From a virus, in IMG/VR virus record IMGVR_UViG_3300037391_000010, positions 1 to 64,000 of that record: 64,000 bases of DNA. The stretch is one strand, 5' to 3'. This document shows, one piece after another, positions 1 to 64,000 of this stretch (the first letter of the stretch is position 1; each line of letters opens with the position of its first letter). The notes beneath the pieces are model-generated. The model did no database searches, was not told the DNA's origin, and saw only the letters and a list, made by a program, of their open reading frames with translations. Both the position numbers and the translations under genes were made by a program.

Positions 1-31
1 AACCACAAACCACTTCTGTTCTAGGAGATTT

Positions 32-1078
32 ATGAAGAAATTGCTCATCGCATCTCTCGTGTTGGTTTCTACATACGGCTTTGCCGATGATGCCACGGAT
101 GCCTACTGTAAGTACGTGGCGGAACAGGCTATGGCTCAACGGGACATACTTCGGACACCCAACGCTGTTGTGGGACCGATTCAGCCGAGTACAGGCACGT
201 CCCCTCAGATGGTTTTTGGACTCACCAACAGCCTGTCAAACGACCGCAAGGCGGGGTTGACCATGCAAGCCGCCAAAACTCAATGTGCCCTATACATCGT
301 CGCAGCCGATGCTCAGCAGCGCATTTTCTTTGCGCTCCCCAGCCTTGAGAAGGATGTTTTACGGCATCGGTTGGCGCTAATTGACCGAGCATCCAACCAG
401 CTTGACGCCTTGATCGCCCAGAACATGAAGCTCGTTGAGGCTCAAAATTTGACGAAACCTGCGGTATATTCTTTGCAGGCCGCAAAGATGCGGCTCGACA
501 CCACACGGACTGAGGCGTTAACGGGAATTGCCTCACCTTACGTGCCCAAGCTCAGCACGACGCCTCTTCGAGAATTGGTAGGCGAAAAGCTATTGGCTGA
601 GACGAACAACCAGCGAGCCGTTAACAAACTGAATAAACAGAATAGCTGGGATGTTCAAATCGATGTTGGCGGGCATAAGCAACTCTCTCAGGCTACAACA
701 GGGAGCATGGGGGCTTACGGAGGGTTTAACCTTACCTACAATCTTGGTCGAACGGCTGCCGACAGGCATTTGGACAACTCGGTAGCGGCATACGATCAGT
801 GGAAGGCGACCCAATTCGATGACGTTGCACAACAAGCCAGCATCTTGAAACAGCAGATGGTGGAAACCGTTAAAATTCAGGAAGGGCAACTTCAGGTTTT
901 GCAGGCTCATGATGCCGACATTTCGGTCCAGCTTCAGTCATTGGAGGGGGTCGATACCGCCGCCGCTCTTTCGTTTAAGAACCAGTTACTCGCCGATCAA
1001 ATAGTTCTGGCTGTGGATGTGGATGACATTAAATTCCGCATATCGGAACTGCAACAGTACATCGCAGACAACTTCTAG
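32..1078 (+). CDS. Secreted/periplasmic coiled-coil protein of unknown function
   Basis: 348-aa ORF with AGGAG RBS, signal peptide (MKKLLIASLVLVSTYGFA) and long helical heptad-rich segments. Confidence 0.7.
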   Translation: MKKLLIASLVLVSTYGFADDATDAYCKYVAEQAMAQRDILRTPNAVVGPIQPSTGTSPQMVFGLTNSLSNDRKAGLTMQAAKTQCALYIVAADAQQRIFFALPSLEKDVLRHRLALIDRASNQLDALIAQNMKLVEAQNLTKPAVYSLQAAKMRLDTTRTEALTGIASPYVPKLSTTPLRELVGEKLLAETNNQRAVNKLNKQNSWDVQIDVGGHKQLSQATTGSMGAYGGFNLTYNLGRTAADRHLDNSVAAYDQWKATQFDDVAQQASILKQQMVETVKIQEGQLQVLQAHDADISVQLQSLEGVDTAAALSFKNQLLADQIVLAVDVDDIKFRISELQQYIADNF

Positions 1079-1087
1079 GAGAGTGAC

Positions 1088-1315
1088 ATGGATACGGCAG
1101 TAGCAAGAGTGCACGATTTTCTCAACCCCTCCGATGACCAACGAGCGACCTGCGAATGCGGGAAGGAACTCCGTTGGTGCGGCCTAAAAAAGAAGTGGTT
1201 CCACGTCCACAACCTCATGACTTTCTGCACGGGGCGGGCCTTCGACGAGAACCACAACGACGAGCCAAAGGGCCATCCAGTTTCGGATTGTGTACATACC
1301 ACCAACGTGCTATAG
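1088..1315 (+). CDS. Small Cys/His-rich hypothetical protein
   Basis: AGGAG RBS; CECGK and other C/H residues suggest Zn binding. Confidence 0.6.
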   Translation: MDTAVARVHDFLNPSDDQRATCECGKELRWCGLKKKWFHVHNLMTFCTGRAFDENHNDEPKGHPVSDCVHTTNVL

Positions 1316-1392
1316 TGGAACTGCACTGGTAGTGGTAATATTTTCATTGAACCGAAGTAATTTGACTCCCCGAGAGGGAAAAGGAAAAGAAA

Positions 1393-2943
1393 ATGAATTT
1401 CAAGCGTAACTGTTTCACCATCGTTGCAACGTTGATTCTTTCGTGTGCGTCGGCTCTCGCATGGAACTGCTCCGATCCGCTGGCTTCACGAGTGGACGTA
1501 GGGACAACCAATCCGGGCGGCTCGGCGGGTAGCGGCGACGGTCAATGGTTCCTCGGTACAGGCTCCGAGGGCATCAAAGGTGACTATTACGTTTGTCAAG
1601 TCCCCAAGAAGACCACTGGCGGCGGCACTCCGACCACCACAAACACCAACACGAACACCAACAACAACACCAACCAACAGACTCAGGGTCAGGGTCAGTC
1701 TCAAGGCCAAGGCCAATCTCAGGGACAGACCGCTAATGGCGGCTCGGCGTCCAGCACTGCCACTGGTGGAAACGCCACGGGCGGCAATGCGACTGGTGGT
1801 TCGGTAAGTGGCTCGGGCAACTCTTCGTCCAAGTCTGGCGTGTCCAACAGCGGCAACTCGACTGCAACAGGCGGTGCGGGTGGGGCTGGTGGTGCAGGTG
1901 GAGCGGGCGGTTCCGTTCAAGGTTCTGGTAACTCTACGGTCAAGAACACGAACAACGTGAACACGACTGTGGCTCCCGTAATCACTTCGACGAACAAGCT
2001 GAGCAACAGCGGCAATTCGTCCAACACGAACACCAACACCGCGAACGGCGGCACGTCCAACGCCAACGGTAACGGTTCGAACAACCAGACTTCGGCTTCG
2101 TCCAACCAGACGCAATCGAACTCTTCGACCAATGCCAACCAGTCGTCCGCTTCAAACCAAGCGAACGGCAACGGCAGCAACTCGAACAACACCACGAACA
2201 ATATCGCGGCTCCGAAGATTCCAGTGCCTACCGCGTATGCTCCGACTACCATCCCTACGTCGCCTTGTTTGAAGGGCTACGAAGCGGGTGGGCAGGGTGC
2301 AGCGTTCGGTTTCGCTCTCGGCGGCAGCAAGGTTGACAAGAACTGCCAGATGCTCGAACTGGCACGCTCTTTCGACTCCATGAACGAACGTCTGGCTGGC
2401 TGCAAGGTCAAGGTCGCCGCCGCTGAACGTATCGCGAAGAACGCTGGTGTCACGATTGAAGACTGTATGCAGCACGAGATGATCGACGCTCCTATCGCCG
2501 TCGTGCCGCCTGCTCCTCCAGTTGCTCCTCAGCCGACGTTCATTGTGATCCCACAGCAGCCGACAGCGACTCCAGTGGTGCCAGTAGTTCCCGTCCCCGT
2601 CATCACCGAGAGCATCCCTGTTGGCATCTGCACCTTTGCCAGCAAGACTCAATGCGTGCCTAAGGGCGGCGATGCGGCTCTCGTCGATCCTTCGCGTCCG
2701 ACATCGGTCTGTAAGGAAATGATCGCTGCGGCTGTGGCGGAATTGAAACTCCACCCCGGGTATGTGATCGTCCTTCGCGGGAACAAGAACCCCTCGGAAG
2801 ATGCTCTTCTGCCAGTCACTCGCGCAAATCGCGTGAAACAGCAGTTCATCACGAGCGGCGTACCTTCGGGCAAGCTCAAGACCGAAGTTGGCAACGGCGA
2901 TACTCGCACCGTCGAGATCACGCTGGTTCCGTCGTCGAACTAA
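1393..2943 (+). CDS. Secreted protein with a G/N/S/T low-complexity region and a C-terminal OmpA-like (peptidoglycan-binding-like) domain
   Basis: Signal peptide; long N/S/G/T tract; Pro/Val linker; C-terminus (VIVLRGN...RANRVKQQFITSGVPSGKL...RTVEITLVP) resembles the OmpA_C fold. Confidence 0.6.
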   Translation: MNFKRNCFTIVATLILSCASALAWNCSDPLASRVDVGTTNPGGSAGSGDGQWFLGTGSEGIKGDYYVCQVPKKTTGGGTPTTTNTNTNTNNNTNQQTQGQGQSQGQGQSQGQTANGGSASSTATGGNATGGNATGGSVSGSGNSSSKSGVSNSGNSTATGGAGGAGGAGGAGGSVQGSGNSTVKNTNNVNTTVAPVITSTNKLSNSGNSSNTNTNTANGGTSNANGNGSNNQTSASSNQTQSNSSTNANQSSASNQANGNGSNSNNTTNNIAAPKIPVPTAYAPTTIPTSPCLKGYEAGGQGAAFGFALGGSKVDKNCQMLELARSFDSMNERLAGCKVKVAAAERIAKNAGVTIEDCMQHEMIDAPIAVVPPAPPVAPQPTFIVIPQQPTATPVVPVVPVPVITESIPVGICTFASKTQCVPKGGDAALVDPSRPTSVCKEMIAAAVAELKLHPGYVIVLRGNKNPSEDALLPVTRANRVKQQFITSGVPSGKLKTEVGNGDTRTVEITLVPSSN

Positions 2944-2962
2944 TCCACCGCAGTCCCTCCCC

Positions 2963-2997
2963 AACCCCTCGCCGAAACTGGCGGGGGGTTTACTTTT
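2963..2997 (+). terminator. Intrinsic terminator
   Basis: AACCCCTCGCC-GAAACT-GGCGGGGGGTT hairpin followed by TACTTTT, just after the stop at 2943. Confidence 0.7.
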
Positions 2998-3013
2998 GTG
3001 GTACTATCGATAT

Positions 3014-3286
3014 ATGCAACGACACGACCTGAAAACATGGCCGAAGCAGTTCTGTGCCATCCTCGCAGGTAGCAAGCGGTATGAACTTCGAGTCAACGAC
3101 CGCAACTTTCAAGAAGGCGACGAGTTGATGCTGCTGGAATGGGACCCCAAGGCAGAGAAGTACACGGGGCGGCACATCCTGACGACCGTGACGTATATGA
3201 CTCGGGGAGGGGAGTTCGGGCTACCCGAAAATCTGTGCGTAATGTCGCTCCAGTTGCAGTATTGGAATATAGGAGCTACCGCGTGA
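3014..3286 (+). CDS. ASCH/PUA-like (DUF3850-type) protein
   Basis: HDLKTWP..F..I..G.KRYELR.NDRNFQEGD.L.L.EW..YTGR motif; start moved to ATG 3014, 6 nt after GG-TACTAT (leaderless). Confidence 0.8.
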   Translation: MQRHDLKTWPKQFCAILAGSKRYELRVNDRNFQEGDELMLLEWDPKAEKYTGRHILTTVTYMTRGGEFGLPENLCVMSLQLQYWNIGATA

Positions 3287-3849
3287 GAAATCGAACCAAG
3301 CAGGGCTTAATCCTCGAAAAGATTCTGCACAACCTCAAATGGCGTTGGCTGCTCTGTTGGAAAGGCAACTCTGCCGACAGTGAATGGGGTGGGGCCTACG
3401 ATTGCGCCTGCTGTATCACCTATTTCAACAACCCAGACGTAAGTGATTGCGGTTGTCCATGTCACCGTCGCATCGAGGCGATGGCGTCCACGCCCGAAAC
3501 GTTGTACTTCCTGCTGGCTCTAGAGGCTGCGGGGGAGATTCCATTCGTCCCCAAGGACTACCCCGATTGGATGACATACAATCGCAAGCTCAAGCGGGAG
3601 CACGATGTCTGGCGTAAGAACGGGAATCCTAATGCGGGCACCAAAGAAGACATCTCCAAGTGCTGTGAAGCCTGCAAGATGGTTGCTGAGATGGAAGTCC
3701 GATTCCAAGAGCACCAGAAAGACCCCAAGAACCAGTGCGGCAAGCCGTGCCACGTCTGTGACGAGGCCAATGCCGCTCACGCAGCCGAGCTAAAGGAGAT
3801 CAAACTCATCTCCAAAAAGCTTGCCCGCATGAAGAAAAAGAGAGACTAA
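3283..3849 (+). CDS. Cys-rich hypothetical protein
   Basis: GTG start overlapping the previous stop, with AGGAG RBS; CACC, CGCPCH, CCEAC and CHVC clusters. Confidence 0.6.
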   Translation: MRNRTKQGLILEKILHNLKWRWLLCWKGNSADSEWGGAYDCACCITYFNNPDVSDCGCPCHRRIEAMASTPETLYFLLALEAAGEIPFVPKDYPDWMTYNRKLKREHDVWRKNGNPNAGTKEDISKCCEACKMVAEMEVRFQEHQKDPKNQCGKPCHVCDEANAAHAAELKEIKLISKKLARMKKKRD

Positions 3850-4640
3850 TGAGCAAGCGTAAGAGCAAGCAGGCGGTTAGCCGCCCCATGGTGTTGACGG
3901 GTGCCACGAATAAGGGGATGCGGAGCTATCAGGAAGACCGCCATCTGATGATCTCTGCTGAAGAAGGCTTGATTATGGTCGTCATGGATGGTCATGGCGA
4001 TGCGGGCTGCGCTATCGAATTGGAGAGCAAATTCTGCGAGGTTTGGGATTCTGTTTTCTCTCCTGAGAAGAGCCCCGATTTTCTGTTCAAGGAACTCTTC
4101 GATAAGTTCGATACGCTGACATCTGGCATGGAGAGCGGTTCTACTATGAGCGTTGCCTTCATCCCGAAGGCCAACACGGGAAAGGAAACCAAAGTTCACG
4201 TAGCCATCCTCGGCGACTCCCCTGTGATCGTGCAGCAACCAGATGGGACATTTCATGTCAGCCCTGAACACAACGTCCGCACTAACATGGCGGAACGTGC
4301 AGCGGCTCAGGCACGCGGCGGGTACTATTCCCAGAACGGCTACATCTGCTACGGCCCTGAGGGGCACGGGTTGCAGATGAGCCGCGCTTTCGGTGACCGC
4401 GATCTAGGTAGGATTCTCTGCCGCCAGCCAGAGGTCTATACGGTTGATTTGGGTGGGTGGGTTCTGGTAGGATCGGATGGGTTGCTGTCCCCGGGGCACG
4501 ATGAGTCTGGGGTGCAGATGCTTCTCGATATCGTCAAGATGATCGAAGAGCAGGATGCCAACGCCAAGGAACTCGTCGATTATGCTGTTGCGGTGCCTAC
4601 GGGCGATAATGTAACATGTATACTATGGCGACGGTCATAG
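3849..4640 (+). CDS. PP2C-family Ser/Thr protein phosphatase
   Basis: R.YQEDR, VMDGHG, GST, LGDS, SRAFGD, GSDGL and GDNVT motifs. Confidence 0.9.
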   Translation: MSKRKSKQAVSRPMVLTGATNKGMRSYQEDRHLMISAEEGLIMVVMDGHGDAGCAIELESKFCEVWDSVFSPEKSPDFLFKELFDKFDTLTSGMESGSTMSVAFIPKANTGKETKVHVAILGDSPVIVQQPDGTFHVSPEHNVRTNMAERAAAQARGGYYSQNGYICYGPEGHGLQMSRAFGDRDLGRILCRQPEVYTVDLGGWVLVGSDGLLSPGHDESGVQMLLDIVKMIEEQDANAKELVDYAVAVPTGDNVTCILWRRS

Positions 4641-5164
4641 GGACAAAGGTCTGTTTGCAGTGCGAGCGGGAAAAGAATTTACCCGACGATTTTTGGCGGC
4701 ATAAAGGTCGGAAAGATGGGTTTGCCGAACGCTGCAAGGCGTGCTGCAAGAAGAATTACGATGATGACCCCGAGTATCATCGACAAGTCTCTCGCGATTC
4801 CCACGTTCGCCACAGGGATAAAGAAAACGCCGAGAGCAGAGCACGGTTCAAAGCTATGCTCGTGGATGAGCCCGAGCGGATTTTGTGGTACAAGGCGAAG
4901 GAACGGGCACGGGCGTTAAAGCTGCCGTTTACCCTGACGGTTGATGACCTTGTAATTCCCGAATTTTGCCCTGTTCTGGGCATCCCGTTGATCCACGGCA
5001 AAGGTAAATGGCACGCCAACTCTCCGACTGTTGATCGAAGGATTCCAGAACTAGGCTATACCAAGGGTAATGCACGAGTCATTTCATGGCGTGCGAACGA
5101 CCTGAAGAAAGATGGCACATTGGAAGAGTTTCAAAAAATCGTCGCTTACATGGAGTCGATATGA
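4625..5164 (+). CDS. HNH-type endonuclease with an N-terminal Zn finger (probable homing endonuclease)
   Basis: KVCLQC...CKAC finger; CPVLG...SPTVDR..PELGYTKGN.RVISWRAN.LK HNH-like core. Confidence 0.8.
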   Translation: MATVIGTKVCLQCEREKNLPDDFWRHKGRKDGFAERCKACCKKNYDDDPEYHRQVSRDSHVRHRDKENAESRARFKAMLVDEPERILWYKAKERARALKLPFTLTVDDLVIPEFCPVLGIPLIHGKGKWHANSPTVDRRIPELGYTKGNARVISWRANDLKKDGTLEEFQKIVAYMESI

Positions 5165-5448
5165 TTGATTGGGTCGCAGGTCTTTGGGCGTTCACGGGCA
5201 AAGAGAAGGATCGAGTGGGTAATCTCATTATTGAACCGGGGACAATTACCACCATTCACGGAAATTGGATACCGTTAGAATGTCTTCGAAAAATCGATGG
5301 TATGAAACTGACGCTTCGAACGCAAGCCCACTGGTACTTTCCTTCCTCTGGGCCGGGTCATTTCGCTCGTCCGTTCATTGTTTTTCTTCAACAACTCCGA
5401 TTATGGGCTGAAAAGTACAATTTGATTATTCTCAAGGCGGATTTCTAA
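5161..5448 (+). CDS. Hypothetical protein
   Basis: ATGA overlap with the HNH stop; fills the gap to the helicase. Confidence 0.55.
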   Translation: MIDWVAGLWAFTGKEKDRVGNLIIEPGTITTIHGNWIPLECLRKIDGMKLTLRTQAHWYFPSSGPGHFARPFIVFLQQLRLWAEKYNLIILKADF

Positions 5449-5449
5449 G

Positions 5450-7447
5450 ATGCAACTCAATGAAGAACAGACGCTCGCGGTTGAACACCCGCTGAACGAG
5501 CCCGCCTGCCTCATCGCAGGTGCGGGCAGCGGCAAGACTCGTGTGCTCACGGAGCGTGTTCGCCACTTAATGGGCAAGATGAACGTCGTTCCTAAGCGCA
5601 TTTGTGCAGTGACGTTCACCAACAAAGCCGCAGGTGAACTCCTGACCCGTTTGGGGCTCGACACAAATCAGACCCCGCATCTGAATCCTCGTGTATCCAC
5701 CATCCACTCTCTGGCCTTGTCCGCTATCCGCAAGAACCCCCCAGCTTTCAGCATCGAGGGTGAGTTCACGCTGAAACCTAAAGTTTCTCCATTGGATGAT
5801 TACGATCAGAGTCAGATGATGAAGAAGATCATCGAGCGGGGGAAAATCACGGATACTAACCCATGGCGTGTCTTGGAGAACATCTCATTTCATCGAGCCC
5901 GTGGCGTAGGCTTTATGTCGGATTACACGGAAGAGATTGCTGCGGAAGCCGAGACGATGCATGGCGGATACCATGCAATGGGTGAGACCGAGTTATGCTT
6001 GTGGAAGCTATACGAAGAAGAAAAGGCACGTAATTCGGTCGTGGACTTCGACGATATGCTGCACCTGACGGTGCGCCGATTCCGCAGAGACGCCAAGTGG
6101 CGTGGAGCTATTCAGGCGATGTGGGATCATGTCCTGATGGACGAGGCTCAGGACACAAACCCCGTACAGTGGGAGTTTGTCAACTCACTACTCGGTCCTG
6201 ACAACATGAACATCTACGTGGTCGGCGACATGAGTCAGTCGATCTACGGCTTCAACGGCGCGGTGCCCGCTATCCTGAAGGACTTCAGCGAGAACTGGCG
6301 TGGCGTCCAGCCTAAGTTGTACCGCATCGCACGCAATCACCGCAGCGGCCAAAAGATCGTGGACATGGCGAATGCCATTCAGAACAAGATGACCCGCACC
6401 ATCCCGCTCAAAATGGAAAGCTGGCGAGGGATGAACGGAGAAAAGGGTAAAATCGAGGTTATTCGCGGTACATTTTCGCGGGACATTGCAGCCGAGATTG
6501 CCCTTGAGATTTTCAAAGATAACGAAAAGTTCTTGCGGGATGCGAAAACGGTCGCCGAAGGGGGAACGCCCCGAGAGTCGGCAGCGAGACCGATCTCCTA
6601 TCGTGAAAATTGTATCCTCGTTCGAGCAGCCATCCAGATTCGTGACATTGAAGCCGAACTGGTGAAGCGCAAAATCCCGTATGTCGTGCGCGGCGGTCGG
6701 GGACTTTTACAGACCGAAGAAGTGCGCGATGTGTTGTCGTACATGCGGCTGGCGACCAACCATAGGGATTTCATGGCGTTCGTTCGTGCAGCGGGCGTGC
6801 CTCGCAGAGGGTGCGGTGAAGTTGCGTTGGAAAAGATTCGAGCCGTCGCCAATGATAAATACGACGGCGACTTGGTTACCTCAGCGGAAGGCGATAAGAA
6901 TGCCAAGATAGCGTCCTTCGGCGGCATCGTGCGACTTCTCACACAATTCAATGAAGACCCAGTTGCGCTTTTGGAACGAACGCTCGCATTGACACAGTAT
7001 ACGAATTACATTGCCGACAAGTACAAGAGGGACAAAAACAAAGTTAAGACCAAGCTCGAAAATTTAGATCGGTTCGCCCAGCTTGTCGAGGGGATGGTAG
7101 CCGACATCAAGATGACTGCCGAGGACATCATTTTCCAGCTTACGCTTGACCGTCCGAAAGATGATGACGAATCCGGTGCGGTCACCATTAGCACCATCCA
7201 CAGCGCCAAGGGGCTCGAATGGAAGCGGGTCTACGTGGCAAACGTGGTGGAAAGCTCCCTCCCCCACAAGTTCTCGATGGGGAACGAGGACGAAATCGAG
7301 GAAGAAAGACGTTTGTTTTACGTGGCTTGCACGCGAGCACGCGACTACCTCAACCTGTGTCTCCCCGCCATGTACCAGCAGCCTGACTCCCCCAATGTAA
7401 TTATGTTAAAACCCTCTAGATTTCTAGCCGAAATCAGTGTAAACTAG
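5450..7447 (+). CDS. uvrD: UvrD/PcrA/Rep superfamily 1A DNA helicase
   Basis: LNEEQ, AGAGSGKT, TFTNKAA, DEAQD, VGD..QSIYGF.GA, NHRS, STIHSAKGLEW and EEERRLFYVA.TRA motifs. Confidence 0.95.
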   Translation: MQLNEEQTLAVEHPLNEPACLIAGAGSGKTRVLTERVRHLMGKMNVVPKRICAVTFTNKAAGELLTRLGLDTNQTPHLNPRVSTIHSLALSAIRKNPPAFSIEGEFTLKPKVSPLDDYDQSQMMKKIIERGKITDTNPWRVLENISFHRARGVGFMSDYTEEIAAEAETMHGGYHAMGETELCLWKLYEEEKARNSVVDFDDMLHLTVRRFRRDAKWRGAIQAMWDHVLMDEAQDTNPVQWEFVNSLLGPDNMNIYVVGDMSQSIYGFNGAVPAILKDFSENWRGVQPKLYRIARNHRSGQKIVDMANAIQNKMTRTIPLKMESWRGMNGEKGKIEVIRGTFSRDIAAEIALEIFKDNEKFLRDAKTVAEGGTPRESAARPISYRENCILVRAAIQIRDIEAELVKRKIPYVVRGGRGLLQTEEVRDVLSYMRLATNHRDFMAFVRAAGVPRRGCGEVALEKIRAVANDKYDGDLVTSAEGDKNAKIASFGGIVRLLTQFNEDPVALLERTLALTQYTNYIADKYKRDKNKVKTKLENLDRFAQLVEGMVADIKMTAEDIIFQLTLDRPKDDDESGAVTISTIHSAKGLEWKRVYVANVVESSLPHKFSMGNEDEIEEERRLFYVACTRARDYLNLCLPAMYQQPDSPNVIMLKPSRFLAEISVN

Positions 7448-7470
7448 GTAGAATAGCACTGGAGGGGTAT

Positions 7471-7707
7471 ATGGCTACGAAAGCTAAGAAACAGCGGGCT
7501 TCCCGTCCGCAGGTCAGTCGTCTCGATTTTATTGGGACTCAGATGGCAAACTTCCTGCACGGCCTCAAGTACGACAATGGGCTACCCGCATTCAAGCGCG
7601 AGCAAGCCATCAAGTTGCAAGAACGGTGGGATTCCATCTGCGCCTTCCGCCTGAACAACCCCATCACGGCGTCGGATTTAGAAAAGGAATTGTTCCCCAA
7701 TGGCTAA
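7471..7707 (+). CDS. Hypothetical protein
   Basis: GGAGG RBS; 78 aa. Confidence 0.6.
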   Translation: MATKAKKQRASRPQVSRLDFIGTQMANFLHGLKYDNGLPAFKREQAIKLQERWDSICAFRLNNPITASDLEKELFPNG

Positions 7708-7870
7708 ATCGAAGCCCTACGTCCTCGCCGAGGAAACCACGGATGGTGTAATCCGTGAATTTTTCGTGGACACGCCTGATGGTCGAATGAGCATCAAGGT
7801 GCCGAACTTCCTTTCTTACGCTGAGCAGAAACGGCGTATCGGCGTGATGTTGGGGGCACTCAATGGATAA
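7700..7870 (+). CDS. Small hypothetical protein (56 aa, absent from the ORF track)
   Basis: MAKSKPYVLAEE...GALNG*; AAGGA RBS; overlaps both neighbours in operon fashion. Confidence 0.5.
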   Translation: MAKSKPYVLAEETTDGVIREFFVDTPDGRMSIKVPNFLSYAEQKRRIGVMLGALNG

Positions 7871-8105
7871 CCTGCGGAGCCTGTACACCAGTTGGGAAGT
7901 CTCGACCACTGAGGGGAACGATTTTTATCAAGAAGTGTCGAGGCTGCTCGAACCAATTTTCGAACGTGCCGTCGCCAAAAATATTCGCATCCGCGACCTC
8001 GCTCACACCATCAATAGTGTAGTGGGGGAATTAGAAGCGGTCCACAACCTCAAACGAAATTCCGAAGCGTACCATCGGGGGGAGAGACCAAGTGATAAAG
8101 CCTAG
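7863..8105 (+). CDS. Hypothetical protein
   Basis: 80-aa ORF coupled to its neighbours. Confidence 0.6.
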   Translation: MDNLRSLYTSWEVSTTEGNDFYQEVSRLLEPIFERAVAKNIRIRDLAHTINSVVGELEAVHNLKRNSEAYHRGERPSDKA

Positions 8106-9033
8106 CTACGGCGTCATCGTCGGACGGTTCCAAGTCAATGATCTGCATGATGGGCACATGGAATTGTTCCGTCAAGTTCGCGCACGTCATACCGCCATCA
8201 TCGTATTCGTAGGCGAGCACCCCGCAGGTTTGACGGTCGATAACCCGCTAGATTTTCCTGTACGTCAACGGATGATCCAAGCCAAATTCCCAGAGTTCAC
8301 AGTTTTGCCCCTCGCAGATCAGAGAGACGACGAAAACTGGAGTAAGAGTCTCGACAGAGCCATCGCCACTGTTACCTCTGGCGGATTCGGTGACGTAACG
8401 CTGTACGGGGGTCGTGACTCTTTCGTGCCTCACTATTCGGGACGCTATAAACCCGTCGATCTAGTCCTCCCTCTTGAAACCCAGAAAATCACTGGTACGG
8501 ATATCCGCAAAGAATTCTCGAATAAGGTCATCGAGTCGCCAGAATTCCGTGCGGGCATGATTTACGCCGCCTCCCATCTATGGCCTCAGCTTCTCCCGTG
8601 CGTGGACATTGCGATCCTGAGTAGCGACAGAACCGAAGTATTGTTGGGTCGCAAGCCGGGTGAGAACAAGTTTCGCTTCATTGGCGGTCACGCCGAGAAG
8701 AGGCACGGCAGCTACGAAGCTGGCGCACGCTCGGAGACACTGGAAGAAGCTGGGCTCGATCCGAACGCCATGGAATACATTGGCTCGGCGGTTATCCCCG
8801 ACTGGCGATATCGCACTTCCGACCGAGGCATCATGACCGCGTTCTTCGCAACCACCACAATGAGCATGGCCGCGACTGCTGGCGATGACATCGAAGAAGT
8901 AGCGTGGTTCGATCTCGACAAACTTACGACATTCCAGATGATCGAGGAGCACATGGAACTCCTCATCATGCTGCAAAAATATCTCAAGGAGGCTCTCAAT
9001 GCCAAGACCATTCAAGCCGCGTCCACTACATAA
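8092..9033 (+). CDS. nadM: Bifunctional NMN adenylyltransferase / Nudix hydrolase (NadM-Nudix)
   Basis: VGRFQ...HDGH (HxGH), NPL.F..R, GRDSF and TGT.IR; C-terminal Nudix box GGHAE....EAGARSETLEEAGL. Confidence 0.9.
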   Translation: MIKPSYGVIVGRFQVNDLHDGHMELFRQVRARHTAIIVFVGEHPAGLTVDNPLDFPVRQRMIQAKFPEFTVLPLADQRDDENWSKSLDRAIATVTSGGFGDVTLYGGRDSFVPHYSGRYKPVDLVLPLETQKITGTDIRKEFSNKVIESPEFRAGMIYAASHLWPQLLPCVDIAILSSDRTEVLLGRKPGENKFRFIGGHAEKRHGSYEAGARSETLEEAGLDPNAMEYIGSAVIPDWRYRTSDRGIMTAFFATTTMSMAATAGDDIEEVAWFDLDKLTTFQMIEEHMELLIMLQKYLKEALNAKTIQAASTT

Positions 9034-10438
9034 GACCGACAGCTACAAGGTCGGTCACTGGCGGTTCATCGTTCCGGGCACCACGGAAATGCTCTACTAC
9101 TACGAGGCTCGCGGTGGTGAGTATCCGTACACCATCCTGTTTGACTTACAAGGTAACATCATTCGCAATATCGAGGGCAAGTTCGCCACAATCACCGACG
9201 TTGAGGAAGCGGAGTACAAGGCGGGCCTGCACTTCATGACCGACCGCGCCTTCAACAAGGCGGGCTGGCGTCACGTCATCAACAAGCATGGCGGTCACCT
9301 GCCGCTGAATATTCGAGCGGTCAAGGAAGGCATTCCCGTTCCCGTGAAGAACGTCATGTGGACGATGAAGAATACCTGCGATCAATGTGCGTGGGTTCCG
9401 GGCTGGACAGAAACCATGTTGGAGCACGTGTGGTATCCATCGGCTGTTGTCACACGGTCTCGCTACACCAAGCAGATCATTGCTGAGTTCCTTGCAGAGA
9501 CGGCTGACGATTTCTCCACGCTACCGTATCAGCTTCACGACTTTGGCGGTCGTGGCGTCACATGCGTCGAGCAGATGGGCATCGGTGCGGCGGCTCACCT
9601 TGTCAACTTCCAAGGCACGGACACGTTGCCCGGAATTGACTACATCGAGCAGTTCTACGGGTTCGGAGCCAACGGCGGCGAAATGCCGGGTTACTCCGTA
9701 TTCGCGTCTGAGCACTCCGTTACCACAATGTGGAAGCGTGAATACGAGGCAAAATTCGTAGAGAACGCACTGGACGAAGTGCCTACGGGCATTCTCTCCC
9801 TCGTCGGCGATTCCTACGACATCTTCAACTTCACCGCCAACATCATCGGTGGTACGTATCGTGAACGCATTCGTAACCGCAACGGCAAGGTTGTGGTTCG
9901 TCCTGACTCTGGCGACCCTGTGAAGATCACTCTTCGCGTGCTGGAGATTCTGGGTGAGAAGTTCGGCGTGCGGGAGACGAGCAACGGTTACAAGATGCTT
10001 CCCCCGTGCGTAGGCGTCCTCTGGGGTGATGGAATCGATCACTACGGTGTTCGCCTCATCCTCCAAGCGATGAAGGATGCCAAGTGGTCTGCGGCCAACA
10101 TCGTGTTCGGTATGGGCGGCGGGCTGCTCCAGAAGGTGAACCGCGACACGCAGAAGGTTGCGATCAAGTGCTGCAACGCGGTCATCAATGGTGAGCAGGT
10201 TGAAATCTGGAAAGACCCAATCACCGATCCCGGCAAGGCGTCGAAGCGCGGGCGTGTGGCTCTGTTGGAAGACTCCAATGGCAGCTATCGCACGATGAGT
10301 TCGATCAAGGGTGACGGCAGGATGGACTATCCATTCGACCTGCTGGAACCGACCTACTTGGACGGTGAGGTACTGCGGTTCCAGAAGTTCCCCGAAATTC
10401 GGCAGCTTGCAGAAGTGTCGTTAGAGGTCTACGCATAG
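8999..10438 (+). CDS. nadV: Nicotinamide phosphoribosyltransferase (NadV/Nampt)
   Basis: TDSYK..H, LHDFG.RG, HLVNF.GTDT, SEHS, DSYD, RPDSGDP, GDGI and FGMGGGLLQKVNRDT motifs. Confidence 0.93.
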   Translation: MPRPFKPRPLHKTDSYKVGHWRFIVPGTTEMLYYYEARGGEYPYTILFDLQGNIIRNIEGKFATITDVEEAEYKAGLHFMTDRAFNKAGWRHVINKHGGHLPLNIRAVKEGIPVPVKNVMWTMKNTCDQCAWVPGWTETMLEHVWYPSAVVTRSRYTKQIIAEFLAETADDFSTLPYQLHDFGGRGVTCVEQMGIGAAAHLVNFQGTDTLPGIDYIEQFYGFGANGGEMPGYSVFASEHSVTTMWKREYEAKFVENALDEVPTGILSLVGDSYDIFNFTANIIGGTYRERIRNRNGKVVVRPDSGDPVKITLRVLEILGEKFGVRETSNGYKMLPPCVGVLWGDGIDHYGVRLILQAMKDAKWSAANIVFGMGGGLLQKVNRDTQKVAIKCCNAVINGEQVEIWKDPITDPGKASKRGRVALLEDSNGSYRTMSSIKGDGRMDYPFDLLEPTYLDGEVLRFQKFPEIRQLAEVSLEVYA

Positions 10439-10458
10439 GCTAGAAAACAAAGGCGATA

Positions 10459-10497
10459 TTCCTAACTAAAAGGGCGATTCACTGGGTATAATAGCTC
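10459..10497 (+). promoter_or_regulatory. Early-type promoter TTCCTA-N22-TATAAT (leaderless)
   Basis: TTCCTA 10459-10464, GGG-TATAAT 10487-10492, ATG 5 nt downstream; same geometry at 54045, 55555 and 59229. Confidence 0.7.
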
Positions 10498-10911
10498 ATG
10501 ACTCATCAATTTATCGCCGCTCTGCTGTTGGGACTCGTTGCTCAGGCTCAGACGCCAGCCCCACGAACTCCCAATTTTGGGTCCGTCACTCGCGTCGAAG
10601 AGTACCGAACCGTAACCAATACAAATTACGGCTCTCGTAGCGACGGTATCCCCGCCTGCTACGATACGATCAACCCGACGCCAGTGAACACGCCGAACCC
10701 GCTACTGAATGGTAATGCTTCTGTGACGGTGGACTTTATCGTGGGGTGGGATGGTGTGGTGTACAGCCCGTTTGTGTTGGAAGGCTCTGTGAACGACCCC
10801 GATGTCCGAGCCGTACTTCAAGCCATGCGTGGGTGGAGGTTTCGTCCCGGTAAGTGCAACGGCGCACCCACAAGTGCGGAAGGTCGGGTAAAGTTTAGGA
10901 AGACGCCGTAA
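10498..10911 (+). CDS. Secreted TonB C-terminal domain protein
   Basis: Signal peptide; TPNP...V.VDFIVG.DG.V....V...AVLQAMRGWRFRPG.CNG.P...V.F TonB_C pattern. Confidence 0.75.
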   Translation: MTHQFIAALLLGLVAQAQTPAPRTPNFGSVTRVEEYRTVTNTNYGSRSDGIPACYDTINPTPVNTPNPLLNGNASVTVDFIVGWDGVVYSPFVLEGSVNDPDVRAVLQAMRGWRFRPGKCNGAPTSAEGRVKFRKTP

Positions 10912-11272
10912 ATTTTCTAGGCCCACTGGATTCGGCTACTCCATCTTTGTACACGATGGGCTTAACCCTCCCCCGATGTTCCATGATGTCCATGAGCCAT
11001 ACGGCTGCGGCGTAGTCGATCTTCAAGTCTTCCATCCATGTGTGGCAGTTCGCCAGCCCACTCGTCTTGCTGATGGCACATGCCTGCTCGTAAAGCCCCT
11101 CCATCTGCTCCCGTGAATAGCTACTCTCGGTTTGCTGCCCGTTTGTGTGGGTATGAACTTTGAACCGTTCGGGGAACACATTTCGCGGTATTGATACGCG
11201 AACCTCAACAGGTTCTTCCGTTTGGATGGGCCTCGGCTTGGGTGCCTCTATGGGGTGGGATTTTTTCTTCAT
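10895..11272 (-). CDS. Stand-alone FtsK-gamma-like winged-helix protein
   Basis: LYEQACAI...LKIDYAAAVWLMDIMEHRGRV...GPRK resembles FtsK gamma (LY.EA...LRIGYNRAARL.D.LE..G.V...PR); GGGG-TATTAT 7 nt upstream of ATG. Confidence 0.6.
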   Translation of the reverse strand: MKKKSHPIEAPKPRPIQTEEPVEVRVSIPRNVFPERFKVHTHTNGQQTESSYSREQMEGLYEQACAISKTSGLANCHTWMEDLKIDYAAAVWLMDIMEHRGRVKPIVYKDGVAESSGPRKFTASS

Positions 11273-11311
11273 CTACTACATAATACCCCGAAAATTGGGT
11301 ATCTATACTAC

Positions 11312-12073
11312 ATGGACGACATTTTCAAGGGCTCTCCTTTCTGGCAAGAAGTTCGAACTGGTCTCTTTGTGATCCGCGATTATGAGTGGCGTAAAGCACT
11401 CTTGACGCTCCCCGAAATGCTTGACACCGAGTTGGTGGTCAGAGGACTCCAAACCAACGAGCAAATCCTCGGCTCTGGGTTCACTGGACATGCGATCATC
11501 CGTGGCAATCCCGTCGATACAACCCCTGACGCCGCCATCCTCGCCGAAGCATTGCCCCCAAACGATCACTACAACCAAGAAGCGTTATTCCTTCAATGGA
11601 TGTACCACTACTACATCCTTGAGGGCGTGGGCGATGGCTTCCGCGAGACTCCGCTCGCACTGTGGTCGAAAGGGATGCTCCAGATGATCGAGCAAACCCT
11701 GCATTTCATGGTCTACATTTCGGCAGTGATGTGCCTGCTCGAAGATGGGGTAATCAAGGGAGCCCCGACCAAAGACGGCATGACCGATCTCCTGCCGATG
11801 GTGCAACACAAAATCCAGAAGATCACCGAGACCCTCTTGTCTAAGACCGCCGATTACGGCGAGAGCTTCCGCCGCCACGGGCTACAGGGCACGGTTCCCC
11901 GCATCTGGGACAAGATGGCTCGCTACGCCCAACTCAGTGCTCTGGGCAGGACGGCGAACTACGAACCGAAGGCGGATGCGATCAAGGACTTGCTGGGCTA
12001 CTGCGTAATCGCGTGGAGCCTCATTCTTGAAGTCTCCCTCCCCGAGGAGGTAACCCATGCCGTACATTCATGA
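11312..12073 (+). CDS. DUF1599 (nucleotide-modification-associated) domain protein
   Basis: C-terminal K..DYG.SF...G..G...RI.DK..R...D...DL.GYC pattern; start moved to ATG 11312 downstream of the divergent promoter. Confidence 0.65.
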   Translation: MDDIFKGSPFWQEVRTGLFVIRDYEWRKALLTLPEMLDTELVVRGLQTNEQILGSGFTGHAIIRGNPVDTTPDAAILAEALPPNDHYNQEALFLQWMYHYYILEGVGDGFRETPLALWSKGMLQMIEQTLHFMVYISAVMCLLEDGVIKGAPTKDGMTDLLPMVQHKIQKITETLLSKTADYGESFRRHGLQGTVPRIWDKMARYAQLSALGRTANYEPKADAIKDLLGYCVIAWSLILEVSLPEEVTHAVHS

Positions 12074-12401
12074 ATCTAGCCGTGAAGCCATTGACCCGTT
12101 TATCACCCCACTCGCCGAGCAGCTTCACAGTCCGGGTGACCTCAACTACGCCATTACCCGTCTCTTCATGCAGTGGCTTCTCGATAAGGGGATCGACTAC
12201 GGCAACATCAATTCCGTTGCGGGCGTCCTCCAGAAGGCAATGGCTGAGTTCGACGAACGTGTCACCCGCCCATACGAGGACTTGAAGCTCAAACAGAACG
12301 GCGACGTGCCTGAGTACACCGTGGCTGGCAAAGCCATTCGTGAATTAGGGAGAGCCTTGCCAGCAAACCATGCACCTGATACAATACAAGCACATGGTTA
12401 A
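12057..12401 (+). CDS. Conserved phage protein (DUF6899-like)
   Basis: MPYI...PGDLNYAITRL...Y...N...GVL....EF..RV..PYED.K..QNGDV; GAGGAGG RBS. Confidence 0.65.
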   Translation: MPYIHESSREAIDPFITPLAEQLHSPGDLNYAITRLFMQWLLDKGIDYGNINSVAGVLQKAMAEFDERVTRPYEDLKLKQNGDVPEYTVAGKAIRELGRALPANHAPDTIQAHG

Positions 12402-12404
12402 TCT

Positions 12405-12710
12405 ATGAGAAAACTCACAATCAAGCAAGACCAACTACTCCGCAAGGCGGCAGCCACGCTCCGCAAATCCAACGACCCCAATCTTAAGATCGTCGCCAAG
12501 CACCTGAAAGGTGGGCTTGAGGCCGTCAACTATATGTTCGAAGCGACTGACGCTGCTCGTAAGAAAGTTCCAGCGCAGTTTGAAATCGAGCCCGTTGGTC
12601 TCGTCAGCACCAACAAGAAGACGCAGGGTGATCTCTTGGCAGCAACGTGGTTGATCGGTCTCGTTTCGGAGCACGCCAAAAATGTCCTCGAAAATCAAAC
12701 TGCCCGCTGA
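12405..12710 (+). CDS. Hypothetical protein
   Basis: 101-aa ORF in operon. Confidence 0.6.
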   Translation: MRKLTIKQDQLLRKAAATLRKSNDPNLKIVAKHLKGGLEAVNYMFEATDAARKKVPAQFEIEPVGLVSTNKKTQGDLLAATWLIGLVSEHAKNVLENQTAR

Positions 12711-13065
12711 GGAATTCCTGACGCCCATCAATCGGTTCAACGAAGTCGTCGGCCCGTTATTCAACGACTTCAGGGACAGGGGCAGGTTTCCTCTAAAAGA
12801 TGAACACACGGATGCAGGTCTCGCCCGTTCGCTGGGTGTTTTTCTGGAAAGCTGCTTTGTCAAAGCGGTTGCAGGATTGGAAAAAATCAACCCCGTGCCC
12901 ATGACCAATGAGCAATGGGCTGTCGCTTCGGAAGAGGCAAAACACCCGCACCTGCACTGGCAAGCAAATTTGAAATACTTAAAGCAGAGGCGTAGATATT
13001 ACGCCGATTTGATGGGGTACAGGGGTCATGGCAAGCGAGAAGAAGAAACCGAACTGGAGGCATAA
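12682..13065 (+). CDS. Hypothetical protein
   Basis: 127-aa ORF; GGAG upstream. Confidence 0.55.
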   Translation: MSSKIKLPAEEFLTPINRFNEVVGPLFNDFRDRGRFPLKDEHTDAGLARSLGVFLESCFVKAVAGLEKINPVPMTNEQWAVASEEAKHPHLHWQANLKYLKQRRRYYADLMGYRGHGKREEETELEA

Positions 13066-13432
13066 GCGCAAGATGGGGCTGGTGCTCCACGGCGGCTACT
13101 TCTGCTACGGCTGGAAACATGGCTGGATTCCGTGGGCACCCGAGTGGTTCAAGCACGCTGTCGTCCACGTGTGGAATTCTATGTACTGCATGAGGCATGG
13201 TCACGACGACATGCTCGTGGATTTGTACAAGGCGTTCATCGCAGAAGGCGAGATTGATCCCGAACCTCCATCCTGCGGGCGCTGCCTCACTGAACTCCCC
13301 GTTGACGGAAAGTACGTCACTCCCGTTAAAGCTCCGTGGTGGACGAAGCCGCCGTCGAAGGAAGAGATTGCCGAGTGGAAAGAACTAGCTCTACAGCCCG
13401 ATCTCCCAGAAGACTCTCCTGATCCCAGTTAA
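13028..13432 (+). CDS. Hypothetical protein
   Basis: 134-aa ORF with C..GH and CxxC residues. Confidence 0.55.
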   Translation: MASEKKKPNWRHKRKMGLVLHGGYFCYGWKHGWIPWAPEWFKHAVVHVWNSMYCMRHGHDDMLVDLYKAFIAEGEIDPEPPSCGRCLTELPVDGKYVTPVKAPWWTKPPSKEEIAEWKELALQPDLPEDSPDPS

Positions 13433-13907
13433 TCTCTAACCAAAAATCCCCGACTAGATCGCGCACGGTTGTGTCGAGAGCCCGAGCGTCTGCCTCCGTC
13501 CGCTGCGTGCGGGATTCTGGATCGTAACTTCCGGGCCGTGGGTGAATGAAGACGTTAAAGGTGTCGAAATTTGGTTCGATATCGCGGATGGCCTTTTTGA
13601 GGTTGTCGTAATAGACGTGACCCTTGCAGTAAAGTAAGCACTGGATGATGGGAGAGTCGCTTACGACCGCCTCGAACCCGTGCCGCTGGAGCCGCAACAC
13701 CCGCTCGTAGGTCTGTCCGACCATGAGAAGTTGGTTGTCGAGGAGTTGTGGCGGCACCGTGTTGGGTACGCCGCCATAGATGAGATCGCGGGCGGGCTCG
13801 TACAGCAAATCCGCCCTAACCCCCGCTTTCTTAAGACGATACGCCAGATAATACCCAAACGTGGTCTTTCCTGCCCCCGGACCTCCGCATAAATTGAAAA
13901 GCACCAT
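13326..13907 (-). CDS. P-loop nucleotide kinase/ATPase (NadR/Ttd14-like AAA_28)
   Basis: NLCGGPGAGKTT Walker A, V.DSP and YDP..R..TE..A motifs; start moved to ATG 13907 with GAGGG RBS. Confidence 0.8.
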   Translation of the reverse strand: MVLFNLCGGPGAGKTTFGYYLAYRLKKAGVRADLLYEPARDLIYGGVPNTVPPQLLDNQLLMVGQTYERVLRLQRHGFEAVVSDSPIIQCLLYCKGHVYYDNLKKAIRDIEPNFDTFNVFIHPRPGSYDPESRTQRTEADARALDTTVRDLVGDFWLEINWDQESLLGDRAVELVLSTRQSLPSTAASSTTEL

Positions 13908-13960
13908 TTTGTCGATCCCTCTAATTCTCAATACTGGATTCCTTAGCAGGAGCACTCATT

Positions 13961-14914
13961 ATGGTCACATTTACGCAGGGGATGACTCTAGGGGCGTCCA
14001 ACCTGTCGATTTTAGTACGAGATGCGACAGGGGCTCTGGTAGACCCCACCCTCATCAACTACACAATTTTCCACGTCACCGATCAGCTACCGCTAAAGGT
14101 CACGCAGGCGTATGAGTACGATCTGCACCAACCCCAACACATGGCTGGCGGACCTCCGCTGCCTGCCGAGAACGTGCAGCTTGCTGGTTGCCCTCAGGCA
14201 GTCCCTACCCGCGTGTCGCAGGGAGCATATTATGTCCCGATCACCATCCCGACTACATGGAGGGGTGTGTACCGTCTAGTGTGGAACATCCAGATGTACC
14301 CTGATAGCCCGCTGGATACCGTGGTTGAGGTATTCGTTGTTCAGGGTATTGATCCGACTAATCCGGGATTCGAAGCCCCATCGGTCATCGTTGCTGTCCC
14401 AGAATCCATTGTCAACGTAGGGATGAGCACTCCCGCGATGTTTGCCAAGGCAATAATGTATGTTCGTGAACACTTGTCGGACACGAACCCCGACCGCAAC
14501 TACCATTTCCGTCCGCCAACCCCGAGCCGTGTGGTCGCAGGTTACAACACCCGCGTAGGCTACATCTGGCTGGACGCCTCGATCCTGATGCATCTGGATA
14601 CGGCGATCAGCATGTTGAACTGGTACAACCCGATGAATGTCTACAACTGGACGCTCGACACGATCCCGCTGGATTGGGGTCGCATCGCCGCCATCGGTGC
14701 CGCAGGATTCTGCCTCAAGATGGAGGGCAACCGCTGGGGAGCCGATCAATTCAACTACTCGTTGAATGGTGTGAGCTTGGACATCAACAAGGCCGACATG
14801 TACAACGGCTTGGGCGAATCGTACCTGACACAATTCAATACAATGGCACCGCTCGTAACAGCTAATCGTCCGATGAGCGTCGGCCTGCGCCAGCAACGCT
14901 GGCTACTGGGGTAA
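13961..14914 (+). CDS. Virion structural protein (probable head-tail connector/neck)
   Basis: First gene of the structural block; Ig-like N-terminus plus helical C-terminus (Y.LNG.SL.I.K...Y) typical of adaptors; position-based inference. Confidence 0.55.
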   Translation: MVTFTQGMTLGASNLSILVRDATGALVDPTLINYTIFHVTDQLPLKVTQAYEYDLHQPQHMAGGPPLPAENVQLAGCPQAVPTRVSQGAYYVPITIPTTWRGVYRLVWNIQMYPDSPLDTVVEVFVVQGIDPTNPGFEAPSVIVAVPESIVNVGMSTPAMFAKAIMYVREHLSDTNPDRNYHFRPPTPSRVVAGYNTRVGYIWLDASILMHLDTAISMLNWYNPMNVYNWTLDTIPLDWGRIAAIGAAGFCLKMEGNRWGADQFNYSLNGVSLDINKADMYNGLGESYLTQFNTMAPLVTANRPMSVGLRQQRWLLG

Positions 14915-14916
14915 TC

Positions 14917-15381
14917 ATGGGACCGAAAAGAATCGTCATCGTTCGTCACGCAGAAAAACCAGCGTCCACCGAGCCGCATCTGGCATTGCGCGGGAAGATG
15001 CGAGCAACTGGACTGTCGAAGTTGCTTCCGAAGATCGTTAAACCTGACTTCGTGTTCGCATCGACATCGACCAAGAACTCCGACCGTCCGTATGAGACGA
15101 TACGTCCGACTGCGGACAAGATGGGTTTGGATGTCAGCACAAAGTACGCCGACAAGGAATCGAAGAAGCTTGTGAAAGACCTGAAGAAGAAAAAGTTCAA
15201 GGGCAAGACGATCCTGATTTGCTGGCACCACGGGCAAATGCCAAAGCTGATTCATGAACTGGGGCAGGCATCGCCTTACGTCAAATGGCCTGAAGAGCTT
15301 TTTGACCGTATCATCAACATCGACGCCAAGGGGGTTACCGATCTCCCTCAGCGGCTTCTCTTCGGAGACACGAGCAAGTAA
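14917..15381 (+). CDS. Histidine phosphatase superfamily protein
   Basis: IVIVRHAEKP, RP.ETI.P and ILICWHH motifs. Confidence 0.85.
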   Translation: MGPKRIVIVRHAEKPASTEPHLALRGKMRATGLSKLLPKIVKPDFVFASTSTKNSDRPYETIRPTADKMGLDVSTKYADKESKKLVKDLKKKKFKGKTILICWHHGQMPKLIHELGQASPYVKWPEELFDRIINIDAKGVTDLPQRLLFGDTSK

Positions 15382-15554
15382 TGAAGAAGATTGCGATGTA
15401 CCAAGGGAACACGGAGTATCCCAGCCTGCACATCATGATTACGGACAACCCCCGTTTTCAGGATGGCAAACTGTGCGTTGAGGACACCGAAGGGGCTATC
15501 CTTAAAGTCACCTCATGGCTCCACAAAAATTTGGAAGGTCGGAATGATAACTAA
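15381..15554 (+). CDS. Small hypothetical protein (57 aa) beginning MKKIAM
   Basis: TAATG coupling with the upstream gene; absent from the ORF track; N-terminal K-x-A motif. Confidence 0.5.
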   Translation: MKKIAMYQGNTEYPSLHIMITDNPRFQDGKLCVEDTEGAILKVTSWLHKNLEGRNDN

Positions 15555-16920
15555 TTTGCTGGTGATAAATTCGAGCTACGTTGGCAGCCGCGATTTGTGG
15601 TGGGTGGATGACAGTCGCGAGGGGAAGAAAGGTTACAACATCTACCGCGCTTTCGATTATCCCACCAACTGGACGAAGCTTAACGCCTATCCTTGGCCCG
15701 GACATTTCTATCGGGATCAGTCGGCTCTCGAAGAGGTGCTTTACACGATTGAGAAAAAGGACTGGCTCGCACAGGGTACGCCCTACATCGGCACAAACAC
15801 GCCCAACCCCAATCAGGGTCAGGGCAGTTGGGTTTTCCGCATCCCAGATTTCCCTTACTCCGATGTGGTGCAGGGTCGCCCAGTGCTCGCCAACAGTCCC
15901 TATGGAGCCAATGGCTCCCTCATCATTACTGTCATCCTTGACGGGCAAGAATTCAAACCCGCTCGGGTGAGTGGGCTGGACAAAACCATTTGGTTACAGA
16001 TGGACAATACGTTGCCCCTCGGCGGTGCGGTAAGCGCATACCCCCTCAAATCGGATGGTGTGGTGTGGCAGGCCGACTACTCGGGCGTGCAGAAGTTTCA
16101 GGTAAAGTACAAGAAACTCCACAACTTTGTCGAGATTTACGAATCGATGGTTCGTACCTTTTATACGGTTGTACCCATTGGGGAAAATGGGGAACTCCAC
16201 AAGCCCGGTGAGAAAAATACGATGATCGTCAACACGATGGAGGTTGACAAGATCACATGGGAATATCAGGAGATGGTTCGCCGCAATCAGTGGATTTTTG
16301 AAGAGGTGGGAGAGCCCGCCTACCTGATGTTCAAGAAAACTCGTGGGAAACTCTGCGGTTGCTCCGAGACTGGGCTGGGTCAAGCCCGTAGCGCGTGCCC
16401 CGTTTGTTTTGGTGTGGGCATCGTCGGCGGCTATTACGGCCCATACGACTTCATCTACATCCCACCCGACACTGCTCTGACCGTCGAACTCAACGAGGGC
16501 GGCAGGAAGGTGACCCGAGATTCACGCAGCTACCTCGGCCCCACCCCCATCGTTCAGGCTGGCGATTTGATCGTCCGTCGCAACGCCGAGCGGCTGGTCA
16601 TCAATAATGTGCTTTCCAAGAACCCGAGGGGAATCCTCCTTCAGCAAGAGTACATGGCATCTCTTCTGGATGAGGGGGATACGCGGTATCTGATCCCGAT
16701 CAACACTGGACTGCCAACAATCTACAATCCCGTCGTTCGTCCCGATCCGAATGATGGCGAAGCAGGCCCGTTCGTCGGGAACAAGGGGCCGTCTGGCGGG
16801 CCGAATCCTACTGGCAGCGGCGAGCCGATCTTTGATCCGCGCACGGTTCCCGGTAAGGATTGGGAGAACCCGCACATCCAGATTGGCCGCACTCCGACGT
16901 TTGGGAAAATCCAAACTTAA
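15544..16920 (+). CDS. Virion neck/head-closure-like protein with Zn finger
   Basis: GEP..L..K...G..C.C...CP.CFG.G..GGY..P and GD.IV....R..I motifs; start moved to ATG 15544. Confidence 0.55.
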   Translation: MITNLLVINSSYVGSRDLWWVDDSREGKKGYNIYRAFDYPTNWTKLNAYPWPGHFYRDQSALEEVLYTIEKKDWLAQGTPYIGTNTPNPNQGQGSWVFRIPDFPYSDVVQGRPVLANSPYGANGSLIITVILDGQEFKPARVSGLDKTIWLQMDNTLPLGGAVSAYPLKSDGVVWQADYSGVQKFQVKYKKLHNFVEIYESMVRTFYTVVPIGENGELHKPGEKNTMIVNTMEVDKITWEYQEMVRRNQWIFEEVGEPAYLMFKKTRGKLCGCSETGLGQARSACPVCFGVGIVGGYYGPYDFIYIPPDTALTVELNEGGRKVTRDSRSYLGPTPIVQAGDLIVRRNAERLVINNVLSKNPRGILLQQEYMASLLDEGDTRYLIPINTGLPTIYNPVVRPDPNDGEAGPFVGNKGPSGGPNPTGSGEPIFDPRTVPGKDWENPHIQIGRTPTFGKIQT

Positions 16921-16923
16921 CGG

Positions 16924-16945
16924 ACTTTCGGAGACCTATTTAGAG
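16924..16945 (+). promoter_or_regulatory. Putative late promoter ACT(A/T)-N15-G(A/G) (representative copy)
   Basis: ACTTTCGGAGACCTATTTAGAG; same spacing at 17481, 19313, 19728, 27969, 29448, 38328, 40390, 46330 and 52660, with near matches at 36093, 63011, 32147(-) and 62919(-). Confidence 0.6.
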
Positions 16946-16953
16946 GGCATACC

Positions 16954-17475
16954 ATGGACGCAAACGCACTAGCAAGCGCGGTCGCAAAGACTGCTCGAAT
17001 CCTGACCGAAGAAGACCTACCGAACGGGAACCCCGAACTCCAGAAGATGGTCGGTGATCCTGACGACTTCCGCACCTCTACTTTCGCTCAGTTTGCTCCA
17101 AACCCGGGCAACTTGCTCATGCCCAATCCTCTGTCACCAATCGAAGGCGATGAAGTTTTCTTTGCCTACATGATGCCCGGTGCGATCTTCCAAGCACACG
17201 ACGGCAGCCAGTGGTGGATTTTGGGTTACGACTATCGCGGTCAAGTTGAGATCGAGAACCGCTGGTATCCACGTATTCACGCTCAGGTGAGCGTTTACGA
17301 CGTTCGCCGTTCCATCGATCAGTGGATTGAGCCTATCCAGCAGACGGTTCCACCGCCTCCTCCGGGCGTCAATTACGACGCACAGCCCGTCACCATCGTC
17401 GATCACGAAGACTTCGGCGCTGTGGACGACCTGTCTACAGGCCATCCAAATCGTGGTGGTTCGGGCGGTTGGTAA
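16954..17475 (+). CDS. Hypothetical virion-associated protein
   Basis: 173-aa ORF with the late motif upstream; KTAR near the N-terminus. Confidence 0.6.
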   Translation: MDANALASAVAKTARILTEEDLPNGNPELQKMVGDPDDFRTSTFAQFAPNPGNLLMPNPLSPIEGDEVFFAYMMPGAIFQAHDGSQWWILGYDYRGQVEIENRWYPRIHAQVSVYDVRRSIDQWIEPIQQTVPPPPPGVNYDAQPVTIVDHEDFGAVDDLSTGHPNRGGSGGW

Positions 17476-17512
17476 AACGGACTTTCTGTTGCAATAACAG
17501 AGGGAATTAACC

Positions 17513-19300
17513 GTGATTGACCTAACTGGGGCCAACCTCGTCGCATACTTGCAACGACTCATCCGTCCAATTGTTGAGCAGAACCCGAGGTTTCGCAACG
17601 CTCTGGGCGATGTAACTTTCCCTGCCAATAGCAATCCAACCACAGCCCTGCGGTGGAAAGACCTTCAGGTCATCGTCAAGACCGTCACCACATCTGGAAC
17701 CAGATTATCCTTCGACTATTTCATGTTCACCGAACGCGGTCGAGCCATCCTCTGTAAGGTAGCCGACAAGGATGGTCTCTTCATTGAGTGGACGAAAGAG
17801 ATCGACCCCACGCAAAAGACTCCCCAAGCGGGCGTCTACTACATGAACATCGACTACGTGAGTGAAGAGACTCGCGACGTTGGTCTGACCGTTCAAAAAT
17901 ACATCTGGGTTGAAGGCAAGGGTGCCGCGACGGGAGCGATGGGCTCCGTCGTTACATTTCGTCCGAACATCATTGATCCATCCACGGGGCAGCAAGTAGA
18001 CTTGAACACGTTGATAGCGACAGACCCATCAACGGGCACTGCCGTGACTTTCAACGCCATGAACTCATCGTTCGGCGGCACGATCACCCTCATTCTCCCG
18101 TGCACCAAACTCTGGTTGACCTTCTCGAATGGCACCGCACTCATCCCCAACACCGATTATTGGTACGAACGACCAGTCACGGAGTTGATTTGTCAGTCCA
18201 CTGTTGGCGGGGCAGAGATTCTGGGCATCTCAGGCGCGTATGTGTCGGTGACGTTCACCGACCAGAACGGCTACGAGCTTCGTCCGAACATTGACTACCG
18301 CTTTTACGGCAGTCCTCAGTACATCCAGATTTCGGCTCAGTCGCCTCCCGGAAGTACGATCACGGCGAACATGATAGCGAAACTCAATCCCTACACGACA
18401 TCGCCCGTCAACTCCGAGAACATCATCAACATCGGAATGCTGCCGAGTCAGAGCTTGGCGACGAATCAGGTGTTCATCCATACGACGCAGGGGAACTACA
18501 CCGACCCAATCGTGAACACGGACGGCACGATCACACTCCCAGTTCTGCTCCAGCCCGGCGACACGTATCGGTACGACATCCGCATCAACGCGGGTACATT
18601 CAAGGCCGTCGCCAAGAAGTGGGAAATCAACAGCTTAGTGATCGTCGATCCCAACACCATTGAGTACGCCAAGCCCGATCCCAATCAACAAGGTAGGTGG
18701 GAGCCCATCAGTGCGTCTTTCGTTCAGAACGCCGCAGGTGACCCAAGTCAGCTTGCGGGCGTCGTCCAGACCTCGGCTGGGAAGCCGCTGCTCGACCAAA
18801 ACGGTGATCGGAGCTACATCTTCCCGGGCCTGTGGCTGGCCTTTGGCGACATAGCCGTAAAGGGCGATCAGGCGGCGGTCATCATAAGTCCTTCATTAAC
18901 AGAGACTTACCAAGTATACGGCTCAAAGGAGAACCTTACCTTTACGCTGGAAATCAAGTCTAATGACCTCCAGACTTCATCCGATCTGGCCGAGATGATT
19001 AAGCAGCATCTCCTTATCACAAGCCGTACTAATGTGGAAGCAGACGGGTTAACGATCTTCGAGGCGACCCGCGACTTCGTGGGTGAGTCTCGCGACCCAT
19101 CGGGAACGGCGTCGAACTACATCTACAACGTGACCGTGACGGCTTCCGCCGACTGGAAATTGTTTAAGCCTCTGGTGACGAGGTTGGTCAGCTTCGAAAT
19201 TGTCAATAAGCCCTACACGGGCAACTTCGCTGGAAATCTCCAAGCTACGCCGAGAATGGCGGCATTCGGCACGACGATGTTCGTTCGGAGTTATGTGTAA
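17513..19300 (+). CDS. Tail completion/terminator-like structural protein
   Basis: 595-aa beta-rich ORF upstream of the sheath; GTG start with GAGGG RBS; position-based. Confidence 0.5.
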   Translation: MIDLTGANLVAYLQRLIRPIVEQNPRFRNALGDVTFPANSNPTTALRWKDLQVIVKTVTTSGTRLSFDYFMFTERGRAILCKVADKDGLFIEWTKEIDPTQKTPQAGVYYMNIDYVSEETRDVGLTVQKYIWVEGKGAATGAMGSVVTFRPNIIDPSTGQQVDLNTLIATDPSTGTAVTFNAMNSSFGGTITLILPCTKLWLTFSNGTALIPNTDYWYERPVTELICQSTVGGAEILGISGAYVSVTFTDQNGYELRPNIDYRFYGSPQYIQISAQSPPGSTITANMIAKLNPYTTSPVNSENIINIGMLPSQSLATNQVFIHTTQGNYTDPIVNTDGTITLPVLLQPGDTYRYDIRINAGTFKAVAKKWEINSLVIVDPNTIEYAKPDPNQQGRWEPISASFVQNAAGDPSQLAGVVQTSAGKPLLDQNGDRSYIFPGLWLAFGDIAVKGDQAAVIISPSLTETYQVYGSKENLTFTLEIKSNDLQTSSDLAEMIKQHLLITSRTNVEADGLTIFEATRDFVGESRDPSGTASNYIYNVTVTASADWKLFKPLVTRLVSFEIVNKPYTGNFAGNLQATPRMAAFGTTMFVRSYV

Positions 19301-19355
19301 GAGGAAAAATGGACTTTAGAAGCCACAATCAGAGACGTTTTCTGGGGAGTTTTCA

Positions 19356-19694
19356 ATGATTTACGAATTCAAATGCCACGACTGCGGCCTTATTTTGGAG
19401 CATCTTTGTCCGATGGGAGAGCAGCCAAGCTACAAGAAATGCCCGAAGTGCGGTAAGCGGTGCGAGCAAACAATCTTCGCACCTTATGTAGCGACGAGCG
19501 GCATGAGTCAGGCCCCGCTGGATGTTGTGATCGGGCGAGACGCTGAAAAGCGTTGGGATCGCATCCACGAGCGGCAAGGAGTTCGTGACAAGGTTCGCAA
19601 GGAAAGCGGTAAAGCGGGGCTGACCAAAGTTGGGCAAGACGAATACAAGTCCCACGACAGACCGCTCGATTTTGTCCCGACACGCGGGAAGTAA
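19356..19694 (+). CDS. FmdB-family Zn-ribbon protein
   Basis: IYEFKC..CG...E.......CPKCG motif. Confidence 0.8.
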   Translation: MIYEFKCHDCGLILEHLCPMGEQPSYKKCPKCGKRCEQTIFAPYVATSGMSQAPLDVVIGRDAEKRWDRIHERQGVRDKVRKESGKAGLTKVGQDEYKSHDRPLDFVPTRGK

Positions 19695-19772
19695 AGGTCG
19701 AAAATCTTAGATTAGTGAGAGAAATCGACTTCCAGTCTCCTAGATTGAAGTCAATTTTAAGAGGGAAAACCC

Positions 19773-22700
19773 ATGGCACTGTTCACATCCTACGCACCAC
19801 CGGGCGTCTACACGCAAGTAATTCTGCAAACCAACTCGGCCCCTACGCTGGGGACTGCCCGTATTCCCGTAATCATCGGTGAAGGTCAACAGTTTTTCAG
19901 CAACAACAACGTTGAGTTGTTCCGTGGTTCCTCCTCAGTTCAGGATGACCAGTCGGTCAGTGAAAACATCTCGAACCAAGTCACAGGGTTGACTCGCACT
20001 TTCAACACGAGCTTCTATCCAGTCACAGACGGTACTGGCAAGGGCGTGATCTCAAACAACCCCACTGACGTTCAAGTCGAATCGATTGACCAGAGTGGCA
20101 ACGTTGTTCCCGTAACAGTGATCTCACTGAACGGTGCAACGGGCGTATTCACAACGCAACTCATCATCCCCACGGGCTTCGAACTTCTCATCACCTACTT
20201 CTTCAAGCGCGGTGACACGTTCATCGGCATTGGCGGTGTGGCTCCGTACAACGTCCCAGAAAACCTTCTGTCACAGATTCCGAGCACGGCATCCCTGACA
20301 GTGGACGACAGCGGCGGCTCACCTCCGGGAACTCAGTCGGTTGTGTTGGGTCTCTCGACTCCCGGTCAGACGGGTAATCTCGTCACCCTCCAGTTCGTTG
20401 CAGGTGCAGCGGTTCCAGATGCTCAGGCGGTTGGCGGTGCAGGCACAGACGCCATCTCGATCAACATCACAGGTCCGAGCGCAACACGTACCCTCGCTGA
20501 TCTCGTCAGCCTCGTCAACGCTGGTATTCCAACGCTCGACGGCGGCTACCTCACGGTCACAACGACCACGGGCGCACTCAATGCTCCTCTGACGGTAAGC
20601 TCTGGTGCACAGCCCTTCATGGGCGGCAGCGGCGGCAACAGCAACACGGTGTTCAAAGTCGCCCACACCCCAATCGTAGACGGCACCAACGGTGGTGTGG
20701 TCACGACTGACGTGACGAAGGTGATCGTTCAGGTGAACGGCAACCCAGTCACAGTCGCATCGTTGAACGGTGCGGCAGGAACCTTCACGTTGGCTTCGCC
20801 TGTTTCCGCGCCAGTCGCGTTGGGCGGAACTACAACGTCCTTCACGATTCAATACTACTTCAACTCGTGGCAGAATACGTATGACTTGCTTCCCGGTCAG
20901 AACATTGCTTCGATCACTCAGGTCGGTCTCGGCCCGAATCGTGCAGACTTTGTTCAAGGAACGGATTACGTCCTCGGCAGCATCACTGCTCCCGATGGTT
21001 CCACAGTCCAGACCATCAATTGGGGTGCTTCGGTATCCTCAGCAATCGGACAGTCGGCTGCTGGTGAACTCGCCAATTTCACTCCTGCTGAAGTCACTAC
21101 CGCACTAAGGGACGATCAAGTCTACCTCCGTCCGCTCGCGGGCGCTGTGAACGGCAAAAACACGATCTTCACCCTCCCCGATGTACCAGTGGACGGTAGC
21201 GGTCTCAGCATCACGACCGACAACCCCGCATTGGTTCAGGTCTACGTCGGTTCCGATCCGCTGGAAGCTTTCCTCACTGGCGCTGTACGTGTGGCTACAC
21301 TCTCTGGTGCAAACCAGCTTGTGACCCTGTACAATCCTCCAGCGTCAGGCAGCAACGTGTACGCCTCGTACTACCGCAGCCAGTTGGCTGACCACCAGTA
21401 CAGCATCACGGTCGTCAACCCGGGCTACGCTGGCAACGGCACTTTCATCATCACCGATGAGCTTGACCGCGTTGCTCCGCTTGTGACATTCAATTTGTCC
21501 GCAAGCAGTGTTGCTCAGAACGGGCCATTCCAAGATACGGGCGTGGTTTACCCGAATGACTTCTCCGATGCACAGGCTCAGGCAGGTGCGGCGGTCGATG
21601 AAACAGTCACCCTGACCTTCAACAACGACGGCAACTCCGTCACCGTCCCCGCTATTCAAGCGAGCTTGGCTCTGACTTTTGGTGCTGGGACGCTGACGTT
21701 CCATGCGACCGCTCCGGGCGCAGGCGGCAACCTTGTTCAGATCGCAATCGATACGACAGATTTGAACGCTGACCCGATTGCGGTTAATGGCGACATCGTT
21801 ACCATCTACGCAAACTGGGCAGGCACTCCTCTGACTCTTGCTCAGATCGCGGCTTTGTTCCCATCTGGCGAAACGATTGATGGTGGACAGATTCTATGCA
21901 CCGCAAGTGGCACGACCTCAGGTCAGGCCGCAACGACTGGCGCAACGAACCTGTCAGGTGGTGCAAATGCAATCACCAGCCCCGTCACGCACAGCTACAC
22001 GGTTTCTTCGAGCAACTCGAAGGGTTCGGGCTCGCTGAACAACATCGGCTATCTCGATCAGACTTACGAGGACCTTGCAACTGGGTTCCGCGTGACGATT
22101 GTCAACCCCAATGACCATGCGGGTTACGGGGTTCCAAGCATCCCAGCGGCCTATAACTTCGAGCCGGGCGACAAACTCATCTTCAACGTGTACGCCGATG
22201 CAACGGGTGCCAACGCAGCCGTCCGCAATGCGGGCACGCCGGGTATCGCTCCCGCACAGGCGAACAACCTGATCGCAATTCAAGGTCTCGACACCACGGT
22301 CATCTCGAACTTCGGTTCGACCGCTGGCGACTCCGTGATTGTGAGCACGTTCAACAAGAGTGGTAACGACCCGAGCATCGGTGAGTTCTACTATGTCTCG
22401 TACACAACCGCAAAGACGGCGGCTGATTACGCGATCCATCTTTACACCGATCCAAAGGTTGCTTACGCCGCCTACGGTCAGCCGAGCACAGTCAACCGCG
22501 TCTCTCTCGCCATCCAATTGATGTCCGCGAACGGCGTGCAGACTTTCGGCGTCGTCCAAGTCCCAGTGGTTCCCGGCACCAATCAGGGAACTTCGCAAGA
22601 CTTCATGAACGCAATCCAGACGCTCACCGTGAACCTCCCGGGCACGAATCAGAAGGCAAACATCATCTGCCCACTGAGCACTGACCCGACTGTTCACCAG

Positions 22701-23435
22701 TTCTTGAGCCGTCAGTTGACCACGATGGCGAACATTCGCTACAAGGGCGAGGCAATCGGCTTCGTCGGTTACGATCAGTTCCAGACGCCAAGCACGATGC
22801 GTGCAAACGCTCGCGGCTTGTTGAATCAGCGTATTATCGCAATCGGTGCCCCAGTCGCAGGTATCCTCATCACCAACCCGAACACGGGTGTGGCGGTGGA
22901 GTATGCAGTAAGCGGCGAGTTTATGGCAGCCGCCATGATGGGCTTGAACGCAAACCCCTCGAACGATGTGGCTCAGTCCCTCACGTTCCAGAATTTGGTT
23001 GGCTTCAGCCGCCTGCTCGTGACTTACGACGACCCAACACTGGACGCAATGGCATCAGATGGTTTGACCGACCTGCTGAACAACAACGGCAGCTTGCTCA
23101 TCCGTCACTACAAGACCACTAACCCGTCGAACCCGCTCACCAGCGAGCCGACAGTCACCACGATTTCGGATTACGTGGCACAAGTGTTCCGTTCCGACCT
23201 CAACCAGTTCATCGGTCGCAAGCTGCTCGACTCGCTCGTTACCGACATTCAGGTGGTCTGCAACGCCCGTCTGTCGTCCTTGGTCAACCAGCAGATCATC
23301 AGCGGTTACCAGAACTTGTCGGTCGTGCAGGACCCGAATGATCCGACGCAGGCCGATGTCACCGTTACATACAAGCCGATGTTCTGCTTGCTGTACGTGA
23401 GCGTCACCTTCGTGGTTCAGACGCAATTGAGCTAA
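19773..23435 (+). CDS. Contractile tail sheath protein
   Basis: N-terminal YAPPGVYT; C-terminal sheath domain (FIGRK..., DP.DPT...V...YKP.F.L.Y..VTF); 1220 aa with inserted beta domains. Confidence 0.9.
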   Translation: MALFTSYAPPGVYTQVILQTNSAPTLGTARIPVIIGEGQQFFSNNNVELFRGSSSVQDDQSVSENISNQVTGLTRTFNTSFYPVTDGTGKGVISNNPTDVQVESIDQSGNVVPVTVISLNGATGVFTTQLIIPTGFELLITYFFKRGDTFIGIGGVAPYNVPENLLSQIPSTASLTVDDSGGSPPGTQSVVLGLSTPGQTGNLVTLQFVAGAAVPDAQAVGGAGTDAISINITGPSATRTLADLVSLVNAGIPTLDGGYLTVTTTTGALNAPLTVSSGAQPFMGGSGGNSNTVFKVAHTPIVDGTNGGVVTTDVTKVIVQVNGNPVTVASLNGAAGTFTLASPVSAPVALGGTTTSFTIQYYFNSWQNTYDLLPGQNIASITQVGLGPNRADFVQGTDYVLGSITAPDGSTVQTINWGASVSSAIGQSAAGELANFTPAEVTTALRDDQVYLRPLAGAVNGKNTIFTLPDVPVDGSGLSITTDNPALVQVYVGSDPLEAFLTGAVRVATLSGANQLVTLYNPPASGSNVYASYYRSQLADHQYSITVVNPGYAGNGTFIITDELDRVAPLVTFNLSASSVAQNGPFQDTGVVYPNDFSDAQAQAGAAVDETVTLTFNNDGNSVTVPAIQASLALTFGAGTLTFHATAPGAGGNLVQIAIDTTDLNADPIAVNGDIVTIYANWAGTPLTLAQIAALFPSGETIDGGQILCTASGTTSGQAATTGATNLSGGANAITSPVTHSYTVSSSNSKGSGSLNNIGYLDQTYEDLATGFRVTIVNPNDHAGYGVPSIPAAYNFEPGDKLIFNVYADATGANAAVRNAGTPGIAPAQANNLIAIQGLDTTVISNFGSTAGDSVIVSTFNKSGNDPSIGEFYYVSYTTAKTAADYAIHLYTDPKVAYAAYGQPSTVNRVSLAIQLMSANGVQTFGVVQVPVVPGTNQGTSQDFMNAIQTLTVNLPGTNQKANIICPLSTDPTVHQFLSRQLTTMANIRYKGEAIGFVGYDQFQTPSTMRANARGLLNQRIIAIGAPVAGILITNPNTGVAVEYAVSGEFMAAAMMGLNANPSNDVAQSLTFQNLVGFSRLLVTYDDPTLDAMASDGLTDLLNNNGSLLIRHYKTTNPSNPLTSEPTVTTISDYVAQVFRSDLNQFIGRKLLDSLVTDIQVVCNARLSSLVNQQIISGYQNLSVVQDPNDPTQADVTVTYKPMFCLLYVSVTFVVQTQLS

Positions 23436-23440
23436 ACCGA

Positions 23441-23462
23441 GGGGCGGCGAAAGCTGCCCTTC
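23441..23462 (+). terminator. GNRA hairpin after the sheath gene (terminator or processing site)
   Basis: GGGGCGGC-GAAA-GCTGCCCT; weak U tract. Confidence 0.5.
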
Positions 23463-23485
23463 ACGACTTGAAACGGAGCTAGGGA

Positions 23486-23920
23486 ATGTTAATAACACCG
23501 CAGGTGACGCAGGCAAACGGGATCATTAAGTTGAAGCTTGTTGCTACGTTCATCGGTGACCCGACTGATGCGAGCGACAAAGCGAATATCGCGGCTTTCG
23601 GTGATCCGCAGGTTAACATGGCGGGGTCGTTTCAGGACCCGCTCAATCCTGCGTTCACGTTTTTGTTTCCCGCTACCGACGTAATAGTGGGGATCACGAC
23701 GCAGATGAGTTCGAAGACGACACGCTTCATGCTGGCTCTGCCGAATGGACAAAATCCAAACCAGCCAGCCCCAATTCAGGGTGAGTTGGATTGCATTACG
23801 ACGAACCCGAGTGAAGCATGTGAAGCGTATTACACGGTTATGTGCCAACGTATCACGCAGTCAATGTTACTGCTCCGACAGAAAATGTTAGTGCCGACGT
23901 TGACAACGACAACGATTTAA
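23486..23920 (+). CDS. Hypothetical virion protein
   Basis: 144-aa ORF with GGAG/AGGGA RBS in the tail/head block. Confidence 0.6.
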   Translation: MLITPQVTQANGIIKLKLVATFIGDPTDASDKANIAAFGDPQVNMAGSFQDPLNPAFTFLFPATDVIVGITTQMSSKTTRFMLALPNGQNPNQPAPIQGELDCITTNPSEACEAYYTVMCQRITQSMLLLRQKMLVPTLTTTTI

Positions 23921-23930
23921 GAGGATAACG

Positions 23931-25406
23931 ATGAGTAAGTTGATGGAACAACGCAAAGCGGCACAGACAAAGAAGTCAACCATTCTCTTGTCCATCGAAA
24001 CGGCACAGGATGCAGTCAACATCGGGAAATCGCTGATGAATGCATACCAAGCCGAGGGTAAGAACGACGAGCAGTTGGAACAAGTCGTAAAGCATTTGGA
24101 AACGCTGCTTCACAGCCAGCCAGACCAGATGCAATCCGAAGGCGCAATGAGCGTCGAAGATTATTTCGACGATGCCGTTCTGCCTGAAGTGGCACGTCAA
24201 GCCAAGAACGAGGTAGATATGATCGCACAGAAGCGCAGGGAAGCACGTCCCGCACAAGTAACGAACCAGCCAGCAAAGGTGCCAGCCGCCCAGCCGCAGA
24301 TGGCTTCCGATGAGAAGACCTCCGCCGTTGGCAACGACGCATTCTCGACTGACCGTGACGAACAGGGCAACCCCAAGGCACCTCAAAAGGCCGAAGTTCC
24401 CCGTCTCGCCGCAAAGAAAAAGGAAGCACAGCCCGAAGCTGCTCCCATCGCTCCTCCTGCCGCCCCGCCCGCACCCGCTGCTGGTGGTGGATCGCTCGAT
24501 GCTCTCTTCGCCAAGCTGCCGTCCGACTTTGTTGCCGATCTGGTGAAGAAGCTGACCAGCCTTGAAGGTTTTGAACAGGACAAGGACGTACAGGCCGCTG
24601 TCGAGAATCTGGCAGGTATCCTCCAGACTCGTCCAGTTGAAGCTGCTCCTGCTCCCGCCGCACCGGGAGTCACCGCCTCAAAGAAGGGCGGCGATTTCGG
24701 TGGTAAGCAAGCTCCTCCGTTCGGCAAGAAAGATGAAGCCAAGAAGGACGAAAAGAAGGACGACAAGGAAAAGAAAGCAGCATTCGGTGGTCTGCGAGTT
24801 GTCGCAGCCGAGAAGGTTGCCGTGGCTCCTCCGGGCCGTGAAGATCAGGTGAAGGCACTCAAGAAAGAAGACGTAGATAACCCCTACGCCGTGGCATGGG
24901 CCAGCTATAACAAGGGTGACAAGAAGGGCGCTCTCAAAGCTGCTCACGCTTGCATCGCAAAGTTCGCCGCCGCAGGCTTCTTCTCATGGGATCAGTCAAC
25001 TGGCGACGTTACGGAATCGGGTGGGCGCACTCCTGAAGTTGCGGAAGCCCACAGCAAGATTGATGAAGCTCCCGCCCATCTGGAACGTCCTGATACGACG
25101 CTCCCGATCAAATTAGCTGGCGAGATGACGGCTCAAAAAGCTGTAAAGGAGGCGGAAAGGCTGGGTCAGGAACTAAAACAGACCTACCTTGACGCCAAGT
25201 CGATCTGCACGGTGAACGATAGCCGTCCAGTTCGCGAGTTCGTAGAGAGTATCTTCCGCGCAGGTGCGATGGCCGATAAAGCCGTCAAGACCTTGAACAA
25301 GCAGGTCATGCAGGAAGAGTCCGAGGAAGCAGCCGCAAAGGTTCGTGAGAAGAGCAACAAGAAGTCTTCTTTCAAGGGCTTGGCGCTGGTAGCTTCAGCG
25401 GAATAA
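23931..25406 (+). CDS. Putative internal head protein with multiple K-x-A motifs
   Basis: Ala/Pro/Lys-rich modules; KTSA, KEAQ, KKAA, KVAV, KFAA, KLAG; shares DAFSTDRD..GNPKAPQKA..PR with 52691..53752. Confidence 0.6.
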   Translation: MSKLMEQRKAAQTKKSTILLSIETAQDAVNIGKSLMNAYQAEGKNDEQLEQVVKHLETLLHSQPDQMQSEGAMSVEDYFDDAVLPEVARQAKNEVDMIAQKRREARPAQVTNQPAKVPAAQPQMASDEKTSAVGNDAFSTDRDEQGNPKAPQKAEVPRLAAKKKEAQPEAAPIAPPAAPPAPAAGGGSLDALFAKLPSDFVADLVKKLTSLEGFEQDKDVQAAVENLAGILQTRPVEAAPAPAAPGVTASKKGGDFGGKQAPPFGKKDEAKKDEKKDDKEKKAAFGGLRVVAAEKVAVAPPGREDQVKALKKEDVDNPYAVAWASYNKGDKKGALKAAHACIAKFAAAGFFSWDQSTGDVTESGGRTPEVAEAHSKIDEAPAHLERPDTTLPIKLAGEMTAQKAVKEAERLGQELKQTYLDAKSICTVNDSRPVREFVESIFRAGAMADKAVKTLNKQVMQEESEEAAAKVREKSNKKSSFKGLALVASAE

Positions 25407-25583
25407 GGAATCGGGGAACGAAAAACGCTGGGTCGTCGTGCTTGGAATTTTACTGCCTTAGGGCCGTTACCGTTACGTGCGATGAATTGGAACGAAGGTA
25501 GTTACGTTCCCCGAGTAGTGATTTCAGTTTTCTGGATTTCGCAACTGTAGTGTAGAAACCCCTTTTTAAGGTGGGAGGCAAAC

Positions 25584-26249
25584 ATGTCCGAAGGTGGATA
25601 CGTATATCGGCAGGGTACATCACCCAACACTGAGACTGTAATCTCGTCTCGGTTCAAAATCTTTACGGATGCCGTTGATGTCGGCAAGTTCGTAAAGCTG
25701 GGCGTAACCTCGTCCTTCACTTACACAGAATCAAAGACTGTCGATGCGGTTCGTGGCCTTGGCTATGGCGATCAGGTCGCGGAACTTGTTCCCGGCGTGA
25801 CCACCCCCATGAGCATTTCGATCACCCGCACGTGCTTGTACCTCGCGAACCTCATGCAGGTTCTCGGCTACAAGGCAGGCGTAAGCGGTGCCGTCCGTTC
25901 GTTGAAGCATCACCGCTGGCCGTTCGACATCAAGCAGGAGATTGTATTCTCCCAGCTTGCAACCGAAGACCCGAATGTTGGACAGGCAACCCTTGCTGAC
26001 ATTCCGAACGAAGGTGGTCTGAACAACACTGGCAACCCGGGCCTGCTCGCAATCGCGACAGTATACGAAGGCTGCTGGATGGAGTCCTACAACACGGCAT
26101 TTACGGTTGACACCGCTGCCGTCACCGAAGATTGCACGATCAGTTGCACTGACATTTTCGATGTCGCTGGCTCTGTCTACGGCGAGTTCCTTGACGCAGG
26201 TCTTAACAAGGGCGATGCCACGGGACGTTCACTCCTCTACAGCACCTAA
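25584..26249 (+). CDS. Tail tube protein
   Basis: 221 aa near the sheath; VRGLG.GD..AELVPG.T, L..H.WPFDI and TVYEGCW..SY motifs of large-myophage tubes; GGGAGG RBS. Confidence 0.75.
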   Translation: MSEGGYVYRQGTSPNTETVISSRFKIFTDAVDVGKFVKLGVTSSFTYTESKTVDAVRGLGYGDQVAELVPGVTTPMSISITRTCLYLANLMQVLGYKAGVSGAVRSLKHHRWPFDIKQEIVFSQLATEDPNVGQATLADIPNEGGLNNTGNPGLLAIATVYEGCWMESYNTAFTVDTAAVTEDCTISCTDIFDVAGSVYGEFLDAGLNKGDATGRSLLYST

Positions 26250-26304
26250 TCAAACTAGGCTGAGGCGGGTACTGGTTATCCGCCTCTTCCTCTTGAGGAT
26301 TTGA

Positions 26305-27969
26305 ATGAAGCCTAGCAACCCACTCCTACAAAAACAAGCTCTCGATGAAACCATGGTCATGTGGAATGACCCTGATTACGCGGAGCACCAACATCATTCC
26401 GATCCCGGTTACACCACTCAAAACGGCAAGGATTACGCGGGTCGCGGCACCACTGAAGTCGAAGAGGGTGCGCTTCAAGACGGCATCCCAGCGAACCTAT
26501 TGTCCGTTGAACTCGGTAAGACAGGCAAGACCGCCGACAACGACGATGACTTCTATCGCGAGTTGGAGCAAGAGGGACAGCAGGATCGGGAACTTCACGA
26601 AGAGGCGCAGCCTGCTGAATATGATGAGGCACTAAACCGTGCTCTGACAGCACTTGATGTGCTCGCGAGGATTCCTTCGAGTCAAGACATCCAAGGCTGT
26701 GCTCAGATGACTGCGGCAGACTTACGCCAGTTCGCTGAGGAATACAAAACTGGCAAGGCGCGTCGATTCTCAAGCGATGATAACCCCCACGTCACCACGA
26801 TGCCCAGTGCCCCAGCCCCAGTCGATCCCAGTGACGCAACGTTCTTCAAGGAGAGTGATCCTATGCCTAATCAATTCTCACCCGCCGAAGAGAAAATCAA
26901 TGCCGCTGCCGCAGGTAGTGGCTTTCACTATGGAGCCCGCGTTACGGACGGAACCACGCTATGGTTCAAGGGGAAAGATGAACGTTTGTCGTATGATCCA
27001 AAGACTGGGAATGTCACACACCTAAAGAACGGGAAAGTTGTATCGGAATGTCCTCTCGATCAACTCTCAAAGATCAAATCCTCCGCTGAAGAGTTTCACA
27101 CAACTTTGAAGAAGCAACTCGGTCAGGACAAAGAGGCCGCTATCCGCCCATCCCCACATGCCGTGTTTGAAAATAAAGTCGATGATGCTACTGGGAAACA
27201 GCCCGTGGCACCCGATGAACCCTCTGATGATGAAGTGATGAAAGCTAAGATGACCCTCGAAAACGCCGGGGTAGGCGATCAGATTGGTGTCAACGCTGCG
27301 GAGGAATCGAGCGAAACTCTTCCCGATGATTGGCCCGAAGGTTGGCACATGTACGACTCGAAGACTGGGGATGAGATCAAAAAGAAATCCGCCCCGAAAG
27401 AAGCGGCTACCACCAAAACTTATGGTACGGGTACTCCTCCGGGCGGCACGCCTAACGACCCAAGTATCGATATTGAAGACGAGGAAGACGACAAAACGGC
27501 GACTACAAAGACTGCTTTGGTCGGCATTCATGAGACGCCGAAATTCCTCCCGCCCCGCGACGATGTGCGTCGGCACCTCGATGAACAAGTGCAGGATGAG
27601 GTGATGGAAGGCGTGATGGATGGTGTTAAGGACGATAAGGTCGCCGCTTCGGACGAGCAGGCAAACGAATTCTACTTGGATAAAGTTCACAGCATGAAGG
27701 CCGAAGCCAAGGAAGCGTTCATGAGTGACGGTGCCATGCAGCAAGAGGCTCAGGATGGGGGCATGAGCATGGAAGACCTGTGGAAAGAGGTCGGTGGGGC
27801 TTTCACCGAAAACTACTACATCTCGGCCTATTCCAAGCAAGGATCGATTGAAGTCTATGAGGGACTCAAGTGCCCTAACTGTAAGAGTACGAAGGGGAAA
27901 CCCGTCGATGACGGTGCGAATGATGGGGTAAGCTTGCAGGAATGCCTTACCTGTGGGAGCTTTTACTAA
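26305..27969 (+). CDS. Acidic modular head-associated protein with K-x-A motifs and a C-terminal Zn ribbon
   Basis: KQAL, KTAD, KEAA x2, KSAP, KTAT, KTAL, KVAA; C-terminal CPNC...CLTC. Confidence 0.6.
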   Translation: MKPSNPLLQKQALDETMVMWNDPDYAEHQHHSDPGYTTQNGKDYAGRGTTEVEEGALQDGIPANLLSVELGKTGKTADNDDDFYRELEQEGQQDRELHEEAQPAEYDEALNRALTALDVLARIPSSQDIQGCAQMTAADLRQFAEEYKTGKARRFSSDDNPHVTTMPSAPAPVDPSDATFFKESDPMPNQFSPAEEKINAAAAGSGFHYGARVTDGTTLWFKGKDERLSYDPKTGNVTHLKNGKVVSECPLDQLSKIKSSAEEFHTTLKKQLGQDKEAAIRPSPHAVFENKVDDATGKQPVAPDEPSDDEVMKAKMTLENAGVGDQIGVNAAEESSETLPDDWPEGWHMYDSKTGDEIKKKSAPKEAATTKTYGTGTPPGGTPNDPSIDIEDEEDDKTATTKTALVGIHETPKFLPPRDDVRRHLDEQVQDEVMEGVMDGVKDDKVAASDEQANEFYLDKVHSMKAEAKEAFMSDGAMQQEAQDGGMSMEDLWKEVGGAFTENYYISAYSKQGSIEVYEGLKCPNCKSTKGKPVDDGANDGVSLQECLTCGSFY

Positions 27970-27995
27970 CTACAGCCCTCTTAAATAGGAACTCT

Positions 27996-28898
27996 ATGCC
28001 TTTTACGAAGATAGCCAACGCGACTTTGCAGGAACCAGTTATCGCCCCTGAGGACTGGATCAAGCTGCACGGAAAGCACGTGTTTGGGCACAAGTCCGCC
28101 TCGGGCACCGCTGCCGCGCAGACCTTCCGCAAGTCGGCTGACACATCCAAATATCTGTTGTCGCACTGCACCATCATGGCGTCCGTCATGGTCGAGGCCG
28201 ACCCATACGATTACCTCATCAAGCCGGAATGTGCACACCTCGTTAACAACAACGATGACGCATGGACGAACGAAGTTCTGAAGCTCAGCCACAGCAGTTT
28301 CGTCGGTGCTTTCAACTTCGTAGAGCACTTCCAGAATTCTAAGTACGCGAAGGGTCATATCCTCGATGCCATTCTCCGCAAGATCAATTTGAGCGGCGAT
28401 GGCGGTGTGTGGGTCTATTTCTGCGATATCCTTGTCGCCACTGATCTCGGACACGAGAAGCTGATTAACGACATCCGCAGCGAGAAGGTGAAGTACCTTT
28501 CGATGGGCTGCGTGACTGACCTCGTAATTTGCAGCTATTGCGGTGCCCGCGTAACCGATCAAAACACGTACTGCAACCACCTGTCGTACCAGAAGGGCAT
28601 GTTCCTTACGGATGACGACGGCATTGCTCGTCGCGTGGCTGAGCTTTGCGGACACAAGACAATGGAAAATGGCGGTGTGAAGTTTGTGGAAGCGAGTTGG
28701 GTTGCTACTCCCGCTTTCCCCGGTGCCGCGAAGCGCAATACCGTGGCCGAAGAGTGGGTCGGGCCTCGCACCAAGTACACCAAGTCATCGGCTGCTGGCA
28801 AGATGGCAAAAATTGCCAGTGGAAATGATGAATTCGAAACCCTTGATTTAGGTGATGCTTTAATGAGCGCGGACCTTCACGGGAGACTAATACGCTAA
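27996..28898 (+). CDS. Prohead (capsid maturation) protease with Zn-finger insertion
   Basis: N.N.D.W...L...F.G..NFVEH, GHILDA, LSMGC (candidate catalytic Ser), C..C...C.H, F.EASWV..PAF..A; upstream of scaffold and capsid; start moved to ATG 27996. Confidence 0.8.
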   Translation: MPFTKIANATLQEPVIAPEDWIKLHGKHVFGHKSASGTAAAQTFRKSADTSKYLLSHCTIMASVMVEADPYDYLIKPECAHLVNNNDDAWTNEVLKLSHSSFVGAFNFVEHFQNSKYAKGHILDAILRKINLSGDGGVWVYFCDILVATDLGHEKLINDIRSEKVKYLSMGCVTDLVICSYCGARVTDQNTYCNHLSYQKGMFLTDDDGIARRVAELCGHKTMENGGVKFVEASWVATPAFPGAAKRNTVAEEWVGPRTKYTKSSAAGKMAKIASGNDEFETLDLGDALMSADLHGRLIR

Positions 28899-31093
28899 TG
28901 GCAAACGCAATGAAATCGAAACTAGCAGTCGCAAAGGCGGCACTTGATCGCAAACAAGCGGATTTAGACGCCGTTGACGATCAGATCATGGGTCTGGACT
29001 CTGGCATTCCATCCGACCTTCCCGCAACCCCCGAATTTGACCTCCTTACCGCGAAGCGCGAAGAGCTTGAAGAAGAGATTCGCACGATGCGCGAAGGCGT
29101 TCAGTTTATCTCCGAGTGGGAGAAGCTGAAGGGCGGACAATGGTCGGAAGGTATTCGTTCCCAGTTGGACGGCCTCGACTCAGAGATCGCCAATATAGCT
29201 GGCGGCGATGCCGCCGAGCCGGGTATGGGCGTAGGCCCTGACATGGGAGCCCCGTTGGGCGATCCCCTCGCTGCACCACCTGCTCCAGACGCTTTAGCAG
29301 CACCAGCGGGCGAAGTGGCTCCTGAAACTGCCCCAGCCCCCGAGATTGCGGCACCCGATGCCGCCGCAGAACCAGCACCAGAAGCACCCGCACCTGCCTT
29401 GGAACCTCCGATGGCGAGCGCAAAATCCGCAGTAAACAAGAAAAATAACTATCAAACCTCTCAAAAGAGGGGCAATTCTGCCTCTCCTGAGATGAAAAAG
29501 GAAGGCTCAACCATGGCAACTCCTACAGCTACCAAGCCCTCGAACTTGAAAGAGAAGCTTGCAGAACTGAAAACGAAGCGCGAGACGATCAAGAGGGAAG
29601 CGCAGGTTCGCACCGCTGCGGCGTATACAATCGCCAATACGATGCTCCCGGGTGCCCCCGTCGAAAAGCGTCAGGCATTCGCCTCTTCGCTACTTCAAGG
29701 TAACGACACCAAAGCTCTCGTTGCTGCCCTCCGTCAAACCGCGATTAACGCCCACAACACCCACATCGCCGAACAATTTAAGGAAGTCCACAAGGTCGAA
29801 CTCAATGATCTCCTCGAAGACCCGTCCGTTCTGAAGTCCGAGCGTTCCGCTGTCGAGAAGGAAATCAAGGGTGACGCGAAGTCGGCTGGCAAGACTGCTG
29901 ACGACCGCAAGGACGCTGGTCCGCAGACTGATACGTACAACGACGGTCGTGGTTGCGGCGGCGGCACTCACTCCGAGCCGAAGGAAATGGAAGCCTCGAA
30001 AGCTGGCGACCGTCCTGATGCTGGCGAGAAACCGGGTCAGACCGTGAATCTGAGCGACGGCAAGTCCGCTGCCTCAAAGAAGGCAAAATGCAAGGACGGC
30101 GAAAAGTGTGCTGGTTGCGATAACTGCAAGTCCACATCTGCCGCCGACAAGAAGGCCGCTGAAAAGTGCGCCGATTGCAAGGGCGATAAGAAATGCGCGA
30201 AGCACGCTTCCGCCAAGGCAAAGAAGGCCGATGAGCCGCCAATGGATGCACCGCTCGACGCACCCGCAGGCGATGCCCCACCGATGGATATGGCCGCTCC
30301 CGCAGGCGATGCAGGGCTGGACGCTCCTCCGATGGATGCAGAACCACCCGCTGACGAAGCAGGCGCAATTCTGACCGACGAGAAGAAGATGGTCGTTCAG
30401 GAAAAGATCGAGGAAGTCAACGAGGCTGTCAAGGCCCTTGAGCAGGAAATCCTTGAAGAGAACGAAGAGGAAGTTCCTCTCGCTCTTGAAGAGGGTGAGC
30501 CGTCCGAGGAAGAGCTTGACCTTTCGTCTGTGTTCGATCAGGACGAGATGGAAGACAAGGCCGCGTCACTTGCCAACGAAGGCGACGAACATCAGGCCGC
30601 CGGCGATGACGACAGCTTCTTCGCCCCAACATCTGCCGCAGGCATGGAATCTGTGCTTGACGACAGCGGTATGCAGGTAGCCAGCATCGAGAGCTATTTC
30701 GATATGCAGGGCTCTGACGCCGACCCACTTTACAGCCTCATTGCTTCCGAAGAGAAGGTTGCAATGAACGTTGAAGGCTTTGACGTTCTGGAATCATTCA
30801 CTGGCGAAGTTGCCAACAAGCTGAAGCAGAACGAGGCTGGCGCAGAAGATCGCGACAACGAGTCGGATCACGATGAAGACCTCTTCGTCGAAGCAATGAA
30901 GGACATCAAGCCTGAAGAGCAGGGCGCAAAGCGCACTCCTCAGGATGCGGTTCCTCAGTTGCAGTCTCCGAAGTCCGCAGCCGCAAAGACCGCAGCCAAG
31001 GCTCCTACGGGCAGCATCAAGCGTGTTCGCCCAGTCGTAGCCTCACCGAAGCCCGTTGACATCGCCACTGCGCTGTTCGGCGACGACGAGTAA
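28898..31093 (+). CDS. Capsid scaffolding-like protein (acidic, coiled-coil, many K-x-A motifs)
   Basis: Directly follows the protease (TAATG); low complexity with coiled coils; possible internal start at 29513. Confidence 0.65.
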   Translation: MANAMKSKLAVAKAALDRKQADLDAVDDQIMGLDSGIPSDLPATPEFDLLTAKREELEEEIRTMREGVQFISEWEKLKGGQWSEGIRSQLDGLDSEIANIAGGDAAEPGMGVGPDMGAPLGDPLAAPPAPDALAAPAGEVAPETAPAPEIAAPDAAAEPAPEAPAPALEPPMASAKSAVNKKNNYQTSQKRGNSASPEMKKEGSTMATPTATKPSNLKEKLAELKTKRETIKREAQVRTAAAYTIANTMLPGAPVEKRQAFASSLLQGNDTKALVAALRQTAINAHNTHIAEQFKEVHKVELNDLLEDPSVLKSERSAVEKEIKGDAKSAGKTADDRKDAGPQTDTYNDGRGCGGGTHSEPKEMEASKAGDRPDAGEKPGQTVNLSDGKSAASKKAKCKDGEKCAGCDNCKSTSAADKKAAEKCADCKGDKKCAKHASAKAKKADEPPMDAPLDAPAGDAPPMDMAAPAGDAGLDAPPMDAEPPADEAGAILTDEKKMVVQEKIEEVNEAVKALEQEILEENEEEVPLALEEGEPSEEELDLSSVFDQDEMEDKAASLANEGDEHQAAGDDDSFFAPTSAAGMESVLDDSGMQVASIESYFDMQGSDADPLYSLIASEEKVAMNVEGFDVLESFTGEVANKLKQNEAGAEDRDNESDHDEDLFVEAMKDIKPEEQGAKRTPQDAVPQLQSPKSAAAKTAAKAPTGSIKRVRPVVASPKPVDIATALFGDDE

Positions 31094-31111
31094 CCCTTTG
31101 CTACATGATTG

Positions 31112-31152
31112 AAGGGGCAAGGGTTGTTATAACCCTTGCCCCTTTTGCTTTT
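31112..31152 (+). terminator. Intrinsic terminator
   Basis: AAGGGGCAAGGGTT-GTTAT-AACCCTTGCCCCTT followed by a T-rich tail. Confidence 0.85.
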
Positions 31153-31205
31153 GTGAAGATCATGTGGTATGATTTTGGGTATTAAGACTTTGAGAAGGAA
31201 AACGA

Positions 31206-31532
31206 ATGCTTACACCAAACACCATTGATAGCGTCAAGGCCATCGCCACGATCATCGGCTGGTTCACGGTAATCCCGGTCGCCATCTACGTCGGCAAGTT
31301 TGCGTGGACTGTCCGTGGTCTGCTCGACAAGGCGGTGTCTAACCATCTCGCGCACATTCAGGACTCCGTGACCAAAGTACAAGACCATATCGACACGGGT
31401 CTGCGTGACCTAAAAGAGGATGAACGCCGTAACGCTGGCGATATCGTGAAAGCCGTAGATCGTTGGGTGGAGGTCTCGGAACGTCACCATTCCGACTTGG
31501 TTAGGGCTATCTACGAAGGCCGCAAGAAGTAA
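31206..31532 (+). CDS. Small membrane protein with C-terminal coiled coil (holin-like, uncertain)
   Basis: One N-terminal hydrophobic helix; AAGGA RBS; GGG-TATTAA upstream. Confidence 0.5.
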   Translation: MLTPNTIDSVKAIATIIGWFTVIPVAIYVGKFAWTVRGLLDKAVSNHLAHIQDSVTKVQDHIDTGLRDLKEDERRNAGDIVKAVDRWVEVSERHHSDLVRAIYEGRKK

Positions 31533-31559
31533 TCACAATCTCAACCGAGTGCATCACCA

Positions 31560-31592
31560 AAGGGGTCGCCTAAAAAGCGGCCCCTTCATTTT
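31560..31592. terminator. Terminator between convergent genes
   Basis: AAGGGGTCGC-CTAAAAA-GCGGCCCCTT plus CATTTT. Confidence 0.7.
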
Positions 31593-32129
31593 CTAGCAAT
31601 TACAATTTCCCGATCCAGACCCCGAACCGCCTCGTCCTGAGCCCACGGATGGCTGGAACCCTTTGTAGTCGGGGCCGTCACGAATAACGAGGCTCGCCCA
31701 ATCCTTAAACAGGGGGAAATGCAGCCAGTAGTTGCCCTTGAACTCGATCCAGTACCCGAACATGGCATCCCAGCCAGAGTTCAGAACGGTGATGACACCC
31801 GTGGCAACAGGGGGCTGCGCTGGGGGAAGCTGCTGTGGGTATGGGACGGCGGGATTGGGAATCGCGTTCAACTGCGCCCACTTCCACGGTCTGTCCTTGA
31901 ACGAATTTACGAAACGCGGGAAGATTTGTTCTTCAGGAAAGTTGCTCATCAGACCAATGCCGTACAGGTCGCGGCCAAATAGGACTGTGGTTTGAACTTT
32001 AGCTAAGATGGAAGAGACGGCGAGGATGCATCGGTATCCAGTTTGTTCCGTCCCGCCGCCTGTAGGCAGTTGGATAACCTCTGGGGTCTGCATCTGCACT
32101 GCTAGAATTTTCGCTGGAGGTGTCGCCAT
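31593..32129 (-). CDS. Hypothetical (probably virion) protein
   Basis: Start moved to MATPPAKIL (32129), which sits at the end of a late-motif copy (ACTACTCAAATCTTTAGT-ATG). Confidence 0.6.
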   Translation of the reverse strand: MATPPAKILAVQMQTPEVIQLPTGGGTEQTGYRCILAVSSILAKVQTTVLFGRDLYGIGLMSNFPEEQIFPRFVNSFKDRPWKWAQLNAIPNPAVPYPQQLPPAQPPVATGVITVLNSGWDAMFGYWIEFKGNYWLHFPLFKDWASLVIRDGPDYKGFQPSVGSGRGGSGSGSGNCNC

Positions 32130-32160
32130 ACTAAAGATTTGAGTAGTGGTATAATGGGGG

Positions 32161-32730
32161 ATGGTCTTTGAGCCCCGGTGTGTCAAATGCGGTCGCCCCA
32201 AGCTAAGCCACACCATCAGTGGTGTATCAGACGGTCAAGGGAACACATGGGATTTGGCGATTCAGTCTGGTTCAGCCTCTATTTTCTACGCCATGAATTG
32301 TAAGGCGGGGTCGAACACCGTAAGTTTTCCCACTACGTTCGGTACAATTTGGGAATTTAGCGGGGTAGCCGCAACATCCGCCCTCGATCAAACCAATTCT
32401 GGCTATTGGTATTCCTCTGCGTATGCCATCAGCTTGACTCCGACTGTGGATAGTGAATTGGTGCTTTTTACAACACAATCATATTCGGGGGCATCCTATC
32501 CAACTGTCGGTGCGAGTTCACCATGGAACCCAGCATATCCCAATCCCGAAAATCGATACGATTATGGTGTCGGTTGTAGTGCCTATCAAATTCAAACCAC
32601 GGCAGCAACTCTTAGTAACTCGGGTTGGACTGTGGGAGGCAATGGTGGGGCCGAGCTTGCGGTATCATTCTTTGCCGCACTGCCCGCAAATTTAATTATG
32701 CCGATGGGTTCAATGGGGATGGTGTGCTAA
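32161..32730 (+). CDS. Chimeric-looking protein: short CxxC N-terminus fused to a fibre/virion-type beta domain
   Basis: GG-TATAAT 5 nt upstream; CVKCG then ISGVSDGQGNTW...EFSGV, similar to modules of 44021..46189. Confidence 0.5.
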   Translation: MVFEPRCVKCGRPKLSHTISGVSDGQGNTWDLAIQSGSASIFYAMNCKAGSNTVSFPTTFGTIWEFSGVAATSALDQTNSGYWYSSAYAISLTPTVDSELVLFTTQSYSGASYPTVGASSPWNPAYPNPENRYDYGVGCSAYQIQTTAATLSNSGWTVGGNGGAELAVSFFAALPANLIMPMGSMGMVC

Positions 32731-33446
32731 ACACCACAAAATTTCTTTCGTTTTTCCAGTTATACACCGTGGATCGATTGACGCCATAGAGTTCAACAAA
32801 CTCAGCGACAGTCCCTTCCCATGTTAACCAGACTTTGTACAATCCGCCGTAATGTAGGCAGAAGCGTCGATGACCGCCGTAGACACCCTTGGCGACTTGC
32901 TTAAATTCTGTGCCGCAATCTGGGCAGGTAAAATCTCTAAGCTTGGAGTTTTCTATTTTGTTGACGGCTGTGGAGAGTTTGCTCATCTTGTTACGACGGT
33001 CATCATTCCAACTTGCCGCTATTTTTGCGCGTTGAGTAGCGGGCTTGGGTTTACCCTTGAATAGCAGACTGGTGGTCTCTCTTTGCCGTTTCGTTGAAAC
33101 TCTTCCCAATGCTTTTATGCGTAATTTTTCACGTATTTCCGGCGTTGCTGGTACGCCATCCCCGCCTGCCGTCATGTTGTAACCATCGGGCGACAGGGTT
33201 TTAAGAACTAAAATCCATAACTGTTCAAGCCGATTGAGTTCTTCGGTTGTGGTTGCTTTCGCTAATTGCTGCACGTGGAAATTTTCGGGGCCGTGTTTGC
33301 GAAGAGCGCGGTACAGGTACTCTTGATGGCGCTTTGGTTGTTTTGCGTTCTTCAGGTGTTCACGCCATCTTCCTCGAATGGTCTTTTCGGTTTTGCCGAT
33401 GTACATCTTCCCCGTCAACCAAATTGGTTACCAGATAGACAAACAT
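32696..33446 (-). pseudogene. GIY-YIG homing endonuclease with a single-base frameshift near the 5' end
   Basis: ATG 33446 with GAGAGG RBS encodes MFVYLVTNLVDG; KMYIGKT...RW..H...E..WI...GYN.T.GG plus NUMOD3-like/HTH tail is one base out of frame (extra base in 33410-33420). Confidence 0.75.
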
Positions 33447-33614
33447 AAAAACCTCTCTACTTAATACGGTCAAATCGACAAAATCGCTAGTTAGTGAAAA
33501 AATTTTGATACGCATGTCTTATGTGAGAGTCGTTCAACCTATAGTCCTTAGCCCCCAAAAGGCCGGATTGGGAAGAATAATCAAACTCTCGTACACAAAA
33601 CTGGAGAAACCAAA

Positions 33615-34196
33615 ATGAGTGTGAAATTACACTATCTGGGTCAGAACGATTCCGTTAACTGCACCCCAGCGGTATTCCTCACTGGCGATCCGGGAACTGA
33701 CCAACAGACGTTGAAGGCTGGCGGGTATGTCGGCGGCGTGATTGTAGCCATTATTGGTGCAAGCACGAACGCAGCTTATCCAGTCCAACCTCCCAACCAA
33801 CCTGCTTTCGGACAAATCGGTAACATCGTTCCGTGCGACACGGACGCGACTTACTATGGGTCTGGAAACGCTGGCACTCCCTTCGCAACTCTGCTCAACA
33901 ACGGCGGCGAATTCGCTGGCGCTATTGGGCCTTCCGGTTCCAAGAAAGCCCCCGTTGTCCGTGCCATGTGGCAGGGAATGGTGGGTAACTCGGACGGAAA
34001 TTGCTATGATACGGGCGCAACGTTCACACTCGGTGCGTATCTGTATTGTGGCTGCGCCACTTCCGCGAACATCGGACAGTACACTTCAGCAGCACGTACC
34101 CACGGCGGTTCCGCCTCGGGCAACACGGCTGTTGGCATCTGCACCCACGTTCCTAGCGCGACTGAGCCTTGGCTCGGCGTAGCGTCGTTACTGTAA
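33615..34196 (+). CDS. Capsid decoration/cement protein (probable)
   Basis: 193-aa Gly-rich beta protein immediately upstream of the major capsid gene; GGAG RBS. Confidence 0.6.
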   Translation: MSVKLHYLGQNDSVNCTPAVFLTGDPGTDQQTLKAGGYVGGVIVAIIGASTNAAYPVQPPNQPAFGQIGNIVPCDTDATYYGSGNAGTPFATLLNNGGEFAGAIGPSGSKKAPVVRAMWQGMVGNSDGNCYDTGATFTLGAYLYCGCATSANIGQYTSAARTHGGSASGNTAVGICTHVPSATEPWLGVASLL

Positions 34197-34215
34197 AAGG
34201 AGAAAAGAGACTAAC

Positions 34216-35175
34216 ATGGCAAACCTTTCTCGTACACAACAGCAGACGGCTATGCTCGGTCAGTTACTCAAGACCGCTGGTGGTCGTCAGAAACTTGCGG
34301 CTTCGTTGGGACCATCCCTCCGTCGTCGTCGTGACTATATGAGCATTGCTCGCAAGGCTCTTATGGTTGAAACTCTTCCCGATGGCGCTCTGCCCATCTA
34401 CGATAAGGAATTCGATGTAAGCGCGATGACTGTGGGCTCGACCCCCGGCTCGTCCTTCGTTGAAGCCTTTGTGGTAGGTGAAGAAGGCGGCGACATCGTG
34501 CGCGTCACCAAGCCAAAGCGCGTCACGGTTCCGACGTTTGAAATCGTGTGCAACCCGATGATTCCGATCACGCAGATCAAGGAACGTCGTTTCGATCTCG
34601 TCGCTCGTTCACTCAACCTTGCAAAGGCTGAAGTAGGCGCAGCGGAAGATGGTTACGTGTTCAACCTGTTTGACGGCGTTGCGGCAGGCGCAGTCGGCCA
34701 TCCACCCAACGATCCGGTTTACAACCCCGACATCGCCATCAATGCTCCCATCGACATCAACTCGTTGGCAGACGGCTTTGGTCAGGTTGCACGCCACGAT
34801 CTGTCGGTTGCTTTCATCTTCTTCAATCCGCGTGACTACACGGACCTGTTGAAGTGGACGCAGCAAAACATCGACCGTGAAACACAGCGCAAGCTGTTGA
34901 AGACGGGCGTCATGGGCTATCTATGGGGCGCAACGCTCCTCCAGTCTCGTAAGGTCGGCTACGGCTGCATCTACATTCTGGCGGACGCTGAGTTCCTCGG
35001 CGTAATCCCAGAACGTATTCCGTTGACCGTGATGTCTGCCGACCGTCCTGACCTCCGTCAGATCGGTTTCAGCATCTTCGAGAACTTGGGCTTCTTGGTG
35101 TTCAACCCATCAGGTGTCCAGCGTCTCACAGTCAATGGCCGCTTCAACGCGACCGCCAACTACGGCGAGAACTAA
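34216..35175 (+). CDS. Major capsid protein (HK97-fold)
   Basis: R.KLA.S....LR...DY..IARK.L.V..LP.GA.P.YDK, V.VP.FEI..NP.I....IK.R.F, G..G.LWGA....S..V..G; follows protease, scaffold and decoration genes. Confidence 0.85.
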   Translation: MANLSRTQQQTAMLGQLLKTAGGRQKLAASLGPSLRRRRDYMSIARKALMVETLPDGALPIYDKEFDVSAMTVGSTPGSSFVEAFVVGEEGGDIVRVTKPKRVTVPTFEIVCNPMIPITQIKERRFDLVARSLNLAKAEVGAAEDGYVFNLFDGVAAGAVGHPPNDPVYNPDIAINAPIDINSLADGFGQVARHDLSVAFIFFNPRDYTDLLKWTQQNIDRETQRKLLKTGVMGYLWGATLLQSRKVGYGCIYILADAEFLGVIPERIPLTVMSADRPDLRQIGFSIFENLGFLVFNPSGVQRLTVNGRFNATANYGEN

Positions 35176-35199
35176 ACCTCTCGTTGTTTGGTCTAACCT

Positions 35200-35234
35200 T
35201 GGGCTCGGAGAAATCCGAGCCCATTTTCTTTTTC
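35200..35234 (+). terminator. Intrinsic terminator after the major capsid gene
   Basis: TGGGCTCGGA-GAAA-TCCGAGCCCA plus TTTTCTTTTT. Confidence 0.9.
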
Positions 35235-35280
35235 CCCAATATCCTTTTCTCTTTTGGGTATTAGATAACTAGGGGTAAAA

Positions 35281-35754
35281 ATGCAAAAAAGTTACGTCGC
35301 TAAGTCCCCGATCAATTTTGTGCAATTTGGCTTCCGAGTCAACGCTGGGGATATTCTCGTCCACGATACGGCCCAGCAAAAGCTCACGGTGTACCGCAAT
35401 GGGCAGATCGTCAAGACCCTGAAGCAGTCTTCGCTCGGCATGAGCGCCTTTGTCAAGGATCGCTCCGCTGAGGAGGTAGTTGAGAAGCCCCAGCCCCGAC
35501 CGATTGACCCTGCGGAGTGTGCGAGGTTGCTTAAGCTCTCCCACCCCAAGCTGACGCCTGACCTACCGAAAACCCCATCAACACCGCAAAAACCGACACA
35601 GGAAGAAATTCGTCAGAAGCGTAAGAAAGCCCAGCCGACCGAGATCAGCACCGATGACCCTGAATTCCGCAAACGGATGGGTCTCAAAGATGGCGAGAAC
35701 CTCGAAGACCCCGTGGTGCGTAAGCGTCTCGGCCTCAAAGACAAGTCGGTCTAA
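35281..35754 (+). CDS. Hypothetical protein
   Basis: 157-aa ORF; GGG-TATTAG upstream; short C-terminal repeat DP..RKR.GLKD x2. Confidence 0.6.
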   Translation: MQKSYVAKSPINFVQFGFRVNAGDILVHDTAQQKLTVYRNGQIVKTLKQSSLGMSAFVKDRSAEEVVEKPQPRPIDPAECARLLKLSHPKLTPDLPKTPSTPQKPTQEEIRQKRKKAQPTEISTDDPEFRKRMGLKDGENLEDPVVRKRLGLKDKSV

Positions 35755-36093
35755 GTGCCGCGCACGCCCCGCAAAACTCAATGGTGGATGACCGTTCGCA
35801 AATGCGATGGTCGGTGCTGGTACTGCGGCTATGCGCCTGCGGAGCTTTGTGACCTCACTGTAGACCACGCGAAGCCAGCCAGCCGAGGCGGGCCGAACGC
35901 CGAATGGAACCTCCTGCCTGCCTGTGAATACTGCAATCGCCTGAAGGACAATCAAACAGTTTCCGAGTTCAGGAAGCTGGTTAAAATGAGGGTCGTCCGT
36001 AACCTCATCTCACTGGGTTACATCGGGGACGGTCTAAGTCGTTTGAAGATAGTGTTTTACGGAGAGGGGTATGACTCCGTTCTAGGCTACTGA
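35755..36093 (+). CDS. HNH endonuclease
   Basis: CWYCG...TVDH..P.SRGG.N...NL.PAC..CN..K. Confidence 0.85.
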   Translation: MPRTPRKTQWWMTVRKCDGRCWYCGYAPAELCDLTVDHAKPASRGGPNAEWNLLPACEYCNRLKDNQTVSEFRKLVKMRVVRNLISLGYIGDGLSRLKIVFYGEGYDSVLGY

Positions 36094-36127
36094 CTTTCAA
36101 TTTCTCAGATGAGGGCTTCTGTCTAAA

Positions 36128-37153
36128 ATGAGCATCTTTATCACCATTCCCCTATCCAAGCTGTACGTGAAATTCGGGGTAAAGACTGCGATTTCGTTGC
36201 CTGATCTCGTCCGTCAGACGAACGCCTTCTCGAAAAAGTATCGCCCCGGATGCACGCCATCGCTGCTTGATTCGAACCCCAAAGCCCTGTTCCTCCACTA
36301 CAACGTGAAGTGCAACAAGGAAGATTCTGATCCAGCGGGGCACGATGTGCGCGTGCAGTTCGACACGACAAAGGTTCAGGAGTCGAGCCAAGCCAAAGAC
36401 CTCGATGTGCAGATTAGCTGCTCCTGCCCTGCGTTCTTGTATTGGGGTGCCCAGTGGAACCTCCATCAGCGCGATGGGCTGCTAGGGACGCCCAGACCGC
36501 AATTAACGGCCCCTACAGAGCAGCTTGACCTCCGTGGGAACTTCGTTATCTGCAAACACATCCATGCGGTGTTCGAGCGCATCCTGCCAAGCGTCCAGCA
36601 CAACATCGTGAAGCTACTGCGTGAGCGGACAATGCAAGAGAAGAAGGACGAACTGGACAAGACGCCCGAGCGCCTCCAAGAGAAACAGGAGGAGATGAAG
36701 AAAAAGAAGGAATTGGAGAAGATCAGGAAGGTCAAGGATAAGGAGGTTCAGGACAAGCTGTACGACGCCCTGCGTGAGCAGGAGGAAGCCCGCCTGATGC
36801 ACGAAGAGGACTTGGAGGATCAGGTAGAGCCCGTGGTGGAGCGCGACAAGCCAGCGACCGCACCTGCCGAGGAAAAGCCAGAACCGAAGCCTGCACCCGC
36901 ACCACCGCCGAAGCCCACACCGAAAGGAGAGGAAGAAGCGATTCAGAACCTCTATCAGGGCGAGCAGAAGAGTATTGAAGAGAAGCACCGTAAGGGCGAG
37001 CCGCATCTGCATCAGGGTTTGCCATACGAGGAAACTGAGAGAAAACACGTGAAGGAAAAGAAGTCACCCGAGTACATGGAAAAACTTCGAAAGGTCTGGA
37101 AGTACGTTAAAGACCGCGCAAAAGAACTGGCCGTGAGCGAAGAGGGGAAATAA
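36128..37153 (+). CDS. SWIM-type Zn-finger protein with charged C-terminal tail
   Basis: ISCSCPAF.YWG...ICKH; late motif upstream; KTAI near the N-terminus. Confidence 0.7.
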   Translation: MSIFITIPLSKLYVKFGVKTAISLPDLVRQTNAFSKKYRPGCTPSLLDSNPKALFLHYNVKCNKEDSDPAGHDVRVQFDTTKVQESSQAKDLDVQISCSCPAFLYWGAQWNLHQRDGLLGTPRPQLTAPTEQLDLRGNFVICKHIHAVFERILPSVQHNIVKLLRERTMQEKKDELDKTPERLQEKQEEMKKKKELEKIRKVKDKEVQDKLYDALREQEEARLMHEEDLEDQVEPVVERDKPATAPAEEKPEPKPAPAPPPKPTPKGEEEAIQNLYQGEQKSIEEKHRKGEPHLHQGLPYEETERKHVKEKKSPEYMEKLRKVWKYVKDRAKELAVSEEGK

Positions 37154-37154
37154 C

Positions 37155-37337
37155 GTGGCATTCGCACCCCTCGGACCTTGGACTCGCGGAGACGTGCTTG
37201 ATTTGCACATCTTCATCCTGTTGCTGATCTGGTTCACAATGGATCGTTGCAACCTCTACGTTGCTGATTGGATCGTGAAAGATCGGCTCAACAAACTGTT
37301 GTTCAACATTGCCATGTGGTTCAAGATAAGGAAGTAA
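37155..37337 (+). CDS. Small hydrophobic hypothetical protein
   Basis: 60-aa ORF filling the gap; hydrophobic core. Confidence 0.4.
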   Translation: MAFAPLGPWTRGDVLDLHIFILLLIWFTMDRCNLYVADWIVKDRLNKLLFNIAMWFKIRK

Positions 37338-38321
37338 ATGCAGATTGTACAGGCATTCACGAATGGGACGTACCCAAACAGAATCCAGATTGTGATATCG
37401 CCGCCGTTCTACGGCCCGTTCACACAAGATGGTCCTCTCGGTGCGTTCAACCCCTTTCGCGATGTGAGCATCTATTCGGATGGATCGCTTCAGACTGTAC
37501 AGTCGTGGGCATTCGATACGACCAACAACCGCTACCTGATCTACTTGGTGCAAGCCATCGACCCTCAGAGCTTTGTTCAGGTCATTCATCACGTCCCCAA
37601 CCCACCTTTTGAAATCTTCGCCTTCCTCGGCTTCCCCACGCTGGAAGATGGGGAGACCGTGATTGAACTGGAAGATGGTTCTGGCGTAATCGTACTGGAA
37701 TCACAAACCCCAGAAATCTTTTACGGTACGTTGGATATTGTTGTATTCGAAGATGGGTTCACCGAAGTTGAATTGGAAGACGGTTCGGGCGTACTAGAAC
37801 TTGAATCCTCGATTAGCGAGTTGCCCGATGTGCCCGGCTTTGCGCTGGTTGCTCAGTACATTCCCACTGGCGATGTCGTCAGCCCCGAGATGGTGTTGAC
37901 TCCAGACCCAGCGTTCGTTGCCATCAATAACGGCGTACTGACCCCTGATGTCGTCGATCTGTTGTGGTTAACGGCGGGTGTGGCTCAAGTCATCATAACG
38001 GGTTCCAATGGTCTTAACACAGGACTCATGGGACCTTCAGGCATCTATCTCTTAGACCTCGAATTCTGGGCTGGGTGGGGTCAAGGTTGGGGCTTATCTT
38101 GGGGCGGACAAGGATCGGGCACCATCCTCCTGACAATGACGGGGTACGACGCCGAGGGGAATCCGATTGTGGTGAACGCGGGCTCGCCGCCGACATATTT
38201 GACGGTTACGGCGACCATAACCATAGGCACTCCATCCACCTATTACCTCTTGCAGGAGACGGGTTTCAGGTTCGAGCTTGAGGATGGATCGGGCGATATC
38301 TTGTTGGAAGTAGCCACTTAA
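37338..38321 (+). CDS. Virion structural protein with (L/F)EDG repeats
   Basis: LEDGET.IELEDGSG, FEDGF..VELEDGSG and LQETG...ELEDGSG repeats; GWGQGWGLSWG. Confidence 0.6.
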   Translation: MQIVQAFTNGTYPNRIQIVISPPFYGPFTQDGPLGAFNPFRDVSIYSDGSLQTVQSWAFDTTNNRYLIYLVQAIDPQSFVQVIHHVPNPPFEIFAFLGFPTLEDGETVIELEDGSGVIVLESQTPEIFYGTLDIVVFEDGFTEVELEDGSGVLELESSISELPDVPGFALVAQYIPTGDVVSPEMVLTPDPAFVAINNGVLTPDVVDLLWLTAGVAQVIITGSNGLNTGLMGPSGIYLLDLEFWAGWGQGWGLSWGGQGSGTILLTMTGYDAEGNPIVVNAGSPPTYLTVTATITIGTPSTYYLLQETGFRFELEDGSGDILLEVAT

Positions 38322-38355
38322 ACGTGGACTAGCGAATTCATATTTGGAGACTTAA

Positions 38356-39768
38356 ATGGCGGACGCAAAAATATCAGCATTGATCGCAGGCGGTGCGGCT
38401 CTCAGCACGGACCTGATCCCGATAGCACGTATCGGTACGCCTGATGCCAACTTTTCGATCACGGTAGGAGCTATCGCTACACTCGTCCTCGGCTTGGTTC
38501 CAGCACCACCAACTCCGGGTGGGGTTTCTGGTGCTGTTCAGTTCAACAACTCAGGTTCTTTCGGCGGTACTGGTTCGACCACAGCGGGCGTCCTGATCTC
38601 AGGCACCACCCTGCAACTGAACAACGGTCTGGGCGATTCAACTGGAACATTTGCGAGCCCCTTCGTCGGAGCCGCAGGCGAATTCTTAGCCAGCACAGGC
38701 GCGGCAACGAAATGGAGATGGATTCCGTTCTACGATGCTAACGGCGACATAGCGGTGGGGAACGACGATCACATCGCCAGCGGCACCGCACAGCTTCCGG
38801 GCGATCAGGGTTCACCCTCCTACACCAATAACGTAACCGTAACGCTGACCAGCAATTCAATTTTCGCTGATACAAACTACGTGGTTCAGTTAACGCGAAT
38901 TCCCACTCAGTGGAAGATGGTGGGCTCTCTTTTCTCTGGCAACCCGTTTAAGATTGGGCAAATAGTCGGTCAAACTGGTACAGGTGCATCGGGAGAAATA
39001 CTGGCACCTTTTCCCGACTCAGGTACAGGTACACTGTACATCGGCGGACTCAGTGGGACACCTAACTCCGTTGGGCATTGGTCAGCGACTTCTCCCGACC
39101 TTGGAACCTCTGTGTTTGCTCCGTCCGCCCCCTCCATACCGACTGTCAATATCTTCGCTGGATACAACATCGTGTTCGCCGCCAACGCATCTGGCGGAAC
39201 CACCGTGTACACTGGCTTCTCTCCGACAGGCAACGAATCGGTCAATGCTTATGCGGGGTACACCTTCACCGTAAGCGGCTTCGTGACGAACCCCGCCAAC
39301 AATGGCATATTTTTCTGCGTGGCATCCACACCCACTACCATCACGCTTGCCAATCCGAATGGTGTAGCCGAAAGTTCTGCATTCAACGAGATCGTCAACG
39401 GCAACATGACTGGTACTTTCTTTGTCAGTGAAACAGTCGTGCAGTCTGGTGCGACGGCGAGCTTGATTATGGCCGTGCCGCCAACAAACTATGGTGCGGG
39501 TGCGGAATTGTATCTCGGACCAATCACGGGAACCCCCACCGCAGGTGGAAGATGGAACACAAGTCCTACCAGTGGAAACTTCTTTGATCCATCGGAAGCG
39601 CCGACATCCATGGTCTGCTCAGCAGTCATGACCCCCGCTGTTAGCGGTATCTATGTGAAAGTTATCTCAGCGTCTACATTCACTATTTACTCCGATCTCC
39701 CAGCGGATACGACCGTGCTGAACTGGACGGCGATTGGCTACGGCGTGCCGGGTGGTTCGCCAGTCTAA
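38356..39768 (+). CDS. Fibre-like virion protein
   Basis: MADAKISAL N-terminus, PGG..GAVQFNN.G.FGG motif, C-terminal NW.AIG; modules shared with 40435 and 61027 proteins. Confidence 0.65.
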   Translation: MADAKISALIAGGAALSTDLIPIARIGTPDANFSITVGAIATLVLGLVPAPPTPGGVSGAVQFNNSGSFGGTGSTTAGVLISGTTLQLNNGLGDSTGTFASPFVGAAGEFLASTGAATKWRWIPFYDANGDIAVGNDDHIASGTAQLPGDQGSPSYTNNVTVTLTSNSIFADTNYVVQLTRIPTQWKMVGSLFSGNPFKIGQIVGQTGTGASGEILAPFPDSGTGTLYIGGLSGTPNSVGHWSATSPDLGTSVFAPSAPSIPTVNIFAGYNIVFAANASGGTTVYTGFSPTGNESVNAYAGYTFTVSGFVTNPANNGIFFCVASTPTTITLANPNGVAESSAFNEIVNGNMTGTFFVSETVVQSGATASLIMAVPPTNYGAGAELYLGPITGTPTAGGRWNTSPTSGNFFDPSEAPTSMVCSAVMTPAVSGIYVKVISASTFTIYSDLPADTTVLNWTAIGYGVPGGSPV

Positions 39769-39779
39769 ACGGGTGATGG

Positions 39780-40409
39780 ATGAGACTCGCTTTCGCGATC
39801 ACGACATATAAGGATCAAGCTCTCGCCGAGACCGTCGTCGGAAACCTGAAGAAGTTTTATCCCCTCGCTTCGGTGCTGTTATTTGACGACGCTAAGGAGC
39901 GTCTAAAGCTGCCACAGTTCGCAGGGCGGTGGACGGAACGGTACTTGAAAGCCTTTCTGGAAACGGACGCCGATGTACTGGTCAAGATTGATCCCGATGT
40001 GACCGTGGTACGGAAGGCTCGGAGATTCCCAACAGGTGAAGTCTTCGGGCAAAAGGCCGCTGGGCGTCAGGTGCTAGGCGGTGTCATTGGGTACTCCCGC
40101 ACTGGAGCGAAGAAAATCGTAGATTCAGGGCTCCTGCTCGACCCCAAATACACCGATGTGATGCAGTTTTCGTATGCCAGATTCTCTGGCGAATACCTGC
40201 GGGATGGCGAGGAAGAAGACCCCACGCCCGTGTCTTTACAGGACGCGATCATGGCGGATGTTATTCAAAAGCTTGGACTTGAGGTGGGGCATTGGCTTGA
40301 GGCATACGTCCGTACCAGCACCTCCGACCCGAGCTTGATGCCGCCAGCGGGGGACTACGCTTTTGTGTGCGTCGGGCGGCACATAAAGGACTACAAGGCC
40401 ATTATATAG
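39780..40409 (+). CDS. Glycosyltransferase-like protein (GT-A fold)
   Basis: AITTYKD, VKIDPD (DxD), GG and QD motifs; sits among fibre genes. Confidence 0.55.
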   Translation: MRLAFAITTYKDQALAETVVGNLKKFYPLASVLLFDDAKERLKLPQFAGRWTERYLKAFLETDADVLVKIDPDVTVVRKARRFPTGEVFGQKAAGRQVLGGVIGYSRTGAKKIVDSGLLLDPKYTDVMQFSYARFSGEYLRDGEEEDPTPVSLQDAIMADVIQKLGLEVGHWLEAYVRTSTSDPSLMPPAGDYAFVCVGRHIKDYKAII

Positions 40410-40434
40410 AAGCCTTGGACAATCGGGGGAATAG

Positions 40435-43269
40435 ATGGCTAACGAGAAAATTTCACAATTAAATAGCGGAAATCCCGCTCAAGGTGGAGACCTGCTCCTC
40501 ATTGCCCGCTCAGGGCAAAGCCTTTCCGTGACGGCGAGCAGCGTGGCGGCTCTGGCAGGTGGTGGGTTTAGCGGGTCGTTCGCCGATCTCACGTCAGGCG
40601 TCAATGCTTCGGCTATATTTACGGTGGGTAACGGTGGGTCAATCACATTTTCTGGTGTCGCATCCCCCGTCACCACGCAATTAGCTACAGCAGGAGCTTA
40701 CGCCATCCTCGGTGCATCGGCGGTTACGAACTCCGATGGTGCAAGCACAATCATCAGCAATGGGAACATTGGTTCCTACCCGACCAACACGATCACACCG
40801 GGAAGTCCGCCATGGACTCTTTCGGGTGCATCAGTCGTCACCGCCGTCGCTCAGAACCAGACGGATTTGGCTGCGGCGATTTCCTACTATCAGGGATTGG
40901 GGCCGGGGACTGCTCTGGGTGTAGCTCTCGATGGTCTGACCCTCACCCCCGGCGTTTACAGCGGCGGAACTTTCACCTTGAGTGGTGGAAATCTTACGCT
41001 GAATGGCGCGGGCACCTACGTATTCCTCGCATCAACCACGATTGGCCTGACGGGTGCTTCAACAATCACCCTAACGGGAGGTGCAACAGCCGCGAACGTT
41101 GTCTTTGTCGCGGGTAGTTCATTCACCGCAGCCGCCAACGCTGGCACCGTATTCAATGGCAACATCCTTGCAGCCGTTTCCATTACGGTTGACGGTGGAG
41201 CATATACAGGTCGCCTGCTCGCGAATACTGGGGCGGTCACCATCTCCACCGCTACCACTGTCACCTTGTCATCGGGCGTTCAACTCGGTATAGTCAATGC
41301 AAATCAAATTTACGGTGTGACTGTCAGCGGTACGGCTCCAACCGCAGGACAAGTTCTCACAGCTACGAGCGCGACAACGGCCAATTGGCAGACACCTAGC
41401 GGTGGAGGCGGTGGTGGGGCATTCAGTGCAATCACCGCAGGCACCAACACCGCAGCTTTGGTGGTGGGCACGGGCGGTACGCTCATGGTCAGTGGCACGG
41501 GCGTGATACAAGCAACTCAGATTCGAGCCGTTATTGTCAGCGGCACAGCCCCAACCACAGGTCAGGTACTCACAGCGACAGGTGCAACAACTGCGAATTG
41601 GCAGACGCCTTCGGGCGGCGGTGGGGCTCCGGGTGGTGCTAATGGCGCGGCTCAGTACAATTCCTTCAGCACGTTTGCTGGTTCGCCCGATGTCTTCATC
41701 GACAATCCCAGCGTAATCAATGGATCGTATACCACTCCGCTTCAGATCACAGGCAGCAGTGCTCCGGGTAGCCATTTCGCTTTCAACGGCAACGATATGC
41801 TGGCGGTATTTGTTTACGGCAACAATTCTGCACCGGGATTGCGCCTTACGCCATCGGGCGACACTCAAGAGGTTGACATCAACCTCGCAAACTCTTACGG
41901 CGAGACCGCACAGTTCACGCCCGGATTATTGGCGATCAACGGTCTGTTCGGCGGGTATATTTCGTTGGGTCCGAATTCGCCATTCAGCCCCGGAAATGGT
42001 TTTGGCTTCGCGAGATTTGAAGACGACAGTTCTAACTTCACGGAGATTGGTGGAGGTGTTACGGATTCGTGCGGTAGCATCTACATGTTTAACGAATATC
42101 AGGTTTCCACCAACGGCCATGCCGCTCTCACAGTTTATGGCGGCTATGGAGCCCACGATGACATCATGGCGTTGTTCCTGAATCAAGGCGCAACCACAAT
42201 CACTCCGTCTCTTGCATTCGCAGTTGGTTTTTCGGTCGATACAAACGGACACGTGACAGCAGGTAAGGCAGGTCAGGGAGCTTTCAATACAGATTTTGCG
42301 GGAACCATCGGACTTACATCTACATCGCAAGCAGTGACGTTCGGAGCACCGTTCACAGGGGCTAACCCGCCCATAGTAACCGTGACCGCCCTTTCCGATC
42401 CATCGCCTCTCGGCGGCGTGTGGATTACCAATCAAGGTGCAACGACTGCGTGGACAGGATTCACACTCAACGTCACTATGGCTCCCCCAGACTTCATTAT
42501 AGCCACTAGCGCCGAGGACAATTCCAGTCTTACCGTAACTATGACCCTTGCATCCAAGATAACAGGCTCCGTCGCCAGCGGCACCTTTGTTTCTGGTGAA
42601 GTGGTCACACAAACTTTATCGGGCGCAATGGCGTATCTCGTCAGCACGGCTCCTACGGCATCCGCTCCGATGTATATCTCGAACATTATGTATTTTGCAA
42701 CTGGTTCAGTAACCAGCGGCACGTTTACCCCGGGCGAATTGGTCACGCAGGCCAGCACGCTCGCAACGGCTTACCTGATGGGTGCGGTTCCTACGGGATC
42801 GAGTGACATATATCTCATGCTCGTCTCAGGAACCCCAGACTCATCGGATATTTGGACAGGGCAGCTTAGTGGAGCCACTTACACTCCGACCACCGCACCT
42901 GCTATCACGGGAACACCCGACTCGTCGGATATTTGGACAGGCGACACCAGCGGAGCTATTTACACCCCAACGTCCGCGCCTGTTGCCCCCGGTAGTTTCT
43001 CACCGGGCGGGTATGTCGGCAACTTGGTAGGTCTAACGAATTTGTCGAATCTGAATGGTTACCCGTATTGGGGAATACCCGATGGCATCTACTACGGCTA
43101 CCTCCTACCTGCGGGCACTTTTGCTGGGTTCAAAACCTATGGAACGAGCGGCACCACGTTGGTATTCATCGATCCAACACTTACAGGTCCGGGTCAGACG
43201 CTTGCTGTTGAAACAGGCGATGCTCTTTTCTCAGTGAACTTCAACTATCACGTAATCGGGCAGTCGTAA
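40435..43269 (+). CDS. Fibre-like virion protein with an ice-binding (DUF3494) domain
   Basis: MANEKISQL N-terminus; AG.YAILG.SAVTN, L.G.TLTPGVY, GATAANV.F..GSS, F.GNILA..SIT, GRLLA.TGAVT; GQVLTAT.ATTANWQTPS repeat x2. Confidence 0.8.
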   Translation: MANEKISQLNSGNPAQGGDLLLIARSGQSLSVTASSVAALAGGGFSGSFADLTSGVNASAIFTVGNGGSITFSGVASPVTTQLATAGAYAILGASAVTNSDGASTIISNGNIGSYPTNTITPGSPPWTLSGASVVTAVAQNQTDLAAAISYYQGLGPGTALGVALDGLTLTPGVYSGGTFTLSGGNLTLNGAGTYVFLASTTIGLTGASTITLTGGATAANVVFVAGSSFTAAANAGTVFNGNILAAVSITVDGGAYTGRLLANTGAVTISTATTVTLSSGVQLGIVNANQIYGVTVSGTAPTAGQVLTATSATTANWQTPSGGGGGGAFSAITAGTNTAALVVGTGGTLMVSGTGVIQATQIRAVIVSGTAPTTGQVLTATGATTANWQTPSGGGGAPGGANGAAQYNSFSTFAGSPDVFIDNPSVINGSYTTPLQITGSSAPGSHFAFNGNDMLAVFVYGNNSAPGLRLTPSGDTQEVDINLANSYGETAQFTPGLLAINGLFGGYISLGPNSPFSPGNGFGFARFEDDSSNFTEIGGGVTDSCGSIYMFNEYQVSTNGHAALTVYGGYGAHDDIMALFLNQGATTITPSLAFAVGFSVDTNGHVTAGKAGQGAFNTDFAGTIGLTSTSQAVTFGAPFTGANPPIVTVTALSDPSPLGGVWITNQGATTAWTGFTLNVTMAPPDFIIATSAEDNSSLTVTMTLASKITGSVASGTFVSGEVVTQTLSGAMAYLVSTAPTASAPMYISNIMYFATGSVTSGTFTPGELVTQASTLATAYLMGAVPTGSSDIYLMLVSGTPDSSDIWTGQLSGATYTPTTAPAITGTPDSSDIWTGDTSGAIYTPTSAPVAPGSFSPGGYVGNLVGLTNLSNLNGYPYWGIPDGIYYGYLLPAGTFAGFKTYGTSGTTLVFIDPTLTGPGQTLAVETGDALFSVNFNYHVIGQS

Positions 43270-43276
43270 GGACATC

Positions 43277-44005
43277 ATGAGCATCACATACGGACCTAAG
43301 ATTCCGCAGTTATTCGTCAGCGCAGCCCTCGGTGACCAATACTACACCGCTGGCGAAGCGTTACTGCGTGGGTTGCAGGCACTCGTTGAGCCGAACGTCA
43401 TCAGTGTCGGTGCATTGAGTGCACCGCCTCCGACTCCAAGTGACGGCGACTCTTACATCGTTGGAGCCAGCCCCACTGGTGCATGGGCGGGTCAAGCCAA
43501 CAATTTCGCCTATTGGTCAACCGACAATCCCTCGGCTCCGAACGGAGAATGGGAATTCTACACGCCATTAAACGGCTGGATCGTCGGTAGCGGTGGAGCG
43601 ATTTACACCTTTAACGGAACAGCTTGGAGTGCCCCGATCACGGGGGGACGTGTAGCAGCTATTCCTTATGTGATTGATGGCGGCGGCTCCGTACCGTCCA
43701 CTGGATTGAAGGGACAACTCAGCATCCCAGCGGGCTGCACGATCACGGGCTGGGTTCTCACCTCAGACGTGAGCGGCTCCGCTGTCGTGGACGTTCTCCG
43801 CTCGACCTACGCCGCATTTCCAACCACCGCATCCATCGCTGGCACAGATATGCCCACACTCTCATCCGCACAAAAGAACCAAGATTTGGTATTAACCGGA
43901 TGGGGGTCTACGGCTATCAATGCAGGGGATGAGATTCAGTTCAACCTCGTTTCCGTCACTACGGTCACACGGCTCAACATCACTTTGAATGTGACCATCC
44001 CGTAA
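43277..44005 (+). CDS. DUF2793-containing virion protein
   Basis: PP.TP.DGD.YIV...PTGAWAGQ...A.W......W.F..P..GW pattern. Confidence 0.75.
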   Translation: MSITYGPKIPQLFVSAALGDQYYTAGEALLRGLQALVEPNVISVGALSAPPPTPSDGDSYIVGASPTGAWAGQANNFAYWSTDNPSAPNGEWEFYTPLNGWIVGSGGAIYTFNGTAWSAPITGGRVAAIPYVIDGGGSVPSTGLKGQLSIPAGCTITGWVLTSDVSGSAVVDVLRSTYAAFPTTASIAGTDMPTLSSAQKNQDLVLTGWGSTAINAGDEIQFNLVSVTTVTRLNITLNVTIP

Positions 44006-44020
44006 GGCTGGAAAATAATC

Positions 44021-46189
44021 ATGGGTGCAACTTTAGTAGCGACAGCGGCAGCATCATCGCTTGTAGAGTTTGGCAGTCCAGCGACCACCGCTGCGCGGAA
44101 CACCACTGGTGCCAATTTTATTTGCGTGGCGTGCAACAACTATGATTCTGAAGCCTCTGAACTAACACTCACGGACACCATCGGTGGGAATCCAAGCGGC
44201 AACGTCTGGACATTGGTTCCCTACGACCCGACAAACCCCGGCGTTGCGGGCTTCCCCTTCTTCTACTACATGTACAATCCAGCCGTTGGTGCAAACCATG
44301 TGTTCAGCCTTGCGAGCACGGGCAACGCCGATCCCAACCTCTGCATGATGGCATTCTCTGGCGTGCCGCTCGGGTCGATTTCAGCCGACTACACTACTAC
44401 CCCCATTTCCGCTAGTGAAAGCGTCTCCACCCTGATCTTAGATTTTGCGACGACGGGAATACCCGTGCAAACGCAGTCGGTGAGTTTTGGAGGAGGCGGT
44501 ATAGGGACAAGCGGTAGCGGGACTTTCGCCAACCCCATACCAGTCGGACAGTCGATAGTTGTCGTGTTCCAAAATAACACCTTCTTCTCGACTTCAGGTG
44601 TGATGACGCTGACGGACTCATCGGGCAACGTTTACAGCCATTACACCGCAGCTTTCGGAACAAACCCTTGTTCGCAGGTAGACGTTTTCGTCGCATTCAA
44701 CGTTCCAGCTACATCGTCCCTCACGCTGAATTGGACGGCTCAAAACAGTATCGGCAATGGTGATGGAGAAGCGTGGACGGTGACGAACTTGACATCGTTA
44801 AATAGCTTCCTGTCAAACACACAGGCACCGAGCACCGGTCCGCTTACCAGTCCCACAATCACCCTCGCGTCATATCCAGCGGAGGATTGGCTCCTGCTTG
44901 CTACCAGCTACCCTTACGCGAGTCCAGTTGACAATTGGTCAAACATGGACGTGGGGGCTGTTGGCGGTGTGTTTCAACAAGTCACAACTTTTGCAGAGCG
45001 AGATGAAAGTTGGTGGGCGGTAGGCGGCAATTACGGCCCGATGCCATCCATCACCCCCGACTCAGGGCTTGGATTTCAGGTGCCAAATAACGCTGGCGAC
45101 CTCATCATTACCGCTGCGGGCATCGGCGACATTCAAGGAGATGTAGTTGCCGTCGATAGCGGCGTAACCATCGCGGGTAGCAGCATCCCATACAGCATCG
45201 TCGGGATCACGGCTGGCTATCTCGTCGCCGCACAAGGGGCGGTATCTTGCACTGGGAACATCACCATCGACACGGTTCCAAGCCCGCCGACCGCCGTTGT
45301 CAGTGTGGTAAATACAGCGCCGTTTGTAGCGCAACAAACATGTACGGGATTCGCTGCGATGACCTTGAACGGCCTCTTCACCACAAACAACGTAGCGACT
45401 ATCGCCGTGGCAAATTCCGCAGGTTTTACCCCCGGCATGGTCGTCTACCTTAACGGGTTTACGGATGCGACCATATCGAGCTACTTGAACGACCGCTTTG
45501 GGAACGTGGTCTCGGTTGGTTCTGGCGTTATATCCGTGGTAATGCCGCTCGGACTCGCAAATTATTCAACCCTAACCGCAGGTCCGGGAACTATCAGTCA
45601 GGTTGTCAAACTTCAAGGATTCACAAGCACGGGCACCAACAATCTTGACGGCGTGAACAATACCGATAAGACTTACGTCATCTCCATAGCCCCTAACGTT
45701 CTAACGCTCGCTGGCGGCTTTAGCGGTGTGGTGAGCGGTGCGTACACAGGGCAGGCCGATGGAACGGTTGGCATACCAGTAGACCCTGTTTGGTCGTGGG
45801 GTACTCCCTCATTGACGCCTGCGGGGAATCTTCCGACAGCGGGCTATCCCTTTCAGTCAATCCTTAGCAGCATGGTCAACGACGATTTACACGGGGTTTC
45901 CGAGCCTCCTTTGGGCGGCTACTCGGGAACATTCACTTTCATCTTCGGTGCCGCGCCCGGAAATATCAGCAACACACCGCCCGGGGCAGGCCCGTGGCCT
46001 CCCAGTGGCATCACGATCCAATGGCAGGGGACAGACGCGCAGGGATACCCACAGGTCGGCACTATGAACATACCGCAGTCCGCGCTTATAACGGGGACTT
46101 ACGGGCCGTTTATCATTCCCGCTGGCGCTTTTCACTACGGCATTGAAGCGGTTTCGACATCAGCAACGAATCGACGGCTGGTATGGTGA
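44021..46189 (+). CDS. Large beta-rich virion/fibre-associated protein
   Basis: 722 aa, T/G/S/V-rich; LTD..GN.(W/Y) modules. Confidence 0.6.
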   Translation: MGATLVATAAASSLVEFGSPATTAARNTTGANFICVACNNYDSEASELTLTDTIGGNPSGNVWTLVPYDPTNPGVAGFPFFYYMYNPAVGANHVFSLASTGNADPNLCMMAFSGVPLGSISADYTTTPISASESVSTLILDFATTGIPVQTQSVSFGGGGIGTSGSGTFANPIPVGQSIVVVFQNNTFFSTSGVMTLTDSSGNVYSHYTAAFGTNPCSQVDVFVAFNVPATSSLTLNWTAQNSIGNGDGEAWTVTNLTSLNSFLSNTQAPSTGPLTSPTITLASYPAEDWLLLATSYPYASPVDNWSNMDVGAVGGVFQQVTTFAERDESWWAVGGNYGPMPSITPDSGLGFQVPNNAGDLIITAAGIGDIQGDVVAVDSGVTIAGSSIPYSIVGITAGYLVAAQGAVSCTGNITIDTVPSPPTAVVSVVNTAPFVAQQTCTGFAAMTLNGLFTTNNVATIAVANSAGFTPGMVVYLNGFTDATISSYLNDRFGNVVSVGSGVISVVMPLGLANYSTLTAGPGTISQVVKLQGFTSTGTNNLDGVNNTDKTYVISIAPNVLTLAGGFSGVVSGAYTGQADGTVGIPVDPVWSWGTPSLTPAGNLPTAGYPFQSILSSMVNDDLHGVSEPPLGGYSGTFTFIFGAAPGNISNTPPGAGPWPPSGITIQWQGTDAQGYPQVGTMNIPQSALITGTYGPFIIPAGAFHYGIEAVSTSATNRRLVW

Positions 46190-46394
46190 TTTTCCCATCG
46201 CCACAATTGATAGCGAGAGGGGTTTGCATCGCTCCAATGCTGTTCGGGTTTTAAGTGTTGTAGTATCATAGTTTTACGGATCGAGCGACTGTTTTCTGGC
46301 CGCTACATCATCGGCAAGTGGGGAATCACACTACCGAAACCTCAATATGAGTGTGCTTTTAGACGCTTATCCCTAGCTAGGAGAAACGAACATC

Positions 46395-46628
46395 ATGTCC
46401 AAGAAAATCGCAGCAGCAGACGCAACGGCAATGAACTCGCTCTACAAGGGTGAACTCGGTCGCCTCGGCCTCAAGGTCGCACAGAAGGACGCAAAGGACT
46501 CAGCCGCAGGGCAGTCCCACGATCCTCAGGCTTTCGAGGATCACGAAGATTACATGAAGACCCTTGAGTCGGTCCTGAAGGAAGATGAAAAGACCGCAGG
46601 CGATCCCAACGACCCAATCACCGACTAA
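46395..46628 (+). CDS. Small head-associated protein with K-x-A motifs
   Basis: AGGAG RBS; KIAA, KVAQ, KTAG; late motif upstream. Confidence 0.65.
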   Translation: MSKKIAAADATAMNSLYKGELGRLGLKVAQKDAKDSAAGQSHDPQAFEDHEDYMKTLESVLKEDEKTAGDPNDPITD

Positions 46629-46637
46629 GGAGGAAAG

Positions 46638-49600
46638 ATGAAGCTGGACGCCACACAAGCGGCGGCTGCCAAGCTTTCCCACCTAATCGAGCCCGGGCGT
46701 ACCGTCTATTCCACGGATGGTCGCGCCTACAGGGTCTTGTCAAAGATCGCCTCGGGGGGCTCCCTGAGCTTCCGTCTGGCAAATCTTCAGGGACAGCCTG
46801 TTCCAACCCCCGCAAACTTTACCCCGATCAGCGGGGCTTGGATGCGTTTCGCGTCCTTCCTGAAGTACGCCTACAACAAAGACATCACCGCAATCGTCAA
46901 CGAGATGATTACGCAGGCGGGTTTACCTATCGACCCCAAAATGGACTGGGCTGCGTACCTGACGAAGACTTACTCCGCAAATCTCAGTTCTGTAACCACC
47001 GACCCCGACATTCAGGACGAAGTGATCTATCGGACGGTCGTCTATCTTTTGTTTGAACGAAAGAACAAGAACGGCAAAAAGGTTCTGGAGAACTTTGCCG
47101 AGAAGCTGAAGAACTTCGATGTAAAAACCCAGAAGAAGCCGCTCGCAGAACAAGTCAGCGACTACCTGAAGGGCACCTTCCTTTACTACGCCAAGGATCA
47201 TGCCAAGCATGATGCGATTGCCCTGATGCGCCCCGAAGAGATGAGCATGGAGCAGCCCGGCGAAGAAGGTGAGACCTACAACATCCTCGACACCGAAGAG
47301 CACGCTACCGCTCCGGGCGTTGGACAATCCGAATCCGACCGCGACATCGATCAGTTCATCGCTCAGTTCCAAGAGTGGGTGAAAGGCAAGGAAACTCCGA
47401 AGTCCGCCCCTAACTACGCCGCCCTGCTCAAGATTTTCTGGGATCAATCCCAACAGACCGAGAGCGGAGAAGTTAAGATCAGTGATTTGACGCAAGAGTG
47501 GATTCGCCGCACAGGTTTGAGTTTCGACTCTCTGAAGCAGTACCGAGACAAGATCGGCGGCTTGCTTCGTGATTTCGTTTATGAGAACAAGGCTCAACTG
47601 GGCAACTCTTACAAGCTCGCCGACCTGTTGCAGCACATGTTCCCACCGCCTCCGAAGGCGAAGGCACGTCCAGCCAAGGCTTCGTCCTTCAAGGCCGCAG
47701 GGTGTATCGCATCCGAATACTGCCCGCAGTGCGGCAACGATGAGAATGGCTGCCATTGCCCGAACAAAGCGGATTTGCTGGATGGCGAGACACGAGGCGA
47801 TAAGACGGCCTCGGACCATCACCGCAAGCAAGTGTGCAAGTGTGGTAGCGTCCAGACCTGCCGCTGCTCGGCTCCGAAGATCGCTTTCAATGTGAACTCC
47901 TGCTCTAACTGTCGTACCGCTGCTGAGAAGCCGAAGTGTCCGCACTGTGGCTCCGACGATTACGGCCTGATGCCCACGGATTTCGAGACCGCCAAGTGTA
48001 ACGCCTGCGGCAAGAACTGGGAGCACGGCATCGTCAAGGGTATCAATGACCCGAAGGAAGCCGCTTACGGACACGCCGACAGACCGATCAATGAGGAACA
48101 GACGAAACTGGAACAGGACGTAGATCGTTTCAGCAAGGAACTCAAGAAGTTCCCCAAAGGGCCAACGGGCATGACGCCTGACGCTACCAAGGCTACTCCC
48201 GAGTGGCAGGCAGCAAAGCGCAACTACGATCAGGCTTTCCAAGCCCTGCGGAATTACAACTCCAAGCACACGGCGGCTGACCTCGGTCGATGCTCCTGTG
48301 AATGGGAAGAATGTCCGTTGGGTCACAAAGCTGGTGGGTGTCCGAACCCCGCAGCCCACATGCTTGAGATTTATGGGTACAAGACCCGCTACTGCCAGCC
48401 ATGCACCGATGCAACCATCGAGTACATCCGCTTGGAACAGGGTACGGGCGATGCGGACAACACGGTTAAGATTCTATCCTCTGTAGACACGGAGCATGGC
48501 GTTCACCCATCTCAGCCTGAGGATCACAAGGCTGCCGCTCCGTACTGCGACGGCTGCGACCGCCCGAAGGCGAACTGTATCTGTGAGGGCTGTGAGTGCC
48601 CAGAGAACAAGAACGCGAGCAAGTACGGCGACAAGATCAAGAAGATGGAAGCTCGTCGCGGTGAGTCCATCGAGTCAACGCTTAAGAAGGCGGACGGCGA
48701 AATGGGCGAAGCACCAGAGAAGCCCACTCTTCAGAAGCTCCCCAGCGAGGGCGGCTTCCACCCTATCGCGGCAGGCGAGATTCAATACACCGCTCCCGGA
48801 TTACAGGTGGTACTCGCCGAGGACTGGTTTATTTATGTGACGGATGAGACCACAGAGCACATGTGGGTTTACAATACGGAGATGTGGTACGAGTGGGGAG
48901 AGATTCCAAACGCTTTCGGTGAGGACACAACGAAGCCCCAGCCCACGGTCGAAGCGATGATCCCGTATGCCAAGGGGCACACACCCGAGCCTCTCATGGA
49001 TGACAATAAGAAGCAGATGACGCTTCAAGAATTTGAAGCAAGCAACGGCGACAACTGGGCTGATCCCGGTTTTGACAAAGAGGGGATGATCGGTCACGAT
49101 TTCATGAATGCCGATCAAGATGCGATTCGCCCCCGCATTACGCCCGGAGACACTGGACGCCTGCCTCATGCTCGCACGCAGGGGTCGCTTAAAGAATCTG
49201 CGGAAGGCGGGCTACAACACGCAAATTTGCCACGTTTTGTCGTAATGAACGGCGGCTATCCGATGGAAGTGCACAAAGAGAATTGCCGCGACATGAACAT
49301 GCCGAAGTATCGTCATGCGCCCAAGGATTGGGTTCTCACTGGTAACACAGTTGATGAAGCAGTGGAAGTGGCGGCGGGAGAGTTGAACAGCCAGTTCGAT
49401 GAGCCGTATGACACGGAAGACCTCTTCCGTGTGATGCCTTGCTGCCGTAAGAAGACCGCTGCGGAACTCGCTGGTCGTGGCGGCGGGGAAGACGATGTAC
49501 GCGGAGCAGGTGATCTGTGGCGTGAAGAGTTCTATCAAGAGGGCGGTTCAGCGGGGGCTCCTCCAAAGATTGCCACATCGCTGAAAACATTGCCATGCTG

Positions 49601-52600
49601 CGGGTCGGTATCAAGTCATCACAAACCCGGTTGCAAAGTGTACAATGATAATTTCACCAAGACCTTGACCACGTTGTATCCAGAGAAGTTTGGGAGTGGT
49701 GATATGTTTGTAGCCGCAACGAAAATTGCCGCCGATCAGTGGAAGGTCACCATCCGCGATCCTAAAGGAAAGCAACGAGAGGAAAAGGTTAGGGGTCAGG
49801 ATTACAGCGCAGCCGAACGTGCAGTGACAAAGAAGATGAAGGACAAAGAACAACTCGTTAGCATGACGGTTGCCAATAAAACTGCGGCTCCTGCGGCAGC
49901 GGCACCAGCACCAGCCGCCCGACCAGCGCAAGCACCCCAGACAGTGGTAGCTCCACCAGCAGGCACGGCTGTCGCTCTGCCGGGTCAACAACCGACGACA
50001 GAAGACGAGAAACCGATGCGGAAGACAGTTGTACCCGAGCTTCCCGGAAAGAAGTGGCACATGACCAGCAAAACAGCAAGCATTCTCGAAGACGCCTTCC
50101 AGTATTTCATGGAAGGTAAGAAGGAGGGAGGGCTGGCGGATGTGTTCAACGAACATTACACCCGCACTGGCAAGGGCGAAGACAAGTACATCGCCTGCTC
50201 CAAGCTCATGATGGATTTTGAGTACGCTTTCCAGCGTCAAGAGGACGGCTCCCTAAGCGACGAAGACAGTCTCCGTGAGGACGCGGAGAACGCATTGCGT
50301 GAGATCGTTGGCGATGACCCGAACTACAGCGAGAGCGCAGCACCAGCGACAAAAGGGGCACTCAAGTCTGGACAGAACACTCCCGAAGTAGAGGCTGAAG
50401 TTGCTCAGTTGGCGCAAACTCATCCGCTGACTGAGGTTCACGAGAATTGCAACCCAGCCTATGAGCACGGGCAGTGGTGGATCATCTGCGGCCCATGCGG
50501 TGCTTCGTGGGCGGTTGAAGATGCTACGGGCGGACAGAGCTACAACGGTCTCGATCTGGAAGAGGTTGATGCGGGCGATGGTTCCTGCCAAGAGAATCTC
50601 CATGAGTCCTCTACGGTTCAAGTTCCGGGCATGGCTGGACTGCAATCAGAGGCAAAGGAAGTAACGAGTTCGGTGGAGAAGAAAGCATGGATTGAGGATG
50701 AAGGTGAAGTAGAAGAGGAATCGGTTCAGGATCGTTTGGAATACCTCAGGGGCGAACTCCGCGCCGAGCGGATCAGTCAGGGGGAGTTGATGGAATTACA
50801 GGGTCTTGCCGACTACATTGACCCCGGCGATGTGGAATTGTTGGAGGCCGCTGGTGTCGAAGAAGTTATATCTCAGCCCGATGTACCCATTGAGACACCT
50901 GAGTTCGGTGAAGCCGATAAAACCCGTCTGAGGGGTCTTGGTGTAATTGGAAAGAAAAAGAAGGCGTTCGAGCCCGGAGCCAATAGTGGTATCCGTGGTT
51001 CCAACGACGGCACGTACATCTATCAGGCGGACGTATGGTGCGAGAATTGTGCTACGGAGATCGCCGCCACGTTGGATGCGGAAGGCAAGACGCCGCCTAA
51101 CGTGATGGATGAGGCTTCGTATGATTCGGACAACTACCCGAAAGGGCCGTTCTTCGAAGAGGAATCCGATGCACCCGAGCATTGTTCGGGCTGCAAGATT
51201 TTCCTTGAAAACCCACTGACGGCTGATGGCACAGAGTACATGACACAGATGGTTGATAAAGCCGTCGCCGAAGGTCGCGGCGAAGAGCCACACATTAAGG
51301 AATGGATGGACTTTTACGGGTATCGTCCTGAGGAGAAAAACATGATAGAGTCATCCGATGCATCGGACAAAATCAACGCAATGCCGCAGCGTGGCAGGCC
51401 AAAGAGCCCGTCGCAGTTGGGTCTCCAAGAAAAATCAGAACTCGATCTGCGTAATGAGGGAATCCCTTTGAGAAGCAGCGAGGACAAAGTGGCGGCTACT
51501 CCACAGCCCACGTCTGGCGAAGACGAGGGGTTCAACGTCAAGGTCGTCTACAACAAGTACGGCATCACGCTGGAGCCAACCAACAACCTGCTCAGCGATG
51601 TGCAGGGCATCGGCGAATCGATCCCGAAGCCGAGCATCTGGGAACTGATGGAGGACTTCTTCACCAATGGCTGGGAGATGGTCAACCCTGAAGACATCGG
51701 GGCATTGACATCTGGCGAGATCATGAGTGACCAAGACGGCAACGTTTACTGGCACGAGCGTTATCAGATCGAGGACATGGTTGAAGAGTTGATGAACGGC
51801 AACAAGGTCAACTTGCAATACGGCGGCAACCTGTTCGAGATGGATGAGGGCAGCGAGATCGCCCCGCCTGCCGAACCCGATCCGAATCAGATGGAGCTTC
51901 CGCTCCAGTCTTCCAAGAAGGAGGCCACGGGCGAGATGAGTCAGGCTGAGCTTGACGAGAATGGTCGCGAAGAGTGGCCGATGCATTACAACATCGCTGA
52001 CGCTCTTGGGGCTGAAGTAAAGCCGTTCGACCAGTATCAAGGGCCGTATGTTCGCGTGCCTGAAGGTCGTCTGTGGGTCACTACTCCCGAAGGAGCGGGC
52101 GATGGGGCGGAACTCATCGTTTGGAACGAGAGCAACCGTAAGTCGAGCGAGCCGTTTATGTGGGATGACGAGAATGCGGCGGTCGATGCTGCTCTCAGCG
52201 TCATGGATAATCCCCCAGCCAACACTTTGCCTTGGGGTGCGGAGCGTGAGGAGCAGTTGAAGAACGGCCCCGACACGTCTGAGGTCGAAGACACGGTTCC
52301 AGCGGAACATCCCGAAGGCTGGACGCCTGAGTTTAGTAAGGGCGACAAGGAGAGTCTGCACGGACTTGGTGTCAAGGGTTCGAAGAAACAGGCGGCACCC
52401 GGCGACGGTGGGCTCCAACGCGACGTACAAAAAGCACAGGGTCTCAAGCCAGAACAGAAAAATTACGACAAGGCTATCGTGAACGCCTATGAAACCCATC
52501 CGTTGGTGGAATTGCTCTGGAATTCCATGAAGCGTGATCCGCAGCACAAGGATCGCGTCCAGACTGGGTACGGCACCAAGACGAAGCAGGGTTTGGTGCT

Positions 52601-52646
52601 GAGTATCGCCCGAATCATGAAAGAGAACCCTGTGTCTGGAGAATAG
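46638..52646 (+). CDS. 2002-aa multi-module (polyvalent) protein, putative protease-processed capsid-cargo polyprotein with a sigma-factor-like module
   Basis: AAGGAGG RBS; about 20 unrelated modules (Zn ribbons, small phage domains) separated by K-x-A-(A/S)-like motifs. Confidence 0.7.
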   Translation: MKLDATQAAAAKLSHLIEPGRTVYSTDGRAYRVLSKIASGGSLSFRLANLQGQPVPTPANFTPISGAWMRFASFLKYAYNKDITAIVNEMITQAGLPIDPKMDWAAYLTKTYSANLSSVTTDPDIQDEVIYRTVVYLLFERKNKNGKKVLENFAEKLKNFDVKTQKKPLAEQVSDYLKGTFLYYAKDHAKHDAIALMRPEEMSMEQPGEEGETYNILDTEEHATAPGVGQSESDRDIDQFIAQFQEWVKGKETPKSAPNYAALLKIFWDQSQQTESGEVKISDLTQEWIRRTGLSFDSLKQYRDKIGGLLRDFVYENKAQLGNSYKLADLLQHMFPPPPKAKARPAKASSFKAAGCIASEYCPQCGNDENGCHCPNKADLLDGETRGDKTASDHHRKQVCKCGSVQTCRCSAPKIAFNVNSCSNCRTAAEKPKCPHCGSDDYGLMPTDFETAKCNACGKNWEHGIVKGINDPKEAAYGHADRPINEEQTKLEQDVDRFSKELKKFPKGPTGMTPDATKATPEWQAAKRNYDQAFQALRNYNSKHTAADLGRCSCEWEECPLGHKAGGCPNPAAHMLEIYGYKTRYCQPCTDATIEYIRLEQGTGDADNTVKILSSVDTEHGVHPSQPEDHKAAAPYCDGCDRPKANCICEGCECPENKNASKYGDKIKKMEARRGESIESTLKKADGEMGEAPEKPTLQKLPSEGGFHPIAAGEIQYTAPGLQVVLAEDWFIYVTDETTEHMWVYNTEMWYEWGEIPNAFGEDTTKPQPTVEAMIPYAKGHTPEPLMDDNKKQMTLQEFEASNGDNWADPGFDKEGMIGHDFMNADQDAIRPRITPGDTGRLPHARTQGSLKESAEGGLQHANLPRFVVMNGGYPMEVHKENCRDMNMPKYRHAPKDWVLTGNTVDEAVEVAAGELNSQFDEPYDTEDLFRVMPCCRKKTAAELAGRGGGEDDVRGAGDLWREEFYQEGGSAGAPPKIATSLKTLPCCGSVSSHHKPGCKVYNDNFTKTLTTLYPEKFGSGDMFVAATKIAADQWKVTIRDPKGKQREEKVRGQDYSAAERAVTKKMKDKEQLVSMTVANKTAAPAAAAPAPAARPAQAPQTVVAPPAGTAVALPGQQPTTEDEKPMRKTVVPELPGKKWHMTSKTASILEDAFQYFMEGKKEGGLADVFNEHYTRTGKGEDKYIACSKLMMDFEYAFQRQEDGSLSDEDSLREDAENALREIVGDDPNYSESAAPATKGALKSGQNTPEVEAEVAQLAQTHPLTEVHENCNPAYEHGQWWIICGPCGASWAVEDATGGQSYNGLDLEEVDAGDGSCQENLHESSTVQVPGMAGLQSEAKEVTSSVEKKAWIEDEGEVEEESVQDRLEYLRGELRAERISQGELMELQGLADYIDPGDVELLEAAGVEEVISQPDVPIETPEFGEADKTRLRGLGVIGKKKKAFEPGANSGIRGSNDGTYIYQADVWCENCATEIAATLDAEGKTPPNVMDEASYDSDNYPKGPFFEEESDAPEHCSGCKIFLENPLTADGTEYMTQMVDKAVAEGRGEEPHIKEWMDFYGYRPEEKNMIESSDASDKINAMPQRGRPKSPSQLGLQEKSELDLRNEGIPLRSSEDKVAATPQPTSGEDEGFNVKVVYNKYGITLEPTNNLLSDVQGIGESIPKPSIWELMEDFFTNGWEMVNPEDIGALTSGEIMSDQDGNVYWHERYQIEDMVEELMNGNKVNLQYGGNLFEMDEGSEIAPPAEPDPNQMELPLQSSKKEATGEMSQAELDENGREEWPMHYNIADALGAEVKPFDQYQGPYVRVPEGRLWVTTPEGAGDGAELIVWNESNRKSSEPFMWDDENAAVDAALSVMDNPPANTLPWGAEREEQLKNGPDTSEVEDTVPAEHPEGWTPEFSKGDKESLHGLGVKGSKKQAAPGDGGLQRDVQKAQGLKPEQKNYDKAIVNAYETHPLVELLWNSMKRDPQHKDRVQTGYGTKTKQGLVLSIARIMKENPVSGE

Positions 52647-52690
52647 TCAGTAAAATTCAACTTTTTGACCCCTTAATAGGTGGAGGAACC

Positions 52691-53752
52691 ATGGCAAACG
52701 TAAAGAAAGCAGATCGTGAGGCAGTTCGCAAGGCTATTGTAGCCCGTCGCGAAGCCCGTAAGACCGAAAAAGTGGCTCAATACGCCAAAATGCGTGAGAC
52801 CGCGAAGTCCCCGGCGAAGTTCGCCAAGGTTCTCGATGAACTCGTAGCAAAGACCGCTCGTCAGGCTGACAGCATGGAAGCCCTCCGTCACAACCTCGGC
52901 CTCGCGAGGGTCGCCAAGGACGCTCCCGCCAAGGTTCGCGTTGCAGCCGCCCAAAAATACGGCAAGAAGTTTATCCGTATCGCCGAAGAGCAGCCCGACA
53001 TTCTGGCTGACGCCCTCCAGCAAGCCTACAAGGGCTTGGATGAGCAGGCAGCGGCCATGGAAATCGCAGCCGAAGCTCTGGGCATTGACCTCGGTGCAAC
53101 TCCCGCTGAGAAGGCATTCACCGACGAAGGCAAGCACGAACTTGAGCTTGGCGAAGACAAGGGCGAAGCCGTAGCCGAAGCTGAAGGTCCTGACTTTGAA
53201 GCGCAGGAAGAGACTGAAGCCGAAGCTGACGCCGAACCCGCAGACAAGCCCGAAGAAGAGAAGGAAGCCGCCGCAGGTTCCGACGCTTTCAGTACCGACC
53301 GCGATCCATCAGGCAACCCCAAGGCACCGCAGAAGGCACAGAGCCCACGGGCTCAAGGCGAAGCTTTCAAGAATTCCGCAGAACAGCCCAAGGGTGTAAC
53401 GCAGGAATTCACCATCGCCCCGCATTCCGAAGGCGCTGAGAAGTTCGTGAAGAACATCCCGCAGGCTCAGGGCAAGGAAGCAGGCAACAAGCTCAGCGCA
53501 ATGAGCAAGAAGGATTTCATTGCTCTGGCGGACGCCATCAAGAATATGAGCGTCGGCCCTGATGAGAAGCGCAACATCGCCGAAGGGTTGTGCAGCACGC
53601 TTCGCGCATCCAACCCACGTTTCATGAAGGAACGCTTCATGGGCTACGTGATGGGCGAGAATGGTCCGAGCGGCGGTGCAGTAAAGCCGATTGGACAGCC
53701 GCGTAAGTCGCGTCCCGCTCCGATCACGACTGCCCCCGCTGAAGGCATGTAA
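52691..53752 (+). CDS. Head-associated protein with K-x-A motifs and an appended small phage domain
   Basis: GGAGG RBS; late motif upstream; DAFSTDRD..GNPKAPQKA..PR motif; KLSA-MSKKDFIALADAI...NPRF..ERF module. Confidence 0.65.
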   Translation: MANVKKADREAVRKAIVARREARKTEKVAQYAKMRETAKSPAKFAKVLDELVAKTARQADSMEALRHNLGLARVAKDAPAKVRVAAAQKYGKKFIRIAEEQPDILADALQQAYKGLDEQAAAMEIAAEALGIDLGATPAEKAFTDEGKHELELGEDKGEAVAEAEGPDFEAQEETEAEADAEPADKPEEEKEAAAGSDAFSTDRDPSGNPKAPQKAQSPRAQGEAFKNSAEQPKGVTQEFTIAPHSEGAEKFVKNIPQAQGKEAGNKLSAMSKKDFIALADAIKNMSVGPDEKRNIAEGLCSTLRASNPRFMKERFMGYVMGENGPSGGAVKPIGQPRKSRPAPITTAPAEGM

Positions 53753-54012
53753 TGTTCTTCGTCTTCACAGGTGAAGAATACTACCCGGGAGGCGGCTGGA
53801 GCGATTTCCAAGGCACTGCCGAGACCATTGAGGCCGCTCGCGCTCGCGTTGAGGCCGTCATGGGCAACGATGACTGGTATCATATTGTGGACGCCTCTTC
53901 ACTGAAAATAGTCGAGGAAGGCTCCATCAAAGACGTAACCACCTACGATCCCTACGAAGAGAAACGTCAGGCCGTTCCCGCCACAGGCGGCGAAGGCTAC
54001 CATGGCGTATAA
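53752..54012 (+). CDS. Small phage protein (F.G..YYP.GGW.DF type)
   Basis: FVFTGEEYYPGGGWSDFQG...DWYHIVD. Confidence 0.65.
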   Translation: MFFVFTGEEYYPGGGWSDFQGTAETIEAARARVEAVMGNDDWYHIVDASSLKIVEEGSIKDVTTYDPYEEKRQAVPATGGEGYHGV

Positions 54013-54016
54013 GTAG

Positions 54017-54088
54017 TTGAAAACAAACCAAATATAGTCAAAATTTCCTATCGTTTCCGACCCATTTTTGGGTATAATAGGGACATGG
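54017..54088 (+). promoter_or_regulatory. Early promoter repeat, copy 1
   Basis: TTGAAAACAAA..AAATATAGT...TTCCTA-N22-TATAAT-AGGGAC-ATGG, nearly repeated at 55527-55598. Confidence 0.8.
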
Positions 54089-54393
54089 ACGCAACCAAAG
54101 CACTGCTCATCACTCTGTTTCTTGCGGTTCCAGCCTTCGCGCAGGAGCCGCGTGGCACGATCAAACCCGCCGATCCCGTATCCGCCGCGACCCACGAAGT
54201 GACCGCGCTCGGCGGCGACTGCATGGACAAGCCCGTCGTTCTGCCTACCCCGCTCCCCGTCCTGAGAATCTCTCTGGGCGAATACGCACGCCAGATTCGA
54301 GCGCAACACGCCGCCGCACCCAAGGCCGCGAAGATCGTCAACAACGACAAGTTTGACGCGGAAGCCGAACTCGAAGCGAAGGTGACGAACTAA
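54085..54393 (+). CDS. Small secreted protein
   Basis: Leaderless; signal peptide; SLGEYAR..R motif. Confidence 0.65.
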   Translation: MDATKALLITLFLAVPAFAQEPRGTIKPADPVSAATHEVTALGGDCMDKPVVLPTPLPVLRISLGEYARQIRAQHAAAPKAAKIVNNDKFDAEAELEAKVTN

Positions 54394-54503
54394 TGGTGCA
54401 ATGTCAAAGCTGCGGAGCATGGGCTGGTCGCTACGAGGGGTTTGCAATCCTCCGTAGGTGGTTCAAGTGTCTATCGTGTTTCCACGTTTGGAGTGTGGGC
54501 TAA
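54393..54503 (+). CDS. 36-aa Zn-ribbon microprotein
   Basis: MVQCQSCG...FKCLSCFHVW; TAATG coupling at both ends. Confidence 0.55.
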   Translation: MVQCQSCGAWAGRYEGFAILRRWFKCLSCFHVWSVG

Positions 54504-54739
54504 TGGAGATCATCATCATCGAACACGCTTTGGGTTCTTGGACGGTCGAAGTCCTGACGGGCTGCATGGACATTCCCGAGGGATGCAAGGATTGGGATTC
54601 GTTCGGTCGCGGCTTCAAGTACAAGGGGCACGCCGTGGCTTACCTCAAACGGATGGCGAAGAACTCGCCTGACCACGGTTCACGTTGGGTCATCTATGAA
54701 TTCCAGCAACGTTGGTTCGTTGCTATGAGGGTCAAATAG
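54503..54739 (+). CDS. Hypothetical protein
   Basis: TAATG coupling. Confidence 0.55.
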   Translation: MEIIIIEHALGSWTVEVLTGCMDIPEGCKDWDSFGRGFKYKGHAVAYLKRMAKNSPDHGSRWVIYEFQQRWFVAMRVK

Positions 54740-54740
54740 C

Positions 54741-55313
54741 ATGGAAAAGCTTAAGCCAGTCAAGAACGACATCGACACGATTCTCTGGTGCGGCCCTGCC
54801 GCGATCTCTGCGGTAACAGGGGAGCCCGTCAGCAAGGTCATCACCACGATGAAGCACCTGAGTGGCAAACGGTGCATCAAAGGCGTCAGTACGGGGCTCA
54901 TGCAGCGCACGCTGACCATGTTGGGGTGGGAAGCCCTCACCATTCATCGTTTCGACCGCACAAAGGCTCCCTACGGTCAAGCAGCCCCTATTCGCTTAGC
55001 TGATGGCTCGCGTGTAACGGTCATCACTGGCGGCGAACACAACTATGTGGAAGCGAAGCAACGCCCCACGCTGGCACGCTACTGCCGCCAGCACCGCGAA
55101 GACTTTCAAGAGCACGCCTGCATCGTTGAGACCACGGGGCATTATGTCGCAGTCTACGGACGTAGGTTCTGCGACAACTTCACCAAAGAGCCAGTGTTCT
55201 TGCGTAAGTCACCCCACCGCCGCGCTCGCGTCCAGCGGGTACTTCAAATCAAAAAGGTCGGTGGCCCCGACTGGAAACCCAAGACAGACGCTTGGGGGAG
55301 GAGCAACGTATGA
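54741..55313 (+). CDS. Papain-like/peptidase-fold hypothetical protein
   Basis: WCGPAAISAVTG...TGHYVAV...D (C-H-D pattern). Confidence 0.45.
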   Translation: MEKLKPVKNDIDTILWCGPAAISAVTGEPVSKVITTMKHLSGKRCIKGVSTGLMQRTLTMLGWEALTIHRFDRTKAPYGQAAPIRLADGSRVTVITGGEHNYVEAKQRPTLARYCRQHREDFQEHACIVETTGHYVAVYGRRFCDNFTKEPVFLRKSPHRRARVQRVLQIKKVGGPDWKPKTDAWGRSNV

Positions 55314-55465
55314 TGAACACCGCAGCGAAGCTGATACTGGCGACCAAGATCGCCGAAGCAGTCCAGAGCAAGTACAATCTGAGCACGGGGTTTCAACTCA
55401 CCGAGGAGAGCGTTGACACCAACGAACTCGTCCTGACCATCGCAGAGCAGTTGGACGGCATCTAA
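55310..55465 (+). CDS. Small hypothetical protein (51 aa)
   Basis: GGAGGAG RBS; ATGA overlap. Confidence 0.55.
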   Translation: MMNTAAKLILATKIAEAVQSKYNLSTGFQLTEESVDTNELVLTIAEQLDGI

Positions 55466-55526
55466 CGCCCGCGAGGATGACTCGCAGCGGGTGAGCGAAA
55501 GCAAAGATACCCGCTACGGTATATTA

Positions 55527-55598
55527 TTGAAAACAAAGCAAATATAGTGCTGAATTCCTAGCGATTCGAGCCTCTTTTTGGGTATAATAGGGACATGG
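55527..55598 (+). promoter_or_regulatory. Early promoter repeat, copy 2
   Basis: TTGAAAACAAA..AAATATAGT...TTCCTA-N22-TATAAT-AGGGAC-ATGG. Confidence 0.8.
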
Positions 55599-56389
55599 CA
55601 AGCACACAAGTAACGTCGGACGGTCTAAGACAGATTTTGGACGCGCTGATTGCAGTCGTGGCGTCCAGTGGAAAGCTCGGAACTCCGGGCGGAACCCTCT
55701 ACGCATACCTGATGACGCAGGGATGCACCCTCCAACAGTTTGAATCTATTATGGGTGCTCTGGTTCAGGCACGAAAACTCATGAAGCGTGGCGACCTGTA
55801 CTTTGCACTGGAGGCGAAAATGAGCGAGTACACACAGTATCCTGACGACGTAGTGATGGAGACCTCCATCGGTCAAGTCAAGCTGGCGGTCACCGACGCC
55901 AACCACATTTCCATTCAAGGTGAAGTGGTGATCCGGGGCAAACAGGTTCGCGCCCACCTGCACGTCAACGATTATGGCTGCGGTGTTGGCTTCGAGCCGA
56001 GCCGCGATCAGTCCAACCCCTCGAACTCCTATCACGCCCTGTACGCGACCAAGGTCGGTACGTGCGGCGAGTACGCGACGGATGCACAGCGCAGGGCGAT
56101 CATTGCCGCTCTCGTCCCCGCGATCAACGAATTCATGGCGAAGCACCCCGAATTGCGGCAGGCTGGTGCGGACGCCGACAAGAACAACACCGCGATGCGT
56201 ATCGAGGAAGAGATTGTCGAACTGAAAAAGCAGCTTGCGGCGAAGGAAGAGGAACTCCGCAGGGTGCATATCTCTGGACGGCAGTCAAGCGGCGTCGTGC
56301 AGTTCCCGTGCTGCAAGGCTTATGGCGTGGTCAACAAGAACCATGTGTGCCCCGAGCGGATGACTTTCGACAACGAGGTTATCAGCTAA
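55595..56389 (+). CDS. Hypothetical protein, apparent in-frame fusion of two small genes
   Basis: Leaderless start; internal GGAGG-N5-ATG at 55820. Confidence 0.6.
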   Translation: MASTQVTSDGLRQILDALIAVVASSGKLGTPGGTLYAYLMTQGCTLQQFESIMGALVQARKLMKRGDLYFALEAKMSEYTQYPDDVVMETSIGQVKLAVTDANHISIQGEVVIRGKQVRAHLHVNDYGCGVGFEPSRDQSNPSNSYHALYATKVGTCGEYATDAQRRAIIAALVPAINEFMAKHPELRQAGADADKNNTAMRIEEEIVELKKQLAAKEEELRRVHISGRQSSGVVQFPCCKAYGVVNKNHVCPERMTFDNEVIS

Positions 56390-57084
56390 TGAGCCGACGC
56401 ACAGACAGAATGTGGAAAGCCGCCGCCCGCGTGACGGCGCTCAAGGTCGAAGAGCCCACGTCCACCGTCTACTCGGTTCGCACTCTCAAGGACGAATTGC
56501 CGAAGGAATTCTTCGCTGAGTTCATGACGACGAACGCGCAATATGATCCCGCCCACCCCCAAGGTAAGCCGTCGCCTGCCGCCCTGTTGCTGGATGTTCA
56601 GGTCGTGCGTGAGTACAGCCGTGTGACCGACGAGGCTGGCTATAAGCCGTGGCCTGGTCCGCAGAAGGATGTTCACTGCTGGTGGGAACTGGAGAGCGGC
56701 AAGGCTGTGGGCTGGAACGAGAACCCGAGCAAGGGCTGGAGTTTCCCCGTCATCACCCTGCACAATCTCAAGGTCTGGAATGGTCGCGGCGACTACAGCG
56801 ATCTGGACGGGCATCTGTTCGTGTGCGCTGCGACCAAGAAGCAGGCCGTCGAGTTGATTAACAAAGCTGGATACAGTTGCGGCAGGATGAATTTGCGTGA
56901 ACTGAACGGATACTTCAACGAGGGTTGTTGGGGTCGGGACATGAACGGCATCGCGCAGGAAACTGGCGTCTGGTTCCAGTCTAAAGAGGATGCTTCGGCA
57001 CCATGCCCATGCGACATCCCATTTGGCGATTTCGATAAAGCGCATCAGGATGCGTGCCCGCGTAAACCACGGAGGCTTTTATGA
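56389..57084 (+). CDS. Hypothetical protein
   Basis: TAATG coupling; start MSRRTDR. Confidence 0.6.
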   Translation: MSRRTDRMWKAAARVTALKVEEPTSTVYSVRTLKDELPKEFFAEFMTTNAQYDPAHPQGKPSPAALLLDVQVVREYSRVTDEAGYKPWPGPQKDVHCWWELESGKAVGWNENPSKGWSFPVITLHNLKVWNGRGDYSDLDGHLFVCAATKKQAVELINKAGYSCGRMNLRELNGYFNEGCWGRDMNGIAQETGVWFQSKEDASAPCPCDIPFGDFDKAHQDACPRKPRRLL

Positions 57085-57392
57085 AGCGCCCCAATTTCAG
57101 GAACCGAGAATGCCCGAAGTGCGGCGGCAAGATCGGCATGATCCGCCGCGAGGGATTCATGAACCTGTACGGCTGCGTGAGCAACACCCATGTGCAGGTG
57201 CAGGGCACCTACGGTTACCATCCTGACGACTTCCCCAAGAAGGCGAAGCCGATTCCACAGAAGGAAATCGACAAGTTCATCAGCACCATCCGCTACCCGA
57301 AATTCGCGGCCTTCGCGGTTGGCAAGCTAATGGCGAAATTCAAATTCACCCGTGAGCAGGCGACTGCCGCGTATAAAGCGAGGACAATATGA
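57081..57392 (+). CDS. Hypothetical Zn-ribbon protein
   Basis: GGAGG RBS; CPKCGG. Confidence 0.6.
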   Translation: MKRPNFRNRECPKCGGKIGMIRREGFMNLYGCVSNTHVQVQGTYGYHPDDFPKKAKPIPQKEIDKFISTIRYPKFAAFAVGKLMAKFKFTREQATAAYKARTI

Positions 57393-57811
57393 AGGCACTG
57401 AATGCGTTGTATCACTCTGAACGTGAATTGGGATTCGCACCAACCATTCTCATTCTGGCTTGTGTGCTCGTCCTCTTGCTCGGACACGCCCATGGGCAGC
57501 AAGCCGACCAGAAGTCGCCGACCGAAGCGGAGATCAAGGCGCTCTACAACATCCTCATGCCGCCCGCACCGATGTCTGAGCAGGCGCGGTCTTTGTTCGA
57601 TCCGAACTACGTGCCGCCTGTCAAGAAAGACGGCGTGATCGTGCGGGCGTACAAGTCCTACGATTACTCGCTCAAGCTGGACTACGCACGGAACTACTGT
57701 GCGGTCAACAAGCCGACCGCGAAGCACCCGAAGGTGCAGCGCGTGTACGTGAAGAATGGTGACATCTACGAGTGCGCGACCAAGACGATCACGCCAGCAG
57801 GCTCGAATTGA
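57389..57811 (+). CDS. Membrane-anchored/secreted hypothetical protein
   Basis: GAGGA RBS; hydrophobic N-terminal helix. Confidence 0.6.
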   Translation: MKALNALYHSERELGFAPTILILACVLVLLLGHAHGQQADQKSPTEAEIKALYNILMPPAPMSEQARSLFDPNYVPPVKKDGVIVRAYKSYDYSLKLDYARNYCAVNKPTAKHPKVQRVYVKNGDIYECATKTITPAGSN

Positions 57812-57915
57812 AAAACATCCGCTGGCACGTCGAAATGGTTGTGGCAATCGGGCTGATGTGCGTGGCTCTGGCGTTCTTCACGGTCTACTTTGGGGTGCGA
57901 GGAGAGGCGATCTAA

Positions 57916-58125
57916 ATGGCTGGCAACTCAGGCAAGATGACGAACGAGGCTCTCGCCGCACGCGGCCCACGCATGGTGCTGGCACGGGTGGGCGCTAACG
58001 GTCAAGCCTATCGCGGCTTGGTGATCTACCGCGAAGGGCAGTGCCCGATCAAGGTGCCTTACTCGGTACTTGCAAAGTCGTACTCGTTGAGCTATCTTTT
58101 AAGGGTGGGAAAGGGAAACCAATGA
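57916..58125 (+). CDS. Hypothetical protein
   Basis: GAGG RBS. Confidence 0.5.
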   Translation: MAGNSGKMTNEALAARGPRMVLARVGANGQAYRGLVIYREGQCPIKVPYSVLAKSYSLSYLLRVGKGNQ

Positions 58126-58346
58126 CCGCGCTGACAATAGCAATTTTCGATCTGCTGATGCTCCACTTTCTCTACGTGGCGGTCTCGCTGGTCGTGGGCA
58201 CTCTGGCGGCGATAGATGTCCATAAGGAAGGCAAATCCGTGCCTGTCATTGTGGTCGCGTCTCTGGTCTACGCCATGTTTTGGCTGCCGTTGCTCCTCGG
58301 CAAGATCGTGTCGAGGCAATTACGTCCGATGGGGTTGATAAAATGA
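58122..58346 (+). CDS. Small two-helix membrane protein
   Basis: ATGA overlap; two hydrophobic segments. Confidence 0.55.
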   Translation: MTALTIAIFDLLMLHFLYVAVSLVVGTLAAIDVHKEGKSVPVIVVASLVYAMFWLPLLLGKIVSRQLRPMGLIK

Positions 58347-58621
58347 GCAAGCGCAAGGAACGCCAAGCCGCACGCCCCTCAGCCCTCCTGAACTGGTTCG
58401 GGAAGGCACCACACCCGTCCGACTGCCTCGTGCACTGGCGGGACACCGTGGGCTATCGCGGCGTGGCAGACTTCGACGAGACGATTGCTCAGCTTCGTGC
58501 GGATTGGGATTTGCTCACCGCTACGGACGCGGGTAAGCTGGCTCTGGCTCGTCTGTTGAACGCTCAGTACGACAAAGCATGTCAGGAGCAGGCCGAACAG
58601 GACGCAGGAGACGACTTATGA
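58343..58621 (+). CDS. Hypothetical protein
   Basis: ATGA overlap. Confidence 0.55.
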   Translation: MSKRKERQAARPSALLNWFGKAPHPSDCLVHWRDTVGYRGVADFDETIAQLRADWDLLTATDAGKLALARLLNAQYDKACQEQAEQDAGDDL

Positions 58622-58983
58622 AACCTGAATTGGAAAACAAGCTGGTAGACTTGCAGGCTCACCTACTCGAAAAGAACGATTCCAAAGGTCTCTTCCTGTG
58701 GGACGCCGTGCGGCAGGCGATCAAGCAGGACGACCAGTGGGAAGAGATTTTGGTCTGGGCTTCCAGTTGTCAGGCCGCAACCGCCGAGGGGTACGCCTAC
58801 AGGAAATCTGCATCCAAGGGCGAACGTACCCGCCACGCGACGATCTGCAAGAAACTTAGGGAGATGCTCGCGACTGGCTTGTTTAGAGAGCACCGAGGCC
58901 ACCAGCCGTTCCCGAGCGTCAAGCACGCTACTTTGAAGCGGCTGGAAGAAGCCGAAGCCGCCTGCATCAAGGCGAACGTATGA
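58618..58983 (+). CDS. Hypothetical protein
   Basis: AGGAG RBS; ATGA overlap. Confidence 0.55.
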   Translation: MKPELENKLVDLQAHLLEKNDSKGLFLWDAVRQAIKQDDQWEEILVWASSCQAATAEGYAYRKSASKGERTRHATICKKLREMLATGLFREHRGHQPFPSVKHATLKRLEEAEAACIKANV

Positions 58984-59216
58984 TCTACGGGAACCGACAG
59001 CCATCCGCCGCCGAGATCAACGCGCACTTGAGCACGAAACTCAAGCGAGCGGTTCTCCATAGCTCCCCATCCCTGAAACTCCGCATCATCGCCGCTCGGG
59101 TGGGTAAGAAACGGGACGGCGTGAGCCCGCTGGAAGTCCAGATCATGGGCTACGAGTCGCACATTGACGGCGGCTGGAGCGCGGTGAGGCCGGATACCCG
59201 CATCGACCTGCTCTAA
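58980..59216 (+). CDS. Hypothetical protein
   Basis: ATGA overlap. Confidence 0.55.
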   Translation: MIYGNRQPSAAEINAHLSTKLKRAVLHSSPSLKLRIIAARVGKKRDGVSPLEVQIMGYESHIDGGWSAVRPDTRIDLL

Positions 59217-59268
59217 AAATAGTTCAGATTCCTAGCGATTTGGGCTCGGTGTGGGGTATAATGTAAGT

Positions 59269-59340
59269 GATAGTTTGCTGGTAACGCGGAAAACCAGTAT
59301 CGGGGTGCAGAGCCTAGAGCCTGCACCCTATTTCCTTTTA
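59269..59340 (+). ncRNA. Candidate ~70-nt small RNA
   Basis: TTCCTA-N22-TATAAT promoter (59229-59262) followed by no real ORF, two hairpins and a U-rich tail. Confidence 0.45.
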
Positions 59341-59613
59341 GGCCCCTTCGAACCTGCCGCAGTGAGATTGCGGCGTCCACCCGCAGCATCCCGCGTGACG
59401 GCTATCCCAATTGCTCTCGATGGAGTTCAGGTCGGGCTGGTAGGAGAAATACGGGGTTACACGGACAGGGAACGGGTAACGTTTGCCTTTGCGGTAGTTG
59501 TCCCACGCAATGGTGAGATGCCAGTTGCGCTCGTTCACTCGCAGGTTGAAGCCCACGGCTTTGACGCTCTGGAGGTTCCAGTTGATGTCAAAGGCTATGT
59601 TCGTCTTAGGCAT
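59338..59613 (-). CDS. Hypothetical protein
   Basis: Start MPKTNIAF at 59613; last gene of the minus-strand operon. Confidence 0.5.
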   Translation of the reverse strand: MPKTNIAFDINWNLQSVKAVGFNLRVNERNWHLTIAWDNYRKGKRYPFPVRVTPYFSYQPDLNSIESNWDSRHAGCCGWTPQSHCGRFEGA

Positions 59614-59831
59614 GTAACCTTCTAGCAGCATCCGCCCAAGCCTCTTCGTAGGTGTCGCCCGTGCCGATGACAGGAGCATTGAGGGCGTCCGACTTGTAGA
59701 CTTCGCAGGCACACATCTCGGGGTGGGGGAAATTCTTCTTTGGCATCCACGCCCCAATACGTCGCCTTGGGGTAGACCTTCCAGACGGCCTGCTCATTGG
59801 CTCGGGCCTGCTTCTGGGTGATCTTAGGCAA
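59606..59831 (-). pseudogene. Small phage protein split by a one-base frameshift in TTTCCCCC
   Basis: MPKITQ...VWKVYPKATYWGVDAKEEFP in one frame continues as HPEMCACEVY...GTGDTYEEAWADAARRL in the +1 frame. Confidence 0.5.
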
Positions 59832-60009
59832 GACGAGCTTCCTGCTTGTTGAGGGCTTCGGTGATCTTTGCAGCCTTGGTGCCGCGCAAGTCTTCGTTGA
59901 GGACGAAAGCGACGATGGTCTGCGACAGCTTGAGACCAGTGGCGATGCCAAATTGGGTCTTCCCCGCATGGCCTAGCTGAATGATTTTATCGACTGTGAG
60001 TTGATCCAT
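59824..60009 (-). CDS. Small HTH DNA-binding protein
   Basis: AAGGAG RBS; GKTQFGIATGLKLSQTIVAFVLN HTH. Confidence 0.65.
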   Translation of the reverse strand: MDQLTVDKIIQLGHAGKTQFGIATGLKLSQTIVAFVLNEDLRGTKAAKITEALNKQEARLA

Positions 60010-60018
60010 ACCTGCTCC

Positions 60019-60174
60019 TTATTCGTAATAGACGATTATGAAATACTCGCTGAAGCCGCCACGTCCTGACTTGACTACCGAGAAGATCGTGTAGCTCTGG
60101 CTCTGAAGGCTGTTGAGTCTGTCCTCCAGATCGTTGTCCTTGACCTCGGTCGTGTGCCACTTTCGAATCGCCAT
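60019..60174 (-). CDS. Small hypothetical protein (51 aa)
   Basis: MAIRKWHTTEV...YYE*; leaderless after TATTAA-N5. Confidence 0.55.
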   Translation of the reverse strand: MAIRKWHTTEVKDNDLEDRLNSLQSQSYTIFSVVKSGRGGFSEYFIIVYYE

Positions 60175-60185
60175 ACAGCTTAATA

Positions 60186-60929
60186 CTACCGATTTGCCCG
60201 ACTTACGAACATGTGGTCAAAATCAGGGTCGGTGATCTTAACCCTAAAGTCCCCCAGTATCGCAGGATCGGTGCGGTAGATGTTCCCGAGCTTCTGAACT
60301 TTCCGCTTCGAAAATCCTGTCCCGCTGGGGTTTGCCTTGTCAATGAGGGAATGGATGAACGCTCCCAACGCCTTCTCTTCTGGGTCCTTGGATTCCAGCA
60401 GTTGCTTGCTCGACCGACTCATCGCACGGCGGATGTCAGGGCGGTGGAGCTTGTGAATCTCGGCTACCCGCTGGAAGCTGCGGGTCTTGATGTACAGGTC
60501 GATGATCGTACTTAGGGGCACGCTCTTGATGCTGTTCTCCAGCTTCGCCTGCACCAGCACATTCTTCATCTTGTCCTCGGTGAATTCCTCCCCATACAGA
60601 ATGAACGCACACAGCACTTTGACCGCCATGCGGATGCGGAAGGAGCACACCGTCTGCGTGCTGCGGTGGATGATCGCCAGAGTGTTCTGGGTCTTGCTCA
60701 GCAGATAGTAGCTCAGCAGGAGTTCCTGATCCTCCTTCTTCAGGAGACGCAAAATCTTCAGGAACATTGGGAAATTCTCCTGAATGTAGGTGAGGATTTT
60801 CTGGTCTTCTTTTTTCTTGGGGTCGGACTCAGCACTGAGAAGTGTTTGGCCTTCAAGGGCTTCTTCGTCAGTCAGGAGCATGGCGCGGGCAGAAGTGATT
60901 GAATCGAAATACGGAGTGTTTTCAGACAT
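60186..60929 (-). CDS. Sigma-70 region-4-like double-HTH transcription regulator
   Basis: LRLLKKEDQELLLSYYLLSKTQNTLA.IH..TQ...S.RI..AVK.L resembles sigma region 4; second HTH (SFQRVAEIHKLHRPDIRRAM). Confidence 0.6.
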   Translation of the reverse strand: MSENTPYFDSITSARAMLLTDEEALEGQTLLSAESDPKKKEDQKILTYIQENFPMFLKILRLLKKEDQELLLSYYLLSKTQNTLAIIHRSTQTVCSFRIRMAVKVLCAFILYGEEFTEDKMKNVLVQAKLENSIKSVPLSTIIDLYIKTRSFQRVAEIHKLHRPDIRRAMSRSSKQLLESKDPEEKALGAFIHSLIDKANPSGTGFSKRKVQKLGNIYRTDPAILGDFRVKITDPDFDHMFVSRANR

Positions 60930-60975
60930 GGTTATGGTATAATACTAAACCCATCGACATTTTTCGGGGTTTTTC

Positions 60976-61006
60976 CAAAATAAAACGGGCACCCGAAGGT
61001 GCCCGA
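60976..61006 (-). terminator. Intrinsic terminator (UUCG loop)
   Basis: Minus strand CGGGCACC-TTCG-GGTGCCCG-TTTTATTTT after the 61027 stop. Confidence 0.85.
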
Positions 61007-61026
61007 TGTTGAGCCTGACCAGCGAC

Positions 61027-62865
61027 TTAGCTGTGCTTCAGGGCGAATGCAATTTCCAGAGTCTCGTACCCGAGTGGGTTCGCGAACTGTGGTGTCCAAG
61101 AGCCAGCACCGATCTGGGTGCCGTACTCCACAAGGTAGTGGGCTTCAGAGCCGACCAGCTTGCCGTTGCTAATCATGTAGTAGCCGCCCTCGGTCACTAC
61201 TGCTGGGCTGCCCGCTACGGTGTAACCTGTCAGCGTGGAGTCTGTCCCGAGGTCGATCCCGTTGGCACTCTTCTGGAGACCAACGACGAAGACCGCATCC
61301 GCGCCAGTCGTGACGATTGGCGAGGTAGCAGCGGGGTTGCTGATCGTGATTGCTGTCGTTGCGCCGTCCACCGTTACCCCCGTCATGCCCGTAACATCGA
61401 GCACTTGGAAGTTGATGCCGCCATCGAACACGGGCTTACCAGCCGCGAGGTCGAGCGGAGCCACAACACCGTTCTGGTACACGGAGTTGAGGTTCACAGC
61501 ATAGGTGCCAGCGTTCGCCGAGTTGCAAACCCAGACATAGATGCATGGGTAGTACCCGTCGAGGTTCCAATCGCAGGTCTGCCACTGGGTTTCAGAACCC
61601 GGGGGAGACATGATCGGAGCGTAATCGCCGCCCGCAAGGACGATGCTCGCCACGAGTACCCAGTCGTTGACGCTACCGCCAGAACCCGGAGGATTCGTGG
61701 TGGTGGAGGTTTCGGCGTTGGTCACAGCCGCCGTCAGGGAGATCGCTCGACCAGTGAAGGTCGCAATACCCGTCTGGCTGAGGGTGACTGACCCCGTGCC
61801 TGCGATGTAGGTTCCAAAAACCACGCTGCCGTTGAGAATAGCCGACGCACCGCACACGAAGATGATGTTTCCAGCCTGTGCGCCGTTTAGCAGGGTCATG
61901 GTCGAGTTGACGTTCGACGTGAACGTGCTTCCAACCTGAATGACCCACTGGGCGTTCACGTTCCCACCCGCGTCGAAGTTGACGTTGCCAGAGGCAGCCA
62001 AATCCAGCGAGCTAGAAGCGGTGTACGTGCCCGGGGTGAGCGTCATTCCGCTTAACTGCGTTACGGTCGGGCCAGCGGCCAAACCTTTGTAGTAGCCGTA
62101 AGCAGTGTTTGCGTTCGCTTGCGCCTGAATTGCCAGCGGGGTGTTGATCTGGAACGATGCTGGAACGAAAGTTCCCGTGATCGACGTGCCGGGGGTCAAA
62201 CCCACGAGCCCGTTCACGATTGTCCAGATGCCCGCGCTTGTGATGGTCGAACCGGCGAGTACGGCAAACTGAGCCGCCACACCCAACTCCAATTCGATGC
62301 CCGACTCAGGAGTTACAGTCGAGTTGTCCGAGATTGTCGGGGTGGGAATGAAGTCGTTGATTCCCTGCAAGTAGCCGAATTCCGTGCTTGCGCCGTGAAG
62401 CTGATCGAACGGAGCGAGGCTCTTGAGGCCGAATGCGATGGCAATGAGCGTGTCGCCAGCCAATGGGCTGATGAAGACGTTATCCCCTTGGTTGTTCGAC
62501 GCCATGTTCGAGATTTTCTGGGCGTACTGGTAGGGGGTGCCGATTCCGACTTGCAGTTGCGCCGTGCCGATGTCTGCGGGAGGAGAACCGCCGCCTACCG
62601 CCGCCACACCGTTCGGGTTGAGAAGGTAAAGCTGGGTTGCGGAGGACTGGACGCACACGAACTCGCCGTTATTCCTCTGGTCGGCGAAGCCGCTTACGAC
62701 GAAAGCCTGACCTGCGTAGGCTCCAAGCGGCTGCGATGCCGAAGCTGCCCCGCCTGTGATTGTGCCAGTGTAAACCGTGGTGCCCGTGGCCGCTCCCTGA
62801 AAAGGACGAACGGCGGCGGCAACCTGTGTTAGCTCAAAAATTGGACCGAATGTTGGTTGACCCAT
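61027..62865 (-). CDS. Virion structural protein with an inserted ice-binding (DUF3494) domain
   Basis: LG.AA.FAVLAGSTIT, LSG.TLTPG.Y, DA.GN.NA.W.IQ.GS, L.NGAQA.NI.F..G.SA, GRA.S.TAAVT; N-terminal module shared with 38356 protein; AAGGA RBS. Confidence 0.8.
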   Translation of the reverse strand: MGQPTFGPIFELTQVAAAVRPFQGAATGTTVYTGTITGGAASASQPLGAYAGQAFVVSGFADQRNNGEFVCVQSSATQLYLLNPNGVAAVGGGSPPADIGTAQLQVGIGTPYQYAQKISNMASNNQGDNVFISPLAGDTLIAIAFGLKSLAPFDQLHGASTEFGYLQGINDFIPTPTISDNSTVTPESGIELELGVAAQFAVLAGSTITSAGIWTIVNGLVGLTPGTSITGTFVPASFQINTPLAIQAQANANTAYGYYKGLAAGPTVTQLSGMTLTPGTYTASSSLDLAASGNVNFDAGGNVNAQWVIQVGSTFTSNVNSTMTLLNGAQAGNIIFVCGASAILNGSVVFGTYIAGTGSVTLSQTGIATFTGRAISLTAAVTNAETSTTTNPPGSGGSVNDWVLVASIVLAGGDYAPIMSPPGSETQWQTCDWNLDGYYPCIYVWVCNSANAGTYAVNLNSVYQNGVVAPLDLAAGKPVFDGGINFQVLDVTGMTGVTVDGATTAITISNPAATSPIVTTGADAVFVVGLQKSANGIDLGTDSTLTGYTVAGSPAVVTEGGYYMISNGKLVGSEAHYLVEYGTQIGAGSWTPQFANPLGYETLEIAFALKHS

Positions 62866-63053
62866 GGTGGTGTGTTCCTTGGAGGAAAATATCCTCTTAC
62901 ATTAGATGGACTCGGTAGCGAAATAATTTTTCCACTGTTTTTCAGGGAGTATAGAGAGGTTATTCATTCACTGGCGGCTCCATTGATCGATGTCTCAGTT
63001 ATCAAACTCGACTACCAAAACCTTCAAATAGAAGTTTTCTCTGGAAGGATTAC

Positions 63054-63491
63054 ATGGGGCGTAAGAGACTCTTTGATAGTGAAAAGAAATGGTGCAATAA
63101 GTGCGAAAAATGGCTCCCCCTCGACGCCTTTGGGGAGAACAAACGCACCGCCAGCGGTCGCTCCTACTACTGCCGCACCTGCCACAACACCTATTGCGGA
63201 ACCTTCTGGACGAAAGTTCACACCTACGACGCCTTCCTCGAACGCGAATACCACATGAAGCCCGGACAGTACCTCGAACTCTGGCGGCATCAGGATAAAA
63301 AGTGCGCGGTCTGCGACGTGGCGTTGGTATTGTATAACAGGAAGACTTTGGTGGATTTCCGCGACGGACGAGTCCATGGGTTGTTGTGTGCCGACTGCAT
63401 GGAGGGCCTGAGGAAGCTGAAAATCTCCCCCGAGTTGCTTGCGAAAGCCATTCAGTATCTCAAACCAATTAGTATGGGAGTCACGCCGTGA
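63054..63491 (+). CDS. Endonuclease VII-like/HNH protein with N-terminal Zn finger (possibly degenerate)
   Basis: KWCNKC...YCRTC; Q..KCAVC...VD....VHGLLC..C..GL (DH replaced by DF, N by M). Confidence 0.7.
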   Translation: MGRKRLFDSEKKWCNKCEKWLPLDAFGENKRTASGRSYYCRTCHNTYCGTFWTKVHTYDAFLEREYHMKPGQYLELWRHQDKKCAVCDVALVLYNRKTLVDFRDGRVHGLLCADCMEGLRKLKISPELLAKAIQYLKPISMGVTP

Positions 63492-63637
63492 GCCTTCGTG
63501 AAATAGCTGAGTCCCTATTTCGCTGGTTCGATGGTCACATTCTGCACGACTGGCGTAAACAAAACCCGCAAATTTGCCCTGAGTGCAAAACCTGCCTCAG
63601 CTACTACAGAGAGTGGAAGACAGAGGGAATCTCGTGA
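63488..63637 (+). CDS. Small hypothetical protein (49 aa)
   Basis: GTGA overlaps at both ends; GGGAG RBS; CPEC. Confidence 0.5.
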   Translation: MSLREIAESLFRWFDGHILHDWRKQNPQICPECKTCLSYYREWKTEGIS

Positions 63638-64000
63638 GCGACATAGCACTCGTAATCATCTGTACGGGCACTGCCTACTGGAAATTCACCCAAGCGGCGG
63701 TCGATAGCGTGCGGGCGTTCTTCCCCGCCGATATTCTCCTGTTCACGGACAATCCCCAGCAATTCCCCGTCGCCAAGCAAGTGATGCACCCACACCCCGG
63801 TTGGCCGAACGCCACGCTGATGCGATTCCACACCATCCTGAGCCAACGAGAATGGCTGTCGCAATACAAATACGTTTTCTACATGGATGTATGTATGAAC
63901 ATGATGAGCCCAATTGCTGCGGCGGAAGTTCTTTCTGACGGCATCACGGCTTGCGTACACGCTTCGTTCGAGTTGAGCAAGGGGAAATATTGCACGCCAG
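63634..64000 (+). CDS. GT6-like glycosyltransferase (truncated at the window end)
   Basis: Not in the ORF track: IALVIICTG.AY..F....S...FF....LFTD...GWP.ATLMRF...Y.FY.DV...H matches the CAZy GT6 pattern. Confidence 0.7.
   Translation, partial: MSDIALVIICTGTAYWKFTQAAVDSVRAFFPADILLFTDNPQQFPVAKQVMHPHPGWPNATLMRFHTILSQREWLSQYKYVFYMDVCMNMMSPIAAAEVLSDGITACVHASFELSKGKYCTP

Follow-up and report, generated by a model that had tools for sequence, protein, structure and literature searches.

A cassette protein of a soil jumbo phage shares a K-x-A junction motif with the prohead protease of the same phage

Genomic location and layout of P0001

The window analyzed in this study is a stretch of 64,000 nucleotides from a soil jumbo phage (IMG/VR record IMGVR_UViG_3300037391_000010, positions 1 to 64,000). 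The phage is a jumbo myophage, kin of Tunturiibacter phage Tunturi_5 and Bacillus phage G. The gene at 46638..52646 (+ strand) encodes P0001, a cassette (polyvalent-type) protein of 2002 aa, and its ORF was confirmed as real. The genes of the sheath, the prohead protease, and the major head protein (MCP) are located upstream, as is a tail-fibre-like gene at 43277-44005. The P0001 gene comes after the tail-fibre genes, a position that is syntenic with gp345 of Tunturi_5. These neighbors and the synteny agree with the placement in the late structural block that was given in the preliminary description of this DNA. Directly 5' of the gene, a 77-aa ORF (46395..46628, + strand) has the motif close to its start, with K-I-A-A at residue 4. 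Its syntenic counterpart in Tunturi_5, gp344, has the same N-terminal motif.

P0001 consists of a conserved N-terminal domain of 349 residues followed by about 20 exchangeable mini-domains. Self-BLAST revealed no internal repeats, which indicates that the modules are mutually unrelated, and separate small folds with linkers between them were seen in the AlphaFold model. The earlier reading of the protein as about 20 unrelated mini-domains is supported by both results. The Pfam search of P0001 returned zero matches, the hallmark polyvalent domains were not found in P0001 itself, and no peptidase domain was found in it. A tail tape measure identity was considered and rejected on the basis of the mixed small folds (a tape measure is long and mostly alpha-helical), the Cys knuckles, and the ~50% of low-confidence linker; the gene also comes after the fibre genes, outside the interval from tail chaperone to baseplate genes where a tape measure gene would be placed.

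Modular organization of P0001

The junction Lys residues were located at 347, 352, 389, 425 (Arg), 473, 544 (His), 631, 658, 683, 852, 939, 977, 1029, 1081, 1145, 1239, 1348, 1441, 1617, 1761, and 1917. The conserved N-terminal domain (residues 1-349, 46638..47684; this and all modules below are on the + strand) contains a small beta domain at residues 9-66, then two helical domains, and closes with a Pro/Lys/Ala linker that includes K-A-S-S. Distant relatives share no other part of P0001, and in them this domain occurs as stand-alone 301-aa genes in L016-L020 and in Tunturi_5 gp345. A fold search with this domain gave no significant match, with weak Tudor/CarD-like and sigma-like hints, and no targeting function was recognized in it.

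The N-terminal domain is followed by a pair of short modules with Cys knuckles (residues 350-391 and 392-427, 47685..47918), which the L011 orthologue lacks and which are rearranged in L004 and L012. The next module is a Zn ribbon (428-475, 47919..48062) that was found with 70-90% identity in ~45 other multi-module proteins, some with GNAT, ART-PolyVal, or TPR domains. Its right edge is ...NDP-K-x-A-[AS], and the sequences beyond this edge are unrelated. Residues 476-546 (48063..48275, phrog_7560) have a 75-aa stand-alone homologue in Xanthomonas phage Xoo-sp13 (Xoo-sp13_38). Cys-rich and small conserved blocks then follow (547-633, 634-660, 661-685, and 686-854; 48276..49199), whose presence or absence differs among orthologues, with the changes at junctions.

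The module at 855-941 (49200..49460), bounded by K852 and K939, has a homologue of 206 aa (P0083). L004 lacks residues 942-979 (49461..49574), an in-register deletion that runs from one K-x-A to the following one. The Cys-rich module at 980-1031 (49575..49730) is missing in L012, and the protein P0079 opens with the same module behind a K-R-A-T leader. A beta-beta-alpha-beta module (1032-1083, 49731..49886; pLDDT ~94 in the AlphaFold model) is flanked exactly by the motifs at 1029 and 1081, and is followed by an Ala/Pro-rich linker with a conserved pre-junction segment (1084-1147, 49887..50078). The helical module at 1148-1241 (50079..50360) has a stand-alone homologue of 114 aa (P0077) and is missing in L012 with the motif register kept.

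The Cys4 module at 1242-1350 (50361..50687) has a homologue, P0090, that starts with Met and then the same sequence exactly past K-G-A. The module at 1351-1443 (50688..50966) has a 99-aa stand-alone homologue (P0195) and is missing in L011 and L012. Hundreds of stand-alone homologues of 100-250 aa, including Erythrobacter phage XM05_117, were found for the Cys4 module at 1444-1619 (50967..51494; core 1459-1562), and they align from about their own residue 3. The module at 1620-1763 (51495..51926) has a stand-alone homologue of 140 aa (P0086), and part of it recurs with 52% identity inside Tunturi_5 gp328, which is annotated as 'DNA ejection protein'. The module at 1764-1919 (51927..52394; pLDDT 76-97 in the AlphaFold model) has a stand-alone homologue of 142 aa (P0088) and lies alongside ART-PolyVal in P0051. 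The C-terminal module (1920-2002, 52395..52643) is conserved in all orthologues.

The preliminary description had noted that several modules resemble stand-alone small phage genes. This is substantiated by the hundreds of matches to residues 1459-1562, by XM05_117, and by Xoo-sp13_38. At the level of sequence, these homologues fit a capture or exchange of small genes.

Enrichment of the K-x-A-[AS] motif

The strict motif K-x-A-[AS] occurs 11 times in P0001, compared with 2.0 expected (z 6.5), and 0 of 2000 shuffles reached this count; the shuffle comparison proposed earlier revealed an enrichment. All K-x-A together numbered 22 against 13.2 expected. The remaining eleven orderings of K, A, and [AS] gave 2-8 matches each, and the highest of them (8 matches) was K-x-[AS]-A, which overlaps K-x-A-A. 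No enrichment was found in P0001 for E-x-A and other control patterns. Because the other residue orderings give only 2-8 matches, the excess is not mere linker composition. The codons at the motif sites vary, with AAG or AAA for Lys and all four GCN for Ala, which indicates selection on the peptide and not on the DNA. Genome-wide, the excess is limited to nine proteins (52 observed, 16.5 expected), while the other 139 ORFs of the same genome have 21 motifs against 21.2 expected. The motif is absent from the tail proteins, where the summed expected count of only ~0.8 makes this a weak control by itself.

It is extremely improbable that the motif arose as an artefact of chance or composition. 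The motif was defined after the sequence had been seen and loose variants were counted, both of which favor an artefact, but the order-specific excess that no shuffle reached already contradicts it. Independent confirmation against it comes from the orthologue indels, the homologue edges, the protease family, the 5484-aa protein, and Tunturi_5, as described below.

Motifs at the module junctions

Whole-module indels that start or end at a motif were found in the L004, L008, L011, and L012 orthologues, and several of them are in register from one K-x-A to the next. The edges of homologous matches were clustered and compared with the motif positions. Of 14 start-edge clusters, 7 were within 5 residues of a motif, as were 5 of the 13 end-edge clusters, with ~10% expected. 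The stand-alone homologues begin right past the motif or retain the motif as a short leader. In the AlphaFold model of residues 803-2002, 12/12 junctions are in segments with pLDDT <50, compared with 46% of Lys residues overall (P ~1e-4), and wherever a confident module follows, the junction is 3-16 aa ahead of it. Half of this model is at pLDDT <50, partly from shallow alignments of some modules, so low pLDDT is not proof of disorder.

These data agree with the original proposal that the motif marks module boundaries, as to the in-register cassette indels, the homologue ends on motifs, and the low-pLDDT linkers. The list of 21 boundaries first given mixed strict sites with looser ones (such as KKAD, KKAW, KKAF, KESA, and HTAA). 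Most of the looser sites were backed by orthologue indels or homologue edges. Two entries of the list, KIAS at residue 36 and KYAY at residue 76, are not linkers; the former is in a predicted beta-strand and the latter in a helix, both inside the folded N-terminal domain (pLDDT ~75-79). The junction reads K-x-A with A, S, or T as the next residue, and it is placed in a flexible linker shortly before each fold.

The motif in the prohead protease and neighboring head proteins

The prohead (head maturation) protease is encoded at 27996..28898 (+ strand; the longest ORF starts at 27942). It carries K-x-A-[AS] ahead of the core, at about residue 51, and at residue 290, ~28 aa from the C-terminus. 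In 36 non-redundant orthologues (59-97% identical), both sites are conserved amid variable sequence and bracket the catalytic core, and K290, A292, and S293 are unchanged out to phage G gp19 (29% identical). A scaffold-like 731-aa protein encoded directly after the protease (28898..31093, + strand) has 6 motifs against 2.4 expected, and a 554-aa head-module protein (26305..27969, + strand) has 3 against 0.6. The MCP (34216..35175, + strand) has one K-L-A-A at residue 26, which is present in 35/35 orthologues and in Tunturi_5 and absent from phage G. Phage G shares the surrounding conserved block but lacks this Lys, so the site may be structural and not a cut site. The family totals of observed and expected motifs are 114 and 13.9 for the protease, 235 and 82.9 for the scaffold-like protein, and 35 and 6.2 for the MCP, counts that come from related orthologue sequences and overstate the independent support.

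Short N-terminal leaders that end in K-x-A were found on a 5484-aa protein of the same genome, on the 554-aa head protein (M..NPLL-x-K-x-A), and on several homologues. They resemble the capsid-targeting sequences of T4. The NPL-type leader is absent from the N-terminus of P0001, and Tunturi_5 gp345 has K-I-A-S at residue 22.

P0001 could instead stay uncut, as an intact beads-on-a-string protein inside or at the periphery of the virion, with K-x-A as a linker or docking signature that, for example, binds the protease or scaffold for incorporation. The P0001 linkers are rich in Ala, Pro, and Lys, and transfer in the uncut state is described for the N4 virion RNA polymerase and for some plasmid polyvalent proteins (PMC5512222). 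But a docking peptide need not occupy every domain boundary, and it would not be retained on both sides of the protease core out to phage G, nor would it set the exact N-terminus of stand-alone homologues. Transfer of uncut P0001 is thus unlikely.

Other carriers of the motif

The 5484-aa protein contains SprT-like, 2H, PARP, ART-PolyVal, GNAT, and NUDIX domains. None of its 26 broad motifs is inside a Pfam core, and 11 of the 26 are no more than 25 aa away from the edge of a domain (P 0.0016). Its SprT-like metallopeptidase domain at residues 172-283 raises the question of whether another enzyme, either this zincin (MPTase) or a host protease after injection, cuts the junctions. Iyer et al. 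argue that the MPTase releases the units (PMC5512222). Against this, P0001 is without a peptidase domain of its own, copies of the motif stand on both sides of the prohead protease core, and the adjoining scaffold-like protein is enriched in it. Such a placement of the motif is typical of self- and core-processing by the prohead protease in T4, phiKZ, and SPN3US (PMC10052503). Cutting by another enzyme is considered quite unlikely.

In the cultured relative Tunturi_5, the motif was counted 10 times in gp328 (1.8 expected), 6 in gp332 (1.25 expected), 5 in gp345 (0.9 expected), and 8 in gp348 (1.7 expected), and the count was 0 in all tail and fibre proteins. The Zn-ribbon module of P0001 and its module at 1764-1919 occur in other proteins together with ART-PolyVal (P0051) and GNAT (P0012). 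P0001 could also be foreign to the virion, either a late polyprotein of the cytoplasm or a platform for small regulators, and be encoded in the structural block by chance; its stand-alone homologues in other phages are indeed among small genes of early-gene look. This is very unlikely given the syntenic position, the module in common with the 'DNA ejection protein' gene beside the protease, and the sharing of the motif with head-module proteins only.

Proposed processing and delivery

Because unrelated mini-domains are joined by a K-x-A motif that also brackets the head protease, P0001 is probably packaged in the head and cut by the prohead protease. It is somewhat probable, from sequence, that P0001 is a head-packaged polyvalent protein whose junctions are cut by this protease to yield many small injected proteins. 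P0001 would be made late and taken into the procapsid, where the protease encoded at 27996-28898 would cut the junctions, probably past the Ala. The cut rule would be P3-Lys and P1-Ala, the counterpart of [IL]-x-E in T4 and [SAG]-x-E in phiKZ. The resulting small proteins would accompany the DNA and be active during the first minutes of infection, and gain or loss of cassettes at the junctions would let the repertoire turn over quickly.

A wider scheme for the soil jumbo phages of the phage G / Tunturi_5 clade is possible and is offered tentatively. The prohead protease would be K-x-A-specific, and cassette polyproteins (P0001, the ART-rich 5484-aa protein, and several others) would give an injected library of mini-proteins. 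The sites of cleavage would also be the seams for swapping cassettes between phages and for trading them with early genes that stand alone. Each cassette protein would be, in effect, an operon within one polypeptide that is delivered ready-made. The conserved N-terminal domain, given its weak fold hints, might be the RNA-polymerase-binding head of the chain.

Comparison with known systems

The general concept is already known as the polyvalent proteins of phages and conjugative elements (Iyer, Burroughs, Anand, de Souza, and Aravind 2017; PMC5512222), and head-packaged multi-effector members with predicted proteolytic release are described in that survey. Like P0001, they are very large with many unrelated domains per chain, show mosaicism among orthologues, have solo domain versions in phages, and are encoded near virion genes; their packaging, delivery with the DNA, and release by proteolysis are predicted. 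The 5484-aa protein (ART-PolyVal, SprT-like, 2H, GNAT, and NUDIX) is a textbook member in the same genome with the same junction motif. Unlike the catalogued proteins, P0001 has no catalogued effector domains, among them MPTase, ART, methylase-helicase, and LPDs, and is built of mini-domains of 25-175 residues. The part of the survey available to us names an embedded metallopeptidase as the processor and describes no junction motif, whereas the motif here points to the prohead protease (PMC5512222). Two things look new, namely the junction motif that P0001 shares with the prohead protease and a member composed of unknown mini-domains alone. A library search found no paper after the 2017 survey that connects polyvalent proteins to a prohead protease.

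The substrates of the prohead proteases of T4 (gp21, with the internal proteins and Alt) and of phiKZ-like phages (gp175; SPN3US gp245) are also similar to the P0001 system. Shared with them, here at the sequence level, is a three-residue rule in the protease termini, the core or scaffold, and the ejected internal proteins. Short N-terminal leaders ending at the site are known there and occur here on the 5484-aa and 554-aa proteins and several homologues, not on P0001. Multiple cleavage sites in one substrate are known for SPN3US gp53 (PMC10052503), as predicted for P0001. The T4 and phiKZ enzymes cut after Glu, whereas the conserved residues here are Lys and Ala, and their cleavage mostly removes propeptides, whereas ~20 separate products are predicted here from one chain. 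The phage system may, by analogy, be T4/phiKZ-like in its working but of different specificity.

Polyvalent proteins are the predicted first-strike toolkit of the phage. For how they are cut into working units, the shared junction motif offers a concrete hypothesis, cheap to test in Tunturi_5 and phage G, both of which can be cultured. If it is true, the injected proteome of uncultured jumbo phages could be read from sequence by scans for the head-protease motif, and the reshuffling of such repertoires would be explained. The ~20 uncharacterized mini-domain families, one with hundreds of stand-alone homologues, would then be candidate early effectors or anti-defence proteins.

The Dar system of phage P1 (DarB and DdrB) likewise has large anti-restriction proteins, which undergo processing and head packaging. 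To our knowledge, the P1 Dar proteins have no sequence similarity to P0001, and the Dar system has no multi-cassette architecture or junction motif. In Tunturi_5, a DarB-like gene is located a few genes downstream of the P0001 orthologue.

Results

The junction motif of P0001

The product of the ORF at 46638-52646 (+), P0001, is a cassette protein of 2002 residues, and its module boundaries (junctions) carry a conserved, selected peptide, K-x-A-[AS], located in linkers. The same peptide flanks the prohead protease and recurs in proteins of the head interior. The strict motif was found 11 times in P0001, where composition alone predicts 2.0 (z 6.5; 0 of 2000 shuffles), which confirms the recurrent motif of the preliminary description. 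All other orderings of the K, A, and [AS] residues gave 2-8 matches each. Among the over-represented a-x-b-c patterns of the protein, K-x-A-A ranks third, after a Cys knuckle and an Ala/Pro linker. No internal repeats were detected by self-BLAST; therefore, the modules are unrelated to each other, as had been described. Codon choice at the motif sites varies freely, so a recombination signal at the DNA level was ruled out.

Four full-length IMG/VR orthologues (1908-2109 aa, with N-terminal domains 62-91% identical to that of P0001) were compared. They vary by the presence or absence of entire modules, and their indels start or stop at the motif. A 100-residue insert in L011 is placed immediately ahead of K-T-A-S, a 231-residue insert in L012 immediately ahead of K-E-S-S, and the deletions in L004 and L012 run in register from one K-x-A to the next K-x-A.

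At a threshold of E <= 0.001, an exhaustive search with residues 803-2002 returned 3424 homologues. Of the 150 matches listed, the majority are stand-alone proteins, 100-250 aa long, that are aligned to residues 1459-1562, starting from their own residue ~3; other modules have shorter homologues of 94-231 aa. The clusters of homologue edges lie within 5 residues of a motif for 7 of 14 starts and 5 of 13 ends, where chance gives about 10%, in line with the expectation that stand-alone homologues would have their ends at the motifs. Among the homologous proteins, P0090 begins directly after K-G-A, P0088 begins three residues past K-E-A-T, and P0086, P0087, and P0133 retain the motif within a short N-terminal leader. 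About 45 other multi-module proteins contain the Zn-ribbon module (residues 428-475), with 70-90% identity, and the shared stretch always stops at K-x-A-[AS], followed by unrelated sequence. Because of the in-register deletions and the start of P0090, the putative scissile position would most simply be placed after the Ala of the motif. The phage G and Tunturi papers give no cleavage sites. A rival explanation is that P0001 is not cleaved at all.

The AlphaFold model of residues 803-2002 (49044-52643), built from a 50-sequence alignment, has a mean pLDDT of 56.5 and contains five confident modules. All 12 junctions in this region lie in segments with pLDDT < 50, and each of its 11 K-x-A tripeptides is a junction, while only 46% of the Lys residues of the modelled region fall in such segments. 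The proposed location of the motifs in linkers thus holds for this region and fails at residues 36 and 76. The latter are within a strand and a helix, respectively, of the folded N-terminal domain (residues 1-349, 46638-47684; model pLDDT 73.5) and are not linkers.

The motif in the prohead protease and other head proteins

The source record of the window is 155,417 bp and about 48% complete by CheckV; the window is its first 64 kb. PHROGs assign a tail sheath to 19773-23435, a head maturation protease to 27942-28898, a major head protein to 34216-35175, and a tail-fibre-like N-terminus to 43277-44005. Owing to these neighbours, the P0001 gene is placed in the late structural block, in agreement with the preliminary description. 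The major head protein shares 71% identity with that of Tunturi_5, a cultured 309-kb jumbo myophage of Tunturiibacter, 50% with that of an uncultured 485-kb phage, and 35% with that of Bacillus phage G. Ice-binding-like (PF11999) domains were observed in two large proteins, at 40435-43269 (+), within the tail-fibre region, and at 61027-62865 (-).

With the protease as the query, 80 related loci were retrieved (59-97% identity). Two K-x-A-[AS] sites are retained on either side of the conserved protease core, one just before the core and the other about 28 residues from the C-terminus, and the sequence around both sites is variable. When gp331 of Tunturi_5 and gp19 of phage G (29% identity) are included in the alignment, the K, A, and S of the C-terminal site are invariant; gp19 contains three motif sites versus 0.36 expected. 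The ORF could open at 27942, and the N-termini of gp331 and other orthologues align with the Met at 27996; for this reason, the true protease start is probably the latter.

Summed over the families, motif counts relative to expectation were 114/13.9 for the protease, 235/82.9 for the scaffold-like protein 3' of it (28898-31093, 731 aa), and 35/6.2 for the major head protein. Enrichment was absent from the decoration-like protein (2/4.3) and a 221-aa protein (1/2.6). Across the 155-kb record, the excess is confined to nine proteins, with 52 motifs versus 16.5 expected; the remaining 139 ORFs have 21 versus 21.2 expected.

By analogy with T4, phiKZ, and SPN3US (PMC10052503) and with the model proposed for polyvalent proteins (PMC5512222), P0001 would be cut at its junctions by the prohead protease inside the procapsid, and the cleavage products would be packaged and then ejected. 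A non-virion role for P0001 is a rival reading. The motif counts in Tunturi_5 were 10/1.76 in gp328, annotated as a 'DNA ejection protein', 6/1.25 in gp332, 5/0.87 in gp345, the syntenic homologue of the P0001 N-terminal domain, and 8/1.67 in gp348, with enrichment also in gp344; none of the tail and fibre proteins of this phage contains the motif. Part of the P0001 module at residues 1620-1763 is held by gp328 at 52% identity.

The motif in a polyvalent protein and in N-terminal leaders

The second most motif-enriched protein is encoded outside the window by a 5484-aa ORF (genome 112810-129264; L023:811-17265). By the definition of Iyer et al. 2017, it is a polyvalent protein, since it contains SprT-like, 2H phosphoesterase, PARP (PARP/Tpt1-like), two ART-PolyVal, two GNAT, and NUDIX domains. 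Motifs at 410 and 575 flank the 2H domain, 1151 and 1346 the first ART, 3968 and 4115 the second GNAT, and 4672 and 4853 the second ART, and the motif at 1405 precedes a GNAT. All 26 broad motifs of this protein fall outside the Pfam cores, 11 of them no more than 25 residues from a domain edge (P 0.0016). Cutting by the embedded SprT-like peptidase or by a host enzyme is a rival to cutting by the prohead protease. The available text of the 2017 paper (PMC5512222) describes the polyvalent class and predicts processing by a metallopeptidase, and this much was already known. No tie of polyvalent proteins to a prohead-protease motif was found in that text or in the literature searched, and on this basis the tie appears to be new. 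NAD salvage genes at 8092-9033 and 8999-10438 (a cytidylyltransferase-like/NUDIX fusion and a nicotinamide phosphoribosyltransferase) share the genome with a protein bearing many NAD-consuming ADP-ribosyltransferase domains.

The 5484-aa protein begins with a short NPL-type leader, M-NPLL-x-x-K-T-A-A, and similar leaders are found on the 554-aa protein 5' of the protease (26305-27969) and on seven homologues. Short N-terminal leaders ending in K-x-A were observed on the products of 26305-27969, 27996-28898, and 46395-46628 and on the homologous proteins P0015, P0051, P0053, P0059, P0076, P0113, and P0123. Their forms include M-x-NPL[LF]-x-K-x-A, M-P-F-T-K-I-A in the protease, and M-S-K-K-I-A-A in the 77-aa ORF; in phage G, gp38 opens with M-K-R-L-I-K-K-A-S. 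These look like capsid-targeting leaders.

Three proteins with few or no Pfam matches are encoded outside the window (L024, L025), at genome 74174-76105 (643 aa, motif count 5/1.4), 76657-82572 (1971 aa, 5/3.1), and 82547-85717 (1056 aa, 4/1.4). They may be further cassette proteins; a nominal excess was found only in the first.

Searches for module and N-terminal domain identity

Whole P0001 searched against Pfam, PHROGs, and PDB sequences matched only phrog_7560 (residues 489-544) and a sub-threshold TAF1_subA, and nine stand-alone module homologues searched against Pfam and PHROG matched phrog_7560 alone. P0001 as a tape measure protein was ruled out by its architecture. Foldseek found no significant match for the 1200-residue model of residues 803-2002, and an Atlas feature search gave no usable match. 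The Foldseek result for this model included the phage phi29-family uracil-DNA-glycosylase inhibitor p56 (E 0.6, TM by target ~0.55, ~45 residues, matched residues not reported), which serves as no more than a lead to a mini-effector of the DNA-mimic type. A beta-beta-alpha-beta module of 48 residues (49731-49886, pLDDT ~94) is of similar size.

With the N-terminal domain as the query, Foldseek found no match at E <= 0.001 in PDB or BFVD, and a profile search against PDB found nothing. The VIA wide search gave a best Z of 5.6 and also returned sigma-2 and sigma-4 in scattered rows (Z 4.2-4.9), and ESM Atlas gave weak Tudor, CarD-RID, and RapA rows (TM <= 0.28); both sets are leads only. Below significance, residues 9-66 give fold hints to Tudor-like domains that bind RNA polymerase (CarD/TRCF RID, RapA), and residues 81-198 and 229-334 give hints to sigma-2 and sigma-4. 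Neither the N-terminal-domain protein nor the product of a sigma-like gene (genome 91019-92074) has a sigma Pfam match, the Sigma70_r2 and r4_2 models found nothing in the genome, and paralogy of the domain with that gene was not confirmed by sequence (BLASTP E 0.83). One homologue of the N-terminal domain, P0065 (370 aa), comes from a contig of 4.2 Mb and is therefore probably located in a bacterial chromosome, possibly within a prophage.

What the first reader, a model, noticed from the sequence alone, without database searches (positions are those of the whole stretch)
46872..47640. Sigma-factor-like module embedded at the front of the virion polyprotein
Seen: between KYA and KAAG lies a ~260-aa helical module with the order and flavour of sigma-70 regions. 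DIQDEVIYRTVVYLL...DYLKGTFLYYAKDH is region-2-like, EMSMEQPGEEGETYNILDT resembles the region 3.2 SLD.P..EDGE..L.D segment, and KISDLTQEWIRRTGLSFDSLKQYRDKIGGLLRDF resembles the region 4 HTH (GLS.ERV.Q....L..LR). Inference: a sigma-like factor is packaged, cut out and injected to redirect host RNA polymerase at the start of infection, possibly to the TTCCTA-N22-TATAAT promoters. This would be an alternative to the virion RNA polymerases of N4 and phiKZ.
Basis: inference. Interest (0 to 1): 0.85.

Follow-up and report, generated by a model that had tools for sequence, protein, structure and literature searches.

The report
Sigma-like head of giant phage protein
The first 335 residues of a 2002-residue protein, in a soil jumbo phage related to Tunturiibacter phage Tunturi 5, form a conserved and undescribed domain whose layout recalls a bacterial sigma factor, but no test reached significance and nothing shows that it is packaged or injected.

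Summary
The quoted peptides are real. They lie in ORF 46638-52646 (2002 aa), in the virion-gene block of a 155-kb fragment of a jumbo phage. Its closest cultured relative is Tunturi 5, which infects Acidobacteriota.

The module is not residues 79-335. It is one conserved unit, residues 1-335, always N-terminal in 130+ relatives:
- a small Tudor/SH3-like barrel;
- helical domain A;
- a conserved acidic disordered linker;
- helical domain B with a helix-turn-helix.

A conserved motif (basic run, then PAKASS-L-x-A) follows the unit. After that come shuffled mini-domains separated by an enriched K-x-A-[A/S] motif.

Sigma likeness is a recurring but weak signal. Protein-language-model neighbours are sigma-70/ECF clusters (0.94). 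Fold matches to sigma2, sigma4 and whole ECF sigmas run in the same N-to-C order but score only Z 4-6. hhalign gives P=0.005 and 0.055. No Pfam, PHROG or NCBIfam sigma model matches, and Foldseek finds nothing below E=0.1.

The proposed N-terminal cut (KYA) lies inside a confident helix. The C-terminal cut is plausible, because a head maturation protease is encoded nearby. Packaging, injection and RNA polymerase binding are untested.

Verdict: a real new domain family; the sigma reading is possible (about 1 in 3) but not shown. The scan noted only this same stretch before, not other DNA.

The parts
46638..52646 (+). 2002-aa ORF (P0001). It has a constant N-terminal unit followed by a long, variable, Cys-rich and acidic string of mini-domains.
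   Evidence: ORF list and translation. Strong Shine-Dalgarno sequence before the ATG. 12 long homologues. C-terminal modules recur in other family members in a different order.
46695..46823 (+). Residues 20-62: small beta-barrel (Tudor/SH3-like).
   Evidence: AF2 strands 22-25, 30-39, 42-48, pLDDT about 90. Weak matches to RapA Tudor 8t0l_F (Z 4.4, rmsd 2.6, 52 aa, 23% id) and to PcrA/UvrD Tudor domains (Z 3.6-4.0), and to PafBC 9fnd_X (Z 4.8). All ten rows of the ESM-Atlas shape search are RapA, Mfd, CarD or UvrD families, at TM 0.18-0.25.
46833..47228 (+). Residues 66-197: helical domain A (the 'region 2-like' part). It holds the most conserved family motif, AGLPxDxxMxW (P97 and W104 invariant), and the helix with DEAIH..II..L.ER.
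   Evidence: AF2 helices. Conservation. hhalign against ECF sigma2: P=0.0052, probability 6.9%, residues 106-155 against RpoE 23-66. Fold matches: SigJ sigma2 5xe7_B, Z 5.1, rmsd 3.0, 64 aa; sigma2 4ki2_A, Z 3.7.
47229..47318 (+). Residues 198-227: disordered acidic linker with a conserved short motif (G211, N215, LDTEE 217-221).
   Evidence: pLDDT below 55 in both models. Invariant or near-invariant columns in A1 and in the A2 consensus.
47319..47639 (+). Residues 228-334: helical domain B with a helix-turn-helix (W288, T292-G293, K300 conserved). This is the 'region 4-like' part.
   Evidence: AF2 helices 228-251, 257-273, 281-292, 296-316. Best fold matches are winged-helix/HTH proteins: Fur, Z 6.8, rmsd 2.7, 72 aa. 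Sigma4 domains follow: SigR r4 5fgm_A, Z 5.1, rmsd 2.9, 63 of 65 aa; Tth sigmaA 340-423, Z 5.2, rmsd 4.1. hhalign against sigma4: P=0.055.
47640..47705 (+). Residues 335-356: Pro/Lys-rich linker with the family-wide motif PA(K/H/M)AS(S/L)-(L/F)-x-x-A. It is a candidate processing site that ends the module.
   Evidence: The motif is seen by eye in most of 64 diverse members about 17 residues after the domain. A strict pattern is present in 29 of 63 members, against 1% of other 60-aa windows. It is also present in Tunturi 5 gp345.
27942..28898 (+). Head maturation protease gene. It is the candidate enzyme for processing, but no link to the motif is shown.
   Evidence: phrog_18299, E 2.2e-14.
34216..35175 (+). 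Major head protein. It anchors the virion-gene block in which the ORF lies.
   Evidence: phrog_2522, E 3.5e-42. 71% identical to the Tunturi 5 major head protein. Gene order is conserved in 33 viral loci.

Best explanation
Residues 1-335 of the 2002-aa protein are one conserved three-part domain: a Tudor-like barrel, helical domain A, an acidic linker and an HTH domain B. This domain defines a previously undescribed family found in Tunturi-5-like jumbo phages of soil Acidobacteriota.

Most likely it binds the transcription machinery or promoter DNA, and it is built like an ECF-type sigma factor. Domain A would sit where sigma2 sits, the conserved acidic linker would play the part of region 3.2, and domain B would be a sigma4-like HTH. 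The extra N-terminal barrel is of the kind that RapA, UvrD, Mfd and CarD use to hold RNA polymerase.

The domain is the constant head of a modular protein encoded at the end of the virion-gene block. A conserved motif separates it from shuffled cargo modules and is probably cut by the phage's head maturation protease.

Shown: the domain, its boundaries, its conservation, the motif and the gene context. Inferred: RNA polymerase or DNA binding, cleavage, and any delivery with the virion.
For: Family and boundaries:
- 123 representatives at 50% identity match residues about 5-355, always at their N-terminus, with C-terminal parts of 0 to about 1800 aa.
- 101 of 132 members carry the whole unit, and the rest are short fragments.

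Sigma-like signals:
- Nearest named language-model clusters are sigma-70/ECF/HTH at 0.92-0.94. Twelve of 30 are viral clusters with PF04542.
- VIA alignments in the same N-to-C order: ECF sigL 6dv9_F, 162 of 174 aa; phiEco32 sigma 9m7y_F, 171 of 208; Mtb sigH 6kop_F, 145 of 159. All at Z 4.6-5.6.
- In the wide search, only sigma and TFIIB rows cover domain A.
- Sigma chains recur in three Foldseek lists.
- hhalign P=0.0052 (A against sigma2) and 0.055 (B against sigma4), on the expected regions, against P 0.04-0.4 for control pairings.

Barrel: resembles RNA-polymerase-binding Tudor domains.

Processing:
- Conserved post-domain motif.
- K-x-A-[AS] occurs 11 times against 1.9 expected, reached in 0 of 2000 shuffles.
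- A protease gene is present.

Need for a factor: no RNA polymerase gene and no recognisable sigma in the 155-kb record.
Against: - No Sigma70_r2, r3 or r4 hit in this protein or in 33 relatives.
- The family profile finds no sigma among PDB sequences at E <= 10.
- HH probabilities are only 0.2-7%.
- Foldseek best E is 0.11 to 0.29.
- All Z values (<= 6.8) lie inside the range the tool gives for chance matches of helical proteins.
- Domain B matches Fur, RPC62, DnaD and MCM winged helices at least as well as sigma4. TFIIB and cyclins score like sigma.
- The most conserved motif (GLPxDxxMxW) has no sigma counterpart.
- Language-model shared features (143-148) are below the 170 typical of true family members.
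- The barrel gave no usable language-model hit and no profile similarity to CarD/Mfd RID, although that test was poorly built.
- The record is only about 48% of the genome, so a phage polymerase or sigma may lie elsewhere.
Confidence: 0.35

Rival explanations
1. The constant N-terminal domain is a virion-incorporation or DNA-riding 'pilot' domain. It would play the role of the MuF/SPP1-gp7 domain that carries variable C-terminal cargo into phage heads. The barrel and the winged-helix/HTH would bind the phage DNA or the portal so that the variable cargo modules are packaged and ejected. It would have nothing to do with RNA polymerase.
For: - The gene always lies at the end of the head-tail-fibre block.
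- A constant head is joined to shuffled, variable C-terminal modules.
- Domain B's top fold matches are generic DNA-binding winged helices: Fur Z 6.8, DnaD, MCM-WH.
- The K-x-A-[AS] motif is shared with head-module proteins and with a second giant ORF.
- A head protease gene is present.
Against: - Stand-alone copies of about 360 aa sit in a small integrated element with Prim-Pol and a serine recombinase and no capsid genes in view.
- No similarity to MuF/gp7 or to any PHROG virion family.
- There are no virion proteomics.
Confidence: 0.28
2. Exactly: a true sigma-70 homologue comprising residues 79-335, cut out at KYA and KAAG, packaged and injected, and directing host polymerase to the TTCCTA-N22-TATAAT sites.
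For: - The weak sigma-like signals listed above.
- The TTCCTA-N22-(GGG)TATAAT motif is real. It occurs 5 times at exact spacing, with only 26 and 22 single hexamers in 155 kb, and it is conserved in close relatives.
Against: - KYA lies inside a confidently folded helix, K76 is not conserved, and the conserved unit begins at residue 1.
- No sigma profile match.
- A 22-nt spacer puts the upstream hexamer about 5 bp beyond a sigma-70-type -35 element (established knowledge of sigma-70 promoters).
- There is no evidence of packaging or injection.
Confidence: 0.06
3. The sigma likeness is a chance resemblance of helical bundles. The domain would have a structural or assembly role in the virion, such as a fibre or baseplate accessory or a scaffold-like part.
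For: - All structural and profile scores are within noise by the tools' own calibration.
- The gene sits next to tail fibre genes.
- Phold labelled the Tunturi 5 homologue 'virion structural protein'.
Against: - Several weak lines of evidence (language-model features, 3Di and distance-matrix alignments of the AF2 models, profile-profile alignment) point to the same family and the same residue pairings. These lines are not fully independent of one another.
- A conserved HTH with a T-G turn and a conserved acidic motif in a disordered linker are unusual for a purely structural part.
- Stand-alone copies occur in a non-structural context.
Confidence: 0.22

Closest known systems
ECF (group 4) sigma factors, including phage ones such as phiEco32 gp36 (PDB 9m7y_F; PMC12276001)
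   Same: Two helical domains joined by a flexible linker, in the order three-helix sigma2-like core, then four-helix HTH. Alignments cover most of an ECF sigma in the same N-to-C order as the module (145-171 residues, Z 4.6-5.6). The helix DxxDE..I matches the region 2.1-2.2 path in hhalign.
   Different: No Pfam sigma match. There is a roughly 30-residue insertion in domain A and an extra barrel plus two helices at the N-terminus. The linker carries its own conserved acidic motif. The whole unit is fused to up to 1700 residues of variable modules. The statistics are not significant.
Tudor-like RNA-polymerase-interacting domains of RapA, UvrD/PcrA, Mfd and CarD
   Same: A small five-stranded barrel of similar size at the start of the protein. 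All ten ESM-Atlas shape rows are these families. RapA 8t0l_F gives Z 4.4, rmsd 2.6, 23% identity over 52 aa.
   Different: TM only 0.18-0.38. No PF02559 or PF18339 hit. SH3/Tudor/Sm barrels are very common folds. No contact with the beta subunit was tested.
Packaged, ejected phage proteins with a constant part and a processed or variable part (N4 virion RNA polymerase, T4 internal proteins, MuF-domain polymorphic toxins, phiKZ inner-body proteins)
   Same: A very large gene in the virion block. A constant terminal domain plus variable modules. An enriched short motif and a head protease gene are consistent with maturation cleavage.
   Different: No sequence or fold relation to any of them. No proteomic evidence of packaging. 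The cleavage motif (K-x-A-[AS]) is unlike the known T4 (L/I-x-E) or phiKZ (S/A/G-x-E) sites (from established knowledge).
Tunturiibacter phage Tunturi 5 gp345 (PP885688.1; PMC11924767)
   Same: A full member of the family: my family HMM gives E 4.8e-77 over residues 7-389. It has the same gene position after the fibres, and the same following gene is 55% identical.
   Different: 667 aa instead of 2002. About 30% identity. Annotated only as 'virion structural protein', apparently by computation.

Membership tests
Sigma-70 family | Match to Sigma70_r2 (PF04542) at or near the gathering score | tested here: not met
   No hit at E <= 1 in the protein or the module. None in 34 family members at E <= 0.01. 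None in the 155-kb record at E <= 1, while the control genomes matched.
Sigma-70 family | Match to Sigma70_r4 / r4_2 (PF04545, PF08281) | tested here: not met
   My own ECF HMM (41 sequences) finds nothing in the record at E <= 10.
Sigma-70 family | Profile-profile similarity to ECF sigma over regions 2 and 4 | tested here: inconclusive
   hhalign: domain A against sigma2, P 0.0052, probability 6.9%; domain B against sigma4, P 0.055, probability 1%. The whole-unit comparison gives 2.6% at most. The paths are in the same N-to-C order and on the expected regions. Control pairings give P 0.04-0.4.
Sigma-70 family | Sigma2 and sigma4 folds in N-to-C order joined by a linker | tested here: inconclusive
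   VIA Z 3.7-5.9 to sigma2, sigma4 and whole sigmas. Foldseek E 0.35-3. Winged-helix, cyclin and TFIIB folds score the same or higher.
Sigma-70 family | Binds core RNA polymerase (beta' clamp helices, beta flap) and confers promoter specificity | not testable with these tools
CarD/TRCF/RapA/UvrD Tudor-like RNA-polymerase-interacting domains | Profile match (PF02559, PF18337/PF18339), or a clear fold match with the beta-binding surface | tested here: inconclusive
   No Pfam hit. Fold Z 3.6-4.8. Atlas rows are all of these families but at TM <= 0.38. hhalign P >= 0.095, with a roughly built RID profile.
Packaged and ejected virion proteins | Encoded within the structural gene block | tested here: met
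   The gene lies after the major head and fibre genes in the window and in 33 related loci and Tunturi 5.
Packaged and ejected virion proteins | Found in purified virions, and processed by the head protease | not testable with these tools
   Indirect evidence only: the conserved post-domain motif, K-x-A-[AS] enrichment and a protease gene. The Tunturi 5 paper mentions no mass spectrometry and describes Phold/HHpred annotation.

The most novel reading that the evidence does not exclude
The constant head of a protease-processed cargo polyprotein is a sigma-like, RNA-polymerase-binding factor. After cleavage at the conserved PAKASS-L-x-A motif it would travel in the capsid and enter the cell with the DNA, reprogramming host RNA polymerase before any phage gene is expressed. 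This would be a third route to early transcription, beside virion RNA polymerases (N4, phiKZ) and plain use of host sigma-70.
Probability: 0.1. Interest if true: 0.85.

Novelty: new variant of a known kind. Interest (0 to 1): 0.5.

Why it matters
No transcription strategy is known for phages of Acidobacteriota, a dominant soil phylum. No polymerase or recognisable sigma gene was found in the half of this jumbo phage genome that is held.

A conserved domain family of 130+ members, matching no Pfam, PHROG or NCBIfam family searched here, heads giant modular proteins in the virion-gene block. If it binds RNA polymerase, it would be a new way for a phage to bring or make its own initiation factor. 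If it is instead a cargo-loading domain, it defines a new polymorphic cargo system of soil jumbo phages.

Either way it can be tested. A cultured pair exists, Tunturi 5 and Tunturiibacter psychrotolerans X4BP1, and its gp345 is a full member of the family.

Tried and rejected
- Megablast of 44000-53000 against GenBank phages: no match.
- PDB sequence searches with family profiles A1 and A2: only insignificant zinc-ribbon and other rows, no sigma.
- The sub-threshold Pfam TAF1_subA hit (21.5 bits against a cut-off of 31.8) is seen in 1 of 34 members, so I treat it as spurious.
- A search with RpoE, meant to build a diverse sigma profile, returned only close RpoE orthologues. I built the ECF profile from E. 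coli and Acidobacteriota loci instead.
- A profile search of the large protein collection with A3 gave only 5 family members and no link to sigma.
- Internal duplication (domain A against domain B): none, P 0.074.
- CarD-like reading of barrel plus domain A: Foldseek lists CarD 4l5g_B at E 0.32, but it is not among the top VIA rows and hhalign shows nothing.
- Language-model search of residues 1-100: no usable hit.
- The family was found in 1 of 301 sampled Acidobacteriota genomes. That copy is next to an IS21 insertion, so prophage context gave little.
- Covariation of the promoter motif with the HTH could not be assessed. The motif is seen only in close relatives within the 21-kb loci held.
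- The 247-aa neighbour looks HTH-rich by eye, but hhalign against sigma gives P about 0.1.
Full report
WHAT THE WINDOW IS. The window is the first 64 kb of a 155,417-bp IMG/VR virus record that CheckV rates 48% complete. That implies a genome of roughly 300 kb. The major head protein (34216-35175, phrog_2522) is 71% identical to that of Tunturiibacter phage Tunturi 5. Tunturi 5 is a 309-kb myovirus of Acidobacteriota isolated from Arctic tundra soil. The head protein is also 35% identical to that of Bacillus phage G (PMC11924767). The finding lies in ORF 46638-52646 (+), 2002 aa. The ORF is preceded by a strong ribosome-binding site. It sits after fibre-like genes (DUF2793, Ice_binding).

THE OBSERVATION. 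The quoted peptides are present, and 46872-47640 equals residues 79-335. A phmmer scan of 1.8 billion representatives found 123 relatives. Almost all of them match query residues about 5-355 at their own N-terminus. Their total lengths run from about 360 to 2100 aa (long forms). With a family HMM, 101 of 132 members carry the complete unit, and the remainder are short fragments. The unit therefore starts at residue 1, not 79.

AlphaFold2 on a 34-sequence alignment gave pLDDT 83.4 and pTM 0.67. The model shows:
- a small beta-barrel (residues 20-62);
- helical domain A (66-197);
- a disordered acidic linker (198-227);
- helical domain B (228-334);
- a disordered Pro/Lys/Ala tail.

A second model of residues 100-340 agrees (pLDDT 85.8).

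IS IT A SIGMA FACTOR? SEQUENCE LEVEL. Pfam, PHROGs and NCBIfam give no sigma hit for the protein, the module or 33 relatives. PF04542 and PF04545 are not found anywhere in the record, although the control genomes matched. Family profiles find no sigma among PDB sequences even at E 10.

I built an ECF sigma profile of 41 sequences from E. coli and Acidobacteriota (loci of unpublished G025 excluded). I compared it with a 110-sequence family profile using hhalign. For the whole unit the probabilities were 2.6%, 1.5% and 0.2%. Domain by domain:
- Domain A against sigma2 gave P 0.0052, probability 6.9%, pairing residues 106-155 with RpoE 23-66 (regions 2.1-2.2).
- Domain B against sigma4 gave P 0.055, pairing residues 285-315 with RpoE 156-186 (the HTH).

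About 16 other pairings (crossed domains, domain A against B, CarD/Mfd, the 247-aa neighbour) gave P 0.04-0.4. So there is a small excess over background, but it is far from proof.

IS IT A SIGMA FACTOR? FOLD LEVEL. Foldseek found nothing below E 0.1 in PDB or BFVD. Sigma chains (sigmaS, sigma32, sigmaA, two phage sigmas) do recur among the weak rows.

VIA-align against 48,161 representatives gave top Z values of only 5.6 and 6.8, inside the range the tool describes as common for helical proteins. For domain B, the best rows are winged-helix/HTH proteins (Fur Z 6.8, RPC62, DnaD, MCM-WH). Sigma4 domains come close behind: SigR region 4 at Z 5.1, rmsd 2.9 A, 63 of 65 residues, and Thermus sigmaA 340-423 at Z 5.2.

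For domain A, the only rows that cover it are sigma factors and TFIIB (SigJ sigma2 at Z 5.1, rmsd 3.0, 64 aa). Whole ECF sigmas align in the same N-to-C order over nearly their full length: sigL 162 of 174, phiEco32 gp36 171 of 208, sigH 145 of 159.

A language-model feature search of residues 66-340 returned only sigma-70/ECF/HTH clusters at 0.92-0.94. The shared-feature counts (143-148) are below those typical of true family members.

The N-terminal barrel resembles Tudor domains that hold RNA polymerase. RapA gives Z 4.4 at 23% identity, and UvrD/PcrA give Z 3.6-4.0. All ten ESM-Atlas shape rows are RapA, Mfd, CarD or UvrD families. These matches are again weak.

My reading is that the architecture is compatible with a divergent ECF-like sigma carrying an extra polymerase-binding barrel. 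Several weak lines of evidence, which are not fully independent, agree on this. Membership of the sigma-70 family is not met at sequence level, and the fold evidence is inconclusive.

WHAT SURROUNDS THE MODULE. About 17 residues after the domain, very divergent members share a basic run followed by PA(K/H/M)AS(S/L)-(L/F)-x-x-A. A strict pattern is present in 29 of 63 members, against 1% of other windows. It also occurs in the stand-alone 365-aa form and in Tunturi 5 gp345.

The rest of the protein is a string of modules that recur in other members in a different order. The motif K-x-A-[AS] occurs 11 times against 1.9 expected, a count reached in 0 of 2000 shuffles. It is similarly enriched in most long relatives. 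It is also enriched in a second giant ORF of 5484 aa, and mildly in three ORFs (554, 318 and 731 aa) next to the head genes.

A head maturation protease gene lies at 27942-28898. This fits, but does not prove, release of the module by maturation cleavage at its C-terminal side.

Gene order is conserved in 33 viral loci and in Tunturi 5: head genes, fibres, this gene, a 353-aa gene, then a 247-aa gene. Stand-alone copies occur in a small integrated element with Prim-Pol and a serine recombinase. One Acidobacteriota MAG also carries a copy.

WHAT WAS NOT SHOWN. Packaging, injection and RNA polymerase binding have no evidence. The 'virion structural protein' label of Tunturi 5 gp345 appears to come from structure-based annotation (Phold), and the paper mentions no mass spectrometry. 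No phage RNA polymerase was found, but half the genome is missing.

The TTCCTA-N22-TATAAT sites are real and conserved in close relatives. Their 22-nt spacing is not that of a sigma-70-type promoter, and nothing links them to this module.

VERDICT. This is a real, conserved and previously undescribed domain family. Its boundaries are wrong at the N-terminal side, sigma membership is not met, and the packaged-and-injected scenario is untested.

My estimates of probability:
- about 0.35 that it is a sigma-like transcription-machinery-binding module;
- about 0.28 that it is a cargo-loading or DNA-riding domain;
- about 0.22 that it is a structural part with a chance likeness;

Noticed in passing
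window 10459-10492, 54045-54078, 55555-55588, 59229-59262 (+); record 149515 (-): TTCCTAnC...N...TTGGGTATAAT occurs five times with an exact 22-nt spacer, while the whole 155-kb record has only 26 TTCCTA and 22 TATAAT hexamers. The motif is conserved in close relatives (L013, L015, L020, L021). It is likely a phage promoter class with an upstream element about 5 bp beyond a normal -35 position.
   Followed up: partly
window 60186-60929 (-): A 247-aa protein is conserved next to the family gene in relatives. It is 55% identical to Tunturi 5 gp346, which is annotated 'exonuclease'. By eye it has two HTH-like stretches, and it gives a sub-threshold Phage_antitermQ hit (E 0.0012). It may be a transcription regulator rather than a nuclease. 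hhalign against sigma is not significant.
   Followed up: partly
record G000 112810-129261 (+), outside the window: A second giant ORF of 5484 aa is also enriched in K-x-A-[AS] (15 against 5.0 expected, P 2e-4).
   Followed up: no
window 32696-33418 (-); L014-L017, L029, L034, L036, L038 just upstream of the family gene: A GIY-YIG homing endonuclease (phrog_314, E 5.5e-25). In several relatives, paralogous copies are inserted directly upstream of the giant gene.
   Followed up: partly
window 47700-52646 (+): The C-terminal mini-domains of the giant protein recur in other family members at different positions and in a different order. For example, residues 1440-1566 appear at 575-692 of P0028 and at 715-816 of P0013. 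This indicates module shuffling.
   Followed up: partly
L012 5463-7795: In the Acidobacteriota MAG OY969886.1, the stand-alone homologue lies directly downstream of an IS21-type insertion (Mu-transposase C-terminal domain plus IstB).
   Followed up: no
window 5450-7447 and 8999-10438 (+): The phage encodes a UvrD/REP-type helicase and a nicotinamide/nicotinate phosphoribosyltransferase (NAMPT_N plus NAPRTase).
   Followed up: no
window 40435-43269 (+) and 61027-62865 (-): Two fibre-like proteins carry Ice_binding (PF11999) domains, which fits a cold-soil origin.
   Followed up: no
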